Source: Acidobacteriota bacterium (GTDB taxonomy: Bacteria > Acidobacteriota > UBA890 > WLXD01). From it: DNA of 64,000 nucleotides. The stretch lies in NCBI GenBank assembly GCA_963666215.2, contig CAXWPL010000005.1, positions 1,248,001 through 1,312,000 on the forward strand, in the 5' to 3' direction. Shown here piece after piece: positions 1-64,000 of the stretch. How positions within the stretch are numbered: the stretch's first letter is position 1; the number at the start of each line of letters is the position of its first letter. The translations under genes were made by a program, and so were the position numbers. The notes under the pieces are model-generated. The model had not been told where the DNA came from. It made no database searches and saw only the letters and a list, made by a program, of their open reading frames with translations.

Positions 1-2
1 AC

Positions 3-338
3 CGGCGCGCCCCTGCAGGGGCACCGTTCGAATTAGATGGCGAGTTCCTCGAGTGCGGGGACCGCGATGACGTAGCCTGCCGCACACTTTGGGCGGCCGT
101 CATCCACAAGGCCATGAAAGACATGGCCTACGCGAGCGCCAAGCAAACCCAACTCGCCCTGTCCCCCAGCGAGCGCGAAAAGCTGCAACGGATCTACGAG
201 CTCGACGCTCCCGAGAACTTCTTCGAGAGTCCCTGGTTCGATGAGATCTGTCGCTATCTCGCGCTGTCGCCGTCGTGCATCCGTACAGAAATCCTGGCGC
301 GCTTCGCGACGCAGAACGGCGTACACAAACGGCTGTAG
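3..338 (+). CDS. Small uncharacterised protein, paralogue 1 (5'-truncated by the window edge)
   Basis: Frame is open from base 3: ...DVACRTLWAAVIHKAMKDM...NFFESPWFDEICRYLALSPSCIR; aligns by eye with 8260..8610 and 2006..2389. Confidence 0.75.
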   Translation, partial: RRAPAGAPFELDGEFLECGDRDDVACRTLWAAVIHKAMKDMAYASAKQTQLALSPSEREKLQRIYELDAPENFFESPWFDEICRYLALSPSCIRTEILARFATQNGVHKRL

Positions 339-389
339 TCCTCAGGCAGCCGTGCGTGAATGGCCGGCGCCATGGACGGTGAGCCCCTC

Positions 390-1025
390 CTAGCGAAGCC
401 GCTCGCCCTTGATCGGCGCAATCCCGGCCATGGCCTCGCGTGACCCGTGCCGCAATACGGAAATCCGCGTCGGTCGCAGAGGGCGGAACATCTCCTCGAT
501 CTCGCTCGTTGGTACGACGCGCGGTGTGAGGCCGGCGGATGAGGGCTCGAAGCGAAGACGATCCGCGCCAACGATGCTGTAGCGCAGCGGCGATGGTTGG
601 CCACGGCCATCGCCATCGAAAATCGCGAACAGCGTGCCGCCGGGGATCAGGCGGCTGCTCAACCAGCCGACAAGCTCGCTAGCTTCGCGCGGCGGCAACA
701 AGCCCATGACCGTCCAGCACAAGATGCCGCCAAAGCGGCGCCCCCGTCGCCCCAGCGCGTCGAGAGCCGCGAGGCCCGAGCGATCGACGGACTCCGACGA
801 GTCCAAAGCTTCCGCGTTGCGCCGCGCCACGTAGTCGTACGCCGCGATCTTGTGTCCGCGGCGGGCCCAGAACATCAGGTTGCTGGGCATTGTCGGCCCG
901 AGGTCGAGAACCTCCGCTTCGGGCCCCAGTCGGGCGACCATGGCCTCGAAGCGCTCGAACAGGTTCGAGGCGTACTCGCCCTCTGCAGCGCCCGAAGGCT
1001 CCGCCCCCGCGGTGCCAACCGTCAA
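390..1025 (-). CDS. Class I SAM-dependent methyltransferase-like protein
   Basis: EVLDLGP motif I, LIPGGTLFAIFD; directly downstream of bactofilin; start uncertain. Confidence 0.7.
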   Translation of the reverse strand: MTVGTAGAEPSGAAEGEYASNLFERFEAMVARLGPEAEVLDLGPTMPSNLMFWARRGHKIAAYDYVARRNAEALDSSESVDRSGLAALDALGRRGRRFGGILCWTVMGLLPPREASELVGWLSSRLIPGGTLFAIFDGDGRGQPSPLRYSIVGADRLRFEPSSAGLTPRVVPTSEIEEMFRPLRPTRISVLRHGSREAMAGIAPIKGERLR

Positions 1026-1055
1026 CGGTAGGACAGGTCGATCAAGGGCCGCGAC

Positions 1056-1640
1056 CTAGGCGTTCGCCTTGGCGGCTGCGGCAGGAGCCGGAGCCGAGGC
1101 GGTTGCTACGGCTTCGCTCTTGCGAGGTCCTGCGTCGGCACTGGCCTTGGCACGGGCCTCCGGCCTTGGCGCGGGCGTCGGGCGCGGGGCAGCGGTGTTC
1201 GCAACCGTCGCCGACTTCATGTCGACGCTGCCCTTGAAGAAAGCTCCATCTGTGATGTTGAGCGACGGCGTCTTCACGTTGCCGGTCAGCGAGGCGGTGG
1301 CTCCCAACACAACCGCCTCCACGGCGTGGACATCTCCATCGACGGTCCCTTCGATGAGAACGGTGTGTCCATGACCCACGGCCTTGACGCTGGCACCCTC
1401 GACAACTCGCAAGGTGCGACTCGAGCGGATCGTGCCCTCTATCCGGCCCTCAATCGTCAGATCTTCCTCAGAGGAGATCGTGCCGTTGACGGCGAGCTTG
1501 CTTCCGAGAACTGAGCCGCCAGTCGGGGCCCGCGCCGCAGCCCGCGCCGGCGTGGACGCTGGAGCGCTAGCTACAGCGGTGGATGTGGTTGCCGGTGCTG
1601 CCGGCTTCTGAGCTTCCTTTTCCTGATCGAACCAGCCCAT
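1056..1640 (-). CDS. Bactofilin (polymer-forming cytoskeletal protein, CcmA family)
   Basis: SVLGSKLAVNGTISSEEDLTIEGRIEGTI...LNITDGAFFKGSVDM beta-helix pattern; ATG at 1640 with GGAG RBS. Confidence 0.9.
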   Translation of the reverse strand: MGWFDQEKEAQKPAAPATTSTAVASAPASTPARAAARAPTGGSVLGSKLAVNGTISSEEDLTIEGRIEGTIRSSRTLRVVEGASVKAVGHGHTVLIEGTVDGDVHAVEAVVLGATASLTGNVKTPSLNITDGAFFKGSVDMKSATVANTAAPRPTPAPRPEARAKASADAGPRKSEAVATASAPAPAAAAKANA

Positions 1641-1870
1641 CTCGTTACTGCTCCTTACTGGGTGGACGCTCACAACAGCGCCAGCGAGTTGTGAGGGCGC
1701 CTCGAGGACGGTCCCGGCTCGCAACGCGGCTAGGTTATCCGGCCTTCACGGTGGAGGAAAGTGCCACGCGACACGAGGGCGCTGGAGACCGCCGCGAAGG
1801 TCGTTGGGGACTTCTGCAGCCCCCTGCGGCCGGCGCTGGACCCTCAAGTCCAGTGGCTCCAACAACTTGC

Positions 1871-1984
1871 AGGTATTAGTCACTATTAGTTATGATTAGT
1901 TAGTTAAAGTTTTTCTAACTTTCTATTAGTGCTATTTTAACATTAAAACGCTTTCGACTTATCTCTATAGCCATCGTTAGTCAC
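1871..1984. promoter_or_regulatory. AT-rich divergent promoter region with ATTAGT motifs at 10-bp spacing
   Basis: ATTAGT at 1875, 1885, 1895 and 1925, degenerate TAAAGT at 1905, GTTAGTCAC at 1976. Confidence 0.6.
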
Positions 1985-2005
1985 ACCAGCTACCGGAGAG
2001 ACCCC

Positions 2006-2389
2006 ATGTCGAGCAGCAACTTCCCCGTTCGCCGCACCAGCGCCCGCGCTCGGGCCCGCCTCCACGGCGAGTCCCTCCCCTCCGGCTCCGTACACGCCGC
2101 GCAGTACCTGACCGGGACCCCCGAGACCGTGCTTTGGGGCGAGGTGCTGTTGCGAGCGATCGATGACTTCAAGATCTACACGTCGCACCGCTCCGACCCC
2201 GAAGCCAATCCCGTCTCGCAGAAGACGCTGCGCTCGATACTCGCCGACGGTTGCGACCCGGAGTACTCGTTCTTCGGCAACAACACCGGCTTCGACGCGG
2301 TCTGCATGGTGCTCAACATCGAGCCCGACGTCATTCGCCGGCACCTACGCGGATGGGTAGACGAGATCGGCGACCAACTGCGTTACTAG
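2006..2389 (+). CDS. Small uncharacterised protein, paralogue 2
   Basis: GGAG RBS; LWGEVLLRAIDD...FFGNNTGFDAVCMVLNIEPDVIR shares the motif of the other two paralogues. Confidence 0.75.
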   Translation: MSSSNFPVRRTSARARARLHGESLPSGSVHAAQYLTGTPETVLWGEVLLRAIDDFKIYTSHRSDPEANPVSQKTLRSILADGCDPEYSFFGNNTGFDAVCMVLNIEPDVIRRHLRGWVDEIGDQLRY

Positions 2390-2467
2390 CCGCGTATAAT
2401 CGGCTCCCCGCTCATCCGAGGCGCGAGCTAGCGCTTGCGCCTCGCGACCCATCCGCGAGGAGTCATC

Positions 2468-2701
2468 GTGAAGATCCAGCTGACCTACTGCGCCGCTTGA
2501 AACTACGAACCCCAAGCCCTCAGTTTGACGGGCAAAATCGTTAGCGAGCTCAAGCAACGCCTCGACAGCATCACGCTCGTGCCGGCGGCCGGCGGCAAGT
2601 TCGAGCTCGAAGTCGATGGGTTGCTGATGTACTCCAAGCTCCAGACTCGCTCCTTCCCGGACGAAGACGAGATTCTCGAGCAGCTCCGCTCGCAGATTTG
2701 A
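2468..2701 (+). CDS. Rdx family (SelW/SelT/SelH-like) selenoprotein, 77 aa, CxxU motif
   Basis: GAGGAG RBS, GTG start, MKIQLTYCAA-TGA(2498-2500)-NYEPQA...PAAGGKFELEVDGLLMYSKLQTRSFPDEDEILEQL; SECIS-like hairpin 2516-2533. Confidence 0.88.
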
Positions 2702-4452
2702 GCCGGCCTCGAGGAGGCTCCAAGCCGGGCTGCCGATTCTCGAGTCCTTCAACCGCATTCGCGTTGGCGCTGTGCGCGGTGCTGGTACCCGCCGCGTGCG
2801 CCGCACCTGAGCCGGATTCACCGGCCGATGTCGTCTATCTCAACGCCGACGTCCACACGGCCGACGCGACCACTCCTCGGGCACAGGCGATCGCAGTCGC
2901 CGACGGACGTTTTCTCGCCGTCGGAACCAACGCGGAGGTCCGAGCACACATCGGTAGCTCGACGACCGTGATCGAAGCGGATGGAGCGACCGTCCTGCCG
3001 GGGCTCATCGACGGTCACGTCCACCTCGAGAGCGGCCTGTCACTCGTCCGCGGGGTCAACCTCTACGGCATACCCGACAAGCGCGAGTGGCTGCGCCTCA
3101 TCGGTGAGCGCGCCGCGGAGCTTCCCGCGGGAAGCTGGATCGTCGGTGGTCGCTGGGACCACACGCTGCTGCCGGGCGCCGAGTTCCCCACCCGCTTCGA
3201 CCTCGACGAAGTAACCCCCGAGCATCCCGTGGTACTGGGCGACGTCGACGGCCACAGCACGTGGGCCAATACCCTGGCGCTCGAGATTGCCGGCGTGACT
3301 GCCGACACCCCCGACCCGATGGGAGGCGAGATCCTCCACGACGCCAGCACCGGCGAGCCCACCGGGATCTTCTTGGAGACCGCCAACGGACTCGTGCGAC
3401 GTCACGTCCCACCCCTCGAGGGAGAGGACCGGCTCGAAGCTCTGGCCGACACGTTCCGACTGGCCAACAGCCTGGGCCTCACAGGCGCCCACAACATGAC
3501 GGGCATGTCGTCGCTCGACGACTACACCGAGCTGCTGGCCCGCGACGAGCTCACGCTGCGGATCTGGTTCGGCGCCACCGGGCTCGATGCCGAAAGCGCG
3601 CCTCGAGCGGCGGCTCGTCGAGACGAGCTCGCCGCGGAGCTGCAGGAGGTCACCGCGCAGCGTGGACCCACTCTCGAGTTCGGCTACTCCAAACAGATGA
3701 TCGACGGCGTGCTTTCGTCGCGCACCGCTGCGCTGCTCGAGCCCTATGCCGACGACACCTCGCGAAGGGGCCTTCCGCGGTACGAGCCGACGGAGTTCGA
3801 CGAGCGTATCGAGGCGGTGGCTGCTGCCGGGTTCCCGATCGCCATTCATGCGATCGGCGACGCCAGCGTACGCTTCTCTCTTGACGCGCTCGAGCGGGCT
3901 CAGCAACAGCTCGGCGCCCCGCGCCGGCCGCATCGCCTGGAGCACATCGAGGTCATCAACGAGGACGACGTCCCTCGCTTCGCTGCGCTGGGCATACTCG
4001 CCTCGATGAACCCGCACCACTGCATCACCGGCATCGACGTCTACAACACCGACCGTCTCGGCGAAGATCGCGCCGGCTGGTCGTTCGCCTGGGGCAAGCT
4101 GCGAGACGCCGGAGCCACGCTCGTCTTCGGCACCGACTGGGCCACGGCGCCGCTCGACCCGCTGCGCCAACTCTACGCCGCCACATTGCGTGAGAAGCCA
4201 GGTGGCGGGCCGGCCGGAGGATGGCACCCCGAGAACCGGGTGACCTGGGACGAGGCGCTCGCCGCGTACACGATTGCACCAGCACGCGCCGCGGGCTGGG
4301 ACGGTGAGATCGGCAGCATCACGGTGGGCAAACGCGCCGACTTCGTCGTTCTCGATGATGCCTTGCCGACCCCGATCGACCGCGGAATCCTCGACCGTAG
4401 CGTCGTCGCCACGTATCTCGGCGGCACGCCGGTGTTCGAAACGGGTCGCTAG
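2698..4452 (+). CDS. Amidohydrolase (amidohydro_3 / YtcJ-like), probably exported
   Basis: LPGLIDGHVH, HAIGD, RLEHIE, GTDW, GSITVGKRADFVVLD; N-terminal hydrophobic segment ending in a Cys. Confidence 0.9.
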   Translation: MSRPRGGSKPGCRFSSPSTAFALALCAVLVPAACAAPEPDSPADVVYLNADVHTADATTPRAQAIAVADGRFLAVGTNAEVRAHIGSSTTVIEADGATVLPGLIDGHVHLESGLSLVRGVNLYGIPDKREWLRLIGERAAELPAGSWIVGGRWDHTLLPGAEFPTRFDLDEVTPEHPVVLGDVDGHSTWANTLALEIAGVTADTPDPMGGEILHDASTGEPTGIFLETANGLVRRHVPPLEGEDRLEALADTFRLANSLGLTGAHNMTGMSSLDDYTELLARDELTLRIWFGATGLDAESAPRAAARRDELAAELQEVTAQRGPTLEFGYSKQMIDGVLSSRTAALLEPYADDTSRRGLPRYEPTEFDERIEAVAAAGFPIAIHAIGDASVRFSLDALERAQQQLGAPRRPHRLEHIEVINEDDVPRFAALGILASMNPHHCITGIDVYNTDRLGEDRAGWSFAWGKLRDAGATLVFGTDWATAPLDPLRQLYAATLREKPGGGPAGGWHPENRVTWDEALAAYTIAPARAAGWDGEIGSITVGKRADFVVLDDALPTPIDRGILDRSVVATYLGGTPVFETGR

Positions 4453-4481
4453 GCCAGAGAATCATCAGTCGGACGGATCGC

Positions 4482-5333
4482 CTAGTAGAACTGGCAGCCA
4501 GGGCAGTAGAAGGAGGATCGGCCGGCCTGCACGACGCGTCGGATTGTGCGCGCGCAGCGACGACAGGCTTCGCCTTCTCTGCCGTAGGCCATGAGATCGA
4601 GCGCGAAGTAGCCGAGGTTTCCATCGAGGTCATGGAAGTCGCGGAGAGTCGTGCCACCTGCCTCGATGGCACGGCTCAGCACCTCTACACAAGCGTCGTA
4701 GATTCGGCCCCAGCGCAGGGCCGAAATGCGCCTGACTGGGACTGCCGGATGAACGCGCGCGAGCCACAACGCCTCGACTGCGTAGATGTTCCCCACACCC
4801 ACAACGATCCGCGCATCCATCAAGAAGTTCTTGAGTGGGCGCCGCGAGTGCCGCGAGGCTACCTGCAGGTAGGTGGAAGAGAAATCGGGGCCGAGAGGCT
4901 CGGGCCCGAGATGAGCCAGCAGTCCATGCTCCGAGAGCCGGGCCGACGCTGCCACCTCGACCAAACCGAAGCGACGTGGGTCGCGGAAGCGGAGCTCGAG
5001 AGAGGCCACACTATCGTCACCCAACCACCAGCGAACGTGGTCGTGCGCGCCCAGCGGAACGACCTCACAATCCGGCGTGGCGTGTAGCAGTCTGAGACTG
5101 CCGCTCATACCCAGGTGTAGCAGGATCGAGCTGCCGCGATCGAGAGAAAAAACGAGGTACTTGGCGCGCCGCTGAACTTCAGTAAAACGCGCGCCCACCA
5201 GTCGGCGCAACGCGGCAGTCGGAACTCGCCTCCGGAGCGACGGCTGGCGCACTTCCACGTGCTGCAACTGAAGCCCGCACATTCGAGGGGCCAAGCCGCG
5301 TCGGATCGTTTCGACTTCTGGCAGCTCGGGCAT
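4482..5333 (-). CDS. mutM: Formamidopyrimidine-DNA glycosylase
   Basis: MPELPEVET N-terminus, HLGMSG, DPRRFG, GVGNIY, C-terminal Zn finger. Confidence 0.97.
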   Translation of the reverse strand: MPELPEVETIRRGLAPRMCGLQLQHVEVRQPSLRRRVPTAALRRLVGARFTEVQRRAKYLVFSLDRGSSILLHLGMSGSLRLLHATPDCEVVPLGAHDHVRWWLGDDSVASLELRFRDPRRFGLVEVAASARLSEHGLLAHLGPEPLGPDFSSTYLQVASRHSRRPLKNFLMDARIVVGVGNIYAVEALWLARVHPAVPVRRISALRWGRIYDACVEVLSRAIEAGGTTLRDFHDLDGNLGYFALDLMAYGREGEACRRCARTIRRVVQAGRSSFYCPGCQFY

Positions 5334-5367
5334 GACAACGTCAATCAGAACACGCCAGACATACGGA

Positions 5368-5394
5368 GGGCGGGAGCTACCCTAGCCCCCGCCC
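5368..5394 (-). terminator. Hairpin between the histone-like gene and mutM
   Basis: GGGCGGGAGCTA-CCC-TAGCCCCCGCCC stem with one mismatch; no clear U-tract. Confidence 0.4.
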
Positions 5395-5421
5395 GCGTAC
5401 GTTGCCTTAGGCGTCGCCGAC

Positions 5422-5607
5422 TTACTTCTTTTTCCGCGTCGCCTTTTTCTTAGCGGCCTTCTTCGGGGCAGCCTTCTTCTTGGCGGCCTTCTTCTTCGGC
5501 GCAGCCTTCTTCTTGGCTACCTTCTTCTTCGGCGCAGCCTTCTTCTTGGCTACCTTCTTCTTGGCCGGGGATTTCGCTGCCGACTTCTTGGCGTTTCTTA
5601 CCGCCAT
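5422..5607 (-). CDS. Lys/Ala-rich histone H1-like nucleoid protein
   Basis: MAVRNAKKSAAKSPAKKKVAKKKAAPKKK... repeats; purine-rich RBS upstream. Confidence 0.8.
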   Translation of the reverse strand: MAVRNAKKSAAKSPAKKKVAKKKAAPKKKVAKKKAAPKKKAAKKKAAPKKAAKKKATRKKK

Positions 5608-5659
5608 TGTGTTGCCCCTTTCTCCTACCACCCTAGGAGGGTTCCCCCCCACGGAGCCA

Positions 5660-5827
5660 GGCCGTCAGTCGCCGGAAGAGTATGTGCGGACAGCAATCTG
5701 GCCTAGCTCGGCCAGAGTCGAGCCGACAAGCGCCGCCGCCGTTTCCGTCAGCGACTCCGGAACACGGCTCTCGTGCGGGCGTTACCATGCAAAGGTCGGG
5801 GGAACAACCCCGATCTCAGAAGTGAGC
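5660..5827 (-). mobile_element. Scrambled IS481 left-end fragment (decayed copy or consensus artefact)
   Basis: Ordered blocks CGCCGCCGCCGTTTCCGTCA, TCGTGCGGGCGTTACCATGCA, GAACAACCCC and GATCTCAGAAGTGAGC match the copy at 19856-20922. Confidence 0.7.
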
Positions 5828-6111
5828 GTGTCACCGTTCCCCCCCACGGAAACCGATGTCGCCGGAAGAGTATGTGCAACTGGCTAGGGAGAGTAAAGCG
5901 ACTCCAACACGAAAAGGGGGCGACCGGCGGTCACCGTTGAGGCCACATTTGTCGAGGCGCGGACTCTGCGTCCGACCGATCGACTCATCCAAGCGCATGT
6001 TGGCGACCCCATCGAAACTCAACCGCGTCGCGTCCGTGCTTAAGGTTGTCACCGGCAACCCCATCGCGCCGCGGTGATCGGCTCCCTAGTACCTACCCTA
6101 CGAAACACCCT

Positions 6112-6620
6112 ATGCCCAACCCCCATCGCCGCCCGAGGCTCACTTCGATCCTTCCTCTACTGCCGCTGCTCGTGGTCGCGACCTCGAGCGCTTGCGGACC
6201 GGCCGACACGTCGGCAGCAGCCACCAGCCTGGCACCGGTTAACGAGGCCAACACCGAGGCCGCTCAGGTCGCCAAGACCCTGTAGCCGTTGTGGTCGAGG
6301 CGGTGACCAGCGGGGCGATGACCTCTTGGGTCGCGACGTCCGGGAATCTCGAAGCGGTGGAGAGGGTCGACGTGCTCGCCAAGGTCCCTGGTCAGATCGA
6401 CGCTCTACACGCGGAGGAGGGCCAACGGGTGGCCGACGACGAGCCGCTGCTCGAGCTCGATCCCAATGAGTATCGCCTCGCGGGCGATCGCGCAGAGGCC
6501 GAGATGCTCAAGAAGGAGGCCGACCTGGCGCGCTCCGATCGCATGCACGAACAAGGCGTCATCTCCAAGCAGGACTACGGCCAGGCACAGTACGACTTGA
6601 GGCACGCACAGCTCTCGAGA
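6112..6620 (+). pseudogene. Efflux RND periplasmic adaptor subunit, frameshifted near 6283 and truncated
   Basis: Lipoprotein-like N-terminus, then in another frame SGNLEAVERVDVLAKVPGQIDALHAEEGQRV..EPLLELD; no C-terminal half. Confidence 0.75.
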
Positions 6621-6785
6621 TCGACATTCGCTTTCAGCTCGAGAAGGCCGATCGGGCTCGCTCATCACTCCGCTAGCGGCGCCGCTGACGCTCGAGGAAG
6701 CGGAGCGCGCGGTTCCGGCTAGCTAGCGACCTCCAGGTCTTCCCTGGTGTCGAGGGGTTGCGAGGTTGGAGATTGCTGCTCGAGC

Positions 6786-7838
6786 TCAGTTCAGCTCGAG
6801 GCGGTCGGCGATGAAGCGGCCGGTCGCCTGCCGTGTCGCACGCGAGATCATCAAGCTGATGTGGCCGTGCGGTACCCACCACACTCCGCACCCCCAGCCC
6901 GCCGCCGAGCGCGCAAGTCCACGTCTCCCGACAACGTTGTCGTAGCGCGCTCCCACAACCAGCACCCGGTCGCGCGGCACCGCCAGCGGCCGCCGAGCCG
7001 CCCGGTAGTGATGGAACATGCTAGCGGCCTGCTCGCGATCAATGCCCGCTTCGGCGAGCGCCCTGCAGATTGGAGTCGCGATCGGCGAGCTCCAAACCGT
7101 TTCGGCCGGCTCGACCACGGGCGCCCACAGCGCGACCGCATCCCAGCTGGCGCTCAGCGAAGCGCCGAGCGCGGCCACCCAACCACCCAGGCTCATCCCC
7201 CAGAGCGCCACCCGCGAGTAGCCCCTACGCCGAAGCCAGGCCTCGAGCCACAGCAGCTCAGCTACAGCGCGTTGCAGAGCCTGCGCGGTGGCACCGATGT
7301 CTGCCGAGAGGCAGCGTTCGCCCGACAGCGAGCCTGGCGGTGTGCGCTCTGCATGCTCCGGAAGACGGGGCATCCAGATGTCGCATCCCTGTCCACGCAG
7401 CGGTGTCGCCAGCGACCGGAAGTACGGCATATGGGAGCGCGTGGCCAACCACCCGTGCAGCAGCACGAGCGCCGTGCGTCCCCCTTCGCCTCCCCGCTCA
7501 GGGCCGCCAACTGAAGCTCGATATGAGGAGCTCGCGACCGAGCGTGAGATCGAGCTCTGGGACGAGCGCGCCGGCGTCGCCTTGTGGCAACTGGCCACCC
7601 AACCCGTGCCCTCGTCGTGCCAGAGCTCGGTGGCGCCATCCGGGCCCCACCCACGACCGTCGCCGTCGATACGCCGCGGCGCCGCCGGATCGAACGCACG
7701 GGGCCCCTGAAAGCCGTGCTCTCTCCAAGGATCCGACTGCAGCTCCGACATGGTGGGGGTGGGCTGCCGCCGGCCGATTCGGGCCCGCACCACTGCCACG
7801 TTCACCCAGTCGAGAATCTCCCCCGACCACCGCCCCAT
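6786..7838 (-). CDS. Alpha/beta hydrolase
   Basis: LVLLHGW, GMSLGG nucleophile elbow, ARYDNVV, HGH; start uncertain (7751 possible). Confidence 0.8.
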   Translation of the reverse strand: MGRWSGEILDWVNVAVVRARIGRRQPTPTMSELQSDPWREHGFQGPRAFDPAAPRRIDGDGRGWGPDGATELWHDEGTGWVASCHKATPARSSQSSISRSVASSSYRASVGGPERGGEGGRTALVLLHGWLATRSHMPYFRSLATPLRGQGCDIWMPRLPEHAERTPPGSLSGERCLSADIGATAQALQRAVAELLWLEAWLRRRGYSRVALWGMSLGGWVAALGASLSASWDAVALWAPVVEPAETVWSSPIATPICRALAEAGIDREQAASMFHHYRAARRPLAVPRDRVLVVGARYDNVVGRRGLARSAAGWGCGVWWVPHGHISLMISRATRQATGRFIADRLELN

Positions 7839-8127
7839 TTCCGCCGAACCCTTCGTGTGTCAAGAGAGAGGCCGCTTACACCCGCGCCCATCCAACCATG
7901 AAAATTCGCGACAACAGAGAAACTTTTTGGGAACCCGGGCGTCTAACTGAACTAAAGCGGTCAAGGGCGCGCTGGCTCTGTCCTGTGATGGACGTAAAGG
8001 GGAGCGGCCTGGGGCTGGGGCTGGCGCGCCGTTGATCGCTTTGCCTTACTCCGGCGGTGCTCGTTGGTTGACGAGCAACACCGGGTATTGCGAACAGCGA
8101 GCGTGGGTCCCCACCCTGCGGGAAAAG

Positions 8128-8143
8128 TGGCATACCGCTTGCA
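8128..8143 (+). promoter_or_regulatory. Sigma54 (-24/-12) promoter
   Basis: TGGCATACCGCTTGCA with exact GG-N10-GC spacing, in a ~420-bp intergenic region upstream of 8260. Confidence 0.7.
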
Positions 8144-8259
8144 CATGCAAGTCGGTATATCGAACGGACCGAACGGAAGGACAGCACAGATCCAGACGGA
8201 CCGGACTCGAACACACAAACAAGCGCCAAATGCTCCCCCGCCTTGGTGAGGTCGAAATC

Positions 8260-8610
8260 ATGCAAATCAGCCGCTGCCCAAAAAAATCGAAAGGTCAGCT
8301 CGACGCAGTCTTCGAGGCCGAGCGCGACCAGTTCACCGACGGCCAAAAAGACGTGCACGCGTGCCGGCAGCTGTGGCGCACGGTCATCCATCGCACGGTC
8401 GACGACATGCGGTTCCTACGCACGCATCGCCGTGCGGCCGGACGATTGAAGAAGCACGAAGAGGAGCGCCTTCGTCGCATCCGCGAGAATCCGCCCCACG
8501 AGTTCATTCAGGGCAAGTGGTTCGAACAGATCTGCGACTACCTGCAGGTGAGTCCGACCCGCGTACGACGCGCCATCCAAGCTCTCGAGGCGAACGCCGA
8601 GGCCGCCTGA
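8260..8610 (+). CDS. Small uncharacterised protein, paralogue 3
   Basis: GAGGT RBS, ATG 8260; DVHACRQLWRTVIHRTVDDM...FIQGKWFEQICDYLQVSPTRVR. Confidence 0.8.
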   Translation: MQISRCPKKSKGQLDAVFEAERDQFTDGQKDVHACRQLWRTVIHRTVDDMRFLRTHRRAAGRLKKHEEERLRRIRENPPHEFIQGKWFEQICDYLQVSPTRVRRAIQALEANAEAA

Positions 8611-8641
8611 GCGTCGCGTCTTACCACGGAGCCAGCTCTCG

Positions 8642-8681
8642 AACGGGGGAAGCAGCAGCGCTGCTTCCCCCGTTTGCTTTT
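8642..8681 (+). terminator. Intrinsic terminator
   Basis: AACGGGGGAAGCAG-CAGCG-CTGCTTCCCCCGTT followed by TGCTTTT. Confidence 0.75.
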
Positions 8682-8711
8682 GCCATAGGGCTGGCGTCTA
8701 ATGACCACTCG

Positions 8712-9536
8712 ATGCGGACAAATTTCTCGTTTCCGGACAACGACTGGGCGCTCATACTCGGCGCCAGCAGCGGCTTCGGTGCCGCCACGGCGCGCGAGCT
8801 CTCGAGCCGCGGGCTCAACGTGTTCGGTGTTCACTTAGACCGCAAATCGACCATGCATTTCGCCGAGGAAACGATTGCCGACATCGAGGCGAACGGGCGC
8901 CAGGCGATTTACTTCAACATCAACGCTGCCGACGCGGAAAAGCGAGCGGCCGCGATAACGACGATCAAAGAAACTATCGGCGAGGGAGGCAAAGACGGCG
9001 GAAACGGCATGATCCGCGTGTTTCTGCACTCGATCGCCTTCGCGACGTTGCGACCCTACTTCAGCGAAGAACCCCAGCAAGCGATGTCGCAGCGGCAGAT
9101 GGAGATGACGCTCGACGTCATGGCTCACTCCCTCGTCTACTGGGTGCAGGAGCTCGTCGCCGCTGGGTTGATGCGTCGGCACAGCCGCGTCTTCGCCATG
9201 ACCAGCCTCGGCGGCGACCGCGTTTGGAAGACCTACGGCGCCACCTCGGCTGCCAAGGCGGCGCTCGAGTCACACATCCGGCAGCTGGCGCTGGAGCTAG
9301 CGCCGCACGGAATCGCGGCCAACAGCATCCGCGCGGGAGTTACCGATACCGCCGCGGCTCGCAAGATCCCAGGCATCGAGGCAATGATGGATTGGGCTGC
9401 TCGAGCCAACCCGTACAACCGGCTTACCACCACCGACGACGTAGCCCGAGCCATCGCCGCATTGTCACTCCCGGAGGCAGGTTGGATCACCGGTAACGTC
9501 ATCGGCGTCGACGGCGGCGAGCAGATCGCCGGCTAG
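8712..9536 (+). CDS. SDR oxidoreductase, enoyl-ACP reductase (FabL-like)
   Basis: LILGASSGFG, YGATSAAKAALE, ANSIRAGVTDT, WITGNVIGVDGG. Confidence 0.85.
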   Translation: MRTNFSFPDNDWALILGASSGFGAATARELSSRGLNVFGVHLDRKSTMHFAEETIADIEANGRQAIYFNINAADAEKRAAAITTIKETIGEGGKDGGNGMIRVFLHSIAFATLRPYFSEEPQQAMSQRQMEMTLDVMAHSLVYWVQELVAAGLMRRHSRVFAMTSLGGDRVWKTYGATSAAKAALESHIRQLALELAPHGIAANSIRAGVTDTAAARKIPGIEAMMDWAARANPYNRLTTTDDVARAIAALSLPEAGWITGNVIGVDGGEQIAG

Positions 9537-9699
9537 ATCTCCCTCCTACGGCGACAGGGGACGCGGTGACGAGCTTCAGACCGTCGGCAGAGCGACCACC
9601 TGCCGCCAGTGACCGCATACGGTCGCGCGTTCGTGGTCACCAGGTGCCAGACGCGGGCGCTCCTGGCGGCGCGCTGAAGCCAAAGCGCACGGCAAAGCG

Positions 9700-10230
9700 A
9701 TGAAATTCGCGTTCATCGGTACCCACGGTGTGGGTAAGACCACGCTGGCCTATGGCCTTGCGATGCGCCTCAAGGAGCTCGGCGCCAACGTCGGCTTTCT
9801 CGAGGAAGTCGCCCGCCGCTGTCCATTGCCGATCAACGAGGAGACATCGCTCGACGCGCAGACGTGGATCCTCGTGGAGACCGTGAGGCGCGAGATCGAG
9901 CTCGCGAAGATCTACACCGAGGTCGTCTGCGACCGCTCGGTCCTCGACAACTACTGCTACATGGAGTTCGCACTCGGCCGCAAGCAGGCCCTTTTCGACC
10001 TGGCGCGCTACTGGGCCGGCACCTACGACCTGCTGTTCAAGGTACCGATCCGACCCGAGCTGCTGCAGGACGACGGAACGCGTTCAACCGACCTGGCTTT
10101 CCAGCGCGCCATCGACAAGACGCTCGACGAGATCCTCGAGGAGATGTCGGTCGACGTGCATCGCTTCGAGTCGCTGGACGACACGGTCGATCAGGTGCGC
10201 CTGGTGAGCGGCCGGCTACCTCTGACCTGA
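9700..10230 (+). CDS. P-loop NTPase/kinase, AAA_28 (NadR-type) family
   Basis: GTHGVGKTT, EEVAR, CDRSVLDNYCY, DDGTR. Confidence 0.8.
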   Translation: MKFAFIGTHGVGKTTLAYGLAMRLKELGANVGFLEEVARRCPLPINEETSLDAQTWILVETVRREIELAKIYTEVVCDRSVLDNYCYMEFALGRKQALFDLARYWAGTYDLLFKVPIRPELLQDDGTRSTDLAFQRAIDKTLDEILEEMSVDVHRFESLDDTVDQVRLVSGRLPLT

Positions 10231-10766
10231 TACCGCTCCATCAACGCGTCTTCAGGCGGCGCGCTGGGCGGAGGGTGGTTGTGAAGTGGAGGGAGGCGAG
10301 GGGCAGCGAGTGATCGTGTTGCCTGCCGCCAGTAGCTCGCCATGGCTCGCGGTTCCTGCCCGATCGACCGACCGTTCGCGATCGAGGTCAGCGAGTCGAA
10401 GTAACGTGAAACTCCCTTCGAGCGAACTCTCGGCCCAAGAGCCAGGCGACGACGGTCGGCAGCGCATCGTGCAAGCCGCGGTATCGGTTGGAGGGGCATC
10501 GGGAGCGCGGAGGCGAGCCGGGGGGGGGGGGGATCGTAGCGGCTCTCGCGGATCGGCGGATCGGTCGTCGCCATCTCCTTAGCGGTTGCGAACGCTAGCT
10601 CCCGGAAACTGCGACCAAGCTACAAGCGTCAGTCGGCCTAGATGCGCCCCCGGCTCGCCTCCGCGCGCCTGAAACGCACCCCCCACCCACTCAACCCAAC
10701 GCCCACCTCACGAAGAACATCCTCCGCATCCCGGTTGCCTTTGGATCTCCGAAGTGAGCCCCTAGT

Positions 10767-11769
10767 TGTGTTTTCTAAGTAGGTTGTTCACATCGGGGCT
10801 CACTTCTGAGATCAATGGGGTTGTTCAAAAGACTCCACGACCTCAGAAGGAGCGCCCGATGCAGCTGCATGGTAACGCCCGCACGATGCCGTATATACGC
10901 CGAGAGATGGTCCGCCGAGTCCGGGAGCGGGCGGAGCCCGTGACGGAAACGGCGGCGGCGCTCGGCGTGTCGGCTCGAACGGTTTACAAGTGGCTGGATA
11001 GATACGAGCGAGAAGGTGAGGCCGGGCTGCTCGATCGATCAAGCCGGCCGACGTGCTGTCCGCACGCAACAAGCGCTGGAGTTGTGAGGCAGATCGACAA
11101 GCTACGTCGGCGGCGACTGACGGCCTGGCAGATCAGCCGAAGGTTGGCTGTGCCGCGCTCGACCGTCTCGGCTGGCTGAAGCGGCTCGGACTCGCCAGCT
11201 TGATGCGCTCGAGCCCAAGCCCGAGATCGTTCGCTACGAGTACGAGCACCCCGGTGACCTACTGCACCTGGATACGAAGAAACTGGCCCGTATCCGGCGA
11301 CCTGGACACCGCATCCACGGCGACCGCTCCAAGCGGGCCTACGGCGTCGGCTGGGAGAACGCCCACGTCGCTATCGACGATCACTCTCGGGTGGCGTACG
11401 TCGAAGTGCTGCCCCTGAAGACCAACACACCTGCACAGCGTTCCTGCAGCGAGCCGTCGAGCACTTCGCTTCGATGGGAGTAGCGGTGCGCGAGTGATGA
11501 CAGACAACGGGCCTGGCTACGTCTCGAAGCGCTTCAATCTATGCCACCTCGAACGCACATTTACACCCGGCCCTACACCCCCAGAACCAACGGCAAAGCC
11601 GAACGCTTCATCCGCACACTCAAGGAGCAGTGGGCCTACGGCACCTGCTACCAGACCTCAGCTCGACGTACTCGAGCTCTACGGCCCTGGCTCAACCACT
11701 ACAATCGTCACCGTCCCCACGCCGGCATCGGCATGACACCGCCGATCGCTCGGAGGGGTGAGTTCGTGA
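10767..11769 (+). mobile_element. IS481-family element, degenerate copy (frameshifts, right end incomplete)
   Basis: Starts TGTGTTTTCTAAGTAGGTTGTTCAC after CCTAGT; near-identical to 19856-20922 with many small deletions. Confidence 0.9.
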
Positions 11770-11773
11770 GCCC

Positions 11774-14398
11774 CTAGTCGGACTCCTGCGGTGGGAAGAT
11801 CGCGTTGAAGATCACCTTGAACGTGTGGTGCGCCTGAGCGCGATACTCGGGCGAGAATCCGACACGGATCACGCGACCCTGTCCCACTCGGTTCTCGAGC
11901 AGAGCGCTGTTGCCAGCCAGACGTTCCTCTCCTTGGATCCAGCCGCTGAGTAGTAGATCGGAGCTCGGGTAGGTGGCGACGCTGGTCGCCTGCTCACCGG
12001 CGGGCGACCAGAAGGGGCTGTTCCAGTAGAAGATCGGCGTCTCGGGCGTCAGCCCGAAACCGAGCGGGTGGTCCACGTCGACCTCTACACGCAGCAGCGA
12101 GCCGGGGATGTTGAACTCGGTGCGCGACAGCCCCGTCCCCAGGCTGTCACCGGATGCGCCCAGATGCTGCGAGGCGAAGCCGGTGGCACGGCCCCAGGTG
12201 AACACCGTGCCGCCCTCCTCGACATACGCTCGCAGCATCGCCACACCCTCCTCGCCCAGCCCGCCGGCGTACTGCGGTGGCGCGGCGGCAGTCTGGCGTC
12301 CGCGGGAGTTGCTCGGGGTCGCCGAGCGCCCGTCGACGATAGCCGTGGAGCTGTTGTCGGGTACGAAGATCACACCGAATCGCGCCAGGTCGCCGGCGCG
12401 GATGTCGTCGTCGTGCAGAACCTCGAACGGGATCTGGTGCTGATCGAGGACGAACCGCAGCCAGCCCTCCGGCATGCTCGCGACGTAGCTCTGGTAAATC
12501 CCTACGGCCGGCGGACCTACCCAGCCCTTGGCGACGCCGGGAAGCCTGGCCACTCCGAACGCTCGCACATGGTGCTTACGCACGGCCGCCGCAAGCTCCT
12601 GCCGCACGAGAATCCCATCAGCGCCGGCGGGCAGCTGTTGTATCCAAGTTCCCGCGGGCCAAGCGCGCCCCGCTGCCTCGAAGCCGCGCGTCGATCGTGA
12701 CAGACTGCGGCCCCCCATTGCCGCCGCTACGCTGTAGGAGTTGTTAACCTGCGGATCCATCAGATACGCCACGGCCGCGTCGGTGCCTGCGGGCTCAACC
12801 AGGCCGCCGGCCGGCGCCATCACCGTCTCGACGAGCTCGGCGGCAACGTCGAACGCGGCATCAACGCGATCGACACGCACGTTCATCAGCATAGGTAGCG
12901 TGTGCGCGGTGACGTCGTACGGCGGGTCGAGCGGTCCCCCTTCGTAGAGGTAGAGCTGCGGGTATTCCTGACGCTCCAGCACGCTCTTGGCAAAACGGCC
13001 GGCCGGCTGGGCGAAACGAACGATGTGTGATCCGGCAGCATAGTCGCGACCACCGGCGCGGAACGCCGCCCCAGCGCGCTCGATGTCGACATCGGCGATC
13101 TGCAGCACCTTGAGCAACTTCGCCGTGACCGGCGGATCAACCTGATTGGCCGGCAGCACGAAGGCGAATGGCGGATCGCTCGAAAGATCAGGCTCGACTG
13201 AACGACGCTGGGCAGCGTACATCCCCGCTAGCAGATGCTCACGTAAATCGGCCGCGGCACGAAGCGCCGCCATTGCCGAGGTGTAGTGGTAGTCGACCAC
13301 CTCCGAGAAGCGCCACGTGCCGCCCTGCCACGGCATCGGGAAATACCAGTGCCGCTCCTGATGCGTCGAGCCGATGGCCTCGAACGGGACCTCGATGTCG
13401 TCGGCGAAGTTCGCGCTAGCGACCTCGGTGAGAATCCGCACGCCGCCGTGCGTGTGGTAGTAGGCCCGGGCCGGCGTCCACGCGTCGTAGCGCTGCTTCC
13501 ACTCCACACCCGCATAGCCGCGCGCGGTGAGGTACTGGCCCATGAAGGCGCCGATCATGTTGTTCGAGGCCTGAATCGCCGGATCGACATTGGGCTCCCA
13601 CGGATCCTCGAACGGAGGCACGAAGATGCGCGAACCCGTCGAGCCTTGCTGATGCTGATCGAGCGTGAATTGGGGGTGCAGCAGGTTCTGCATCTGAATC
13701 GACAGCCGCGTCTCGACCTGCGTAAACATGTACCAGTCGCGGTTGTTGTCGTGGCCGACATACTTCTGGTAAAGGAACGGCGGCTGTGAGTTCTCGTGCT
13801 CCGTGCCGCGATAACGATCGAGCCACTCGTAGACCATCTCCTGGCCGTCCGGGTTGTGCACCGGAACGTGGGCGACGACGACGTTCTCGAGAATCTTCTC
13901 GACCTCGGCGTCGGTACCCGTCGCCAGCCGATGAGCGAGCAGAATGCCGCCCTGCGACGCACCGACCTCGGTCGAATGAATCTGCCCGTTGACGATGACA
14001 AACGAAGGGTTCGAGGCAATGATCGCTTGGGCCTCCTCGTCGCCAACGCCGCGCGGATCGTAGAGCTTGTCGTTGGCTTCGATGAGCTCATCGAGGCGAG
14101 CGAGATTCTCGGGCGACGAGACCAGCGCGTAGTAGAAGGGCCGAAGCTCGGTTGTGCGCCCAACCTGTCGCAGCTGCACCCGATCGGTACGCTCCGCCAG
14201 CACCTCGTAGTAGCGCAGGATCTCGGAGTGCGGAATCAGCACGCCGGCCGCGCCGATGGTGCGCCCAAAGAACTCGGCGGGGGTCGGGATTGCCGACTGC
14301 TGACTGCCGACGCTCGCCGGCGGCCCGCCACCCAGCCCCAGAACGAGCAGGAGGACGAGGACGGAAGGACGCATACGGCGCATACGGGAGGCTCTCAT
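11774..14398 (-). CDS. M14 zinc carboxypeptidase-family protein, secreted
   Basis: Signal peptide, IHSTE, HNPDG, HDNNRDW, DQHQQG, PYDVTAHTLP, C-terminal GATase-like domain. Confidence 0.9.
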   Translation of the reverse strand: MRASRMRRMRPSVLVLLLVLGLGGGPPASVGSQQSAIPTPAEFFGRTIGAAGVLIPHSEILRYYEVLAERTDRVQLRQVGRTTELRPFYYALVSSPENLARLDELIEANDKLYDPRGVGDEEAQAIIASNPSFVIVNGQIHSTEVGASQGGILLAHRLATGTDAEVEKILENVVVAHVPVHNPDGQEMVYEWLDRYRGTEHENSQPPFLYQKYVGHDNNRDWYMFTQVETRLSIQMQNLLHPQFTLDQHQQGSTGSRIFVPPFEDPWEPNVDPAIQASNNMIGAFMGQYLTARGYAGVEWKQRYDAWTPARAYYHTHGGVRILTEVASANFADDIEVPFEAIGSTHQERHWYFPMPWQGGTWRFSEVVDYHYTSAMAALRAAADLREHLLAGMYAAQRRSVEPDLSSDPPFAFVLPANQVDPPVTAKLLKVLQIADVDIERAGAAFRAGGRDYAAGSHIVRFAQPAGRFAKSVLERQEYPQLYLYEGGPLDPPYDVTAHTLPMLMNVRVDRVDAAFDVAAELVETVMAPAGGLVEPAGTDAAVAYLMDPQVNNSYSVAAAMGGRSLSRSTRGFEAAGRAWPAGTWIQQLPAGADGILVRQELAAAVRKHHVRAFGVARLPGVAKGWVGPPAVGIYQSYVASMPEGWLRFVLDQHQIPFEVLHDDDIRAGDLARFGVIFVPDNSSTAIVDGRSATPSNSRGRQTAAAPPQYAGGLGEEGVAMLRAYVEEGGTVFTWGRATGFASQHLGASGDSLGTGLSRTEFNIPGSLLRVEVDVDHPLGFGLTPETPIFYWNSPFWSPAGEQATSVATYPSSDLLLSGWIQGEERLAGNSALLENRVGQGRVIRVGFSPEYRAQAHHTFKVIFNAIFPPQESD

Positions 14399-14682
14399 TT
14401 GTTCTCCGGGTGACGACAGGGCGGCGATGGATTCGTGGGGTCGCTTGCGGGCACAGCGCCACAGCCAGGAGGGCGCTGTTGTCACGCCTCCTCCCCGAGC
14501 GCCGGCCCGCGTTCCCCAAGAATGTCAGACCTGCCGGCCATCGACAGCCACCGCCCCGGGGCAGTGATAGCCGATCACCCCGATCCGAAGGTCACGACGA
14601 CCACGGCGAGAACCCGCAGGAGCTAAGCTCGCCCTAAAGGCGGACGGTGAGATATCCACACGACCCGCATGCGAGGAAACCC

Positions 14683-15156
14683 ATGAGTAACGAGCCGTTC
14701 TACGTTGCGCGCGCCATCGTCAGCAAGGTTGAAGGCGTCCATCGACGCGCTCGTCTCGCGGTGGGTGCCGCAGGCACCGACGTCGACTTCGGCGTCCACG
14801 GCGACATCAAGCGCTACTTCAAGCTCGAGGGCGCCCCCGACCTGCCGCTACCCGTCGACTACATCGCGGCTGCCGTCGGTTCTTGAATGCTCGGCACCCT
14901 AAACGGCGCACTGAAGGTGCGTCAAGTCGTGCTGCCGCCCGCCGATATTTCGTGTGTGGTCGAGGGCGTAAATGAGCTGATCGACCGGATTCCCGTGCTG
15001 ACCCGGATCACGCTCCACTACAAGCTCCGTATCCCCGACGGAACGCGAGAGACTGTCGATCGCGCTCTCTCGCGCCATCAGGACAAGTGCCCAACGGCTC
15101 AGAGCTTGAAACAGTCGGTGGACATCTCCTGGACGGCCGACATCGAGGAAGCCTAG
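14683..15156 (+). CDS. OsmC-like selenoprotein (in-frame TGA at 14884-14886)
   Basis: Two abutting in-frame ORFs: VDYIAAAVGS-U-MLGTL...HQDKCPTAQSL; U sits at the first OsmC catalytic Cys; hairpin 14905-14923. Confidence 0.85.
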
Positions 15157-15369
15157 CGGGCTCAGCGGCTCCGACCCAAGAGATGGCGTCGGCCGCGGTG
15201 CACCTTCGGTTGTAGGTGTCGTCGACTGACTGCCGTAGAACGAGCCCGACGCGGGGCGCGCTGTTTGCCAGGGCTGTGGCACGGGTCTGCTACTCGGACA
15301 TCAAGAGTCGCGACCACGCAGCCAAGAGGTGACGCGGTCGCGACTCTGACGGCAAGACCGCCCCCTAGT

Positions 15370-15656
15370 TGTGTTTTCTAAGTAGGTTGTTCACATCGGG
15401 GCTCACTTCTGAGATCAATGGGGTTGTTCAAAAGACTCCACGACCTCAGAAGGAGCGCCCGATGCAGCTGCATGGTAACGCCCGCACGACGCCGTATATA
15501 CGCCGAGAGATGGTCCGCCGAGTCCGGGATCGGGCGGAGCCCGTGACGGAAACGGCGGCGGCGCTCGGCGTGTCGGCTCGAACGGTTTACAAGTGGCTGG
15601 ATAGATACGAGCGAGAAGGTGAGGCCGGGCTGCTCGATCGATCAAGCCGGCCAACG
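15370..15656 (+). mobile_element. IS481-family element, 5' fragment
   Basis: Same left end after CCTAGT; identity stops after DRSSRPT. Confidence 0.88.
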
Positions 15657-16016
15657 TCGCCCCGTGAGTGCCGTCCGGTAGCTGGCCATGGGACACAAGC
15701 GGCCAAGTATGGGCGTCGCGGAGGCCGTGGCGGCGAACCTTCTCCGGTGCGTACTCAAGCGGCAGCCGTGGCGCGTCGTCCGGGGGCTTGCGGTTCGCGG
15801 CGCGGCGTGTGTTACGCTGCATCTGTTAGCCTCTGGCTGCTACTCAATAGAGCAGCATCTTGGGGTTGAAGAAAACACACTCTGCCCGCCCGTCATGGCT
15901 TACCTCCTAGCGATCGGGCGTGTGTGTGGGATGCAAGAATACCACCAGTTCCCCGGCAGCACGGACGTAACGTGCCGGGGATCTTGGTGTTTCAGGGGTC
16001 GTGCGGAACTGAAGAC

Positions 16017-16052
16017 GGATAAGAGTATAAGAGTTTCCTTATACTCTTATCC
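16017..16052. repeat. Perfect 15-bp AT-rich inverted repeat
   Basis: GGATAAGAGTATAAG-AGTTTC-CTTATACTCTTATCC. Confidence 0.85.
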
Positions 16053-16573
16053 CCATTGCCAAGCTCCCAATGATGCCCCTCTCGGCCGCGTGTCGCCGTG
16101 GTGTAGCCACGTGTCGAGAAAACGCTTCCAGAGGATCGCTTCTAACGCACGGCAGCACCCCGGAGCGAGCGGTTGCCCGTGGCTATTTCAGCATCCGTGC
16201 ACGGGGCCGCTACGGCCTCTCAGGCAGGGCCCCATCCAGACAGCCTCGGGCGCTCGTAGACTTCCACCGTGACCACGCGGCCTTCGGCGTCGCAAGAGTA
16301 GAGCCACGCCGGGGTCACGGCGGCCGTGCGCGGCCCTGTAGGCGAGACGACAGAGCCGGCCATCGCACGGCCCAATCTGCCTCGAGATTCTCCGCGAGGT
16401 TGGACGACTGCAGCGCGAGCTAGCCGGCCGCGACGTCATCGTCCGTGCCGCGCCGGCGGTGGGCCGTGCGCTCGAAAACGAGAGTCACGCCGTCCTCGAG
16501 GGCATCCGTCACATGCTCAACTCGCCGGTCCAGGTGCTACCCGATCACAGCCTGCACCAGGAGCGCTTCGAGG

Positions 16574-17491
16574 TCACCGCGCGTTAGAAGCTCGCGGCGT
16601 GCGCTCGCGCCGACCGACCGGAGCCAGCGGAACGAGAGCGCTGGCGATCAGGAAGCGGCCGAACAGCTCCGCCACGACCTGGCGCGGGATGTCGCTGATC
16701 GTGATCGACCTCCCAACAATCGACGGGTCGGCGGCGAATCGCTGCGTCCAGAACCCATACGACAGGATCACCGCCTGCGGGCCGTCCCACGCCCCCTCTT
16801 CGAGCGTGAAGTTGCGGCCGTGAAGAGGCTGCACGCCGAGCACATCCAGGAAGTCATGCGCCACGTCGACACCAACGAGCCGCTCGGGCTGACCTTCACC
16901 CGTGAGGTTGTAGTTGCCCTGTTGAAAGAACGCGTTGTATCCGGTGAGACCGTCGAACGACGTCGCCAAAGCGCGAAAGTCGCGGAGGTTGCTGGTGCGC
17001 GATGTCACGGCCGACATGCCGCCGAAAACCTCACTGTTGGCGATCCAAACCAGGCGCTCGGGCTCGGGAAACGGGAGCGAACGCACCATGAGCGGGCTCA
17101 TCACACTGAACACGGCCGTGCTAGCGCCAACCCCGAGCGCCACGATCAAGGTGGCAAACGCGAAGAAAGCCAGGTCTTTGCGAACCGCCCGGCAGGCGTA
17201 GCGAGCGTCTTGGGCAATGCCGATGGTGCTGAAGGAATCCGTCATCGATCCGTCTCCGGTGACATCTCGATGTCGAGGCCAGACGACGTCCAGCACGCGA
17301 TGGGTGATCAGGCTCAGGGTCAGCGGTAGAGCATGGCGCCAGTACCAGACGTGCCTGGCAACCGCGCCGCGGCTGCGCGCGATGCGGGCGAAGTCTTCAC
17401 GCAGATCGCCGAGCACGGCGCTGGCGGCGCCGTCGCGCGGCAGAGCACGCGCCAGCAGCCACTGGGGAAGTGCGGGCGGGCGGGTGGTCAT
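16574..17491 (-). pseudogene. ADOP/MacB-like ABC permease, truncated
   Basis: VLGDLREDF...WYWR, QDARYACR, LALGVGASTAVFSV, LGVQPLHGRNF, VILSYGFW; family similarity ends near 16670. Confidence 0.85.
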
Positions 17492-17814
17492 GGGCGATCG
17501 AGCAGCGGCCCGAGTCCCTCGAAGAAGTCGAACAGAACGGCCCGCGAAGCACGAACCGCCTCGAGGCCCGCTTCGGTCACCTTCAGTCGCCGCATCGGGT
17601 GGCCACCGCGCTCGGGCGTGCTACTCGGCTCCAGCTCCCACTCGATGAGGCCCTTGGTGTTGAGGCGATCGAGAGTGCGGTAAAGGGCACCTCGCGTGAC
17701 CGAGCGACCGGCGTTGTCTTGAAGGTCCTCGCGGATGCGGTTGGCGTACGGGTTGTCGGCCTGGCGCAGGATGGCCAGCACGACGAGCAGCTCGAACTCT
17801 CCGATCTTTGCCAT
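17488..17814 (-). CDS. PadR family transcriptional regulator
   Basis: IGEFELLVVLAIL, GRSVTRGALYRTLDRL..KGL, ERGG, VTEAG. Confidence 0.92.
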   Translation of the reverse strand: MAKIGEFELLVVLAILRQADNPYANRIREDLQDNAGRSVTRGALYRTLDRLNTKGLIEWELEPSSTPERGGHPMRRLKVTEAGLEAVRASRAVLFDFFEGLGPLLDRP

Positions 17815-17849
17815 GGGGAGTTGTCCTGGTAAGGCAGTTTTCGAGAAAT

Positions 17850-17879
17850 ACTTTGTATACCTTGTGTAGGATACAAAGT
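17850..17879. promoter_or_regulatory. Probable PadR operator palindrome
   Basis: ACTTTGTAT-N12-ATACAAAGT about 35 bp upstream of the padR start. Confidence 0.6.
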
Positions 17880-18067
17880 CTTCTTCGACCGCGTCAACCA
17901 TGGTTGACGCTTCGGTCGCGATCGTTCGGAGCGCACACATGCCCGACTCCGGATTGCCGAGCTCCGCGGGCGAGGCGGTCCTGCAGCGCGGTGAACGGTA
18001 GCTCGCTCGCGTACAGGAGCGGATGCCCGGTACGCATGACCGCAACAGTCGCGGCGTTGTGTGGGCG

Positions 18068-19471
18068 CTAGTCGACGATGGCCTCGTAGAGATAGATCGT
18101 CCGTGCGGAGTCGGCAACAGCCGCGCGATCGAGAAGCCTGAAGCGGGTGGCAAACGCCGCTTCGAAGCCGTTTTCTGAGTAGTCGTCGAAAATGTCCTCG
18201 CGCGTCGCGAGCAGGCGTGCCACCTGAGAGTCTTCCTTGGGCACGAACTCGATCACGAGGTGCCGGCAGAGGCCTGCCAGAAAGGCGGCGATCTTCGGCA
18301 GCGGGACGTTGTTGCCGATGGCGAGGTGGTGCACAAGCGCGAGACCCAGGATCAGGTCGGCGGGTCCCCGTTGGCTGATCGAGTCGCGCTCCCGCGATGC
18401 CCATCCCAACGAAGGGCTCGGATTCGCGAGATCCATCAGCAGCGGCAGCATGTGGCTCTCGTTGCGGTGCCGCACGTCGCGGTAGTTGTTCTCCACGGCC
18501 GCCGGATCGCCATCGATTGCCACGGTGTACGCACCCGCGGCGCTCGCGACTCGGCTGAAGCGGCCGTCGTTCGCCCCCAGATCCCACGCCGTGCGAGGCT
18601 GGACTCGCGCCACGAAGCGCTCGACGATGGAGTGCTTGGCTTCGTGGGCAGCGCTCGAGTAGTTCGTCTCGTCGTAGTAGTCACCCCAGATGGTCTTCGA
18701 CGTCGGTAGCTCCAGACCGGCCACACTACTCTGCAAACTGTCGACGAGACCCAGAAGGGCGTTGCGCGAGAGTTTGGCCTCACGCGCGTCAGCAGAAGCT
18801 TCCGGTTTGGCGACGGCCTTGGCCACCGCTCTACCGTGAGCGTGGATGTGCATCTGAAGGCCGAGGCGGAGGCGTGTACAGATCGGTAGCGCTCGACTCG
18901 CCAGCCCGATATCGATGCCGCCGAGGTTGGTGCGGAGTAGCTTGAGAAACCCGATGTCGACGTACGCTGCAAGCGTCAGCGGAGCCAGGAAGTGCTGGCA
19001 GAACTGGTTGTAGGCACCCCAGGGTCGACCCTCGGGATAGGCCTCGAAGCTCAACGTGTCGATGAAGACCGGGCGGCCACCGAGGTACTGAACGTTGTAG
19101 GCACTCGCGTCGCGCAACCACAGGCCGTGCGTCAGAGCGCGCTTCTGTAGCGCCAGCGTCAGTAGGGCCGCGTCCCTGAGCTGTCCAAAGCACCACTCGT
19201 AGGGATACGAGACGAAGGGCACCTGATCGGGTCGCAGGATCTTGTAGGCGCCAGCCCCGACGCTCAGCGATTCCGGATCGATTTCTTCGTGACGAATCAG
19301 CTCGCCGGCGTCCATCGCCGCGCGGTAGAAGCCGCTCTTGACGATGTGCTCGTAGGTCGCTGCGTACGAGTCGCTGATTTGACGATAGACCGTGCCGTCG
19401 TCGCGAAAAACGAAACCCGAGGGGTCGCGAAACGAGGCTGGAAGTGGTTCCGCGGTGTCGCGCCTAGTCAA
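18068..19471 (-). CDS. NoeA-like SAM-dependent methyltransferase
   Basis: SFRDPSGFVF, SYPYEWCF, DASAYNVQ, WDLGANDGRFS, LALVHHLAI; start uncertain. Confidence 0.85.
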   Translation of the reverse strand: MTRRDTAEPLPASFRDPSGFVFRDDGTVYRQISDSYAATYEHIVKSGFYRAAMDAGELIRHEEIDPESLSVGAGAYKILRPDQVPFVSYPYEWCFGQLRDAALLTLALQKRALTHGLWLRDASAYNVQYLGGRPVFIDTLSFEAYPEGRPWGAYNQFCQHFLAPLTLAAYVDIGFLKLLRTNLGGIDIGLASRALPICTRLRLGLQMHIHAHGRAVAKAVAKPEASADAREAKLSRNALLGLVDSLQSSVAGLELPTSKTIWGDYYDETNYSSAAHEAKHSIVERFVARVQPRTAWDLGANDGRFSRVASAAGAYTVAIDGDPAAVENNYRDVRHRNESHMLPLLMDLANPSPSLGWASRERDSISQRGPADLILGLALVHHLAIGNNVPLPKIAAFLAGLCRHLVIEFVPKEDSQVARLLATREDIFDDYSENGFEAAFATRFRLLDRAAVADSARTIYLYEAIVD

Positions 19472-19715
19472 CAGCGTCCTGGCGGGGTGTCTCTTCCGCG
19501 CCCGGCTTTCCGGCGACAAGCTGCTTGAGCTTTCGCCAGTTGACCTTGATCAGGTAGAGGCCGCCAGCGATTGCACCGACGATGCCTTGGAATAGGAAAC
19601 TGCCGGTTACCGGGTCGATGTAGGCGTAGGCCGGCAACGGAACGCTCGCCAGCAAAGCCAGCGGCAAACCGAGAGCGGCTGCGCAGCGAGCCTTATCACG
19701 AGTGGCTGGAGTCAT
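19464..19715 (-). CDS. Small membrane protein with YIDPxTGS motif
   Basis: Signal-like helix, AYIDPVTGSFLFQGIVG, second helix; overlaps the methyltransferase start. Confidence 0.75.
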   Translation of the reverse strand: MTPATRDKARCAAALGLPLALLASVPLPAYAYIDPVTGSFLFQGIVGAIAGGLYLIKVNWRKLKQLVAGKPGAEETPRQDAVD

Positions 19716-19855
19716 GGGTGAGCCCGTTACGTCGGTATGGGAGAGCGTGCGGAAACCGGTTGTCGATGATGGTGGCAGCGAGACTCACGGTAGCGAACAC
19801 CAAAGCGCGGGGAGCGTTGAGGTGGTTCGCTGCCTCGAGGGATTGTACTGCTAGT

Positions 19856-20922
19856 TGTGAGTTCTAGGTAGGTTGTTCACGAACTCACCCCTGAGAGCCG
19901 AGCGATCGGCGGTGTCATGCCGATGCCGGCGTGGGGACGGTGACGATTGTAGTGGTTGAGCCAGGGCCGTAGAGCTCGAGTACGTCGAGCTGAGGTCTGG
20001 TAGCAGGTGCCGTAGGCCCACTGCTCCTTGAGTGTGCGGATGAAGCGTTCGGCGAGTGTGCGGATGAAGCGTTCGGCTTTGCCGTTGGTTCTGGGGGTGT
20101 AGGGCCGGGTGTAAATGTGCCGGATCTCGAGTTGATGGCATAGGCGATTGAAGCGCTTCGAGACGTAGCCAGGCCCGTTGTCTGTCATCACTCGGCGCAC
20201 CGCTACTCCCATCGAAGCGAAGTGCTCGACGGCTCGCTGCAGGAACGCTGTGCAGGTGTGTTGGTCTTCGGCGGGCAGCACTTCGACGTACGCCACCCGA
20301 GAGTGATCGTCGATAGCGACGTGGGCGTTCTCCCAGCCGACGCCGTAGGCCCGCTTGGAGCGGTCGCCGTGGATGCGGTGTCCAGGTCGCCGGATACGGG
20401 CCAGTTTCTTCGTATCCAGGTGCAGTAGGTCACCGGGGTGCTCGTACTCGTAGCGAACGATCTCGGGCTTGGGCTCGAGCGCATCAAGCTTGGCGAGTCC
20501 GAGCCGCTTCAGCCACGCCGAGACGGTCGAGCGCGGCACAGCCAACCTTCGGCTGATCTGCCAAGCCGTCAGTCGCCGCCGACGTAGCTTGTCGATCTGC
20601 CTCACAACTCCAGCGCTTGTTGCGTGCGGACAGCACGTCGGCCGGCTTGATCGATCGAGCAGCCCGGCCTCACCTTCTCGCTCGTATCTATCCAGCCACT
20701 TGTAAACCGTTCGAGCCGACACGCCGAGCGCCGCCGCCGTTTCCGTCACGGGCTCCGCCCGCTCCCGGACTCGGCGGACCATCTCTCGGCGTATATACGG
20801 CGTCGTGCGGGCGTTACCATGCAGCTGCATCGGGCGCTCCTTCTGAGGTCGTGGAGTCTTTTGAACAACCCCATTGATCTCAGAAGTGAGCCCCGATGTG
20901 AACGACCTACTTAGAAAACACA
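19856..20922 (-). mobile_element. IS481-family insertion sequence, complete
   Basis: Imperfect terminal IRs TGTGAGTTCTAGGTAGGTTGTTCAC / GTGAACGACCTACTTAGAAAACACA; CTAG on both flanks. Confidence 0.93.
19877..20830 (-). CDS. IS481 transposase (with an 8-aa tandem duplication)
   Basis: HGNARTT, LLHLDTKKL, MTDNG, PRTNGKAERF, YNRHRPH. Confidence 0.93.
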   Translation of the reverse strand: MQLHGNARTTPYIRREMVRRVRERAEPVTETAAALGVSARTVYKWLDRYEREGEAGLLDRSSRPTCCPHATSAGVVRQIDKLRRRRLTAWQISRRLAVPRSTVSAWLKRLGLAKLDALEPKPEIVRYEYEHPGDLLHLDTKKLARIRRPGHRIHGDRSKRAYGVGWENAHVAIDDHSRVAYVEVLPAEDQHTCTAFLQRAVEHFASMGVAVRRVMTDNGPGYVSKRFNRLCHQLEIRHIYTRPYTPRTNGKAERFIRTLAERFIRTLKEQWAYGTCYQTSARRTRALRPWLNHYNRHRPHAGIGMTPPIARLSGVSS

Positions 20923-21031
20923 CCTAGGGCTCCGATTGTCGCTCGCCTCGGGCGCGTCCGGCAATCTGTGGACGGCACGATTGTACGCCGCCGCGATCGT
21001 GTCACGGCGGTCGCGGTAACGTTGCCGCTTC

Positions 21032-22489
21032 CTACTCGGGCTTGGCCGACACAACCGACTGACAGAGGGCGGCCAGCTCGGCGGCGACGCGCTCCGGCGC
21101 GAAGCGTTCGACAAATACGCGCGCGTGCGGGCGACTGAACGGGGAGTTACCCGCGGTGAGCTCCTGGACGGCGGCCGCAATGGCTTCCGGATTGTTCGGC
21201 GGAACAACCCTGCCGACCGTGGGTGTCGGGAGCCAGTGGGAGATTCCGGTGGTCTCGGTGACCACGCACGGCGTGCCGACCGCGGCCGCTTCAACGCACA
21301 CCTTGTTGAGCGATTCGAGGCGTGAGGGAACCACCACAACATCGGCTGCTGCCATCAAATTGAGGACGCGGTCGGCATCAATTGCCCCGAGAAGCTGGAC
21401 CCGTTCGGCAACGCCCTGATGCTCGGCCTCGCGCCGCAGCGAGTCGGCCACATCGCCGAGGCCCCGAATGCTGAACGACGGGCCGGCAATCATCAGGTGG
21501 TGGTGTGGCAGCGATCGCATGGCGGCGATCAGCAGATCGAGGCCCTTGAAAGGATGAAGTCGGCCGACCGACAGCACGACGGTCTTTCCATGGGTGCCAT
21601 GCGCATCGTCGAGCGTGGCGCGGGCCTCTCTTCGGCGGCGCCTTGACTCGTCGTCGCCCACCCGGGCCGCAGCCACCGTGCCGCGCGAAACGTTGGACGG
21701 GATGATCTGGCGCATGGGCGCTGGCGCCTGCTCGACCAGATAGGGCTCGATCAACGGGGAGATCACGCGTAGCGCGGCCGCTCGGCGCAGGGTCCAGCGT
21801 GCAAGCACGCGTGGCAGCCAGAAGCGCCGAAACCCGTACGATGCGTCCTCGATGACGAGCGTGTCCTCGCCCATGGGTTTGATCACCAGGGGCCCTTTCC
21901 AGCCGGCCAGGGCGGCACCTAGCGCGCCAGCCGAGGCATGCGGATAGGCAACTTCCAGGTAAAGAAGATCGTGGGCATCGCCGTGCTCTCTCAGGTACGA
22001 GGCGAAGGCCATGGCGCTGGAGATCAGCCACGGGCAACGAGACAACGGCACCAGCACACGGTCGACCCATTCCCAGAGCCGGCTGGTGGAGAGAACCGTC
22101 GATCCGGGTCGGTCTTGCAGAGCATCGCCGGCGCAGCTGATGAGCTCGAACTCATGGCCAAGCTCGCGAAACTGCCGAGCCAGATCGTTACCGACTTGCC
22201 ATCCCAGCGACCGCTTGCTCAGGCGGGGCGAGAACATGGCGATGCGCAAGGTCAGCTCACACCCGTCGAGGAAGTGCCGATCGGACAGTTTGCCCTCGCT
22301 GTTGAGCGCTTGAATCATGCGTTGAAGGTCGTTCGAGAGCCAGGCTTCACGTGGTTGTGGTGCTGACCCGCTTTGCACGGAGGCGCGCTTAGTCGGAGCA
22401 CTCGAACGATTCTTTCCGCTGCGGGTGGCGGCGACCACGATCAGGACCAAGGTCAGGAGAGCTACGAACGCGCCGAATCCCATTCCCAT
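21032..22489 (-). CDS. Glycosyltransferase family 4
   Basis: SVGRLHPFKGLDLLI, ADVVVVPSRLESLNKVCVEAAAVGTP; true start may be downstream. Confidence 0.88.
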   Translation of the reverse strand: MGMGFGAFVALLTLVLIVVAATRSGKNRSSAPTKRASVQSGSAPQPREAWLSNDLQRMIQALNSEGKLSDRHFLDGCELTLRIAMFSPRLSKRSLGWQVGNDLARQFRELGHEFELISCAGDALQDRPGSTVLSTSRLWEWVDRVLVPLSRCPWLISSAMAFASYLREHGDAHDLLYLEVAYPHASAGALGAALAGWKGPLVIKPMGEDTLVIEDASYGFRRFWLPRVLARWTLRRAAALRVISPLIEPYLVEQAPAPMRQIIPSNVSRGTVAAARVGDDESRRRRREARATLDDAHGTHGKTVVLSVGRLHPFKGLDLLIAAMRSLPHHHLMIAGPSFSIRGLGDVADSLRREAEHQGVAERVQLLGAIDADRVLNLMAAADVVVVPSRLESLNKVCVEAAAVGTPCVVTETTGISHWLPTPTVGRVVPPNNPEAIAAAVQELTAGNSPFSRPHARVFVERFAPERVAAELAALCQSVVSAKPE

Positions 22490-22668
22490 CCCTACCTACC
22501 TCGCTTGCTGCTGCCAAGTGCCCTGCAGTCCGCCGTCATCTGTCCCCGCCTCCAGAGAGTTGCGGGGGAGCCAGTCTCCCAGAGCCCGGCCGGTTCCGCG
22601 GCGAGGTCACAGGCCCTCCTCGGACAAGTCCCGATAAGAACCTCGGGCGGTCAGCAAGCGGCTTCCAA

Positions 22669-25320
22669 TCACTGGGCAGATAATCTATCGAACTTCGCGC
22701 TTGGAATCCCTCTGAACCGATCTGGCGTGCAAGTCAGAATGATGACCTGGCAGCCGGCAGCGGCTGAGGCGATGGTGCTGGCCATGCTCGCGAGTCGGTC
22801 CGGGTCCGTATGGCCGAGCGCGTCGTCGAGAATGAGCGGAACGCCGTCGTCGATTCCATGGGCCGTACCGGCCTTGGTGACGGTGAGCGCAGCCGCCAGA
22901 CGGGCGAGCAGGCCGAGCTGCTCCTGGGTCCCCTTGCTCAGAGAGTCAAACGGGATTGTGCGACCGCCCAGAGTCCTTGACTCGATCTGCAGGGTCTCGC
23001 TCAGCCCGACCTTAAACGTCGAGCCGTAGACGAGGCGCCCGAGACCATTGATACGTGCCGCCAGCGGGGCGACATAGGCCCCGTGAGCCCGGGCTTTGTG
23101 ACGCAAGAGCAGGTCGTGCAGGAGCTTCACGGCGTCGGCTCGACGCCTCAGGCTGGCCTCAGATTGTTGTGCCTGATGGAGCTTGGCCCGAGTATCTTCC
23201 AGTTCCTCGAAGACTCCACGCTCGTGTTTCACTTCCAGCCGCGCTCGCACTGCAGCCAGGTCCACCTCTGTCTCCTTCTGCTCGGTGCGCGCCTGCTCTA
23301 CCGCCGCTGTGGCGCTCTGCAGAAGCGCCGTCCCCTGGGCGGGATTCTGCTTTTCCAACTCGCGCTTCAGCTCGAAAACGTTTCTCGTGTGACCGTCAAC
23401 GGTGCCCAGGGCGGCATCAACGTCGCACTGCAAGTCTTCATCCGAGCGGATCTTCCGGGCGGTATCTAGTTCGGCTACCAGCCCGGCCTGCCGGCCCTGC
23501 ACCGACTCGCTTCTGACGATGGCCCGGAGGTGCTTCGAGCTCACGGCCTCCTGATGTTTCCGGGCGACGGCCAGTGCCTGCTCTGCCTGACCGAAGCTGC
23601 CTCTCGCATCCAAGAGCGCTCCACGCGCCTCTTTGTGATTCTCTCGAGCGACCGACTCAGACTCCGGCCGCGGCGGCTCTGGCTGCCTTTCCCTTTCATA
23701 GGCCGCCAGCTTGTCCGCCAGACTCGTGATCCTCGCTTCAATCTCAGCTGCCGTAGAGTCACCGAGCGCTTGCGCGATCTGGCCCTCGCTGCCGTCGAGG
23801 ACTCGTTCGGCATTAGCACGAGCCACATGCGCCGCGGAGGCTTTCTTGACCGAGTCCACGGAGTGGGCCTCGCAAAGCTCAGCCCACGTACTAGCAGCGC
23901 TCTCGGCCGCGGCTTCGAGCTCTTCCAGACTCGAGCCGGGAGTCAGAACCAGCTCAAGCTGGCCGGGGATCGCTAACGTGGTCTCCTCGATCACCGGCCG
24001 CCTGTCAGTGCCACCGCTGGCAATCTCGACCGCATCGCCATTGACCACGATCTGCAGATCTCGCAGCGCCCGAACCTCAAGCTCCGGACCACCGGCCTCG
24101 AGTGCGGCCTGGGCCTGCCCGACTGCGAGTTGCGCCTCCTGGAATCGCTCGAGCACATCATCGGTAACTGTGTTCCCCGCCAATTGCTCCCGTGCCTGCT
24201 CTCCTGTGGCCCTCAGCTTCGCTACCGAAGCCTGCCGCCCCTCGAGGTCACCGAGCTCACTCGTTCGGCGCAGGTGGCCCAGGTCTTGCGCACTCCGCTC
24301 TTCGTCGGTTTCGGCTGAGGCACGAGCGAGCCGGGCTGCTGATAGGTCGTCCTCGGCACCCTTCACTCTCTCGAGCTCATCTTTCTCGGCAGCTTCATCG
24401 AGTTGGAGTTCGAGATCGCCGAGCTCTTCCTCCGCCTGGGCCAGGTCCTTCAGAAGCCGGTCCCGCTCTCGCTTGCTCTTCTGCGCGCTTTCCAGGTGAA
24501 GGTTCGCGGCCCTGAGGTCGTTCGCAGCGGACTCCACCTGCAGCTCGAAGGTCTCGACGCGCCGCAACTCGCTATCCCGCTCCTGAACGGCAGTCTCGAG
24601 GTCCGGGATCAACATCTCCACACGCCGCAAACGGCTCGCCAGGCGCGCGCTCTCATCGACGTCCCTCCGCAGCGCCTCAAGCTCGTCTTCCAGTTCCGCC
24701 TCGCGCTCCTGCAGCGACGCTACGAGCTCGCCAGCCTCCGACACGAGGCTCTTGGACCTGCCAGTCGGGGTGAAGTATCGCGAGAACTCCTCCATCACAC
24801 GCCCCAGCAGCGGCCCGTGATCGAGGTCGTCGCCACTGCCGCCAGCGGCCGCATCGAGAGCCGTCTCGAGAGCTCGGCTGTCGGCGAGGTGTGCTTGATC
24901 GATCCCTTTTCCCTGCTCGATCTGCAGGGCCCTCCAGAGAGCCGTGTCGAGGGTCTCCTCGAGGATCTTCAGAACGCGATCGTGAGCCGTCTTCCCCGTG
25001 ACGTTCTCCGCCCTGGGCTGGAGAATCTCGAGCTCGGTCTTCGGCTTCTTCATGAACCTCTTGCGGTAGACAAGCTCATATTCACCGGTCTCGAAGGCCA
25101 GCTCGATCTCCGGGGCAGCATCCCGGTGTACGGGCACGATGTCCTTCACCCGCCTGGACTTCGAGGAGTCCGCGACTTCCAGGATCAGCTGGACCGCCTC
25201 GGCCAGTGATGACTTGCCCGCTTCATTGGGCCCCTCGACAACCGTCACCCCCGGGCCGATGTGGATCTCACGCTCCTCGGTACCGCGGAAGTTGCTGATC
25301 TTGATCCTGCTGATCTTCAA
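22669..25320 (-). CDS. Rad50/SbcC-like SMC ATPase (YhaN-like)
   Basis: GPNEAGKSS Walker A, long coiled coil, LSKGTQEQL signature, LILDDALGHTD Walker B. Confidence 0.9.
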   Translation of the reverse strand: MKISRIKISNFRGTEEREIHIGPGVTVVEGPNEAGKSSLAEAVQLILEVADSSKSRRVKDIVPVHRDAAPEIELAFETGEYELVYRKRFMKKPKTELEILQPRAENVTGKTAHDRVLKILEETLDTALWRALQIEQGKGIDQAHLADSRALETALDAAAGGSGDDLDHGPLLGRVMEEFSRYFTPTGRSKSLVSEAGELVASLQEREAELEDELEALRRDVDESARLASRLRRVEMLIPDLETAVQERDSELRRVETFELQVESAANDLRAANLHLESAQKSKRERDRLLKDLAQAEEELGDLELQLDEAAEKDELERVKGAEDDLSAARLARASAETDEERSAQDLGHLRRTSELGDLEGRQASVAKLRATGEQAREQLAGNTVTDDVLERFQEAQLAVGQAQAALEAGGPELEVRALRDLQIVVNGDAVEIASGGTDRRPVIEETTLAIPGQLELVLTPGSSLEELEAAAESAASTWAELCEAHSVDSVKKASAAHVARANAERVLDGSEGQIAQALGDSTAAEIEARITSLADKLAAYERERQPEPPRPESESVARENHKEARGALLDARGSFGQAEQALAVARKHQEAVSSKHLRAIVRSESVQGRQAGLVAELDTARKIRSDEDLQCDVDAALGTVDGHTRNVFELKRELEKQNPAQGTALLQSATAAVEQARTEQKETEVDLAAVRARLEVKHERGVFEELEDTRAKLHQAQQSEASLRRRADAVKLLHDLLLRHKARAHGAYVAPLAARINGLGRLVYGSTFKVGLSETLQIESRTLGGRTIPFDSLSKGTQEQLGLLARLAAALTVTKAGTAHGIDDGVPLILDDALGHTDPDRLASMASTIASAAAGCQVIILTCTPDRFRGIPSAKFDRLSAQ

Positions 25321-26501
25321 ACTGCTGCCGCCCTGGAGTCGCCCGCTTCCGGTTGCTTTGCAAGGGCGAGCTGATACAGCAGACTCATGGCGTCCCTGGA
25401 CTTGATGGCGTCGGCACCGGCGCCAGCTGCTATCTCCAGCAGGTCATCCCACGCGGCTCTCGCGTAGCCACTGAGCTGAACTTCATCGGCGTCCAGTTCG
25501 CCCGGCAGCACCATCAGCTCCGATTGCTCACAGCGAAGCGAGGCGTAGTGATCGTGGTACTCGGCGAGCAGATCCTCGAGACGGGTGCTGGAAGCCAGAC
25601 CGGTGAGGGCGCCGGTGAGCGTGAGCCTGACGACGATTCTCTCCTTGTGAGGTTGCCCCTCGAGAAACTCCGCCAACTCCTCGACGTCGGGCTCACCCGT
25701 CAGCTCGCGGCTCTCGTCCAGGAAGCGCCACGCTGCGTCACCCCACACAGAGAGGGGGCACACCACAGGCCTTGAGCCTAGCTCCAGATCCACAAGCAAG
25801 ACGGACCCCGGATCTAGCTCTCGAGATGCCGTCGCGATGGGCGTTCCCGAGTACCAGACCGCGCCGGTTTCTCCGAGACTCGTCACGGAATGGCGATCGC
25901 CGAGCGCCAGGTAGTGCAAACGTCCGCCCTGAATCGCCTCTTCCACTCCCTGCAGCCTGATCTGTGCGGGCTGCTCATGCTCCGGAGCCAGCGCGTCCAC
26001 ACGTCCGTGGGCAACGACAATCCGCGTCCAGTCCGCCGCGGGGCCGTTCAGCTTCTCCAGAAGACGGGCCACCAGATCGGCACCGGGCTGCTTGCTGCGC
26101 CATGGGGCACCCACGATCTCCACGTGACTGGTACCTGGCGGCTCGACACCCTGCTCCTGCTCCAGAACGATCACGTTCTCGGGCTTCCGGTTCAAGAAGG
26201 TGTGCGATTGATAGACGGAGGCCGCATCGAGAGCGTCATGGTTGCCTGGCAGCAAGAGGACGGGCACCGGCACTCGCGCTATGGCGTCGAGCGCGCGCTT
26301 GATCGTCTGCGGCTTCACGTGGTTGGACTCGAACACATCCCCGGCAACGACCACGAACTCGGCAACGTGCTCTTTCGCCAGTGCGCCAATCCTGTCGATG
26401 GCGTCGATGCGGTCCTGTGTGAAGCGAGCCTCCGCCTCCGGCGACAGGTAGTACCGGCTCATACCGAGCTGCCAATCTGATGAGTGGATGAAGCGTGGCA
26501 T
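25317..26501 (-). CDS. Mre11/SbcD-like metallophosphoesterase nuclease
   Basis: FIHSSDWQLG, AGDVFE, PGNHD, AHG, YLALGDRH, YSGTP. Confidence 0.92.
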   Translation of the reverse strand: MPRFIHSSDWQLGMSRYYLSPEAEARFTQDRIDAIDRIGALAKEHVAEFVVVAGDVFESNHVKPQTIKRALDAIARVPVPVLLLPGNHDALDAASVYQSHTFLNRKPENVIVLEQEQGVEPPGTSHVEIVGAPWRSKQPGADLVARLLEKLNGPAADWTRIVVAHGRVDALAPEHEQPAQIRLQGVEEAIQGGRLHYLALGDRHSVTSLGETGAVWYSGTPIATASRELDPGSVLLVDLELGSRPVVCPLSVWGDAAWRFLDESRELTGEPDVEELAEFLEGQPHKERIVVRLTLTGALTGLASSTRLEDLLAEYHDHYASLRCEQSELMVLPGELDADEVQLSGYARAAWDDLLEIAAGAGADAIKSRDAMSLLYQLALAKQPEAGDSRAAAV

Positions 26502-26694
26502 CGGGTTCGATCTCCTCCAAAGACCCGCAGCGCTGCACGTGACACACGCAGGGAGCGAGGGCAGGCACTGAACCGTACCTACTTGCGCCACTTTCACCCC
26601 CTCGGGGTAGGCCCTTGCCTAATTCCCGGCCACCAGCCAACCCAACCGAGTGAACCACGGTAGTACCACGTCTGACACGGCGCTAGAAAAATAA

Positions 26695-27560
26695 TTATGC
26701 CCCGAAAATCGAGGCTCTGAGCGGCCGCCTAATGCACGATCTCGAGGTGTCGGATGCTACGGGTAGGGGCGGTGTCGGCGTCGCGGCGGATAACCAAAAC
26801 CTTGGCCGCCACCGCCAGCAGCGCGTCGATAAAAGCTCCAAGCCGGTGAATCCCTCGGCCTCGGCCGTGTGTAGAAGCCGTGTCGCCGCCAACCCTACCC
26901 GCGCCTGTACGCCATGCTCCGCGCAGCGCATCAACACCGCGTTGTCGGTTGGTGGCGGTTGCGCACGAACGCCTCATAGGCATCCGTCACCATCCGCGCG
27001 CCAAGCACCACCGACAGCGCGTACAGCAGATCAACCTCGGGTACTTCATTGTCGATGCACCAGGCCGCTACCGTTTCGTGTTCCGTCATCGACCCCTCCC
27101 CGGGTGTGTCGGGTTACGTCGAATGATTACCTCGCCACCAAGCGCCTCGACGGCCTCGAGGAAATTTGACGAGCAGCACGAGGCCGACGTATCGAATGCA
27201 GAAGGCGGCCGCTACGGCTGTCGCCAAGATCACCGCCGCAGACGCGCTCTCCCGGTCGAGGAGACGAGCCAGCGCCAGTGTCGCAACGAGCATCGCCAGA
27301 ATAAAGATGCCCTCGGCGTAGGTTGCCGAAAAGGTGGTGATGATCCCGCCTGAGAGCCACGCCACACTGGCCATGCCGCCTGTGCGGGGCAGCGCGTACA
27401 GCAGCAGCACGATACAGATCAGGGCGGCCGCGGTGTCGATGACCTTGGCGGCCCAAAACACGGACAGGCCGGTCAGCTTGGCCGCACCCGCAATGGCAAG
27501 CGGGTAGCCCAGCGGCCATGTGGTGAATGGCTCAGGCTCGAGCTCACCCAGAGAATAGAG
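26695..27560 (-). pseudogene. Fragmented multi-pass membrane protein (GT-C-like)
   Basis: FTTWPLGYPLAIA...YAEGIFI...IRYVGL; hydrophobic pieces continue in other frames. Confidence 0.5.
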
Positions 27561-27747
27561 TCCGCGACCCTCAACGAAGCTGGTTGAGGACGGCGAAGCC
27601 CGGATCGTGAAGGGGCGGCTGCTGCCACCGGCCCCCCGCAAGGGCTGCTATGGTTTTGCTGTGGTATTGCCGTGCGGCCTCACGGACGGATCGGCGAGCG
27701 CCGAGGGCGACGTAGGCCGAAGCACGGCGCATCTGTGGGTTTGACTG

Positions 27748-27912
27748 ATGACAATCAGAGACTACGACGGCCCGGAATCCGTGAAAAAGATGTTCGACGA
27801 TGCCCGGAAGAATATCAACCGAGAGATTGAAACCTTCCTCAAGAAGCTCACGCCTGAAGAGAAGCGGGCGCTCGAAGCCCAGTTGAAGGCAGATCGGGAG
27901 TCGAAACCATGA
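27748..27912 (+). CDS. Small hypothetical protein (54 aa)
   Basis: MTIRDYDGPESVKKMFDDARKNINREIETFLKKLTPEEKRALEAQLKADRESKP, natural-looking composition. Confidence 0.4.
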   Translation: MTIRDYDGPESVKKMFDDARKNINREIETFLKKLTPEEKRALEAQLKADRESKP

Positions 27913-28080
27913 GCGGAAACACGCTCGACCTGAGTTGAACGGCGTGCCCACTCGACCAGGGGATGCTCCCAGCCGAGCAGCAACTGCCAGAGCAGCGGCT
28001 GCTGGCGCTGTGCAGCCTGCCACGCACCAACCCCGGTAACCGGGTTCGATATGTCCGACGCAACGGGCCGTACACGTTGG

Positions 28081-28600
28081 TTAGGTCACAGGCCCGGTCG
28101 GCAGAAACTTCAAGCTCAGTCCGGCAGGGATCGTCTTCCGGTTCCCAAACTGGACGTCGAAGTAGGAGACCGTCTCGCCCGAGCCGTATTCGATCTCAAC
28201 GCGCCATGGCGCGGCATTGTCCGGGCGTGAGTCGATGATTCTGCGAGAGAACACCGCCGCCGTCCCTTTCTTCAAGAGCCCCAACCCGCCCCACAAGATG
28301 GTGTGCGTGATCGTTGAACCGGTGCGCGCAGACCCTTCCGCCGTCAATGTACCGTCGAGCGCGACGCGCTGACCGCTCACCGCGAACGTCATGAACGGTT
28401 CCAGGATGAGGATGCCTTTGCGCCCGATCCGGCGGTTCTTCTTCGTGCCCGCGCCGACTCGGAGCTGAACCTCCGTCGATTCCACCACTAGCACCCGCCC
28501 GTCAACCAGGACGTTTTCGACGACTGAGCCGACCACTACGTCGTTTACCGTGACGGGGCGGTATCCTGCCGGTCGGCAACTGATGACGACCACAGACCCG
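28081..28600 (-). pseudogene. Fragment of a beta-rich hypothetical protein
   Basis: Protein-like stretch [12 protein letters not shown]...TILWGGLGLLKKGTAAVF with no convincing start. Confidence 0.35.
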
Positions 28601-28639
28601 GCAGAGGCGCAGGAGCCGTCGAAGTTGGCGCAGGGCATC

Positions 28640-28865
28640 GGCGGTAATGCGAGCTCGGGCGACCACCTGGACGAGCAAGCGGCGCAACTTGCACCCGTGG
28701 CCGGTCTTCGTCTCGGGCGGCAGCAAAGAGCATCGAGCTTGCCTGGGGATCGGTGTCCACGAGCAGCACATCCTCGCCAGCACGGGCGGCCTCGGCGGCC
28801 AGGTTGGCGGCGATGGTGGACTTGCCGACCCCGCCTTTGGTGGTGGCTACGGCTAGCACCCGCAT
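28640..28865 (-). pseudogene. ParA-family ATPase, N-terminal fragment
   Basis: [23 protein letters not shown]...[10 protein letters not shown], then the frame degenerates. Confidence 0.8.
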
Positions 28866-28899
28866 CTATGTCTCTACTCGTCTCCATAGACGCGCGTAC

Positions 28900-29574
28900 T
28901 CATGCCGCCTTGAGCACCGAGCGCACGTACTCGAACCGCCAGGGTGAGCCGTTGCGGGTGGTGAAGCCCTGCTGGTTGAGCTCGTCGGCGATAGTGCGCA
29001 GGGTGTGACCTTGGCCTCGGAGATCGCGCAGGTTGTGGAGTACCCGCTGCTCGGCGGGGCTCTCCTCCAGGGCGACACCACCAGCGGCGAGTTGATAGCC
29101 GAATGGCACCGTTCCAACTCGCTCCCCGCGGGCCTTCTTTGCCTGGAGGGCATCGCGGGTGCGCTCACCTATGACCTCGCGTTCCCACTGCCCCACCGAC
29201 ACCATGATGTTGAGCACCAGCCGACCGGCGGCGGAGCTCGTATCTAGCGACTCGGTGACACTGACCAGGGCAACCCCGCAGCGGTCGAAGAGGTCGAGCA
29301 GATCGGCCAGATCTCGAACCGAGCGGGTGAGGCGGTCGAGCTTGTGGACGATGACGGCATCCACCTTGCGAGCCTTCACCAGATCGAGGAGCCGAGCGGC
29401 GCTAGGTCGGTGCAGAGACTTTGCCGACTCGCCAGCATCGACGAGTACATCGACGAGCTCGTAGTCGCCGATCTCGGCGGCAGCGCGGATCTTGCGCTGC
29501 TGGAGCTCTAGGCTCTCGCCAGTCTCGGCCTGGTCGGTGGTGGAGACTCTCGCGTATCCGATGGCGATGGGCAT
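28900..29574 (-). CDS. Serine recombinase (resolvase family with short C-terminal recombinase domain)
   Basis: GYARVSTTDQ, DAGESAK, KLDRLTRS, DTSSAAGRL, EREVIGERT, PFGY. Confidence 0.93.
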   Translation of the reverse strand: MPIAIGYARVSTTDQAETGESLELQQRKIRAAAEIGDYELVDVLVDAGESAKSLHRPSAARLLDLVKARKVDAVIVHKLDRLTRSVRDLADLLDLFDRCGVALVSVTESLDTSSAAGRLVLNIMVSVGQWEREVIGERTRDALQAKKARGERVGTVPFGYQLAAGGVALEESPAEQRVLHNLRDLRGQGHTLRTIADELNQQGFTTRNGSPWRFEYVRSVLKAA

Positions 29575-29578
29575 TGCC

Positions 29579-29788
29579 TCACCCCTTCATGCGCCGCTTG
29601 GCGAGCTCGTCCACGAGTCGCCGATCAGCGGTGTTGAGGTTCTTGTCGAGGAGCAGATCCACGGCCTGCTCGACGAGCTTGTACATGGGCTCCCCGGTGA
29701 CCTCGGCAGCGGCCCGCAAACGGGCTCGGAGCTCGGGATGCATCCGGGTGGTGAACACGGGTAGGTCGATGACTCTTTCGGCTCCCAT
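29579..29788 (-). CDS. Small ribbon-helix-helix-like DNA-binding protein
   Basis: VFTTRMHPELRARLRAAAEVTGEPMYKLVEQAV; directly upstream of the recombinase. Confidence 0.6.
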   Translation of the reverse strand: MGAERVIDLPVFTTRMHPELRARLRAAAEVTGEPMYKLVEQAVDLLLDKNLNTADRRLVDELAKRRMKG

Positions 29789-30208
29789 GATGTACAGAGT
29801 GTATCACATGAATTCATGCTTTCAAAGCGGTGATGATCCCCTACCTGCTCGTCTATTGAGACGAGGAGACGAGGAGATCTTGGGATGTAACCGACCGGTT
29901 GTATCCCAAAGGGGGTGAACAGGGGGGGTCACCGAAGAAGGAGTGGACGCGCTCTACATCCTTCCTTCGGCTTAGATAGAGGGGGCAGATATGTTGCCGA
30001 GAGGCCTACTTGTGATGATGATGATCGCGGCGGTGGCGGTGCCCACCTTTTCAGAAGAGAAGAGCGAGCCATAAACCGCCGCGATAGTGGCTGGACCGTC
30101 GAGCTGTTGGTAGCGTGGCCAAATCTGCGTCCGCTTTTTCTTGCCGGTCTTCTCGTCCTTCGCCTCCGCCAGCTCGGACAGTTCCTTCGGCTGGCTGGAC
30201 AGACTCGA

Positions 30209-30237
30209 CTAGTTGAATGACAATGTCATTCAACTAG
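30209..30237. promoter_or_regulatory. Toxin-antitoxin operator palindrome
   Basis: CTAGTTGAATGACA-A-TGTCATTCAACTAG immediately before the dinJ RBS. Confidence 0.75.
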
Positions 30238-30247
30238 GAGATTACAC

Positions 30248-30511
30248 ATGCCTGCAAATAAACTCGTCCAGGCCCGCATTGACGGGGCCGTCAAGGAAGA
30301 AGCGACGGCCGTGCTGGCCGCCATGGGCCTGACGGTCTCCGACGCGGTGCGGTTGCTGTTGACCAGGGTGGCGCGGGAGAAGGCCCTACCATTCGCGCCG
30401 TTGGTCCCCAACGCCGTCACCATCGAGGCGATGAAGGAAGCCCGCCAGGGCAACCTCCCGCAGTTCGCCAGCGTCGAGGACCTGCTCGACGATCTACATG
30501 CGGACGATTGA
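30248..30511 (+). CDS. dinJ: RelB/DinJ antitoxin
   Basis: VQARID..VKEEA..VLAAMGLTVSDAVRLLL...LPF...PNAVTIEAM. Confidence 0.92.
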   Translation: MPANKLVQARIDGAVKEEATAVLAAMGLTVSDAVRLLLTRVAREKALPFAPLVPNAVTIEAMKEARQGNLPQFASVEDLLDDLHADD

Positions 30512-30779
30512 GCGTACCAATCAGTTCAAGCGCGACTACAAGCGTGAGTCCAGGGGCCGGCATCGGACAGACCTCGATGCCAGTCTGACGCTCATCGTGG
30601 AGGTCCTGGCCAACAACAAGCCGCTTGAACCTCGGCACTACGACCACGCACTAAGCGGCGAGTGGGGAGATCACCGTGACTGCCACGTGAAACCGGACCT
30701 GGTGCTGATCTACCAGAAGTCCGGCGCCGACACCCTGCGCCTGGTGCGCCTCGGGTCACATGCGGAACTAGGTCTATAA
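30498..30779 (+). CDS. yafQ: YafQ mRNA interferase toxin
   Basis: QFKRDYKR, DHALSGEW, RDCHVKPDLVLIY, LVRLGSHAEL. Confidence 0.93.
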   Translation: MRTIERTNQFKRDYKRESRGRHRTDLDASLTLIVEVLANNKPLEPRHYDHALSGEWGDHRDCHVKPDLVLIYQKSGADTLRLVRLGSHAELGL

Positions 30780-30912
30780 CGCGGAACGACGAAGCGCCAG
30801 GTAGGGCGCGTTCGGCGCACGGCACTGGCCCACGCGCTTGACGTCTGCGAGACAGAGAATCAGACACGGGATACGACACACGGCGCCGCTCGTCTGAAGG
30901 CGCCCTCGCCGG

Positions 30913-30940
30913 TGTGTCGCAAACGGCCGTTTGCGACACA
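30913..30940. repeat. Perfect 28-bp palindrome, candidate res site
   Basis: TGTGTCGCAAACGGCCGTTTGCGACACA; further GACA half-sites at about 30850-30880. Confidence 0.7.
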
Positions 30941-31050
30941 GGCGGATCGGTGACGCCCGCGTCTCGAAGGGGCGGACGGCTCCGATGATATCCAGAACAT
31001 GGATCCTGCTTGCGGCACTCATGTACAACCACGCCGCCCTGGGGCCGTTA

Positions 31051-31095
31051 CAGGGGCGCTCAGGGGATCTCAGGGGATCTCAGGGGCCTCAAGGG
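31051..31095. repeat. 10-bp tandem repeat (CAGGGGATCT-like, 4 copies)
   Basis: CAGGGGCGCT CAGGGGATCT CAGGGGATCT CAGGGGCCTC. Confidence 0.7.
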
Positions 31096-31882
31096 TTCGT
31101 CGTAGATTGTGGATGGCTCTCGGGACGCCGGCGTCCACTTCGCGCCATAAGAGATCGGGACCGTGGTAGCGACCATCGGCCGCTTGGAACCCAAACCCTC
31201 CGCACCCTCCGCCCTGGAGACGCGCGGCCAGTTCGCAGCGGAGCTCGTAGGCACGCACGACGGCCTGGGCAGCCTCCAACAGCGAGGCCGGGGGGGCGGC
31301 CGTCGGGCCGCGGTAGCTCGTCCCTGCGATCTCCGGGCGCGCCTCGTACGCTTCGACGGCCGCGACGGCCGCGGCAGAGAGCCCGAACGCCTCGCCGACG
31401 CGGCACGGCGCCCACGCCGACTTCGGCCCGGCGCGGTCAGGCCATGGATTCGCCCGCTCGCCGGTTCGCCGCGCGCGATCCTCGCTGTCTACCGTGATTT
31501 CCGCGAAGAGCGCGCTCAGCCGGTGGAGCTGTTCGTCGGTGGCACCGGCCAGGAAGTCTGGCTCGGGGTCCGGCAAGGGTTCTGGAGCCGCCGCGCGGAG
31601 CTCGTAGGCCGCGCGGAGCTCGTAGGCGAGCGTGGCCGCGCGCAGCGCCGCCGCGAGCGACTGGGGCGAATCGGGGTTAGCAATGAACACCGCGGCCTGC
31701 CGGAGCGTGGCCTCGCACAGGCCGGGCACGTCAGACGGCACGGTCGCCGCGGCCAGGGCGTCAGGCGCCGACGGGGACGCCGCCTCGGTCGCGTCTACCA
31801 CCTGTGCACGGTGCCGCGCCCGCCGGCGCCGCTGGGCCGCGGTGTTCGCCTGCCGCTGAGCCGTGGGGTCCGCGTAGGGCAT
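31070..31882 (-). CDS. Hypothetical protein, very GC-rich
   Basis: 270-aa ORF, basic N-terminus MPYADPTAQRQANTAAQRRRRAR, 18-bp tandem duplication at 31590-31625. Confidence 0.5.
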   Translation of the reverse strand: MPYADPTAQRQANTAAQRRRRARHRAQVVDATEAASPSAPDALAAATVPSDVPGLCEATLRQAAVFIANPDSPQSLAAALRAATLAYELRAAYELRAAAPEPLPDPEPDFLAGATDEQLHRLSALFAEITVDSEDRARRTGERANPWPDRAGPKSAWAPCRVGEAFGLSAAAVAAVEAYEARPEIAGTSYRGPTAAPPASLLEAAQAVVRAYELRCELAARLQGGGCGGFGFQAADGRYHGPDLLWREVDAGVPRAIHNLRRTLEAPEIP

Positions 31883-32870
31883 GGCCTATCATGTCACACC
31901 ATCCGCGTCACACCATCCGCGTCACACCCGGAAGGGAGGCACCCGCGAACCGAAAACACTCCAAGACGCCATCCTGTACTTCTCTGATCCTGTTCGGTGT
32001 CGGGAATACGTCTTGGTCCGTCGCTGGCCCGGTGGCGTGACCTGCCCACGCTGCGGAAACCAGAAAGTCAAGTTCCAAGAGAAGTACAATCGCTGGCAGT
32101 GTAGCACCCGGCATGACCGGCGGCAATTCACAGTCAAGACCGGGACCATCTTCGAGGACTCCCCGCTTGGCCTCGACAAGTGGTTGTGCGCCATGTGGCT
32201 CGTCGTGAACTGCAAGAATGGCGTTTCATCCTACGAGATTCACCGGGCCATCGGAGTGACCCAAAAGACGGCATGGTTCATGGATCACAGGATTCGCCTA
32301 GCGCTGACGATGGGGTCGGTTGAGAAGCTATCGGGCGAAGTCGAAGCGGATGAGACGTTCATCGGAGGCAAGGCACGCAACATGCACGCGGCCAAGCGAG
32401 CGCGTAGGATCACCGGCACCGGCGGCAAGGACAAGACGGCTGTGCTGGGAGTCCTAGAGCGCGGAGGCAAGGTCCGCGCAACCGTCGTCCCAAGCCGCAA
32501 GAAGGGCGCTCTCCAACCGGAAGTACGGAAGCACGTCGAGGCTGGCTCGGCGCTCTACACGGACGCGCTGAAGTCCTATGAGGGGCTCAACGAGTTCGAG
32601 CATGGCGTGATCGACCATGCCGAGAAGTACGTCGATGGGAAGATCCACACGAACGGCATGGAGAACTTCTGGAGCCTGCTAAAGCGCTCCATCAATGGGA
32701 CTTATGTGAGTGTAGAACCGTTCCACTTGTTTCGATATCTTGACGAGCAAGTGTACCGTTTCAACAGCCGAAAGCTAGGAGACGGCGAGCGGTTCAGCAT
32801 CGCGGTAGCTGGCATCCTCGGAAAGCGCGTAACGTTCAAGCAACTGACCGGGAACGCCGTCGTGGACTGA
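31881..32870 (+). CDS. IS1595-family (ISXO2-like) transposase
   Basis: Zn ribbon CPRCG, FTVKTGTIFEDS, VEADETFIGGK, YTD, HTNGMENFWS; native start unclear. Confidence 0.92.
   Translation: MAYHVTPSASHHPRHTRKGGTREPKTLQDAILYFSDPVRCREYVLVRRWPGGVTCPRCGNQKVKFQEKYNRWQCSTRHDRRQFTVKTGTIFEDSPLGLDKWLCAMWLVVNCKNGVSSYEIHRAIGVTQKTAWFMDHRIRLALTMGSVEKLSGEVEADETFIGGKARNMHAAKRARRITGTGGKDKTAVLGVLERGGKVRATVVPSRKKGALQPEVRKHVEAGSALYTDALKSYEGLNEFEHGVIDHAEKYVDGKIHTNGMENFWSLLKRSINGTYVSVEPFHLFRYLDEQVYRFNSRKLGDGERFSIAVAGILGKRVTFKQLTGNAVVD
31893..31928. repeat. 14-bp tandem repeat GTCACACCATCCGC (2.5 copies)
   Basis: Seen directly, at the junction with the IS1595 transposase. Confidence 0.75.
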
Positions 32871-33029
32871 AAACGAGACCGGCCACGGGGCAGACCCCGC
32901 AAGCGCTAGTCCGAAATGTGGTTTCGACTTATCCCGCCAAATTCGGTACGCTGGAAGCGTACTGGAACTACGGCGTATCAGAATTGTGTTCGCCTTTTGT
33001 TCGTCTGTAGGGAATGGAGGGTTGCCAAG

Positions 33030-33635
33030 ATGACTTCCGCCAAACAATACGAGCCGGACGACATCAAGCTTCGCGAACTTGTGCTGTACTTGGCTACACT
33101 GTCGGAGGGCGATGCCCCATTCGGCAAGGTCAAGCTGAACAAGCTTCTGTTCTATGCGGATTTCAATGCCTACTTGAAGTTTGGAAAGCCGATCACGGGG
33201 CACGAGTACCAAAAACTCAAGAATGGACCAGCCCCACGACAGCTGTTGCCCGTCATTCCGTCGCTGGCAAACCCGCCCGCCCCCGACCGAGATGTCTGCG
33301 TTCGCCAGGACACCTTCCACGGCTGGGATCAGTATCGTCCGCTAGCTCTTCGTCAACCTGACACAAGCGTTTTCAGCGTGCAGGAATCTGAACTCGTGAG
33401 AGAATTGGTCGATCACTTCAAGGGCAAGACAGCTAGAGAAATGAGCGACAGGTCGCATCTCTTCATTGGTTGGCAGTTGGCTGAGGAAGGTGAAACGATA
33501 CCTTATGAAACTGCACTGACTTCGTTCCGTAAACCTAATGATGGTGAGATCATGGTTGGACTACAGCTTCAGGAATTAGCTCAGTCCGTGTTGAGCGGAG
33601 GGGACATCAGTGCTGACAGCGGTCCACTGCCATAG
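33030..33635 (+). CDS. Panacea-domain (DUF4065/SocA-like) antitoxin
   Basis: GGAGG RBS; KLRELVLY, GKVKLNKLLFYADF, ITG.EY.KL.NGPAP, AREMSDRSH, W....EGETIPY. Confidence 0.88.
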   Translation: MTSAKQYEPDDIKLRELVLYLATLSEGDAPFGKVKLNKLLFYADFNAYLKFGKPITGHEYQKLKNGPAPRQLLPVIPSLANPPAPDRDVCVRQDTFHGWDQYRPLALRQPDTSVFSVQESELVRELVDHFKGKTAREMSDRSHLFIGWQLAEEGETIPYETALTSFRKPNDGEIMVGLQLQELAQSVLSGGDISADSGPLP

Positions 33636-33864
33636 GTTTGACCGTGAGCTACGTGAGATTGAACCAGATGCCATTCGCGCCGATGACTTTGTCTTCGATG
33701 CTGTGTGGACACTCTGCCGGAACCCACTGACCGGTACTCAGCTTGGGCAGTCAGATGTATGGTTTTTCCCGATGCATGACTTGTCTGACAGCCCGCCATT
33801 GATCATCTACTATACGTTTAATAAAACGAACGTCCACTTAATGTCAATCCAAATATCCGAGTAG
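33610..33864 (+). CDS. Putative RelE/ParE-fold toxin
   Basis: 84 aa, overlaps the antitoxin; FDREL...LCRNPLTG...PLIIYYTFNKTNVHLMSI matches the RelE layout. Confidence 0.55.
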   Translation: MLTAVHCHRFDRELREIEPDAIRADDFVFDAVWTLCRNPLTGTQLGQSDVWFFPMHDLSDSPPLIIYYTFNKTNVHLMSIQISE

Positions 33865-33870
33865 ATCATC

Positions 33871-34038
33871 TTGTCAAACCACAAACAGTCCGTAGCTCTT
33901 CAGCCCAGCGACACGCCTTGGCAGAGGCTAGACCGTGCGTTCCGAACTGCCCTGACTGTGCCTAAATCTGCGCTAGTGAAGGAAGAGGTCCGGCTGAAGC
34001 GGCAGCGGCAGAAGAAACGGGCCAAGAAACCTACCTGA
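33871..34038 (+). CDS. Small basic protein at the IS1595 right end (55 aa)
   Basis: TTG start; DTPWQRLDRAFRTALTVPKSALVKEEVRLKRQRQKKRAKKPT. Confidence 0.5.
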   Translation: MSNHKQSVALQPSDTPWQRLDRAFRTALTVPKSALVKEEVRLKRQRQKKRAKKPT

Positions 34039-34447
34039 CTCCCCTGCCCCCCATCAGGGGTGTGCCCGACGTTGCCTTCCTAGTTTGAGTTGTCAAGTAT
34101 ATTATTGCCCTTTTTTGGCTATGATTGCCATCTCGAAGGATCTCCTTCGTTAGTGCCTCGCCCTCCAGAAGCTTTTCGAGGAGCCTGATGTGGGGCGGGG
34201 CCGTTTTCGTTTGTCCGCCGCCGGTTGCGGCGGGCCTTCGTTCAACCAGCTTGGCGTTGCGCTGGTGGGGGCCGAGCCCTGAGCTGCTCCGAGCAGAGGA
34301 AGTCCACCGTCGGTGCTGCTAGAAACTGCATTGGTGTCGATGAGCCCACGGGGATGGACCGCTCTCTCTGCCTACCTATGCCGCGTGTAGTGGTGCCGGA
34401 GAGCCATGTCCGGTTGCCTCGACTAGCACCGACTGCCAAGAGCTGGC

Positions 34448-34915
34448 TCATGGGTGCTTCTTCGGAGCCAGTACGTCGTCCACCATGCGAGCGAACGTCG
34501 CTCTCTCGGCGGTTTCCTGGTCGTGGCCTGCCGCCAGCGCGTATTCGAGCCAATAGTCGAAATACTCCCTGCACTCGGTCGACAGGGTTGGCAAGTTCTC
34601 TCTGACGTAGTCGATGGGGTATCGAAGGCGGTGTGCGCTGAGCTTTACCTCTCGGCGCGGAGCTAGGTAGCCGCAGGAGCAAGCAAGCACTCGAACCCCT
34701 GAAGCGATGAGGTGGCGGCAACGTTGGCAGAGACCCTCGGATGGGAGGAGGTCGCGGCCAGACAGGCGGCTCGGATCCCTATCCGACGTACTGCCAAAAC
34801 TGACAAAACCCCGCTTTTGATCCTTATTCGGGGTTTTGTCAGTTTTGGCAGTAGGTAGGTTGGGCGTTTCCGGATTCCAGTCGAGCCATCGTGAATGGAA
34901 TTCAGTAGCGCTCAT
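34448..34915 (-). CDS. Hypothetical protein coupled to DUF3987, containing the inverted repeat
   Basis: ATGA overlap with the DUF3987 stop; CQRC...CSC. Confidence 0.55.
   Translation of the reverse strand: MSATEFHSRWLDWNPETPNLPTAKTDKTPNKDQKRGFVSFGSTSDRDPSRLSGRDLLPSEGLCQRCRHLIASGVRVLACSCGYLAPRREVKLSAHRLRYPIDYVRENLPTLSTECREYFDYWLEYALAAGHDQETAERATFARMVDDVLAPKKHP
34789..34853. repeat. Perfect 25-bp inverted repeat, candidate origin
   Basis: TACTGCCAAAACTGACAAAACCCCG-N15-CGGGGTTTTGTCAGTTTTGGCAGTA. Confidence 0.85.
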
Positions 34916-36495
34916 GACGCCCTCTCGTCGCCGAAGACAGCCGGGTTTATCCGCAGCACCGGACTAGGTCTGCCGCCCCTGCCTCTTGGTTCGACTACAT
35001 CAATAAGGACCCACCCGTGGGCCGCGAGGACCTCGATAGCTAGCTCGACTTGATCGGCCTCTCGCAGTCGGGCCCAGCCATGGCGGTAGATCTCTCGAAC
35101 GGGAGTACCAGTGGGGATAACTCCGGAGCGGATCTTCTTCGCCAGGGCATGCGCACGTCCGAGTTCACCGGCCAGCTCCGGGCTGTAGACCTTGCGAGCA
35201 TGTGATTCGAGGAAGTCGCACCACCCTGCCGCCTGGCGGGCAGCATCCAGGGTAATGAGTGTTGCCTCGGTGTCCTCGCAGAACTGCATGATTGCTGCGA
35301 TCGACGGCATCAGCGAGCGATACTTTGCCAGGTGGGCCTGGAAGGCGGGTGTCGCATCCATCGCCTCCGCACGGAGTCGGCCTTCGAGATCCCCGAGCCA
35401 GTCATTGAAGAGGGCCTGCGCGTCGTCGCTGAATCGGAGGACCGTACCCTCCGGCACTCGATCTAAGCGTGCAAAGAGATCTTGAACCTCTCTGTATGCA
35501 GCTCTGTCGGGCGGTCTATCGACCAGAGTCCAATCTCTGGAGACCTCGGGCCAGACGATCAGTTGAAACCGTTGTAGCAACCCGTCTGCAGCGAAGCCTC
35601 CGTCGACCGCCTCTGATACAAGCTTCCTCAGCTTGCCGGGTTGGATGCCACCGATGATGGAGATGCACAAGCGATCGAGATGCACGGTGCCTCGTCCAAT
35701 CCGATCCCATGTGTAGGAGCCGCCGCCGTTCCAAGATTCGAGGTAAAACTCCCTGTCGCCACGGCGATCGTCGCGTTCGAGGCCACGGACAAACCCGGCT
35801 AACTCGTCCCTATTGAGAAGGAGTCCCCGCTGATTCCTGAGAAGCAGCTCCCCGAGTTTCTCGATCGTCGCATCTGCTACGAGCAATCGCGGGTCCGCCG
35901 CCGCTATTTTGGCCTGCTCCTGCCTCAGAATCGTATCTGCCAGCCGGTGCTCCAGCGGCTTGATTTTTGTCTGATCGGGCGTCTTGTGCGCCTGTCTCAG
36001 CTCCCGTTCCAAGCAGGACAGTTCCTGGCTGATTGAAACCAACTCCGCCTTCAGTCTCGGAGCCTGTCTGTCGTGCGCCTCTCTAGCTTCCACTTCGAGC
36101 TTGCGGATGAATTGCGTCGCCTCGTTGATGGCGGCCGTCTTTTTCGCGCTGGGCGGCGCAACTACACCGCCCCATAGGTTCGGCGTCACCATCCAGGCGT
36201 CATCGTGCGCTTTTGGCTGAATAGAAACGCGGGTCCCCAAGATCGCCGCGACGGCAACAAGGAAGGGCGCAGCAAGGTGCTCCGGTGACAGCTGCATCCT
36301 CTCGGCAGCATCTAGGATGAATGGCCTCACTCTCGCTGGCAGCAGCGCTGAGGGCAGCGTCGCCGCCTTGGTGGCCAAGATCGGCAGCTCCTTGAATTCC
36401 CGAAAACGCCCAGGTAACGTACTGCCAAAACTGACAGAAGGTGGTTGGTAGGGCTCAGCGCTCGCTATTGCGTGGCGAACATCAGCTTCGGACAT
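34912..36495 (-). CDS. DUF3987 / YfjI-family helicase-like replication protein
   Basis: PNLWGGVVAPPSAKKT, DATIEKLGELL, RDELAG, YLESWNG, DRIGRG, GGIQP, DGLLQRF, C-terminal wHTH-like segment. Confidence 0.88.
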   Translation of the reverse strand: MSEADVRHAIASAEPYQPPSVSFGSTLPGRFREFKELPILATKAATLPSALLPARVRPFILDAAERMQLSPEHLAAPFLVAVAAILGTRVSIQPKAHDDAWMVTPNLWGGVVAPPSAKKTAAINEATQFIRKLEVEAREAHDRQAPRLKAELVSISQELSCLERELRQAHKTPDQTKIKPLEHRLADTILRQEQAKIAAADPRLLVADATIEKLGELLLRNQRGLLLNRDELAGFVRGLERDDRRGDREFYLESWNGGGSYTWDRIGRGTVHLDRLCISIIGGIQPGKLRKLVSEAVDGGFAADGLLQRFQLIVWPEVSRDWTLVDRPPDRAAYREVQDLFARLDRVPEGTVLRFSDDAQALFNDWLGDLEGRLRAEAMDATPAFQAHLAKYRSLMPSIAAIMQFCEDTEATLITLDAARQAAGWCDFLESHARKVYSPELAGELGRAHALAKKIRSGVIPTGTPVREIYRHGWARLREADQVELAIEVLAAHGWVLIDVVEPRGRGGRPSPVLRINPAVFGDERAS

Positions 36496-37459
36496 GTCTC
36501 TGTTCCTTTGCCGGCGAGGAGTAGGTCAAGAAAGTCGGTGCCGGCCTCGGCGGGGCAGGCGATCCGTACCGACCGCCCTTCTCCTTGGAACCGCGCCGCA
36601 GCTTCCTTGGCGGCACTGAGCCCGGTTTCGTTTTCGTCGTTGTCCGCAGCAATCAACACTTCGGTAGCCAGGGGAAGCGGCGGCAATTTGAGATTCTCGA
36701 TACCACCAGCCGACAATGCCGCCCACGTTGGTATCCCAGTGGCCTGCTGCACTGCGAGACCTGTCGTCTGAAACCCTCGGCGATAGCGAGCTGGGGACCA
36801 GCCCCAGCCAGCCGCACAGCGCCACCGCTCACCGGTCCTAGCATCTTCTTCTGGGGCTTCTCGGGCGCTTTGCCGGAGCCATCGCGGGCGAGGAAGGGGC
36901 GATGCACGGCAACCACCTTGCGGCTCCCGGCGACGGCGACAGCCGCCAGGAGACACGGCCAGCGCTCCTTGCTCTCCGTGTGGTACAGGAACGGCAAGAA
37001 CGCCAAGGTCGGCGGATACGGTGGCACCAGACCACGGGCTCGGAGGTAGCTCTCTGCGAGGGAGCCCTGTAGCAATAGGCGACGGCCCCAGATCTCGCGG
37101 GCGAAGGCAGAGTTTCGCTCGGCCTTCTCAGCATGCTCAGCGTGATCAGGCATGCGGATCGACACCGGGGTCGAGCCGGTGCCACACAGCTCTTCTACCG
37201 TGTCGCGGAAACCCAGACCACCCAAGAGCTGCGCGAGCTTGATCACATCTCCGCCCTCGCCGCAGCCAAAACAGTAATAGAGCCCCCTGTCGGGCGAAAC
37301 CTTGAAGGATGGCGTCTTTTCCTTGTGGAAGGGGCAGAGTGCCCACCAGTCGCTGCCGCGCTGCTTGAGGGAGATGCCAGACGACTCGCAAACACCTACG
37401 ATCGATGCGCAGTGTGCTGCCTCGATATCGAGGTCAGTAGGCAGACTACTTCCCTCCAA
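36465..37459 (-). pseudogene. Primase (CHC2 Zn finger + Toprim), frameshift near 36770
   Basis: CPFHKEKTPSF...YYCFGCG...IAEG then, in another frame, TGLAVQQATGIPTWAALSAG...IAADND...GTDFLD. Confidence 0.85.
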
Positions 37460-37469
37460 TCTTGCTCAG

Positions 37470-37721
37470 TTAGTGCTGGCCACCATCATGGTGGCCAGGA
37501 CGAGCCTCGCCCGTTAACCCCAGGCCTCCCGGCTGCTGGGCGAGGAGACACTCGAAAAAGCGCTCCTCATCAATGTAAAGGCGTTTGCGATCCCTGATAA
37601 AGGCTCTCTCGAAGCCGTTCGTTGCCCGATGGAAGGCCTTATGGCGCAGGCGTCCGAGTGAGAATGCTCGGTGCCGCTCGGCGAACTGCGGGAGCGTTAG
37701 AAGGTTTGGAATCCTGACCAT
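37470..37721 (-). CDS. Excisionase-like small DNA-binding protein
   Basis: LTLPQFAERH...LR...NGF..AFIR...LYIDEERF; similar to 58219..58524. Confidence 0.7.
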   Translation of the reverse strand: MVRIPNLLTLPQFAERHRAFSLGRLRHKAFHRATNGFERAFIRDRKRLYIDEERFFECLLAQQPGGLGLTGEARPGHHDGGQH

Positions 37722-37806
37722 GAAGAAAACTCGGCGAGTCGGCCTCTACTCGGTGTCCGTGGAGGATCATTGTAGTTGGATGAGCTTCTCTAGTCAACTC
37801 TAAATG

Positions 37807-37880
37807 ACTAGAAACAAAGGACTTATATATAACTATAAACAAAGAACTTATGTATAACTATAAACACAGGACTTATGTGC
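37807..37880. repeat. Three tandem 25-bp AT-rich repeats
   Basis: ACTAGAAACAAAGGACTTATATATA / ACTATAAACAAAGAACTTATGTATA / ACTATAAACACAGGACTTATGTGC. Confidence 0.85.
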
Positions 37881-38000
37881 TGCATCGCGTAGGACAATGT
37901 GTAGCACAAGGCGTGTACATACGAGCGGAACCCTCTCTGCCAAGATGCTTGAGACATCTCGCCACCCCTTAAATAGAGTAGGGCGGAGAGGTGAAACCTG

Positions 38001-38555
38001 ATGTCTGAAGAGAGGAAGATGCAAGAGATGAGATCAGCAGGCACGTCCATTGCGGTCCGGGGCGAGGAGGAGGTTTCCCAGCTTCCCCCGTGCGCCCAGA
38101 TGGGGTCCGCGGAGGCGCCGACGGGCGAGCGTAGCGAGCACGGAGACGCAGCAGCGTGCGCCATCTGGGCGCGGCCGAGCCCTGTGTTGGATCCTGAGGT
38201 GGTCGCCAAGCCAACGCGGCGAACCTTCACGGCCGAGTACAAGCTGCGAATCCTCGAGGAAGTCGAAGTGGCCACGCCTGGCGACATCGGCGCGATCCTG
38301 CGTCGCGAGGGATTGTACAGCTCCCACCTGACGGCCTGGCGCAGGGCACGCAGGACCGGCGCTCTGCGAAGGCTGGGCCGAAGGCGAGGGCGCAAGGCGA
38401 AGTCCGGCAATCCGCTGGCCAAGAAGGTCGAGCAACTGGAAAAGGAGCTATCCCGTACTCGCGAGGCGCTGCGCAAGGCAGAGCTGATCCTCGAAGTGCA
38501 GGGAAAAGTTGCCGGGCTGCTGGGCTTCAACCTCGAGGACGGGAGGAACTCCTGA
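38001..38555 (+). CDS. IS3 transposase OrfA
   Basis: RRTFTAEYKLRILEE, ILRREGLYSSHLTAWR, coiled coil; start uncertain. Confidence 0.88.
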   Translation: MSEERKMQEMRSAGTSIAVRGEEEVSQLPPCAQMGSAEAPTGERSEHGDAAACAIWARPSPVLDPEVVAKPTRRTFTAEYKLRILEEVEVATPGDIGAILRREGLYSSHLTAWRRARRTGALRRLGRRRGRKAKSGNPLAKKVEQLEKELSRTREALRKAELILEVQGKVAGLLGFNLEDGRNS

Positions 38556-38569
38556 TCGCCGCCGCCGAA

Positions 38570-39559
38570 TTGGCGCTGCAGGTCGGCGTCAAGCCGTCCT
38601 GTGTCGCTCTCGGCGTGGCACGGGCGACCCTGTACCGTCGTCGGAAGCCAACTACCGGGCCGCAGCCCCGGCCAACACCCGCCCGGGCTCTGAGCGAGGA
38701 CGAGTGCCAAGCCGTCCTGGACGTCCTGGACTCGCCTCGTTTCGTCGATCGTGCCCCCGCCGAGGTCGTCGCCACGCTCCTGGACGAGCAACGCTACCTC
38801 TGCTCGGAGAGGAGCATGTACCGCATCCTCGCTGCGCGAGCTCCGGTGCGCGAGCGGCGCAACCAGCTTCGCCACCCCGATTACACCAAGCCGGAGCTGG
38901 TGGCGGTCGCCCCCAACCAAGTCTGGTCCTGGGATATCACCCGATTGCGGGGTCCTGAGAAGTGGAGCTACTACTACCTCTACGTCCTGCTCGACATCTT
39001 CAGCCGCTACGTCGTCGGCTGGATGCTCGCGCCCCGCGAGAACGCCAATCTCGCCGGTCGCCTCATCGAGGAGACCTGCTGCAAGCACGACGTCAAACCT
39101 GAGGTGCTCACCCTGCACAGCGATCGGGGCTCCCCGATGACCGCCAAGTGCACGGCTCAGCTGCTCGCCGATCTGGGACTCACTCAGTCGCTCAGCCGGC
39201 CCCAGGTCTGTGACGACAACCCCTTTTCCGAGGCCCAGTTCAAGACCCTCAAGTACCACCCGAGCTTCCCCTCCCGATTCGCCAGCCAGGAGGCCGCCCA
39301 GGCTTTCTGCAGGACCTTCTTCCCTTGGTACAACACCGAGCACCGCCACGGTGGGATCGCCCACCTGACGCCGCACGGCGTCCACCACGGTCGAGCGGAG
39401 CAGGCCCTTGCCGCACGGCAAGTCACGCTCGATGCCGCCTTCCAAACTCACCCAGAACGCTTCCTCCGAGGGCGACCCATCGTCTCGCCTTTACCTGGAA
39501 CCGTATACATCAACCGGCCTGAGGATCCGCCGGTCTCGACCGAAGAGGACCTTCACTAA
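38570..39559 (+). CDS. IS3 transposase OrfB (DDE)
   Basis: PNQVWSWDIT, LDIFSRYVVGW, HSDRGS, DNPFSEAQFKTLK, WYNTEHRH. Confidence 0.92.
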   Translation: MALQVGVKPSCVALGVARATLYRRRKPTTGPQPRPTPARALSEDECQAVLDVLDSPRFVDRAPAEVVATLLDEQRYLCSERSMYRILAARAPVRERRNQLRHPDYTKPELVAVAPNQVWSWDITRLRGPEKWSYYYLYVLLDIFSRYVVGWMLAPRENANLAGRLIEETCCKHDVKPEVLTLHSDRGSPMTAKCTAQLLADLGLTQSLSRPQVCDDNPFSEAQFKTLKYHPSFPSRFASQEAAQAFCRTFFPWYNTEHRHGGIAHLTPHGVHHGRAEQALAARQVTLDAAFQTHPERFLRGRPIVSPLPGTVYINRPEDPPVSTEEDLH

Positions 39560-39610
39560 TTTATGACTCGAGGTGTCTCAAAGTTCTTGACAGGTTCCGG
39601 AATGAAGGGC

Positions 39611-40666
39611 TTAGCTGAAGATGGCCTGGTTCATTCTGGCGACAACTTGGGAGGAGTGGGCCTCCGTCAGATGGCTGTAGCGTTTCACCATGGCCAACGT
39701 CTTGTGTCCGAGAATGTCGGCAATCTCGGCAACGGTGGCTCCATTCATCGCTAGATAGCTGGCCGCAGAATGCCTCAGATCGTGAAAACGGAAATTATCG
39801 ATTTCCGCGTCCAGGAGCGCGCTCTGAAAGGCTCTTCGGGGGTAGCGAGCTGTGCCCGATAAGTCGGCGAAGACGAGATCCGAATCAATCCGCCGAACCT
39901 TCGCCACTTCTTCGACTACCCGGCGAGCAGGACCGTGGAGTGACAGCGCTCGGCTCTCATCATTCTTTGTGTCATGAACGATCGCCATGCCCCGCTTCAA
40001 ATCGACATCCCGCCAGCGAAGGCTTAGCAATTCACCTTGCCGGGCCCCGGTCGAGAGAGCGAGCAACACGAGTGGGTAAAGCCGAGCCTCGGAGCTTTGA
40101 CAGCATGCATCTAAGAGGCGTCTTCTTTCTTGGTCGGAGAGGAACCGAACCCTGCCCCTGGGCTCCTTCGTGGCAAAACTACGCAGGGGGTTTTCTTCGA
40201 TCCACTCCCAATCTCTCAATGCAATTGAAAAAGCGTGGCGCAGCGCGGCCAGGTACCGATTCTGCGTCGCTGGTGACGCCGGTCGCTTGCTAGGTGTCTC
40301 TCCGCGAGCGAGCGCCTGGAGCTGAGCGGAGATCAACCCGCGCCTCACAGTCAGAAGGCGGTGATCACCGATGCGCTCGACCCACCACTCTAGATAAGCC
40401 TTGCGACGCCGACGGGACGGTTGGGCGTAGTTGGGCAATACCACGACCTCGTACTCCCGCACGAGATCCCTGACGGTTCGAGCCTCTTCATCTTTCGTAG
40501 CGATGCGTTTGCCGTCATCGGCCTTTACGTCCATATGGCGGCCCCACTTAACGGCCTGGGCGCGTGTCCTGAAGGTACGAGCCTTCAGCGGTTTGTCCTT
40601 CCTCCGAATGACCGTCTTGTAGCGGTTGCGGCCATCGGCAAGGGTCTTCTTCACTATGGTGGCCAT
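39611..40666 (-). CDS. Tyrosine integrase
   Basis: TGARQGE, TKN, FHDLRH, LGHKT...RY; GAGGAG RBS; adjacent to tRNA. Confidence 0.95.
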   Translation of the reverse strand: MATIVKKTLADGRNRYKTVIRRKDKPLKARTFRTRAQAVKWGRHMDVKADDGKRIATKDEEARTVRDLVREYEVVVLPNYAQPSRRRRKAYLEWWVERIGDHRLLTVRRGLISAQLQALARGETPSKRPASPATQNRYLAALRHAFSIALRDWEWIEENPLRSFATKEPRGRVRFLSDQERRRLLDACCQSSEARLYPLVLLALSTGARQGELLSLRWRDVDLKRGMAIVHDTKNDESRALSLHGPARRVVEEVAKVRRIDSDLVFADLSGTARYPRRAFQSALLDAEIDNFRFHDLRHSAASYLAMNGATVAEIADILGHKTLAMVKRYSHLTEAHSSQVVARMNQAIFS

Positions 40667-40781
40667 CGCTCGCTCCTCGTTGCCTGGGTCCAAGGAGCAT
40701 TGTACCCGTTTTTGTAACCTGGCAGCGAATGAGGCCACTCAAACGAGGCCGAAGATAGTCATAAGTTACTGAAAATAAAGA

Positions 40782-40866
40782 TGGTGCCGGAGCCGGGACT
40801 TGAACCCGGAAGCCTTTCGGCGGGAGATTTTAAGTCTCCTGCGTATACCAATTCCGCCACTCCGGC
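40782..40866 (-). tRNA. tRNA-Leu(TAA)
   Basis: GCCGGAGTGGCGGAATTGGTATACGCA GGAGA-CTTAAAA-TCTCC, long variable arm, GGTTCAAGTCC, CCA end. Confidence 0.96.
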
Positions 40867-40919
40867 CTGACGACGGTCGATGTTAGCAGCGCTCGAAGCG
40901 CCACAAACAGCCCACCCGG

Positions 40920-42623
40920 CTACTGCTCTGTCGGAGCCCGGCGGGGGAGCCGGATCTCGTCAACCAGGCGCTGCACCTCCTCGGGCGGTGGCGGAGTGAA
41001 ACGGCTGACAACGATCGCGAGCGTGAAGTTCAAGAGCATCCCGATCGTACCGATGCCCTCGGGACTGATGCCGAAGAGCCACTCGTCGGCTCCCGCGTCG
41101 GGCCGGACGAAGCGAAAGTAGATGATGTAGCTCGCCGTGAACAGGATACCCGTGACCATGCCGGCGATGGCCCCCTCTTTGGTGGTCCGCTTGCTGAACA
41201 CACCCAAGACCAGGATCGGGAAGAAGCTCGACGCCGCGAGCCCGAAGGCGAAGGCGACCACCTGAGCGACGAAGCCTAGCGGATTGATGCCGAAGTAGCC
41301 GGCAACGATGACTGCCAGCCCCGCGGCCATCCGCGCCAGCAGAAGCTCCCGATCTTCGGTCATTCGCGGGAACAGAAAGGACTTGCAGAGATCGTGCGAG
41401 ATCGCGGAAGCGATCACCAACAGCAGGCCGGCCGCCGTCGAAAGCGCCGCTGCTAATCCGCCGGCCGCGACCAGAGCCACCACCCAGGCCGGCAATTGGG
41501 CGATCTCGGGGTTCGCCAACACCATGATGTCCTGGTCCACGGTGAGCTCGTTGGCCTCGGGGTCGCCACTGTAGAGGATGCGCCCATCTCCATTCTTGTC
41601 CTCGAAGGCGATGAGGCCGGTTCTCTCCCAACTGGTGAACCACTCCGGGGCCTCTTCGTAAACCACCCCATTGAGGGTCTGGATCATGTTGACCCTGGCG
41701 AAGGTGGCGACGGCCGGGGCGGTGGTGTAGAGAATCGCGATGAAGACCAGAGCCCACAGGGCGCTCCAACGCGCCGCTCGTGCGCTCGGCACGGTGTAGA
41801 AACGGATCAGAACGTGGGGGAGGCCGGCGGTGCCGACCATCAAGGCCAGGGTGATCGCGAAAACGTCGACCATTCCCTTCTTCCCCGCCACGAAGGCGGC
41901 CGTGTACTCGGGAAGGCCGAGATCACGGTGAAGGGCGTCCAAGGTCTCCAACAGGAAGAGTCCCGCATTCGGCCCCTCCACCAACTGGCTACCGAAGCCG
42001 AGCTGGGGGATCGGGTTGCCCGTCAGCTTCCAGGAGATGGCGATGGCCGGCACTAGATAGGCGACGATCAGCACGCAGTACTGGGCGACCTGGGTGTAGG
42101 TGATGCCACGCATGCCGCCGAGGGTCGCGTAGATGAACACGAGCACCATACCGATGAGAACACCGGTGTTGACGTTCACCTCGAGGAAGCGCGAGAAGAC
42201 GACGCCGACGCCTCGCATCTGACCCGCGATGTAAATGAAGGAGACAAAGATCGTGCACCCCGCCGCGATCAGGCGGGCGGTCTGTGAGTAGTAGCGATCG
42301 CCAACGAACTCGGAGGTCGTGAACTTGCCGTACTTGCGTAGATACGGCGCGAGCAACAGCGCCAGCAGCACGTAGCCACCGGTCCAGCCCATCAGATAGA
42401 TGGTGCCGGTATACCCCATGAAGGAGATCAGGCCCGCCATCGAGATGAAAGAGGCGGCGCTCATCCAATCGGCCCCGGTCGCCATGCCGTTGGCAAGGGC
42501 CGGCACTCCGCGCCCCGCTACATAGAACCCCGCGGTCGAGCGCACTCGACTCCACCAAGCAATGCCGATGTAAAGGGCGAAGGTGAAGCCGACGACTAGG
42601 TAGGTCCAAGCTTGAACGCTCAT
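40920..42623 (-). CDS. Sodium:solute symporter (ActP-like cation/acetate symporter)
   Basis: NGMATGADWMSAASFIS, GTAGLPH, GGLAAALSTAAGLL. Confidence 0.93.
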   Translation of the reverse strand: MSVQAWTYLVVGFTFALYIGIAWWSRVRSTAGFYVAGRGVPALANGMATGADWMSAASFISMAGLISFMGYTGTIYLMGWTGGYVLLALLLAPYLRKYGKFTTSEFVGDRYYSQTARLIAAGCTIFVSFIYIAGQMRGVGVVFSRFLEVNVNTGVLIGMVLVFIYATLGGMRGITYTQVAQYCVLIVAYLVPAIAISWKLTGNPIPQLGFGSQLVEGPNAGLFLLETLDALHRDLGLPEYTAAFVAGKKGMVDVFAITLALMVGTAGLPHVLIRFYTVPSARAARWSALWALVFIAILYTTAPAVATFARVNMIQTLNGVVYEEAPEWFTSWERTGLIAFEDKNGDGRILYSGDPEANELTVDQDIMVLANPEIAQLPAWVVALVAAGGLAAALSTAAGLLLVIASAISHDLCKSFLFPRMTEDRELLLARMAAGLAVIVAGYFGINPLGFVAQVVAFAFGLAASSFFPILVLGVFSKRTTKEGAIAGMVTGILFTASYIIYFRFVRPDAGADEWLFGISPEGIGTIGMLLNFTLAIVVSRFTPPPPEEVQRLVDEIRLPRRAPTEQ

Positions 42624-42632
42624 CGCCTCGCC

Positions 42633-42890
42633 TCAGTCGACACCATGGCGGCGATCGATACGATCCATCGCCACGACATAGATCAGAATCAAGACCACGA
42701 AGGCGTAGATCGCACCCTGCTGCGCGAACCAGAAGCCGAGCGGAAAGCCACCGATGCGAAACTGGTTCAGCCACTCGACCAGAAAAATGCCCAAACCGTA
42801 AGAAACCCCGAACCAGCAAGCGAGAAGCCACGCCATCAGGCGCAGATTCGCTCGCCAGTAGCCCTCCGGGTCCGCCTTTCTACCCGCCAT
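42633..42890 (-). CDS. DUF4212 small symporter-associated membrane protein
   Basis: YWRANLRL, GGFPLGFWFAQQG. Confidence 0.9.
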   Translation of the reverse strand: MAGRKADPEGYWRANLRLMAWLLACWFGVSYGLGIFLVEWLNQFRIGGFPLGFWFAQQGAIYAFVVLILIYVVAMDRIDRRHGVD

Positions 42891-43007
42891 CGTATTCCCT
42901 CTGTTGTCTGCGAGGCGGTCGGATTACATCAGTGCACTCTCGACGAGGTCAACTCGTGCTCCTCCGAAGCTCAACTGATGTACGATGCCCTTCACCCCCC
43001 AAACGTC

Positions 43008-44354
43008 ATGATCGAATCCCTCGCTCAACAAAAAGCGCTGCCGCGCAGCGACGAGTCTGAGCGAGCTGTGCTCGCCGCAATCCTCCTCGAGCCCCCGAGA
43101 CATCTGGCCACAACGGCCGCTCGACTGAAGCCCACCGACTTCTATTCGGCTCGCCACCGGCACCTCTATCAGGCGATGCTCGATCTCCAGGAGGATGGAG
43201 TCGAGATCGACCTGCGCACGGTGCAGGCAAAGCTCGAGCAACAGGATCTCTTCGACGAGGCCGGCGGCCTCGCCTATGTGGCGACTCTCGAGGTCGATCT
43301 CCCCGACCTCAGCCGTGTCGAGCACTACGTGGAGATCGTCAAAGAGCGCTCGCTGCGCCGACGCCTGATCTCTTCTTGCTCGGATATCTATGCCTATTGC
43401 CAGGATGGAGGGCTCGAGGCCAAAGACGCGCTCGGACGCGCCGAGCAGGCCATTCTCGAGATCGGTGAAGAGGCGATCCCGCAAGGTTTCGTCTCGCTCG
43501 GAGACGCCATCAAGGGGACGGTCTTCGATCTCGAGGAGCGACCGGATCAGGTGTTTTCCGGCATCGCCACCGGCTTTATCGAGTGGGATCGTATGACTCA
43601 CGGCCTCAATGCCGGCAACTTGGTCATCATCGCCGGTCGCCCGGGGATGGGAAAGACCAGCTTTGCTCTGAATGTCGCGCAGCATGTGACTCTGAAGGAG
43701 AAGCGCTCTGTGGGGGTCTTCTCGCTCGAGATGAGTGTCCAGGAGCTGGCGATGCGCATCTTGTGCTCAGAGTCGAAGGTGCCTCTTGGCAAGCTACGCT
43801 CCGGCAAGCTCTCCGATCGCGATTGGGAGAGCATTCACAATGCCGCCAGACGCACCAGCGAAGCGCGGCTCTTCATCGACGACTCGGCGAGCCTCTCTCT
43901 GCTCGAGCTGACTTCGAAGGCGCGTCGATTGAAGATGGAGAAGGGCATCGATCTGGTCATCCTCGACTACCTTCAGCTGATGGAGGCGGGCGGTCGCTAC
44001 GAGAACCGGAACCTCGAGATCGCGGCGATCACCCGGGGACTCAAGCAGCTCGCCAAGGAGCTCAGTATCCCCGTCATGGCGCTCTCGCAGCTGTCTAGAC
44101 AGCCCGAGCGCAGAGGGTCCAACCATCGCCCGCAGCTCGCCGACCTTCGCGAATCAGGAGCCATCGAGCAGGACGCCGACCTCGTCGCCTTCGTGTTCCG
44201 TGAAGAGGTCTACGATCGAGAGAACGAAGAGCTTCAGGGCCTGGCCGAGCTCATTGTGGCGAAGAATCGCAACGGCCAGATCGGTGACGTCGAGCTCGCT
44301 TTTGTCGGTGAGACGACCACTTTCTTCAACCTCGATCGGCACTCGCCGATCTAA
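43008..44354 (+). CDS. dnaB: Replicative DNA helicase
   Basis: AGRPGMGKT, FSLEMS, DYLQL, LSQLSR, LADLRESGAIEQDAD, KNRNG. Confidence 0.97.
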   Translation: MIESLAQQKALPRSDESERAVLAAILLEPPRHLATTAARLKPTDFYSARHRHLYQAMLDLQEDGVEIDLRTVQAKLEQQDLFDEAGGLAYVATLEVDLPDLSRVEHYVEIVKERSLRRRLISSCSDIYAYCQDGGLEAKDALGRAEQAILEIGEEAIPQGFVSLGDAIKGTVFDLEERPDQVFSGIATGFIEWDRMTHGLNAGNLVIIAGRPGMGKTSFALNVAQHVTLKEKRSVGVFSLEMSVQELAMRILCSESKVPLGKLRSGKLSDRDWESIHNAARRTSEARLFIDDSASLSLLELTSKARRLKMEKGIDLVILDYLQLMEAGGRYENRNLEIAAITRGLKQLAKELSIPVMALSQLSRQPERRGSNHRPQLADLRESGAIEQDADLVAFVFREEVYDRENEELQGLAELIVAKNRNGQIGDVELAFVGETTTFFNLDRHSPI

Positions 44355-44422
44355 GCAAACCAGTGCGATGGTGATGCCGGCGAGAGTTCTGCTCGCGGGC
44401 CTGCTACCGCGCCGACCCTGAC

Positions 44423-45601
44423 TTGAGCCCCACAACCGATCAGCGCCGCCCTGCCTGGGCCGAGATCGATCTCGACTCGCTCGCGCACAATCTTCGCTTT
44501 CTTCGCAGCCGCATCGGCGACGCCAAGATCCTCGCCATTGTGAAGGCAGATGCCTATGGGCACGGCGCTGTGGAGGTCGCCCGGACCGTCGAGAGCGAGG
44601 GCGCTGACTGGCTCGGCGTAGCCCTCGAGGAAGAGGGTGCAGAGTTGAGGCGGGCGGGTATAGAGCTTCCAATTCTGGTTTTGGGTGTCGTCGAGCGGGC
44701 TCAGGTTCCGCGCATGCTGCACCACCGATTGACTCCGGCAGTCTCCAGCCTCGAACAGCTGAGCTCGTGGGCCGCAACCGCGCAATCGCGGTCTGGAGAG
44801 GAAGGGACGCTGATCCATCTCAAGCTCGACACCGGCATGCATCGCCTAGGTCTGGCTGAGGAGGAGTGGCCTCGCGCAACCGAGATCCTGTCCTCGACGC
44901 CACGGCTGCGGCTAACGGGCCTTCTCTCGCACCTCGCATCGTCGGAGGATCTCGAGTCCCCGATCACAGCCGTACAAGAGACCTGCTTCGATCGTGCGCT
45001 GGCCCTGTTCTCGGCTCTCGTGGATGAAGGGGGGATCCTGGCTCACACTGCCAACAGCGCCGCGGCCCTCCACCACCAAGAGTCGGTGCACTCTCTAGTG
45101 CGCTGCGGCCTCGCTCTTTACGGAGTCGATCCGGCTCAGGTCGAGGAGGGCTTGAGACCGGTGATGCAGGTGCGAGCGCGAATCGTGGAAACCAGAGAGG
45201 TCGAGGCCGGGGCAGCCGTAGGCTATGGCGGAACCTGGATCGCTCCGCGCCCGAGTCGCCTAGGAGTCGTGGCACTCGGCTACGCCGATGGCTACCCCTG
45301 GCGGCTCTCCAACCTCTCCCATGCCAACTCTCGAGATCAGGAGTTGGCGGTGGTCGGAGCGGTCAATATGGACATGCTGCTACTTGACCTCACCGGCACT
45401 TCGGTCTCGGTTGGCACTGAGGTTTGTCTGATGGGCAACGGCCCCTCGACCGGCCCTGGCGCGAGCGAGCTGGCCGGGTTGGCAGGGATGTCCACCTATG
45501 AGCTCCTCGCTCACTTCGGACTCCGTCTCCCCAAGCGCTACCTACGCGCCGGTGAGGAAGTGGGGGTGGTATCGCGGCTGGAACCCTCGACGCGAGAGTA
45601 G
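44423..45601 (+). CDS. alr: Alanine racemase
   Basis: IVKADAYGHG, HLKLDTGMHRLG, ANSAA, GYADG, NMD. Confidence 0.96.
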   Translation: MSPTTDQRRPAWAEIDLDSLAHNLRFLRSRIGDAKILAIVKADAYGHGAVEVARTVESEGADWLGVALEEEGAELRRAGIELPILVLGVVERAQVPRMLHHRLTPAVSSLEQLSSWAATAQSRSGEEGTLIHLKLDTGMHRLGLAEEEWPRATEILSSTPRLRLTGLLSHLASSEDLESPITAVQETCFDRALALFSALVDEGGILAHTANSAAALHHQESVHSLVRCGLALYGVDPAQVEEGLRPVMQVRARIVETREVEAGAAVGYGGTWIAPRPSRLGVVALGYADGYPWRLSNLSHANSRDQELAVVGAVNMDMLLLDLTGTSVSVGTEVCLMGNGPSTGPGASELAGLAGMSTYELLAHFGLRLPKRYLRAGEEVGVVSRLEPSTRE

Positions 45602-45614
45602 AGGAGCGAGCCGG

Positions 45615-47597
45615 TCAAAGCGGCAGCTGGTAGATCGAGTACTCGTTGTCCTCGTAGACCCGCGTAACCTCGCTATCCACAAAACTCTGCAATATTCTGG
45701 CGCTTTCAGGAGGAAGCAGCAGGACGTACTCGCGCTCGAGAAGGCTGGGCGGTTTGCCCTGCCCGGTGACCCTGACCCAGGGCCAGTGCACCAGGACGTG
45801 GGTCACTCCCTGCCTCTGAAGCTCCACCGCGAAGGCGGTGCTATCGGCGAAGTCGGCTAGAAAGGCGGCTACTCTGGGTCCGTCGAAGTTACCGGCTGAG
45901 AGCGAGGGTCGATCCAGATAGTAGCTGCGGTTCTCGCCGAGCAGGAGCACCAGAGCATCGCTCTCGGAGCTTTCGGCGAGCCACTGATAGGGCTTCATGA
46001 AGGAGCGTGTCCGAGCTAGATATTCAGCTTCGCTCTCTTTGCCAACGACGAAGTCGAAGGGCTGATAGGAGGCCTGAAAGACATAGAGCACCAGCAGCAT
46101 CTGCCCGGCGAGAGCCAGGCCTACGGGCAGCGACAGCGCGCGCCGCCAGCCTGCTGTGAGCGAGCTCCAGCCACGAGCCATGTAGGCAGCGCCGAGGACG
46201 GCCAACGGAACGACCGAGACAAGTAGGAGACGAGACATGGGCGCGAATGCCAGGAGCGCCGGTAGGGGGAGGAAGCCGATCCACCACAGATCGCGAGAGC
46301 GGGGAAAGGCGAGGGCGGCCAAGGGTGACAGCAGCACCGCGAGGGGTAGCAGAATACCGAGAGCGTCGTCGACGATGGCCAGATGAACGATGTCGAAACC
46401 TCGAATCAGCTCCTGCCAGCCGGTGAGTGCTCCGTCGGATCGGTAGTTGCCGATGGGGGGTACACCGCCGAGTAGAAATGGCGCCACTGGTGAGCCGGTC
46501 CAGATCCAGTTGCGGAGGTAAGAAAGACCCCCGAAGAGGCCGAGGAGCAGAGCCGAGGAGGCGACGATCCGGGCCACGCGGCCCCCGTGCTCGCTGGCCA
46601 GATGGAAGATCGCGAATATGACGAAGATCGCGATCCATGGCAGGGCTGTGTATTTGACTGCGGCGGCCCCGGCCAAGGCGGCAACACAGGTCGCCGCATG
46701 GGCAGCCTGAGGCTCGAGCCGAAAGCGATGCCAACTCTCGTAGGAGAGGAAGAGCAGGCCGAGCACGCCCCACTCGGCCCACGCCCATCCGGCGACGATC
46801 GCGAGCGCCGGTGTCCAGGCCACGACCGCGACAACCCAAGTCGCTGCCTCCTCTGAAGGAGGTGCCGGTGGGTAGATGCGTCGCGCTACCCGATGGAGAG
46901 CGCCGAGGGTCAGCAAAAAGAGGCCGAAATGAACCCACTTGGCAGCAATGCCCCCCGAGAGCACCAGGGCGGCAAGACTCACCTGAGAGAGCGCGGCGGC
47001 GAAGTAGCTGTGGGAGTTGAGTGGGAGCTCCACCATGGCTCCGCGGAGCAGGAACTCCTGCGGTACCGCGAGCTTGTAGATGAGCTCATCCGGCGAGTTG
47101 ACCGGGAGCATCGCGGCTATCGCAGCAACAGCGATCGGCGGACCCAGGAGAATCGCGCCCCAAGTCGAGATCCGGCAGGCAGAGGGCGGACTCCGCCAGA
47201 GACCGATGCCGCCTACCGCCGCCAGGACCAGGCAGAGAACGAAGATCGCCGGCACGACCCCTCTTCCTCCCCAAGCAATCAAGGTCACGAGGGCACCGAG
47301 AACGGGCAGGCCGACCAGGGTCCGGTCGGCGGCGCTGGGAGCGCCGGCGGAGTCGAGGAGTCCGGCCAGTTTCCGGAAAACTGCGCGCGACAGATCGAGG
47401 GCCCCTCCTCCGGCTGCGTAGGCTGCGAGCAGTACGACAGCCCCCGCGAGCAAGGGCTCGAATAGCTGGGAGAGCGCCACCCAGGCGGGTCGGAAACGGA
47501 AGAAAAAGACGCCGGCTACAACGCCCCAGAGAACCAGAGCGACGAGGTAAGAAAAGGGCGGGACCTGGCGTGCTTTGATGATCGATCCCACGACCAC
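45615..47597 (-). CDS. Polytopic membrane protein (GT-C glycosyltransferase-like)
   Basis: Many TM segments, DELIYKLAVP, AAVKYT, YLRNWIWTGSPVAPF. Confidence 0.7.
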   Translation of the reverse strand: MVVGSIIKARQVPPFSYLVALVLWGVVAGVFFFRFRPAWVALSQLFEPLLAGAVVLLAAYAAGGGALDLSRAVFRKLAGLLDSAGAPSAADRTLVGLPVLGALVTLIAWGGRGVVPAIFVLCLVLAAVGGIGLWRSPPSACRISTWGAILLGPPIAVAAIAAMLPVNSPDELIYKLAVPQEFLLRGAMVELPLNSHSYFAAALSQVSLAALVLSGGIAAKWVHFGLFLLTLGALHRVARRIYPPAPPSEEAATWVVAVVAWTPALAIVAGWAWAEWGVLGLLFLSYESWHRFRLEPQAAHAATCVAALAGAAAVKYTALPWIAIFVIFAIFHLASEHGGRVARIVASSALLLGLFGGLSYLRNWIWTGSPVAPFLLGGVPPIGNYRSDGALTGWQELIRGFDIVHLAIVDDALGILLPLAVLLSPLAALAFPRSRDLWWIGFLPLPALLAFAPMSRLLLVSVVPLAVLGAAYMARGWSSLTAGWRRALSLPVGLALAGQMLLVLYVFQASYQPFDFVVGKESEAEYLARTRSFMKPYQWLAESSESDALVLLLGENRSYYLDRPSLSAGNFDGPRVAAFLADFADSTAFAVELQRQGVTHVLVHWPWVRVTGQGKPPSLLEREYVLLLPPESARILQSFVDSEVTRVYEDNEYSIYQLPL

Positions 47598-47627
47598 GAG
47601 AGCTCTCGGCGGAGCGAACAGCGAGCG

Positions 47628-48176
47628 CTACAAGAAGCCGAGATCGAGGCGCGCGGCCTCAGACATCATATTGGGATTCCAGGGCGGGTCGAAGACCAGG
47701 TCGATCTTCGCACTGCGGACGTCGGGAAGGGCCTCCAGTTTACCCTTGACGTCATCGACCAAGACCGGACCCATGCCGCACCCGGGTGCGGTGAGAGTCA
47801 TCTGCACCGAGACGTCCTGCTTGTCGTCCTCTTCGCTGTCGCTGAAGGAGCAGTCGTAAATGAGGCCCAAGTCGACCACGTTGACCGGGATCTCGGGGTC
47901 GTAGATGGTGCGCAATAGCGCCCATGTCCGTTCTTCGAGAGTCCCCTCGACCTTCGCCGTGTCCGAACCCGAAGCGGTCTCTCCGTCGGCGACCCCAAGG
48001 GCATCTGCGTGGCTCGACGAGATGCGCAACATCTGGCCGAAGTCTGTGGTTACGGTGATGCTTCCCCCCAGCGCCTGGGTGATGCGGACCGGGGTTCCTT
48101 CGTTGAGAAGAACCGGAATGCCGTCGGGGATCTGGATCGCCTCTATATCGCGCTTGACTACTACCTGTTCGTGCAT
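47628..48176 (-). CDS. sufT: Fe-S cluster assembly protein SufT (DUF59)
   Basis: ITQALGGS, YDPEIPVNVVDLGLIY, MTLTAPGCGMG, FDPPW. Confidence 0.92.
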   Translation of the reverse strand: MHEQVVVKRDIEAIQIPDGIPVLLNEGTPVRITQALGGSITVTTDFGQMLRISSSHADALGVADGETASGSDTAKVEGTLEERTWALLRTIYDPEIPVNVVDLGLIYDCSFSDSEEDDKQDVSVQMTLTAPGCGMGPVLVDDVKGKLEALPDVRSAKIDLVFDPPWNPNMMSEAARLDLGFL

Positions 48177-48234
48177 TTTTTGACGCCTCTCTCGAACTGA
48201 GCCCAGATGATGCTAGCACGCGGCGCTGTTCAGC

Positions 48235-50238
48235 TCAGGTCGCGCTCGAGGGCACCTGGGCCAATGCCTCGAACGCCTCTGCCAAGCTCTCGACCTCGAG
48301 AAGTCGGAGCTCGCCGTCGTCCAGCAGGTCGGTATCGACTACTTCGTAGAGCACCCGGCTCTCGAGGCCCTTGAGATCCGGCATGCCGAGCCGCCTCAGA
48401 CCGATATCCGCCTTCTCGCCGGCGTCCTCGATCGTTGCGACGACGAGGAGGCTATCGCTCCCCTCGAAGCTGCGCAGCGGACGGGGGGGGATCACCGCGT
48501 CGAGGTTTTGGATCAAAGTCTCGGTAGCGACGATGCCGTTGTTGATGAGCTGGCCGGAGGGTGAGAGGCGGACTCGGAAAGCCGGGCCTGAGCCGCTATC
48601 GGCGGCCTCTTCGGCGTCCGCTAAGGGTGCGAAGAATTCCTCGACTTTCGAAGGCTCATATCCCCTGGAGACCAAGCTCGCAGTGAGCTCGTCGAGGTCA
48701 TGGCTCGACTTGCCCGAGACCAGACGAAACAGCTCCACGACGCTTTCTCCGAAGATCTCGTAGCGCATCCCCTGTCCGCGACGGCCACCGAAGGGGAGAA
48801 GGCGATACTCGCCGTGGTTGAGGGCGATACGCATCCCGCCGTCGAAAGGAAACCCCTGCGAGAGTATCTCGCGATAGGCGCGCTGCATCCGGATCGCAGT
48901 CAGCAGCAGGCGCCGCGCCTCACGTCCGGTGTAGAAGGCGCCGTCGCCCAGATACTTCTCGCGATAGAGGCGATGCTCGTCGGCGATACGATCGAGGCGT
49001 TTCTGAAAGCGGAAGAAGGCGCGGAACGCGCTTTCCTGACTGCCGGCGTCGCTGTGCTGAAGCTCGGTCACCTTGCCGGTGAAGTGAACAATGTCGTAGG
49101 CCACCCCACCTCTGGCGACTCCTGGGTCGACAACCCATGGACTCATGAAGTCCATCGGGCGAAGAGTGGGGGAGAGATGGAGATCGTAGGGCCCCGCGCC
49201 GAGCCGGAGGGCCTCTTCCCCGGGGCAGATCAGGCGATCGCTCTTCCACCGCACCCGCATCACCAGGCCGCGAAGGTTGTGCAGCAGCTCGAAAGTCTTG
49301 AGACGGCTAAGGACGTCCTCCCAGATCGCGACCTGTCGCTCGCTCCAAAGGGTCGTCGGATCGTAGGAGGAGACGCTGGCGGCGAGATAGGAGACGTACC
49401 CCGGCGAGCTCAGGAGCAGGTCGGGATCCTGGACTTCGAGCAGATTGAGCAGGTAGCGAGCGAGGTTTCGCAAACCGGGATCGAGCTCGACCTGAGCTCG
49501 GTTCCAGAGCCGTAAGCGCCGCAAACGCAAGCGAAAGTCTCGCCCGTCTTCGCGCAAGAAGCCGCGAAAGAAGGGGTCGAGCTCCTCCAGGTCTCGGTTG
49601 ACGCCGTCCTCAGTGAGAATGAGGACGTTGTCGCGCAAACAGCTGAAGACCGCCGGGTAGAGCTCCGCGCTAGCTCCCTCGCCGAGGGTGAGGCGTCTCT
49701 CTAAAGTGCGCAAGACCCGCTCGGCGCGCCGCACGTACTCTTCGAATACGTCGTATTTGATCTCGGTGGCCGAGGCCTCTCCGAGGGCCGGCCACTCAGC
49801 CTGCACGCGTCGAGGGTAATCCTTGAGGTGCGCGGAGACCTGTACTGAGTGATAGAGCCAGAACGTGGTCGGGTAGTGACGCCCGTAGTCTGAAGCGGTC
49901 ACGTTCTCGGCGGCGAGCTCCAGAAGCTCCTCGTAACGGTTCCAGGCTTCGTCGCGGTCGCCTCCACCCGCATCTCCGCCGCGAATGCGCACCTGGCGTA
50001 GCAGGGCGGCATCCAGTGCCTCGGCCAGTGCCTCTTCCAGCGAACGCAGCTTCGGCGATTCGGTGAGAAGAAAGCCGCTGATCCCCGAGGCCTCCTCTCC
50101 TTCGAGAAATACCGGCTGCGGCGTCGGAAGATCGAGATCGATGAGAGCCTGCACGCGGCGCACGTCGAGCTGCGACGGATGCAGAAAAACAGCGGACCGC
50201 TTCAGGCGCCGGAGAAGGGTAGAGGTGTCCAACTCCAT
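48235..50238 (-). CDS. Large protein with a C-terminal class III nucleotide cyclase-like domain
   Basis: YDIVHFT, EKYLGDG, MRIALNHG, IFGESVVELFRL, LKG. Confidence 0.6.
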   Translation of the reverse strand: MELDTSTLLRRLKRSAVFLHPSQLDVRRVQALIDLDLPTPQPVFLEGEEASGISGFLLTESPKLRSLEEALAEALDAALLRQVRIRGGDAGGGDRDEAWNRYEELLELAAENVTASDYGRHYPTTFWLYHSVQVSAHLKDYPRRVQAEWPALGEASATEIKYDVFEEYVRRAERVLRTLERRLTLGEGASAELYPAVFSCLRDNVLILTEDGVNRDLEELDPFFRGFLREDGRDFRLRLRRLRLWNRAQVELDPGLRNLARYLLNLLEVQDPDLLLSSPGYVSYLAASVSSYDPTTLWSERQVAIWEDVLSRLKTFELLHNLRGLVMRVRWKSDRLICPGEEALRLGAGPYDLHLSPTLRPMDFMSPWVVDPGVARGGVAYDIVHFTGKVTELQHSDAGSQESAFRAFFRFQKRLDRIADEHRLYREKYLGDGAFYTGREARRLLLTAIRMQRAYREILSQGFPFDGGMRIALNHGEYRLLPFGGRRGQGMRYEIFGESVVELFRLVSGKSSHDLDELTASLVSRGYEPSKVEEFFAPLADAEEAADSGSGPAFRVRLSPSGQLINNGIVATETLIQNLDAVIPPRPLRSFEGSDSLLVVATIEDAGEKADIGLRRLGMPDLKGLESRVLYEVVDTDLLDDGELRLLEVESLAEAFEALAQVPSSAT

Positions 50239-50315
50239 CGCTCCATAGAAATATGTCCAAATCATACTCCAAAGGCGAGTTACGGGCCAGGATGGCTGCT
50301 AAACTCCGCCGCATC

Positions 50316-51791
50316 ATGAGCTCCGCCAGCACTGCACGTTCGTCCTCACTTGCCCGTGCCAACACCGCAGATCTTGTTGTTGTTGGCTGCTTCGAGAACG
50401 AGTCTTGCGAGCTGCCAACCGCGTCTAAGGAGCTGCAGGAAGCGCTTGCGACCGCGGTGAAGCGGCGAGGCTTCGACGGCTCGAGCAAGCGCGTCACAGA
50501 AGAGTCCTTCGACCGGGGCCGGCGCGGCTTGGCAGTGGTCGGTTTGGGTGGGCGCGAAGGACTCGATGCCCAAAAATTCGCTGAGTGGCTCGATCGGGCG
50601 CTGAGTCTGGGTCGTCAGCACGGCGCCCGCAAGCTCGCCATCGTCTTCCCCGAGCATGACGAGGCGCGAGGCGCGGCTGCTGCCGGTAGAGCTCTGGGCC
50701 GGGCGGCCTTGAGCGGTTACCGCTTCGATACCTATCAAAAAACTAAGGCCGCGAAAGGAAAGCGGGAGGTTCTCGTCGTGCCCCCGGTCGGTGAGGAGAG
50801 AGCCTATCGGGCCGCGGTGCGGCGCCGCACCGGCATCGACGCGGGCGTGGTTCTGACACGCGACCTCGGCAACACGCCGCCCAACGTGGCAACCCCGGTG
50901 TGGATGGCGTCTCGGGCCCGAGCCCTGGCCAGAGAAACGGGTATGAAGGCTCGCGTCTTAGGGGTTCCCGAGCTCAAGAAAAGGAAGATGGGCGGGATCC
51001 TGGCGGTGGGAGGCGGCTCAAAGAACCCACCGCGCCTAGTGCGCCTGGAAGGGGGCGGCCGCGGTCCGAAGGTTGCCCTGGTCGGCAAGGGAGTGACCTT
51101 CGACACCGGCGGCATCTCGATCAAGCCTGCTGCCGCGATGGACGAGATGAAGTACGACAAATGCGGGGCATGCACCGTTCTCGGCATCGTCCGGGCGGTC
51201 GCTGCACTCGATCTTCCGGTGCAGCTGCGTGCCTACCTCCCCCTGGCCGAGAACATGCCTTCGGCGACCGCCTACCGGCCCGGCGACATCGTTCGCTGCT
51301 ACAACGGAAAGACTGTCGAGATTCTCAACACAGATGCGGAGGGGCGGATGATCCTAGCCGACGCTCTGTCTTGGGCGGCGGAGGAGAAGCCGGACTACAT
51401 TCTGGAGTACTCGACACTGACCGGGGCGGCAGTGGTCGCCCTCGGCGAGTTCGCGGCGGCGCTCTACTGCTCCGATGACCAGGTCTCGGCGGGCCTGCTC
51501 GAGGCAGCCGATAACAGCGGCGAGCGCCTGTGGCGAATGCCGCTATGGCCCGAATACGTCGAGCAGATGCGGGGCAATCACGCCGACCTGAGAAACAGCG
51601 GTGCACGCTGGGGAGGCGCAAACACCGCGGCCGCCTTCCTCTCTCAGTTCGTCGGCGGGCATCCGCGATGGGCACACATCGACATCGCCGGTCCCGCCAT
51701 GGCCACCAATCCCAAGGGAGCGAGTGGCTATGGCGTCGACTTCACCGTCGGCTGGCTCGAGGCTTTGGCAAAAAGAAAGAAAGGGGCCTGA
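50316..51791 (+). CDS. pepA: Leucyl aminopeptidase (M17)
   Basis: VGKGVTFDTGG, MKYDKCG, NTDAEGR, TLTGA. Confidence 0.95.
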   Translation: MSSASTARSSSLARANTADLVVVGCFENESCELPTASKELQEALATAVKRRGFDGSSKRVTEESFDRGRRGLAVVGLGGREGLDAQKFAEWLDRALSLGRQHGARKLAIVFPEHDEARGAAAAGRALGRAALSGYRFDTYQKTKAAKGKREVLVVPPVGEERAYRAAVRRRTGIDAGVVLTRDLGNTPPNVATPVWMASRARALARETGMKARVLGVPELKKRKMGGILAVGGGSKNPPRLVRLEGGGRGPKVALVGKGVTFDTGGISIKPAAAMDEMKYDKCGACTVLGIVRAVAALDLPVQLRAYLPLAENMPSATAYRPGDIVRCYNGKTVEILNTDAEGRMILADALSWAAEEKPDYILEYSTLTGAAVVALGEFAAALYCSDDQVSAGLLEAADNSGERLWRMPLWPEYVEQMRGNHADLRNSGARWGGANTAAAFLSQFVGGHPRWAHIDIAGPAMATNPKGASGYGVDFTVGWLEALAKRKKGA

Positions 51792-51792
51792 G

Positions 51793-52764
51793 CTGCTGTC
51801 ATTCGAGGATCTTTCGATCTCTTTTCCGGTGGGGGGGGAACAGGTCGACGTCGTCAGCGAGGTGTCGCTGTCGATCGACAGCGGCGAGTTCGTGGGGCTC
51901 GTCGGCGAGTCGGGCTCCGGAAAGAGCATGACCGCTCTGGCTGCGATGCGCCTTCTACCCGCGCCAGGGAAGGTGCGCAGCGGACGTGTTCTCCTCGATG
52001 GCACCGATCTACTGGAGCTCTCGAGTGCTGCGATGAGAGAGGTCCGCGGCGCGCGCGTGGCGATGATCTTCCAAGAGCCGATGACCGCCCTCAATCCGGT
52101 CTTCACCATTGGCTTCCAGATATGTGAGGCGCTCTTCACTCATCGCAGTCTGCCAAAGAAGGCGGCTCTGCAAGAGGCCGAGAGGCTTCTCGACCTGGTT
52201 GCCATCCCGGACCCTGGGGACCGTCTTCGCGATTACCCTCATCAATTGTCCGGCGGCCAGCGCCAACGAGCCATGATTGCGATGGCGCTCGCCTGCGAGC
52301 CCGAGGTGCTGCTCGCCGATGAGCCCACAACCGCCCTCGATGTCACCATTCAGGCACAGATCCTAGAGCTTCTCGATCGGCTGCGACGGGAGCTCTCACT
52401 GGCGGTTCTTCTGATCACCCACGATCTCTCCGTGGTGGCGGAGACCTGCGATCGCGTGGCGGTGATGTACAGCGGAAGAATCGTCGAGCAGGCGCCTGTC
52501 GACCGCCTCTTCGAAGCGCCCGCACATCCTTACACCCAGGGCCTCTTAGCCGCCTTGCCACGGCTCGGGGAGCCGGTAGAGCGGGGAAAGCTGCCTTCGA
52601 TACCCGGTCAGGTACCTGAAGCCGCCGAGCGGCCGAGTGGCTGCGCCTTCCACCCTCGCTGCGATCAGGCCCTCGAGTGTTGTTCGGTCGACTCGCCGAG
52701 TCTTCACGTGCTGAGTCCCACGCACCACACATATTGCTTTCTCTACAGCGATGGCGGGAAGTGA
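51793..52764 (+). CDS. Oligopeptide/dipeptide ABC ATPase (OppD-like)
   Basis: [29 protein letters not shown]; start uncertain. Confidence 0.9.
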
Positions 52765-52767
52765 TCG

Positions 52768-53760
52768 ATGACAGCCCTGCTTGAGGCCACCGCCATACAC
52801 AAGCATTTCCCGGTCAACAGAGGGATATTGCGCCGGACTCGCGGTGAAGTCCGCGCCGTAGACGGTGTGGATCTGGAGGTGGCAGAAGGAGAGTGTCTAG
52901 GACTGGTAGGCGAATCGGGTAGCGGCAAAACAACACTGGCTCGCTGCCTCACTCGCCTCATCGAGCCCACCTCCGGCAGTGTCCATTTCATGGGCGAAGA
53001 GATCACCGGTCTTTCGATTCGCGAGCTGCGCAGCCGCCGCCGCTTCTTTCAGATGATTTTTCAAGATCCTTATGGGTCGCTCAACCCCCGCCTGAGCGTC
53101 GAAAGCGCACTTTCTGAGCCACTACTCGTACACCGAGTCGTGCCTCGGGAGCGAGTTCGCGAAAGAGTTGCGGAGCTCCTCAGAACCGTGGGACTGCCCG
53201 AGGCGGCTGCCTCTCGGTATCCGCACGAGTTTTCTGGGGGCCAACGGCAGAGGGTCGGTATCGCTCGTTCGCTGGCCACCGAGCCGCGCCTCTTGGTAGC
53301 GGACGAGCCGGTATCGGCGCTCGATGTCTCGGTGCGGGCGCAGATCATCAACCTGCTCGCGACGCTGCAGGAGCGACTGAGGCTCGGCCTCGTCTTCGTG
53401 GCGCACGACTTGGCGGTGGTGGAGCAGATCGCTCATCGCGTTGCGGTTATGTATCTCGGGCAAGTCGTCGAGACCGCCGATACCAAGAGCTTGTTCAGTG
53501 ACCCTCTGCACCCCTATACCGTCAGCCTTCTGTCGGCGGTGCCGGTGCCCGACCCCAAGCGAAGGCGCAAGCGCATCATTCTCGAGGGAGACCCGCCAAG
53601 TCCGTTGAGCCCGCCTTCCGGCTGCCGTTTTCGGACCCGCTGCCCGATTGCTCAGGAGCGCTGCGCCAGCGAAGCACCCAAGCTCGAGACACTGACCCCC
53701 GGGCACGCTGTTAGGTGCCATTTTCCTGGTGAGCTCCGGCCTGAAGAAATGTCCGGATAA
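52768..53760 (+). CDS. Oligopeptide/dipeptide ABC ATPase (OppF-like)
   Basis: GESGSGKT, FSGGQRQR, DEPVSALDVS, PPSGCRF. Confidence 0.92.
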   Translation: MTALLEATAIHKHFPVNRGILRRTRGEVRAVDGVDLEVAEGECLGLVGESGSGKTTLARCLTRLIEPTSGSVHFMGEEITGLSIRELRSRRRFFQMIFQDPYGSLNPRLSVESALSEPLLVHRVVPRERVRERVAELLRTVGLPEAAASRYPHEFSGGQRQRVGIARSLATEPRLLVADEPVSALDVSVRAQIINLLATLQERLRLGLVFVAHDLAVVEQIAHRVAVMYLGQVVETADTKSLFSDPLHPYTVSLLSAVPVPDPKRRRKRIILEGDPPSPLSPPSGCRFRTRCPIAQERCASEAPKLETLTPGHAVRCHFPGELRPEEMSG

Positions 53761-53865
53761 CCCTATGCCCATTCAACACGTACCCATAGCTGCAAGGCGC
53801 GCATGCGCTGTAGAGTGAAACAGGCCGACGCTGAGTTTCGTCCGTGCGTCGAGGAGGATTCTTAG

Positions 53866-55515
53866 ATGAAGACGTCCCACATCCGCGAGCGACTCGCCCA
53901 GGCCTTGGCGATTTCCGGCCTGGTGGCAGCGGCGCTGCTTTATGCGATGCCCTTGCCGGCGGCTGAAATCGTCAGCTCACTGCCGCGTGAGATCGCCGCG
54001 GAGACCGATCTCGACATCCGCGAGGGCCAGGTCAATCTTTCGCTGGAAGATGCTATCTTTATCTCGCTGCGAAGGAATCTAGGCCTCCAGGTCCAGCGCT
54101 ATCAGCGCGAGCAGATCTTCCACACCATCTCCCAGAGCCAGGGCATCTTCGATCTTGGCTTGAGCGCCTCCTTGGGCGCCCTCGAGGAGACGACGCCATC
54201 GGCTACGGCCCTCGACGGGTCGGAGGTGCGCGAATCCGAGCGACAGAACCTCGACCTGCGCCTCGATCAGCTGGTCTCTACAGGCGGCACGGTGAGCTTC
54301 GTCTGGAACAACGATCGCTTCGAGACCAACTCGCTGTTCGCGTCGGTGAATCCCAGCTTCAACGTAGGAATGGACTTCTTGTTCACCCAGCCCCTCTTGG
54401 CGGGCCGTGGCAAAGCGGTGACCAAGCGCAACATTCTGGTCGCGAGTAATAGCAGCGAGATCAGCGCAGAGCTTCTCGAGCAGCAGATCATCCTGAGCGT
54501 CGAGACCGTGGAGGGGGCTTATTGGGACCTGGTGGAGGCGCAGGAGCAGTACAACGTATCGCTCGAGAGTCTTGCGCTGGCGGAAGAGCTCCACCAGATG
54601 AATGGCATTCAAGTCGAAGTCGGCACCCTCGCTCCGCTCGAGCTGGTGCAGAGTGAGGTCGGCGTCGCCATTCGCGAAGAAGAAGTCTTGCGGGCAAGAG
54701 TCACCGCCGAAGACTTCGCCGACGTTCTCCGCCAGTTGCTCAACCTGCACAGCACGGTGTGGACGACACCGATCGAGCCGACCACCGATCCCCTCACCGA
54801 TCGCATCGCGATCGATTTGGATGCGGCGATCTCGGTCGCGATGGCTTCGCGCAGCGAGCTTCGCGAGCAGGAGCTGCGTATCGCCAACCTCGAGTACGAC
54901 GTGCTCTTCTTCAAGAGTCAGGTCAAGCCTCGTTTAGATCTCGAGCTGCGCTACGGCTACAACGGCCTTGGAGGTGACGTCTTCGTCGGCGGGAGCATCT
55001 TTCCGCCCCGCCCGGGAGAGAAGATTCCTGGCGGTTACGGTGACGCCATCGAACAGATATTCGAGGCTCGCTTCGACGGTTGGGGCACCGGGCTTCAGTT
55101 TGCCATGCCGATCCAGAATCGCGAGGCGAAGGCGAGGCGCACCATCGCCGAGCTCGCGGTCGAGCAAGGCTTCGTCAGCCTCGAGGATCTGCGCCTAGGC
55201 GTGCTCACCAGCGTGCGGCGCACTACGCGCGCGGTAGAGAGCGCGGCGGAGGCCATCGATCTGGCCCAGAAGTCCACCGACCTCGCGGAAAAGAACCTCG
55301 ATGCCGAGCGCAAGCGCTATGAGAACGGCATCTCTGGCAGTTTCCAGGTTCTCGAGATCCAGGAAGATCTGACCACCGCTCGCAGCGGCGAAGTCTCCGC
55401 AATCGCGAACTATCGGCGAGTCCTAGTGCTCTACTACAGAGCCATTGGCCGCTTGTTAGAAGAAAAGGGCATCGAGCTCCAGGACGACGTCGACGTCGAA
55501 GAGCAGCAACAGTAG
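53866..55515 (+). CDS. TolC-family outer membrane protein
   Basis: Signal peptide, LSLEDAI, QPLL, AYWDL, ERKRYENG, two helical repeats. Confidence 0.88.
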   Translation: MKTSHIRERLAQALAISGLVAAALLYAMPLPAAEIVSSLPREIAAETDLDIREGQVNLSLEDAIFISLRRNLGLQVQRYQREQIFHTISQSQGIFDLGLSASLGALEETTPSATALDGSEVRESERQNLDLRLDQLVSTGGTVSFVWNNDRFETNSLFASVNPSFNVGMDFLFTQPLLAGRGKAVTKRNILVASNSSEISAELLEQQIILSVETVEGAYWDLVEAQEQYNVSLESLALAEELHQMNGIQVEVGTLAPLELVQSEVGVAIREEEVLRARVTAEDFADVLRQLLNLHSTVWTTPIEPTTDPLTDRIAIDLDAAISVAMASRSELREQELRIANLEYDVLFFKSQVKPRLDLELRYGYNGLGGDVFVGGSIFPPRPGEKIPGGYGDAIEQIFEARFDGWGTGLQFAMPIQNREAKARRTIAELAVEQGFVSLEDLRLGVLTSVRRTTRAVESAAEAIDLAQKSTDLAEKNLDAERKRYENGISGSFQVLEIQEDLTTARSGEVSAIANYRRVLVLYYRAIGRLLEEKGIELQDDVDVEEQQQ

Positions 55516-55526
55516 ACTTCACCCGA

Positions 55527-55612
55527 GCCGGGGTGGCGGAATGGCAGACGCAGGGGACTCAAAATCCCCCGAGGGCAACCTTGTGAGGGTTCGAATCCCT
55601 CCCCCGGTACCA
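55527..55612 (+). tRNA. tRNA-Leu(CAA)
   Basis: GCCGGGGTGGCGGAATGGCAGACGCA GGGGA-CTCAAAA-TCCCC, long variable arm, GGTTCGAATCC, CCA end. Confidence 0.96.
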
Positions 55613-55634
55613 TTGATAATAAAGGGATTACAGG

Positions 55635-56247
55635 TCATGAGTCGGGCCTAGCGAGAATCCTAGTATACCTCCATGGGGGAGTCATGGGGGAGTGCGCTAC
55701 GAAAAAAGCCTGCGGAGCCAACTGCGAATCGCGGTATTGCTGTTGAAGCGTTTTCAGTACAAGGCTCTCTAGGCGTTCTTTTCTGAAATTGACCGCGACC
55801 GAGAGAACGTCCGGCTCGGGGTTCACGCTATGGCCGCATGCCTCGCAGAATGCCCGGACACGATAGAAATCACTATCCTTGTAGGTCACGTGGTGAGGTT
55901 CGTCCGTTAGGGATATCTCGACCGAGCACTTGGGGCAAAGCGGGAGGAGCTCTAGAATTGACCCATCGTCCCGACGTCTCTTCGTGAACCACGGGAGATT
56001 GCAAATCGTGGGCTCGTGCCGGGGGTAGATGTCCTGCCGCTTGCGGTACGAAACAAGCCCTGCGCCGCCGAAGAAGGCGACGACGAGTGAAGCGAGGAGC
56101 GCCCAGAGCGGGAGCTGCATAACGGATCTGTGCACGGGCAGACCAGATCGCCAAGCCGGCGGTCAGGATCAAGGCGACCAGAAACGCGAGGACCTGGCCG
56201 CCGACATCCGAGAGAATCTCCCTGAACTTTTTCACGCCGGAGGCCAT
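55635..56247 (-). pseudogene. Two-TM protein with Zn ribbon, frameshift near 56135
   Basis: MASGVKKFREIL...TM in one frame; second TM plus CPKC...CEAC in another. Confidence 0.5.
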
Positions 56248-56329
56248 GATACCCTTTCTTAGTACTTGATATCAGCGGCCGCGCCAACCGTCGGTGCGTG
56301 ACTTCCTGCGAAAGGCAAGTATTGATCCA

Positions 56330-56662
56330 ATGATTGAATACAAGCGATATGTAGGAAAAGTGATCGACCTCGAGGACGGGGTTCTGCACGGTCGCGTCAT
56401 CAACATTCGAGATGTCGTGACCTTCGAAGCGAAGAGCGCGAAGGAGCTCGAACGCGAGTTTCGAAAGTCCGTCGACGTCTATATCGAAATGTGCGAGAAG
56501 CACGGCGAAGATCCCGATCGGCCGTTCTCCGGCCGGTTCGTTCTCCGCCTCGAGCCCGAGCTACATCGCCGACTCTACGCACTCTCCCAGGTTCAGGAGA
56601 CGAGCATCAACACCGCGGCGGTTCAAGCAATCAAGGCGGAACTCGAGAGGAGCGAACTCTAG
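56330..56662 (+). CDS. hicB: HicB-family antitoxin
   Basis: EYKRYVG, LHGRVINIRDVVTFEA, FRKSVDVY, PFSGRFVLRLEPELH. Confidence 0.9.
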   Translation: MIEYKRYVGKVIDLEDGVLHGRVINIRDVVTFEAKSAKELEREFRKSVDVYIEMCEKHGEDPDRPFSGRFVLRLEPELHRRLYALSQVQETSINTAAVQAIKAELERSEL

Positions 56663-57712
56663 GTGGCCTACTTCGAGAAACGAAGCGCGAAAGACGGCTC
56701 GGTGTCATGGCGTGCTCAGATCCGGCGGCGAGGGGAGAGTGTCGCCGCTACCTTTCCGACCCGGGAAGAGGCCGAAGATTGGGCCGGGGCCGTTGAAACG
56801 GACATCCGTCGGGGCCGCTACTTTGGCGGCGCGGCCGATCGTGCCGTTTATGAGCTCCTCGATCGCTATCTCCTCGAGGAGCTCGGTCACCTCGCCGAAA
56901 GCGAACAACGCAAGAGGCGAATACAGATCGAATGGTGGCGGCAGCAAGTCGGCGGCTATCAGGTGCAGGACTTCTCGCGAGCCGTCGTCAAGGCCGCGCT
57001 AGGTCGACTCCGAGCGGGTGACGGGCCCTCGGGCAAGGGCGTGTCTTCGACGACCGTCGATCGCTACAAAGCCGCCCTCTCGAGAGTGTTCTCGCTCGCG
57101 ATCGCCGAATGGGAGTGGGCTCGCGAGAATCCCCTCCGCGGGCTCGAAAAGAGAACTTCGAAAGCCGACCGATCCAAGCGGTTCGCCGGCAGGTTTCTCT
57201 CGACCGACGAGCGTGATCGTCTCTTCGAGGCGTGTCGAGAGCATCCTTGCCGCGAGCTCTATCCGATCGTTCTTCTCGCGCTTCACACGGGTGGACGACA
57301 GTCCGAGATTCTCTCGCTTCGTTGGAGAAATATCGACTTCGAGAGGCGCCGCGGGACTTTCGTCGGCACAGACACCAAGAACGGCGAAACGCGCTCCTTC
57401 CGATTGACGGAGATGGCCGCCGCGGTCCTTCGCGATTATGGAAGGGTTCGACGCCTCGGTTCGGATCGGCTCTTCGAGAAGTTTCCCGAGTCACAGTGGC
57501 GAACCGCAAGGAAGCGCGCGAAGCTCGACGCGCCCTTTCGCTTTCACGATCTCCGACACACGTTCGCGAGTTACCTCGCGATGTCGGGCGAGGCGACCCT
57601 TCTGGAGATCAAGCAAGCGGGCGGTTGGAAAACGCTCGATATGGTCCTCCGCTACGCACACCTCATGCCGGGCCAGGCTGACGACGTGATCGACAAGGTT
57701 TTCGGGAGTTGA
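56663..57712 (+). CDS. Tyrosine integrase
   Basis: TGGRQSE, TKNG, FHDLRH, GGWKT...RY. Confidence 0.94.
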   Translation: MAYFEKRSAKDGSVSWRAQIRRRGESVAATFPTREEAEDWAGAVETDIRRGRYFGGAADRAVYELLDRYLLEELGHLAESEQRKRRIQIEWWRQQVGGYQVQDFSRAVVKAALGRLRAGDGPSGKGVSSTTVDRYKAALSRVFSLAIAEWEWARENPLRGLEKRTSKADRSKRFAGRFLSTDERDRLFEACREHPCRELYPIVLLALHTGGRQSEILSLRWRNIDFERRRGTFVGTDTKNGETRSFRLTEMAAAVLRDYGRVRRLGSDRLFEKFPESQWRTARKRAKLDAPFRFHDLRHTFASYLAMSGEATLLEIKQAGGWKTLDMVLRYAHLMPGQADDVIDKVFGS

Positions 57713-57718
57713 GGGCCC

Positions 57719-58222
57719 CTGGAGACCTCGACAATAGTCGGCCTCGACCTCGAAACGATCATCCCTTGGTTTGTCTCGGGCGCGGCCGTTTCAGTGGCGA
57801 TCATCACGACCTGGTTCAATGCCAGGAAGTCGCGAAAGGCGCAACTGTACGACGTGAGGTGTCGCATCTATCCTCAGTTCCTTGGCTCCTGTTACAGGCT
57901 TAGAGATCTCTTCGGCGCTCGAGCACTACTGGGGAAGGAGAACTCCAGTACCGCCCACAAAATATTCGGCCTCCACAATGAAATTAGGGACCATTTGGTG
58001 GAATTTAGGCTCTCCCATCTTCCGGCTCTGGAGCTCGTGGCGTCGGACAACGTTCGGGAGAAGGGACGTGTTCTTGCCGATGCCATTCGAGAATACGGAA
58101 ACGAGCTCGTCCAGGCTGCGGGCGATGGAATTCGAACGAGCGACAAGTGGACTTCCTTCGAGCGCGCGACGGCCGAAGCTCAAGACGCCTTCATCGAGAA
58201 GGCCCGAGTCGACCTCGCTTAG
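57719..58222 (+). CDS. Hypothetical single-TM protein (island cargo)
   Basis: Frame open from CTG 57719; hydrophobic IIPWFVSGAAVSVAIITTWF, then a helical domain. Confidence 0.5.
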   Translation: METSTIVGLDLETIIPWFVSGAAVSVAIITTWFNARKSRKAQLYDVRCRIYPQFLGSCYRLRDLFGARALLGKENSSTAHKIFGLHNEIRDHLVEFRLSHLPALELVASDNVREKGRVLADAIREYGNELVQAAGDGIRTSDKWTSFERATAEAQDAFIEKARVDLA

Positions 58223-58524
58223 CTTTTTTGGACACCGCGACGACCACCCGATCGCACTGGCAAATTCCGCGGCGCCGGTCGCTTCTCGCCCATGGCGACC
58301 GTCTGACGCTGCGCCTCCCACCATGCCTCGAACCTTTCGATGTCGATCAGGGGCCGAGCCGCGCGCTTTCCTCCCGGCTTCTGCGGCACCCTGACGATGA
58401 CCCCGAACTCGTCGAGGCCGTTCGAGGCCGCGTTACGAACGAGCTCACGGAGCTTCGTCTCGCCCAGGGCAGGCGCGTCCTTCGCGAGCTGCGGGATTGA
58501 TCGGAGGCGTTGGTGGATCAACAT
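58219..58524 (-). CDS. Excisionase-like small DNA-binding protein
   Basis: SIPQLA...LRELV..A.SNGL...LIDIERFEAWW; GGAGG RBS; similar to 37470..37721. Confidence 0.7.
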   Translation of the reverse strand: MLIHQRLRSIPQLAKDAPALGETKLRELVRNAASNGLDEFGVIVRVPQKPGGKRAARPLIDIERFEAWWEAQRQTVAMGEKRPAPRNLPVRSGGRRGVQKS

Positions 58525-59018
58525 GCGTCCTCCCGTGAAACGTCGCCTATGAGTGCCGCGGTCTCAACCTCTATCAGGTCGAGGCACTCCTCGAAGGCGC
58601 CGCGGGCCTTGGCCTGATGTGTGGTTCGCATGACCTGCTTCACGGTAGGAGCCGGAGTGCTCTGTGTAAACCATCCTGGGACAGAGACTCTGGAGAGGCT
58701 TGGGGATCTTTCCATCCATTCTCATCTGGCTCGGGGGATCATTGGGGATCATTTGTAAGTGCTTTTCCATCAAGAGTTTGGAGTGGGTACCTAGGCTGTC
58801 TGGGGAAACGTGTCTCATCGGACTGAAGAAATTTTCTCCTTTGGAATTTCACTGGGAACCGTCGGCGAGAGCACTTGCAATCGTCGTCGGGTTTGATTGT
58901 CCACTTGCGACTGGGCCTCTGACCTTCGACTGAGCCGAGGGCTTCTCGGAGCGCCCACACGACCGAGCTGCTCGCTCCAGGGGACTCGATCTTCCCCCAG
59001 GGCCGCAGTAGGCCGCGA

Positions 59019-59753
59019 CTAATGATGCTTGTAGGAGACGTTCTGGGTGGAGGGACTCCAGCAAGCACGACAATCTCCGCACGAGGCGGGGCTCGTGGCG
59101 TAGGCTGGGCATTCGTATCCCAGTGGTTGGTGGAGCCGATGCACTGTGCTCGTGGGAAGGCCGTCAATCTCGTGTGCAGGGGAGTCCACGTGGGTCGAGG
59201 ACACTCGTATGGTTAGATTGTCCGGCTTCTCGTGTTGATCACGGAAACCCTTGACGAACGCATATTCTCGAGTCGGAAGCCAATGCTGAACGTCCGGCGT
59301 CATCCGTGCGACCGCTGCGATCCTCTCCAGCATCGATATCGATTGAAGGTCGCCCGAGTCGAACCACCTGAAGTAGGGCTGGCGGTTCTTTTCCGCCTGC
59401 CAGCCAACGAGCTCCGCCATGGCCGTGTTCCAGTCGGGGTGATCAGCTCGCGCCAGACGCCGCTCGTATGCTCGATTGACGGTCGGCCATCTGTAGGCGC
59501 CCTTCATGGCATAGCAGTCGTGGCAAACTGTGCCAGGGATCCTTTCGAGTCGCGAACCAGTCTTGCAGCTCGTTGCGGGAATCCCCCAGCTATGGCAGGG
59601 CATCTTTGAAGTTCGCGATAGGCCTCCGACGATCTCGGTAGCCTCGCTCCTACTGAGCTTCGGTCTTGCCTCAAGGACCAGCTCGTCTAGTGACCTGCGG
59701 TCTTGATCTTGGGCAGCTGCGCTGCTTCTATTGGCTACATCTCTTGAATCCAT
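59019..59753 (-). CDS. Phage Gp88-like Cys-rich protein
   Basis: SKMPC.SW.IPA..CKTG, VCHDCYA, FRWFDSGD, HWLPTRE, NLTIRVS, CPA...CGDCRACW. Confidence 0.75.
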   Translation of the reverse strand: MDSRDVANRSSAAAQDQDRRSLDELVLEARPKLSRSEATEIVGGLSRTSKMPCHSWGIPATSCKTGSRLERIPGTVCHDCYAMKGAYRWPTVNRAYERRLARADHPDWNTAMAELVGWQAEKNRQPYFRWFDSGDLQSISMLERIAAVARMTPDVQHWLPTREYAFVKGFRDQHEKPDNLTIRVSSTHVDSPAHEIDGLPTSTVHRLHQPLGYECPAYATSPASCGDCRACWSPSTQNVSYKHH

Positions 59754-59892
59754 CCGGCATCAAGGCCGGCAAATCCAATCCGCTTTGAGATGTTTGAACT
59801 GAGGTGGCTGTCAGACGTAGGACAAGCACCGTCGGTCGAGCAGCTGAACTGCAACGGCCCACGCCAGTGGACGGAGGGCGCGGCGGCGACAG

Positions 59893-60759
59893 TCAGTCGG
59901 CTGACTTGGAGAGAGCTTCTCGCTCTTCCAGCGCTGCGATCAGGCGCCGGATGTAGTCGAGCGGAGCACCGATGAGGTCCTCTACTTGGGAGAGCCCACG
60001 TACCAGGTCGGTCTCGTGGATAGCACCGCCGACTCTCACGAGCCCGTGCCGAATGACAACCTCGACGCTTCGATCATCTAGCTCAAATGACCAGACCCCG
60101 GTGACGGGATCTTCTTGGACAACGATCTCGATCGTAGCCGTCGGATCCGGCACAGAGGCCTTCACCTTGGCCTGCGTTTCGCTAGCAGGAGCCTCATCGC
60201 GGCTGGGAGCTTGCGGAGTTGACTCTCCCTCTACCCCAGAAGGCTCGTCTCCCGGCCCCGCTGGTCGCTCAACCGGTACCTTCAATCGGACGTGGCGAGC
60301 GCCGACTGCAGCTCTGAACATCGAGACCTCTCGAAGGTCCTCAGTGCTTGCCCATCCAATGCTCAATGACTGGTAGTCGAACTCCAGGCCTACGTAGGAT
60401 CCGGTGCGCTCGAGCACTGATGGTCTCGTCCGCTCGTCTTCATACCCGGCAATCAGGGCAGCGTTGATGCGAGCGGCCGCGTCAGCGATGTTCCGAAAGA
60501 ACTCCTTTTTGGCCAGCCGCCTCGCCCGATCGCGATTGCGCTCGACAACCACCTTCCACCCTTCGACAAACTCGAGTGTGAGCTGCTCGAAGGTCGTGAC
60601 GCTGTTGCTAGCCACGAGGCGAACGAGACGTTCTTGCTTCTCTGGAACTCGCCGTCTTGTCTTCCTTGCGCCTTTCCTCGCCCCGAGAGCGTTGCCCCCG
60701 ATCACCACGGCCTCGAGGAGCTTGTCGACGTCAAGGGTGCTCGGATCGAAGGAATCCAT
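59893..60759 (-). CDS. Hypothetical protein
   Basis: 288-aa ORF starting 4 bp after the relaxase stop. Confidence 0.55.
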   Translation of the reverse strand: MDSFDPSTLDVDKLLEAVVIGGNALGARKGARKTRRRVPEKQERLVRLVASNSVTTFEQLTLEFVEGWKVVVERNRDRARRLAKKEFFRNIADAAARINAALIAGYEDERTRPSVLERTGSYVGLEFDYQSLSIGWASTEDLREVSMFRAAVGARHVRLKVPVERPAGPGDEPSGVEGESTPQAPSRDEAPASETQAKVKASVPDPTATIEIVVQEDPVTGVWSFELDDRSVEVVIRHGLVRVGGAIHETDLVRGLSQVEDLIGAPLDYIRRLIAALEEREALSKSAD

Positions 60760-60763
60760 GTCT

Positions 60764-61639
60764 CTACTCTGCAAGAGCGTGTGGCGGTTCGTCCAGGCTC
60801 GTGTGCCAGCAGGCGAGATCCAGATTGCCACGAGATCCTATTACGTCCTTGGTGGTCACCCAGATCAGGGGCTGCAGGTCGGTCTGCGCTGCGGTTCGGA
60901 GGAACCCATCTCGGCGTCTTTCGTTTGGGACGATGCAGAGGACACGAAATCCCTGGAAGTTCTGACCGAACATCTGTGAGTAGTGATCCTCCCCAAGGGC
61001 GTCGAAGGCGTCACGATACCTCGTGAATTTCCGCTCGATGCTGCTCATGTGGCGTCCGGAAAGAGGTTCAGTACCCCTGTCGACCTCGAGGAGGAAGAGC
61101 GCCGCAGGTCCGTCGTTCCTCTCGAGCGAGAGTGCGCCATCAGGAACCAAAAGGCGGCGATGGCCCTTCACCCTTAGAGCGATACGACGCCGTCTCCGGC
61201 CCGCCTTTCGGACTTCTTCATAGGGCGGTACAAAGCTGTATCCAAATCGTGAGCTCGAGTCGGTGCAAGCCTCTCGCAACCAGATTCGAAAGTCCGACAG
61301 CTCGCGGTGGTGCTCGAGGAACTTGACTCCTTCCGGACTTCTCGACGGTGGAAGCAGGTCGTTAGGAGATACAGATTCTGCGTGCGCAACCAACGTAGCT
61401 CCTGCTCTAGCAAGACAAAACCACTGAGTCTGGAATGCCGAGCTACCGCCACCTTCTGGCTTGAAGCTCTGGAGAAGATGTCGCGAGCGGAGCACCCGAA
61501 GACGGCGCCTTGCTAACGCCAGATGGCCGAAGTGAAGGCGTGCGATCTGTGGAGTGCACAGGTACCTGTACAACCAGAGGTCTCGGAGCACCGAAAGGTC
61601 GCGCGTTGTCACTCGGACCCCTGGGACTGGCTTCGGCAC
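60764..61639 (-). CDS. Replication-relaxation family protein (relaxase-like)
   Basis: TTRDLSVL, YRYLCTPQIARLHF, ARRRLRVL, LEHH, VPDG, FLLEVDRGTE. Confidence 0.85.
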   Translation of the reverse strand: MPKPVPGVRVTTRDLSVLRDLWLYRYLCTPQIARLHFGHLALARRRLRVLRSRHLLQSFKPEGGGSSAFQTQWFCLARAGATLVAHAESVSPNDLLPPSRSPEGVKFLEHHRELSDFRIWLREACTDSSSRFGYSFVPPYEEVRKAGRRRRRIALRVKGHRRLLVPDGALSLERNDGPAALFLLEVDRGTEPLSGRHMSSIERKFTRYRDAFDALGEDHYSQMFGQNFQGFRVLCIVPNERRRDGFLRTAAQTDLQPLIWVTTKDVIGSRGNLDLACWHTSLDEPPHALAE

Positions 61640-61885
61640 GCTTGGATGATAGCCCCCAGGCAGTCGCCAGACTCATCCGTACCAACATCATCGGGTAGCA
61701 GATCGGCAGAGATCACGTGAACTATTGGGCTGCACCCGGGTCCACTTCTCGCCTCTAGCCTCTTGGTGCACATGGTTCACAAAGGCGTCACAAACGGCCG
61801 ACAGGGGAATCTGTGACCTTCACGTCTACCCTGGACAGCCGAGATCGTGGGTCGTGGGCGACGCCAAGCGAGACGGGCCGAGGCG

Positions 61886-61934
61886 GTGACTGAAAATCAC
61901 GGTGTCGGTGGTTCGATTCCGCCCCTGGGCACCA
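61886..61934 (+). other. 3' half of tRNA-Phe(GAA), att-type fragment
   Basis: GTGA-CTGAAAA-TCAC GGTGTCGGTGGTTCGATTCCGCCCCTGGGCACCA; no matching 5' acceptor strand or D arm upstream. Confidence 0.85.
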
Positions 61935-62465
61935 CGCCAACTCTCTTAGTAACAGCCACTTGGATAGAGTTTCCCACCTCAACGCTTGTCGAATTAGGTA
62001 GCTTCGGGGTCCACATGGGGTCCAACCGGCGCTGTTTCGCCCGCCAGCAACGGCGCCTAAAAAACAGGAAATGACCGAGCCCCGAGTTGAGGTGAGCCAC
62101 TCCGACAAGGTTAAGCGGAGATCAGCCGGGAGGGGGATGAGTACTGGCAAAGGGACATTACACTCTGATCCCAGACCGCCGGCTCGGGGACTGAGGTTTA
62201 GGGGTGTTCGGCAGACGGACGGGGGCCCCGCGGAAGCTGGACCCTGAAACAGGCCACCCTCGTGCTGCCCGCCGCCGTCATCGCGGTAGCGTCACCAGCT
62301 GGTGGTCGAAGCGGGCGGCGGCCGGCCCCACGGTCACCGCCTCGGGCCTCTGAGATGATACCGAAGGCAGCGCAGCAGTGCCGCTCGGCATTCGTGCATC
62401 CCACTACCTGGCTCGGCGTTCTAGTCCTGTTGGCGGGCGGCGCTACAGGGAAGAGGGCGTTCTCG

Positions 62466-63989
62466 TTACAAGGGCGGAGGAGGCTTCTTGTCGGGTCGCT
62501 TGCCGTAGTCGGGCTTGGCGTGTAGGTCGACCGCCTTGGCGTTCTCCTCTTCCTCTGTGGGCGGTGTGACGCCGCTAGCGAGCAGGATGCCTTCGACGGC
62601 TGCGATGGTCACGAGCGAGGGCTTGGAGTTGCCGAACCTGTAGCCGCGCGCGATCGTCAAAGGTGTCCATCCGTACTTGTTGGGCTGGTTCCAGACCTCG
62701 ATCTCGGCACCGCTCGCGGCTAAGAAGCCGACTGCTTCGGGGAGGTTCTTGTAGGCCGCACCATGCATGGCGGTTTCGCCGTTGTCGTCGATCGCGTTGA
62801 TGTCGGCGCCGAGCTCCAGCGCCACTTCCAGCGCCTCGAGCACCTCGTTCTCGGTGCCCGCGTCTTCACCGGGAGACCGTGTCCCGAGGCCGGCCGCCGC
62901 CATGAGCGCCGTCGAGTTCTGGTCGTTCCTGAGCTGCGGATCCGCACCCAACTCGGCCAGCGTCCTCATCAGCTCGGCGTCCGCAGTCAGCGCGGCGAGC
63001 AAGAACGGTGTCGCACCGAGCTCGTCGAACCGCGTGTTGTTCAGGCGTGGCTTCTCGGTCATTCTCGCGTTCATGTCCGCGCCGTGCTCTGCTATGTCTC
63101 TGACGAAATCGAGACTGCTCATGGAGCCCGATCCGTCGGGGCGCGGGTTGTTGTCGCCGGCGCCCGGCTTGCGGACTCGCGCCAGCATGTGCAGAACGGT
63201 GTAGCCGGGTGCAGCGGCGTCCGGATCCGCGCCGGCGTCCAGTAGTTGGGCCGCGAGCTCGAAATGGCCGTTCGTCACGGCCACGAAAAGCGGGCTCGAG
63301 CCGGGTCGGATGGACCGCCCTCCTCCAAGAGGCCGCTGGCGCTCGGTTGGCTCGAGCGGTGTCGGTTCGTTCACATACGCTCCCGCCTCGAGGAGGGCCT
63401 CAACGACTTCCATCCGCCCTTCCCTCACGGCAAAGAGCAGGGGTGTGAACCCGGAGTCGAGCGGCGTCCGGAAGTCCGCGCCGGCCTGGATGAGTTCTTT
63501 GACAACGTCGACATGTCCCTCCGCTGCCGCCCACATGAGGGCTGTCTGTCCGCGCCGGTTGTCGCGGGCGTGGGCGTCGGCGGCGCTTTCGAGGAGCGCC
63601 ACAACGGCCCCCAGGCTGCCTGTGCGAGCGGCGGTCATCAGCGCGGTCTCGCCACCCGGCAGCACCGTGTTGGGGTCGGCGCCGGCCGCGAGCAACCGCT
63701 CGACCATCTCGGCGTTGGCGTTCGTGCAGGCGAGCGACAGAGACGTCACGCCATACCGGTTGGCGGCTAAAACGTCGGCTCCTGCACCCACCAGCAGTTG
63801 CACCAGCTCCAGATCGTTGTGGTACGCGGCCCACAGCAAGGCCGTCATGCCATCGACCTGGGCTGCGTCGACGCCGACGCGGTGCTGTAGGAGCGTCCGG
63901 ACGGTCGTCCGATCCAACGCTTCCGCCGCGTCCGCCAATCGCGTATCCGTGCCGGCAGAGAGCAGCGTTGCGGTCAAGAAGAGCGGCAC
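62466..63989 (-). CDS. Ankyrin repeat protein (start may lie beyond the window)
   Basis: Repeated GxTAL/TPL..AA..G...V..LL..GAD motifs. Confidence 0.92.
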   Translation of the reverse strand: MPLFLTATLLSAGTDTRLADAAEALDRTTVRTLLQHRVGVDAAQVDGMTALLWAAYHNDLELVQLLVGAGADVLAANRYGVTSLSLACTNANAEMVERLLAAGADPNTVLPGGETALMTAARTGSLGAVVALLESAADAHARDNRRGQTALMWAAAEGHVDVVKELIQAGADFRTPLDSGFTPLLFAVREGRMEVVEALLEAGAYVNEPTPLEPTERQRPLGGGRSIRPGSSPLFVAVTNGHFELAAQLLDAGADPDAAAPGYTVLHMLARVRKPGAGDNNPRPDGSGSMSSLDFVRDIAEHGADMNARMTEKPRLNNTRFDELGATPFLLAALTADAELMRTLAELGADPQLRNDQNSTALMAAAGLGTRSPGEDAGTENEVLEALEVALELGADINAIDDNGETAMHGAAYKNLPEAVGFLAASGAEIEVWNQPNKYGWTPLTIARGYRFGNSKPSLVTIAAVEGILLASGVTPPTEEEENAKAVDLHAKPDYGKRPDKKPPPPL

Positions 63990-64000
63990 GATCAGGAATC

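Follow-up and report, generated by a model that had tools for sequence, protein, structure and literature searches.

Small proteins that act at direct repeats are known from bacteria and phages. Streptomyces BldC and phage Xis, which have a MerR-like winged-helix fold, bind direct repeats and form filaments. DUF1492 (LtrB) proteins bind direct repeats and thereby activate late genes, and in the phages tested Ltr proteins were the only phage proteins required for terS activation (PMC3753634). The phage setting of PHROG 7024 genes is characterised by helicase, LtrB/sigma-4, HNH and terminase small subunit genes, the PHROG 7024 gene lying between the first two. This PHROG belongs to a family that is widespread in phages and bacteria, yet it is nameless and its function is unassigned. 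A literature search found nothing on the family, PHROG 7024 or DUF6280, an unnamed family being hard to find by words, and the nine heliusvirus markers (PMC11283538) do not include it. Here we describe three chromosomal members, copies 1 to 3, from a 64-kb stretch of DNA (the window).

Three old paralogues under purifying selection

All three open reading frames were present on the plus strand (Table 1), and the motifs quoted for them in an earlier note were found (LWAAVIHKAMKD / LWGEVLLRAIDD / LWRTVIHRTVDD and FDEICRYLALSPSCIR / FDAVCMVLNIEPDVIR / FEQICDYLQVSPTRVR). A further motif common to copies 1 and 3 is also there, in the form ExE[KR]LxRI and not E..L.RI. Pairwise alignments, rather than being insignificant, gave BLASTP E-values of 4e-17 (copy 1 vs 3), 4e-7 (2 vs 3) and 1e-7 (1 vs 2). 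Smith-Waterman scores of the pairs were 159, 68 and 75, none of 5000 shuffles scored as high for any pair, and the best unrelated frame reached 42–47 when 1222 window frames were compared, among which there was no fourth copy. By sequence comparison the three frames are homologous, as had been proposed.

Table 1. Features of the locus (window coordinates)
Feature	Position	Strand	Remark
Copy 1	3..338	+	truncated at the 5' end by window edge; about 125 aa when complete
Bactofilin gene (ATG 1640) and methyltransferase-like gene	390..1640	-	between copies 1 and 2; syntenic context
Lattice of NTWTTAGTCA-like repeats	1873..1983	+	AT-rich, 10-bp phased, spans predicted copy 2 promoter
Predicted sigma70-type promoter of copy 2	1937..1966	+	TTAACA, 17 nt, TATCTCT
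Copy 2	2006..2389	+	127 aa; GGAGAG at 1995-2000 just 5'
Sigma54 -24/-12 consensus TGGCATACCGCTTGCA	8128..8143	+	117 nt upstream of copy 3 ATG
Copy 3	8260..8610	+	116 aa; basic, pI 9.8
GC-rich terminator-like hairpin	8641..8681 (hairpin 8641-8675)	+	after copy 3; imperfect T tail

In Acidobacteriota relatives the copies form three separate orthologous groups. An orthologue of copy 1 was found in 11 of 14 related loci, copy 2 has 14 related loci (54–85% identity), and copy 3 is matched by 34 proteins at 63–74% identity, its own cluster excluded. The last helix is near-invariant inside each group and differs between groups. A FastTree tree built from 174 rows and 84 columns is weak in its backbone and lacks a true root. 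Sequence comparison points to old, separate groups: the “expanded family” of the earlier note is a real family of paralogues, but not a recent expansion.

The three copies are under purifying selection. In pairwise comparisons pN was 0.13–0.18 against a pS of 0.61–0.76 for copy 1 (5 pairs), 0.10–0.12 against 0.49–0.63 for copy 2 (6 pairs) and 0.21 against 0.65 for copy 3 (one pair). In all 12 pairs pN was 3–6 times below pS, and it was also below that of mutM. Conservation of position and promoters extends to as many as 14 genomes, GC3 of the copies (0.77–0.87) resembles that of host genes, and the scanned neighbours in the window are host genes, with neither phage genes nor a terminase gene among them. 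Also near the copies are an efflux gene in truncated form and a fragment of an IS. These two elements, and the frequency of the family in phage-rich clusters, would fit functionless remnants of a decaying prophage; selection and synteny largely refute this reading, which we regard as hardly credible.

The synteny is not specific to individual neighbours. The bactofilin gene was found in 14 of 14 loci, the methyltransferase-like gene in 13 of 14, and mutM near copy 2 in 9 of 14, but synteny also extends over the entire block, made up of unrelated genes. The repeat lattice described below does not occur in front of copy 3 or of the histone-like gene, so that a regulatory cascade to the bactofilin and histone-like genes, once suggested for this locus, is unsupported.

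Distinct control regions

The expectation that at least two copies have distinct control regions was borne out: the control regions are conserved and comprise a predicted sigma70-type promoter (copy 1), a predicted promoter within a repeat lattice (copy 2) and a sigma54 motif with a hairpin (copy 3). The window begins inside copy 1, whose promoter therefore lies outside it; an ordinary sigma70-type promoter is predicted from its relatives. A near-identical database protein (P0004) has 14 N-terminal residues more than the copy 1 frame.

Copy 2 does follow a phased AT-rich array, as first noticed. No other 140-nt stretch in the 64 kb is as AT-rich as positions 1861–2000 (GC 0.34), and the 10-bp periodicity there (z 3.8) ranks top among the 20 most AT-rich stretches. 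The array is kept in relatives: upstream of copy 2 the GC content was 0.24–0.40 in 15 of 15 sequences and the lag-10 autocorrelation had a pooled z of 11.8, with z at least 2 in 12 of the 15 and weak or absent periodicity in three (L002, L006, L009). The TAGTCA-like repeats, spaced by 10 bp, resemble and include the putative -35 box, which is TTAACA here and TTGACA in 13 of 14 relatives. The presumed -10 element is unusual and has TA at positions 1–2 and T at position 5 in 15 of 15 sequences, T at position 7 in 14 and T at position 6 in only two. We infer that this element pair acts as the promoter of copy 2. Copy 2 might form an operon with the Rdx selenoprotein gene, but we rejected this as a general rule: the gap is 48–142 nt in 7 of 12 sequences and 1.4–1.8 kb in 5.

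For copy 3, the sigma54 motif is the sole exact match to TGGCA-N6-TTGCW in the window, and 6 of 100 shuffles contain one. Among 14 Acidobacteriota-type loci there was a single match, located before the copy 3 orthologue of L001. Another hairpin lies at 7935–8055. The hairpin downstream of copy 3 folds well and has a similar counterpart at this place in L001. The T tail of the window hairpin is imperfect, however, and a consensus terminator scan did not list 8641–8675 among its hits.

Phased AT-rich DNA before copy 2, together with the small size and strong conservation of the proteins and the presence of a lysine-rich histone-like gene in this block, could indicate that they are nucleoid-associated, architectural proteins. 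They would then coat AT-rich DNA with loose specificity, starting from the lattice as a nucleation site. We consider this very improbable. Two of the three copies are not basic (copy 1, pI 6.3 and net charge -1; copy 2, pI 6.1 and net charge -2), only three clusters of the lattice repeats occur in the 64 kb, which makes it rare, and the sigma54 promoter suggests conditional expression.

The wider family and its phage members

The family comprises 149 matches among 50%-identity clusters, of which two (P0044 and P0128) were judged false and removed; P0004 was removed as a near-duplicate of copy 1. No Pfam match above cut-off and no NCBIfam match was obtained for the three copies. The family profile aligned with eight PHROG 7024 phage members (HHalign 95.4%, E 1.8e-8, 55 columns) from the first helix to an FFxSxW motif, ending before the would-be helix-turn-helix (HTH), and 34 of 139 family members matched PHROG 7024 at E ≤ 0.001. 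Copies 1 and 3 alone gave E-values of 0.007 and 0.009; the copy 2 group alone was not significant and is connected via these two. On profile evidence the wide, uncharacterised family includes PHROG 7024, and because of this it is neither confined to one lineage nor wholly unrecorded. The remark that no named family is recognised holds for Pfam and NCBIfam names, but a phage PHROG belongs to the family.

The phage links run through distant members; GenBank phages gave no tblastn match to copy 3 or to P0107. An alignment of distant members, used as query, retrieved 7 proteins only. Longer fused forms were absent at 390–2000 aa, the sole range searched, which makes this result uninformative; among 7 longer relatives scanned, three carry an additional HTH and one a PilZ domain above cut-off. 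DUF6280 (PF19796), a lead only from an Atlas feature score of 0.86, was dropped when none of 139 members matched it at E 0.01.

We examined eight Bacillota phage records, and in all of them the family gene and the one after it share a 4-nt overlap. The overlapped gene is of DUF1492/Sigma70_r4 type, as assigned by Pfam in five records, by a profile of those five in two and by eye in one. This arrangement would suit a cofactor that binds protein and not DNA, its partner being RNA polymerase, a sigma factor or an activator of sigma-region-4 type (the adjacent LtrB in phages), so that it would act like a two-part sigma factor or an anti-activator. So would the neutral or acidic character of copies 1 and 2 and the conserved positions of the family, which are mostly hydrophobic apart from one Asp (99%) and one Cys (99%). 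Four-base gene overlaps are common in phage operons, however, and no LtrB-like frame was detected in the window or in the 14 loci. Neither Sigma70_r2 nor Sigma70_r4 was matched by any of 139 members at E 0.01. SigO-RsoA (PMC10141391) and GafY-GafZ (PMC11150451) offer two-part precedents; no phage protein other than Ltr was required for terS activation in the phages tested (PMC3753634). We regard the cofactor role as doubtful.

On its other side, the family gene in the eight phage records follows a large gene, which is annotated or identified as an SNF2-type helicase or is an unannotated gene of similar size. If the proteins assisted motors of DNA replication or remodelling, for example as a helicase partner or loader with a chromosomal role in DNA metabolism, this would account for the gene order, for the proximity of mutM to copy 2 and for Wolbachia phage WO, in which an AAA_25 protein carries the family domain at its N-terminus (34 bits). 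The fusion is one annotated record, however, the chromosomal copies stand alone behind regulated-looking promoters without helicase neighbours, and the PilZ and HTH fusions suit regulation better. This reading is improbable.

Predicted fold, proposed function and comparison with known systems

Models of copy 3 (pLDDT 90.6) and of a compact relative (87.1) are both predicted to be all-helical, with no strands. In the models a long first helix (LWxAVIxxAxxD) packs against a C-terminal HTH-like pair (WFxxICxxL-turn-PxxIR), and in these copies a helical hairpin appears to be inserted between the two. Residues 34–116 of the copy 3 model align with almost the entire length of many homeodomains (49–54 residues, Z 3.1–3.9, rmsd 3.0–4.7), a weak similarity of the degree that the program classes as a common arrangement; against homeodomains the compact model reached Z 2.0–2.8 only. 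Homeodomains also head the Foldseek list of the compact model, weakly (E 1.6 and up), and neither PDB nor BFVD gave a Foldseek match at E 0.001. The structure search gave no clear relative: the best VIA Z was 7.3 for copy 3 (rmsd 9.1, a long-helix match) and, for the compact model, 5.4, with none at 8 or more. Domains of sigma region 2 or 4 did not occur among the best 50 matches of the wide search, a result that does not speak against a sigma-domain fold. When PDB sequences were searched with three profiles, the one match below E 0.001 was a designed repeat protein. Copy 3 residues 88–111 match four HTH Pfam models weakly (E 0.03–0.17, far below cut-off), copies 1 and 2 match none, and an Arg in the last helix (profile column 95) is present in 89% of 183 aligned rows, including all three copies. 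A homodimer prediction for copy 2 scored 0.00, which is evidence neither way.

As a tentative but preferred reading, the three genes most likely encode HTH-like transcription regulators that would bind DNA. The description of the proteins as small helical regulators agrees with the helical models and with this function; copies 1 and 2 are not basic. Besides the fold, the reading draws on the conserved Arg, the group-specific last helix, the regulatory partner domains, the adjoining sigma-4/LtrB gene in phages and the conserved lattice and promoter. Against it count the weakness of the structural and Pfam matches, the charge of copies 1 and 2, the differences of the phage members in the would-be HTH, the lack of a significant LtrB profile match and the three upstream regions with little or no periodicity. 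Each copy is a stand-alone gene that would have its own input, sigma70-type for copy 1, the lattice promoter for copy 2, and sigma54 with a terminator for copy 3. The most likely mechanism at copy 2 is that a protein would bind head to tail along one face of the DNA, on repeats one helical turn apart; with the -35 hexamer among these repeats, it would gate the access of RNA polymerase. The simplest candidate for the lattice binder is copy 2 itself, through autoregulation. That its protein binds its own lattice is nevertheless doubtful; the repeats could be the target of an unrelated factor.

A more far-reaching proposal, which we rate as unlikely, is that undescribed phage-derived helical regulators polymerise on one-turn-spaced arrays of -35-like hexamers and mimic sigma70 region 4, that one Acidobacteriota lineage has kept three versions as one multi-input regulatory module with a housekeeping, a self-limiting and a sigma54-driven member, and that the same family partners a late-gene activator in many phages.

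Should the proteins read -35-like repeats, they would be a new type of promoter-gating factor, and it would be explained why many gut and Gram-positive phages have a small, conserved gene next to the late activator; if not, the family is one more conserved unknown. The locus offers three vertically inherited, selected paralogues, readable promoters and a candidate binding site in the 10-bp lattice, and the function is therefore testable by one binding assay.

PHROG 7024 is related at the profile level, from the first helix to FFxSxW. Its phage members have 64–76 aa, no inserted hairpin and no conserved Cys, a would-be HTH apparently about three residues shorter, and a position between the helicase and LtrB genes. 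The copies described here, in contrast, have 116–127 aa and are chromosomal and stand-alone, copy 2 lacks a direct match, and host-gene neighbours without an LtrB-like frame replace the phage context. With tri-helical, homeodomain-like HTH domains they share the conserved Arg; three similarly arranged core helices and an HTH-like pattern are suggested by matches that are all weak. They differ in the long first helix, the inserted hairpin, the invariant Asp and Cys and two copies that are not basic. From SigO-RsoA-type two-subunit sigma factors they differ in sequence profile, none of 139 members matching Sigma70_r2 or r4 at E 0.01. BldC and Xis resemble the lattice model of copy 2 in their head-to-tail binding at direct repeats about one turn apart, whereas their winged-helix fold differs from the strandless, all-helical models. 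The Ltr/RinA/ArpU activators of Gram-positive phages are likewise small proteins at direct repeats beside a promoter, a likeness in mode of action only (PMC3753634). The profile comparison of the family with LtrB/sigma-4 proteins was not significant (HHalign probability 1%), the three copies have no DUF1492 or sigma-region-4 Pfam match, they do not lie upstream of terS and only copy 3 is basic; the LtrB genes adjoin the family in phages as neighbours and are not members of it.

Homology among the three copies and extent of the family

The three ORFs and the motifs quoted for them in the earlier note were both found at their reported positions. BLASTP between pairs of copies gave E-values of 4e-17, 4e-7 and 1e-7, and the alignment among them is significant, as none of 5000 shuffles equalled any of the three pairwise scores. 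No further member was found among 1222 frames compared in the window. Comparison with P0004, a near-identical database protein, showed that copy 1 is short of about 14 N-terminal residues because the window begins within the gene.

A profile of the three copies matched 149 representatives of 50%-identity clusters (E ≤0.001), two of which were discarded as false. Across 183 aligned rows the core reads L-W-x-x-V-I-x-x-A-x-x-D ... F ... F-x-x-I-C-x-x-L ... P-x-x-I-R, with conservation of 99% for Asp and Cys, 97% for Phe and 89% for Arg. Neither Pfam (above cut-off) nor NCBIfam yielded a match for the family. PHROG 7024, a phage protein family of unknown function, was matched by 34 of 139 members, and comparison of the family profile with eight PHROG 7024 phage proteins was significant (95.4%, E 1.8e-8); the closest Atlas clusters are without name and viral in part. 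The family remains without a named Pfam or NCBIfam match, and the earlier note recognised no named family either, but it is already catalogued, solely as an unknown phage cluster. Word searches of the open literature returned no paper on it, and the conserved arrangement of three paralogues together with the promoter lattice appears undescribed. The family is real and open to testing; its function we infer. Among seven longer relatives scanned, three carry an extra HTH and one a PilZ domain above cut-off. In Wolbachia phage WO the family domain forms the N-terminus of an AAA_25 protein (gwv_1127, KX522565.1, L015:4977-6173), and eight WO records matched this domain.

Conservation of gene context and sequence

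A single scan of GTDB genomes with the copy 2 alignment yielded 14 loci, titled Acidobacteria/Acidobacteriota (12) or uncultured bacteria (2). Bactofilin is the divergent neighbour of copy 2 in 14/14, followed by the methyltransferase-like gene in 13/14; copy 1 lies at the equivalent position in 11/14, the Rdx gene 3’ of copy 2 in 11/14 and mutM is present in 9/14, most absences coinciding with the end of the fetched DNA. Synteny with bactofilin and mutM, which the earlier note had singled out, thus extends to relatives. In L002 no copy 1 match was detected in about 1 kb past the methyltransferase-like gene. Copy 3 was found in one of the 14 loci (L001), and two further loci stop just short of its expected place. 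The syntenic block reaches unrelated genes on either side; the earlier suggestion that the copies act in a cascade with the bactofilin or histone-like genes is unsupported, since synteny is all it has in its favor and the unrelated genes share that synteny.

The FastTree phylogeny, built from 174 domains, placed the copies in separate groups (support 0.96, 0.97 and 0.94); the three are not one clade, and the backbone is weak. For 12 pairs pN was 0.10–0.21 versus a pS of 0.49–0.76, and the GC3 of the copies (0.77–0.87) is host-gene-like. Judged from sequence comparison, the copies are ancient maintained paralogues, neither debris, which is hardly credible, nor the expanded family envisaged previously: they are old, group separately and did not expand recently.

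The in-frame TGA of the Rdx/SelW gene is retained in all 11 relatives reaching the gene, with TGA at both motif positions in L014; standard ORF calling splits this gene, whose product is a probable selenoprotein. A homologue of the efflux adaptor occurs at the equivalent place in L002, L004 and L014. The histone-like ORF had no Pfam match, and similar ORFs lie 3’ of mutM in L001, L007 and L013. Mobile-element genes of the window lie mostly at 28–41 kb and 56–62 kb.

Coordinates of features in the window and of helices in the copy 3 model
Feature	Position	Strand	Remark
Copy 1	3-338	+	
Bactofilin and methyltransferase-like genes	390-1640	-	
AT-rich lattice	1873-1983		10-bp-phased repeats
TAnnTnT-like element of copy 2	1960-1966		predicted
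Copy 2	2006-2389	+	
Rdx/SelW-family gene	2468-2701	+	in-frame TGA 2498-2500 in CxxU-type motif
Histone-like ORF	5422-5607	-	lysine/alanine-rich, KKKAA repeats
Efflux periplasmic adaptor gene	6110-6722	+	interrupted and truncated; stop at 6283-6285
Non-coding hairpin	7935-8055	+	
Sigma54 consensus	8128-8143		predicted site
Copy 3	8260-8610	+	
Copy 3 model helices	residues 12-57, 65-76, 79-84, 86-94, 99-115		predicted structure
Transposase-like sequence	10856-11777	+	several frames; IS481 type, by eye
Longer IS481-type ORF	19880-20923		
Mobile region 1	28900-40740		resolvase, YafQ, IS1595, Panacea-domain antitoxin, DUF3987, primase zinc finger, integrase
Mobile region 2	56290-61640		HicB, integrase, GP88, Replic_Relax

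Control regions

The claim of distinct control regions held: copy 3 has a predicted sigma54 site and a hairpin, copy 2 an AT-rich phased array. Over the 160 nt before copy 2, GC drops to 0.24–0.40, in each of the 14 loci as well as in the window. The predicted promoter there has a -35 box that reads TTGACA in 13/15 sequences, then 17 nt and a TAnnTnT-like element in which the usual T at position 6 occurs in 2/15 (window and L001-L014), unlike the copy 1 promoters of relatives, where a TAGACA-like -35, 16–17 nt and a normal TAnnnT -10 lie in GC-rich DNA (11/11).

Upstream of copy 2 we found a 10-base periodicity that is strong in the pooled sequences (z 11.8); taken singly, 12 of the 15 have a z of at least 2, and the window array has the top periodicity among the window’s 20 most AT-rich stretches. 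A learned motif, NTWTTAGTCA, follows the lattice, whose sites extend from about 75 nt 5’ to 47 nt 3’ of the point where the -35 box begins; the box coincides with a lattice site in most relatives, which is partly circular because it lies within the motif training regions. Clusters of the motif occur in the window at 1873, 34910 and 36630 only; none precedes the histone-like gene, and none precedes copy 3. Such a lattice would imply some protein binding direct repeats along one helix face across the copy 2 promoter, and autoregulation by copy 2 would be the simplest guess for the binder. As the divergently transcribed bactofilin gene starts 230–340 nt downstream of the lattice, an effect on bactofilin is possible.

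The sigma54 consensus before copy 3 is the sole exact match in the window, and the sole exact match in the 14 loci sits 5’ of the L001 copy 3 orthologue; a GC-rich hairpin follows copy 3 in both. In addition, the non-coding DNA 75–190 nt 5’ of the sigma54 site contains a conserved hairpin about 120 nt long. It is 84% identical in L001, also occurs in L007, and has 36 predicted pairs, 5 of them changed on both sides, with an invariant apical GATGGACGTAAAGGGGAGCGGCCTGGGG. Comparison with Rfam gave no meaningful match, and it is probably an undescribed structured RNA.

Predicted structure and phage relatives

Models of copy 3 and of a compact 76-aa relative were confident and all-helical, the latter with four helices. 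Homeodomains align over nearly their whole length with copy 3 residues 34–116 (Z 3.1–3.9, rmsd 3.0–4.7), versus a Z of just 2.0–2.8 for the compact relative. The models fit, but do not establish, an HTH-like core of three helices into which a hairpin is inserted. Our favored reading, at slightly under an even chance, is that the copies are transcription regulators of an HTH-like kind and that the promoter type differs from copy to copy. Simple DNA binding is countered by the pI of copies 1 and 2 (6.3 and 6.1) and by the C-terminal segment of PHROG 7024 members, which is shorter and without Cys; a nucleoid protein we regard as very unlikely.

Phage neighborhoods were examined in 8 of 14 records matching a PHROG 7024 protein, all mutually related phages and not independent. 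In 8/8 the PHROG 7024 gene overlaps a downstream DUF1492/Sigma70_r4-type gene by 4 nt, the regulator type being assigned by Pfam in five, by our own profile in two and by eye in one. That the family instead supplies a polymerase- or activator-binding cofactor is somewhat unlikely, and no LtrB-like frame was found near the chromosomal copies. Two fully checked records show the order SNF2 helicase, family gene, regulator, HNH and terminase small subunit; a helicase accessory seems quite unlikely. In PV036423.1 (L021:2495-3150) the PHROG 7024 gene and the next regulator gene, both on the + strand, are unannotated, and an opposite-strand ORF is annotated in their place.

DUF1492 is LtrB, which PMC3753634 describes as a late-gene activator binding direct repeats; there, Ltr proteins are enough for activation in the phages tested. 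LtrB adjoins the family gene in phages but by profile comparison is not homologous to the family.
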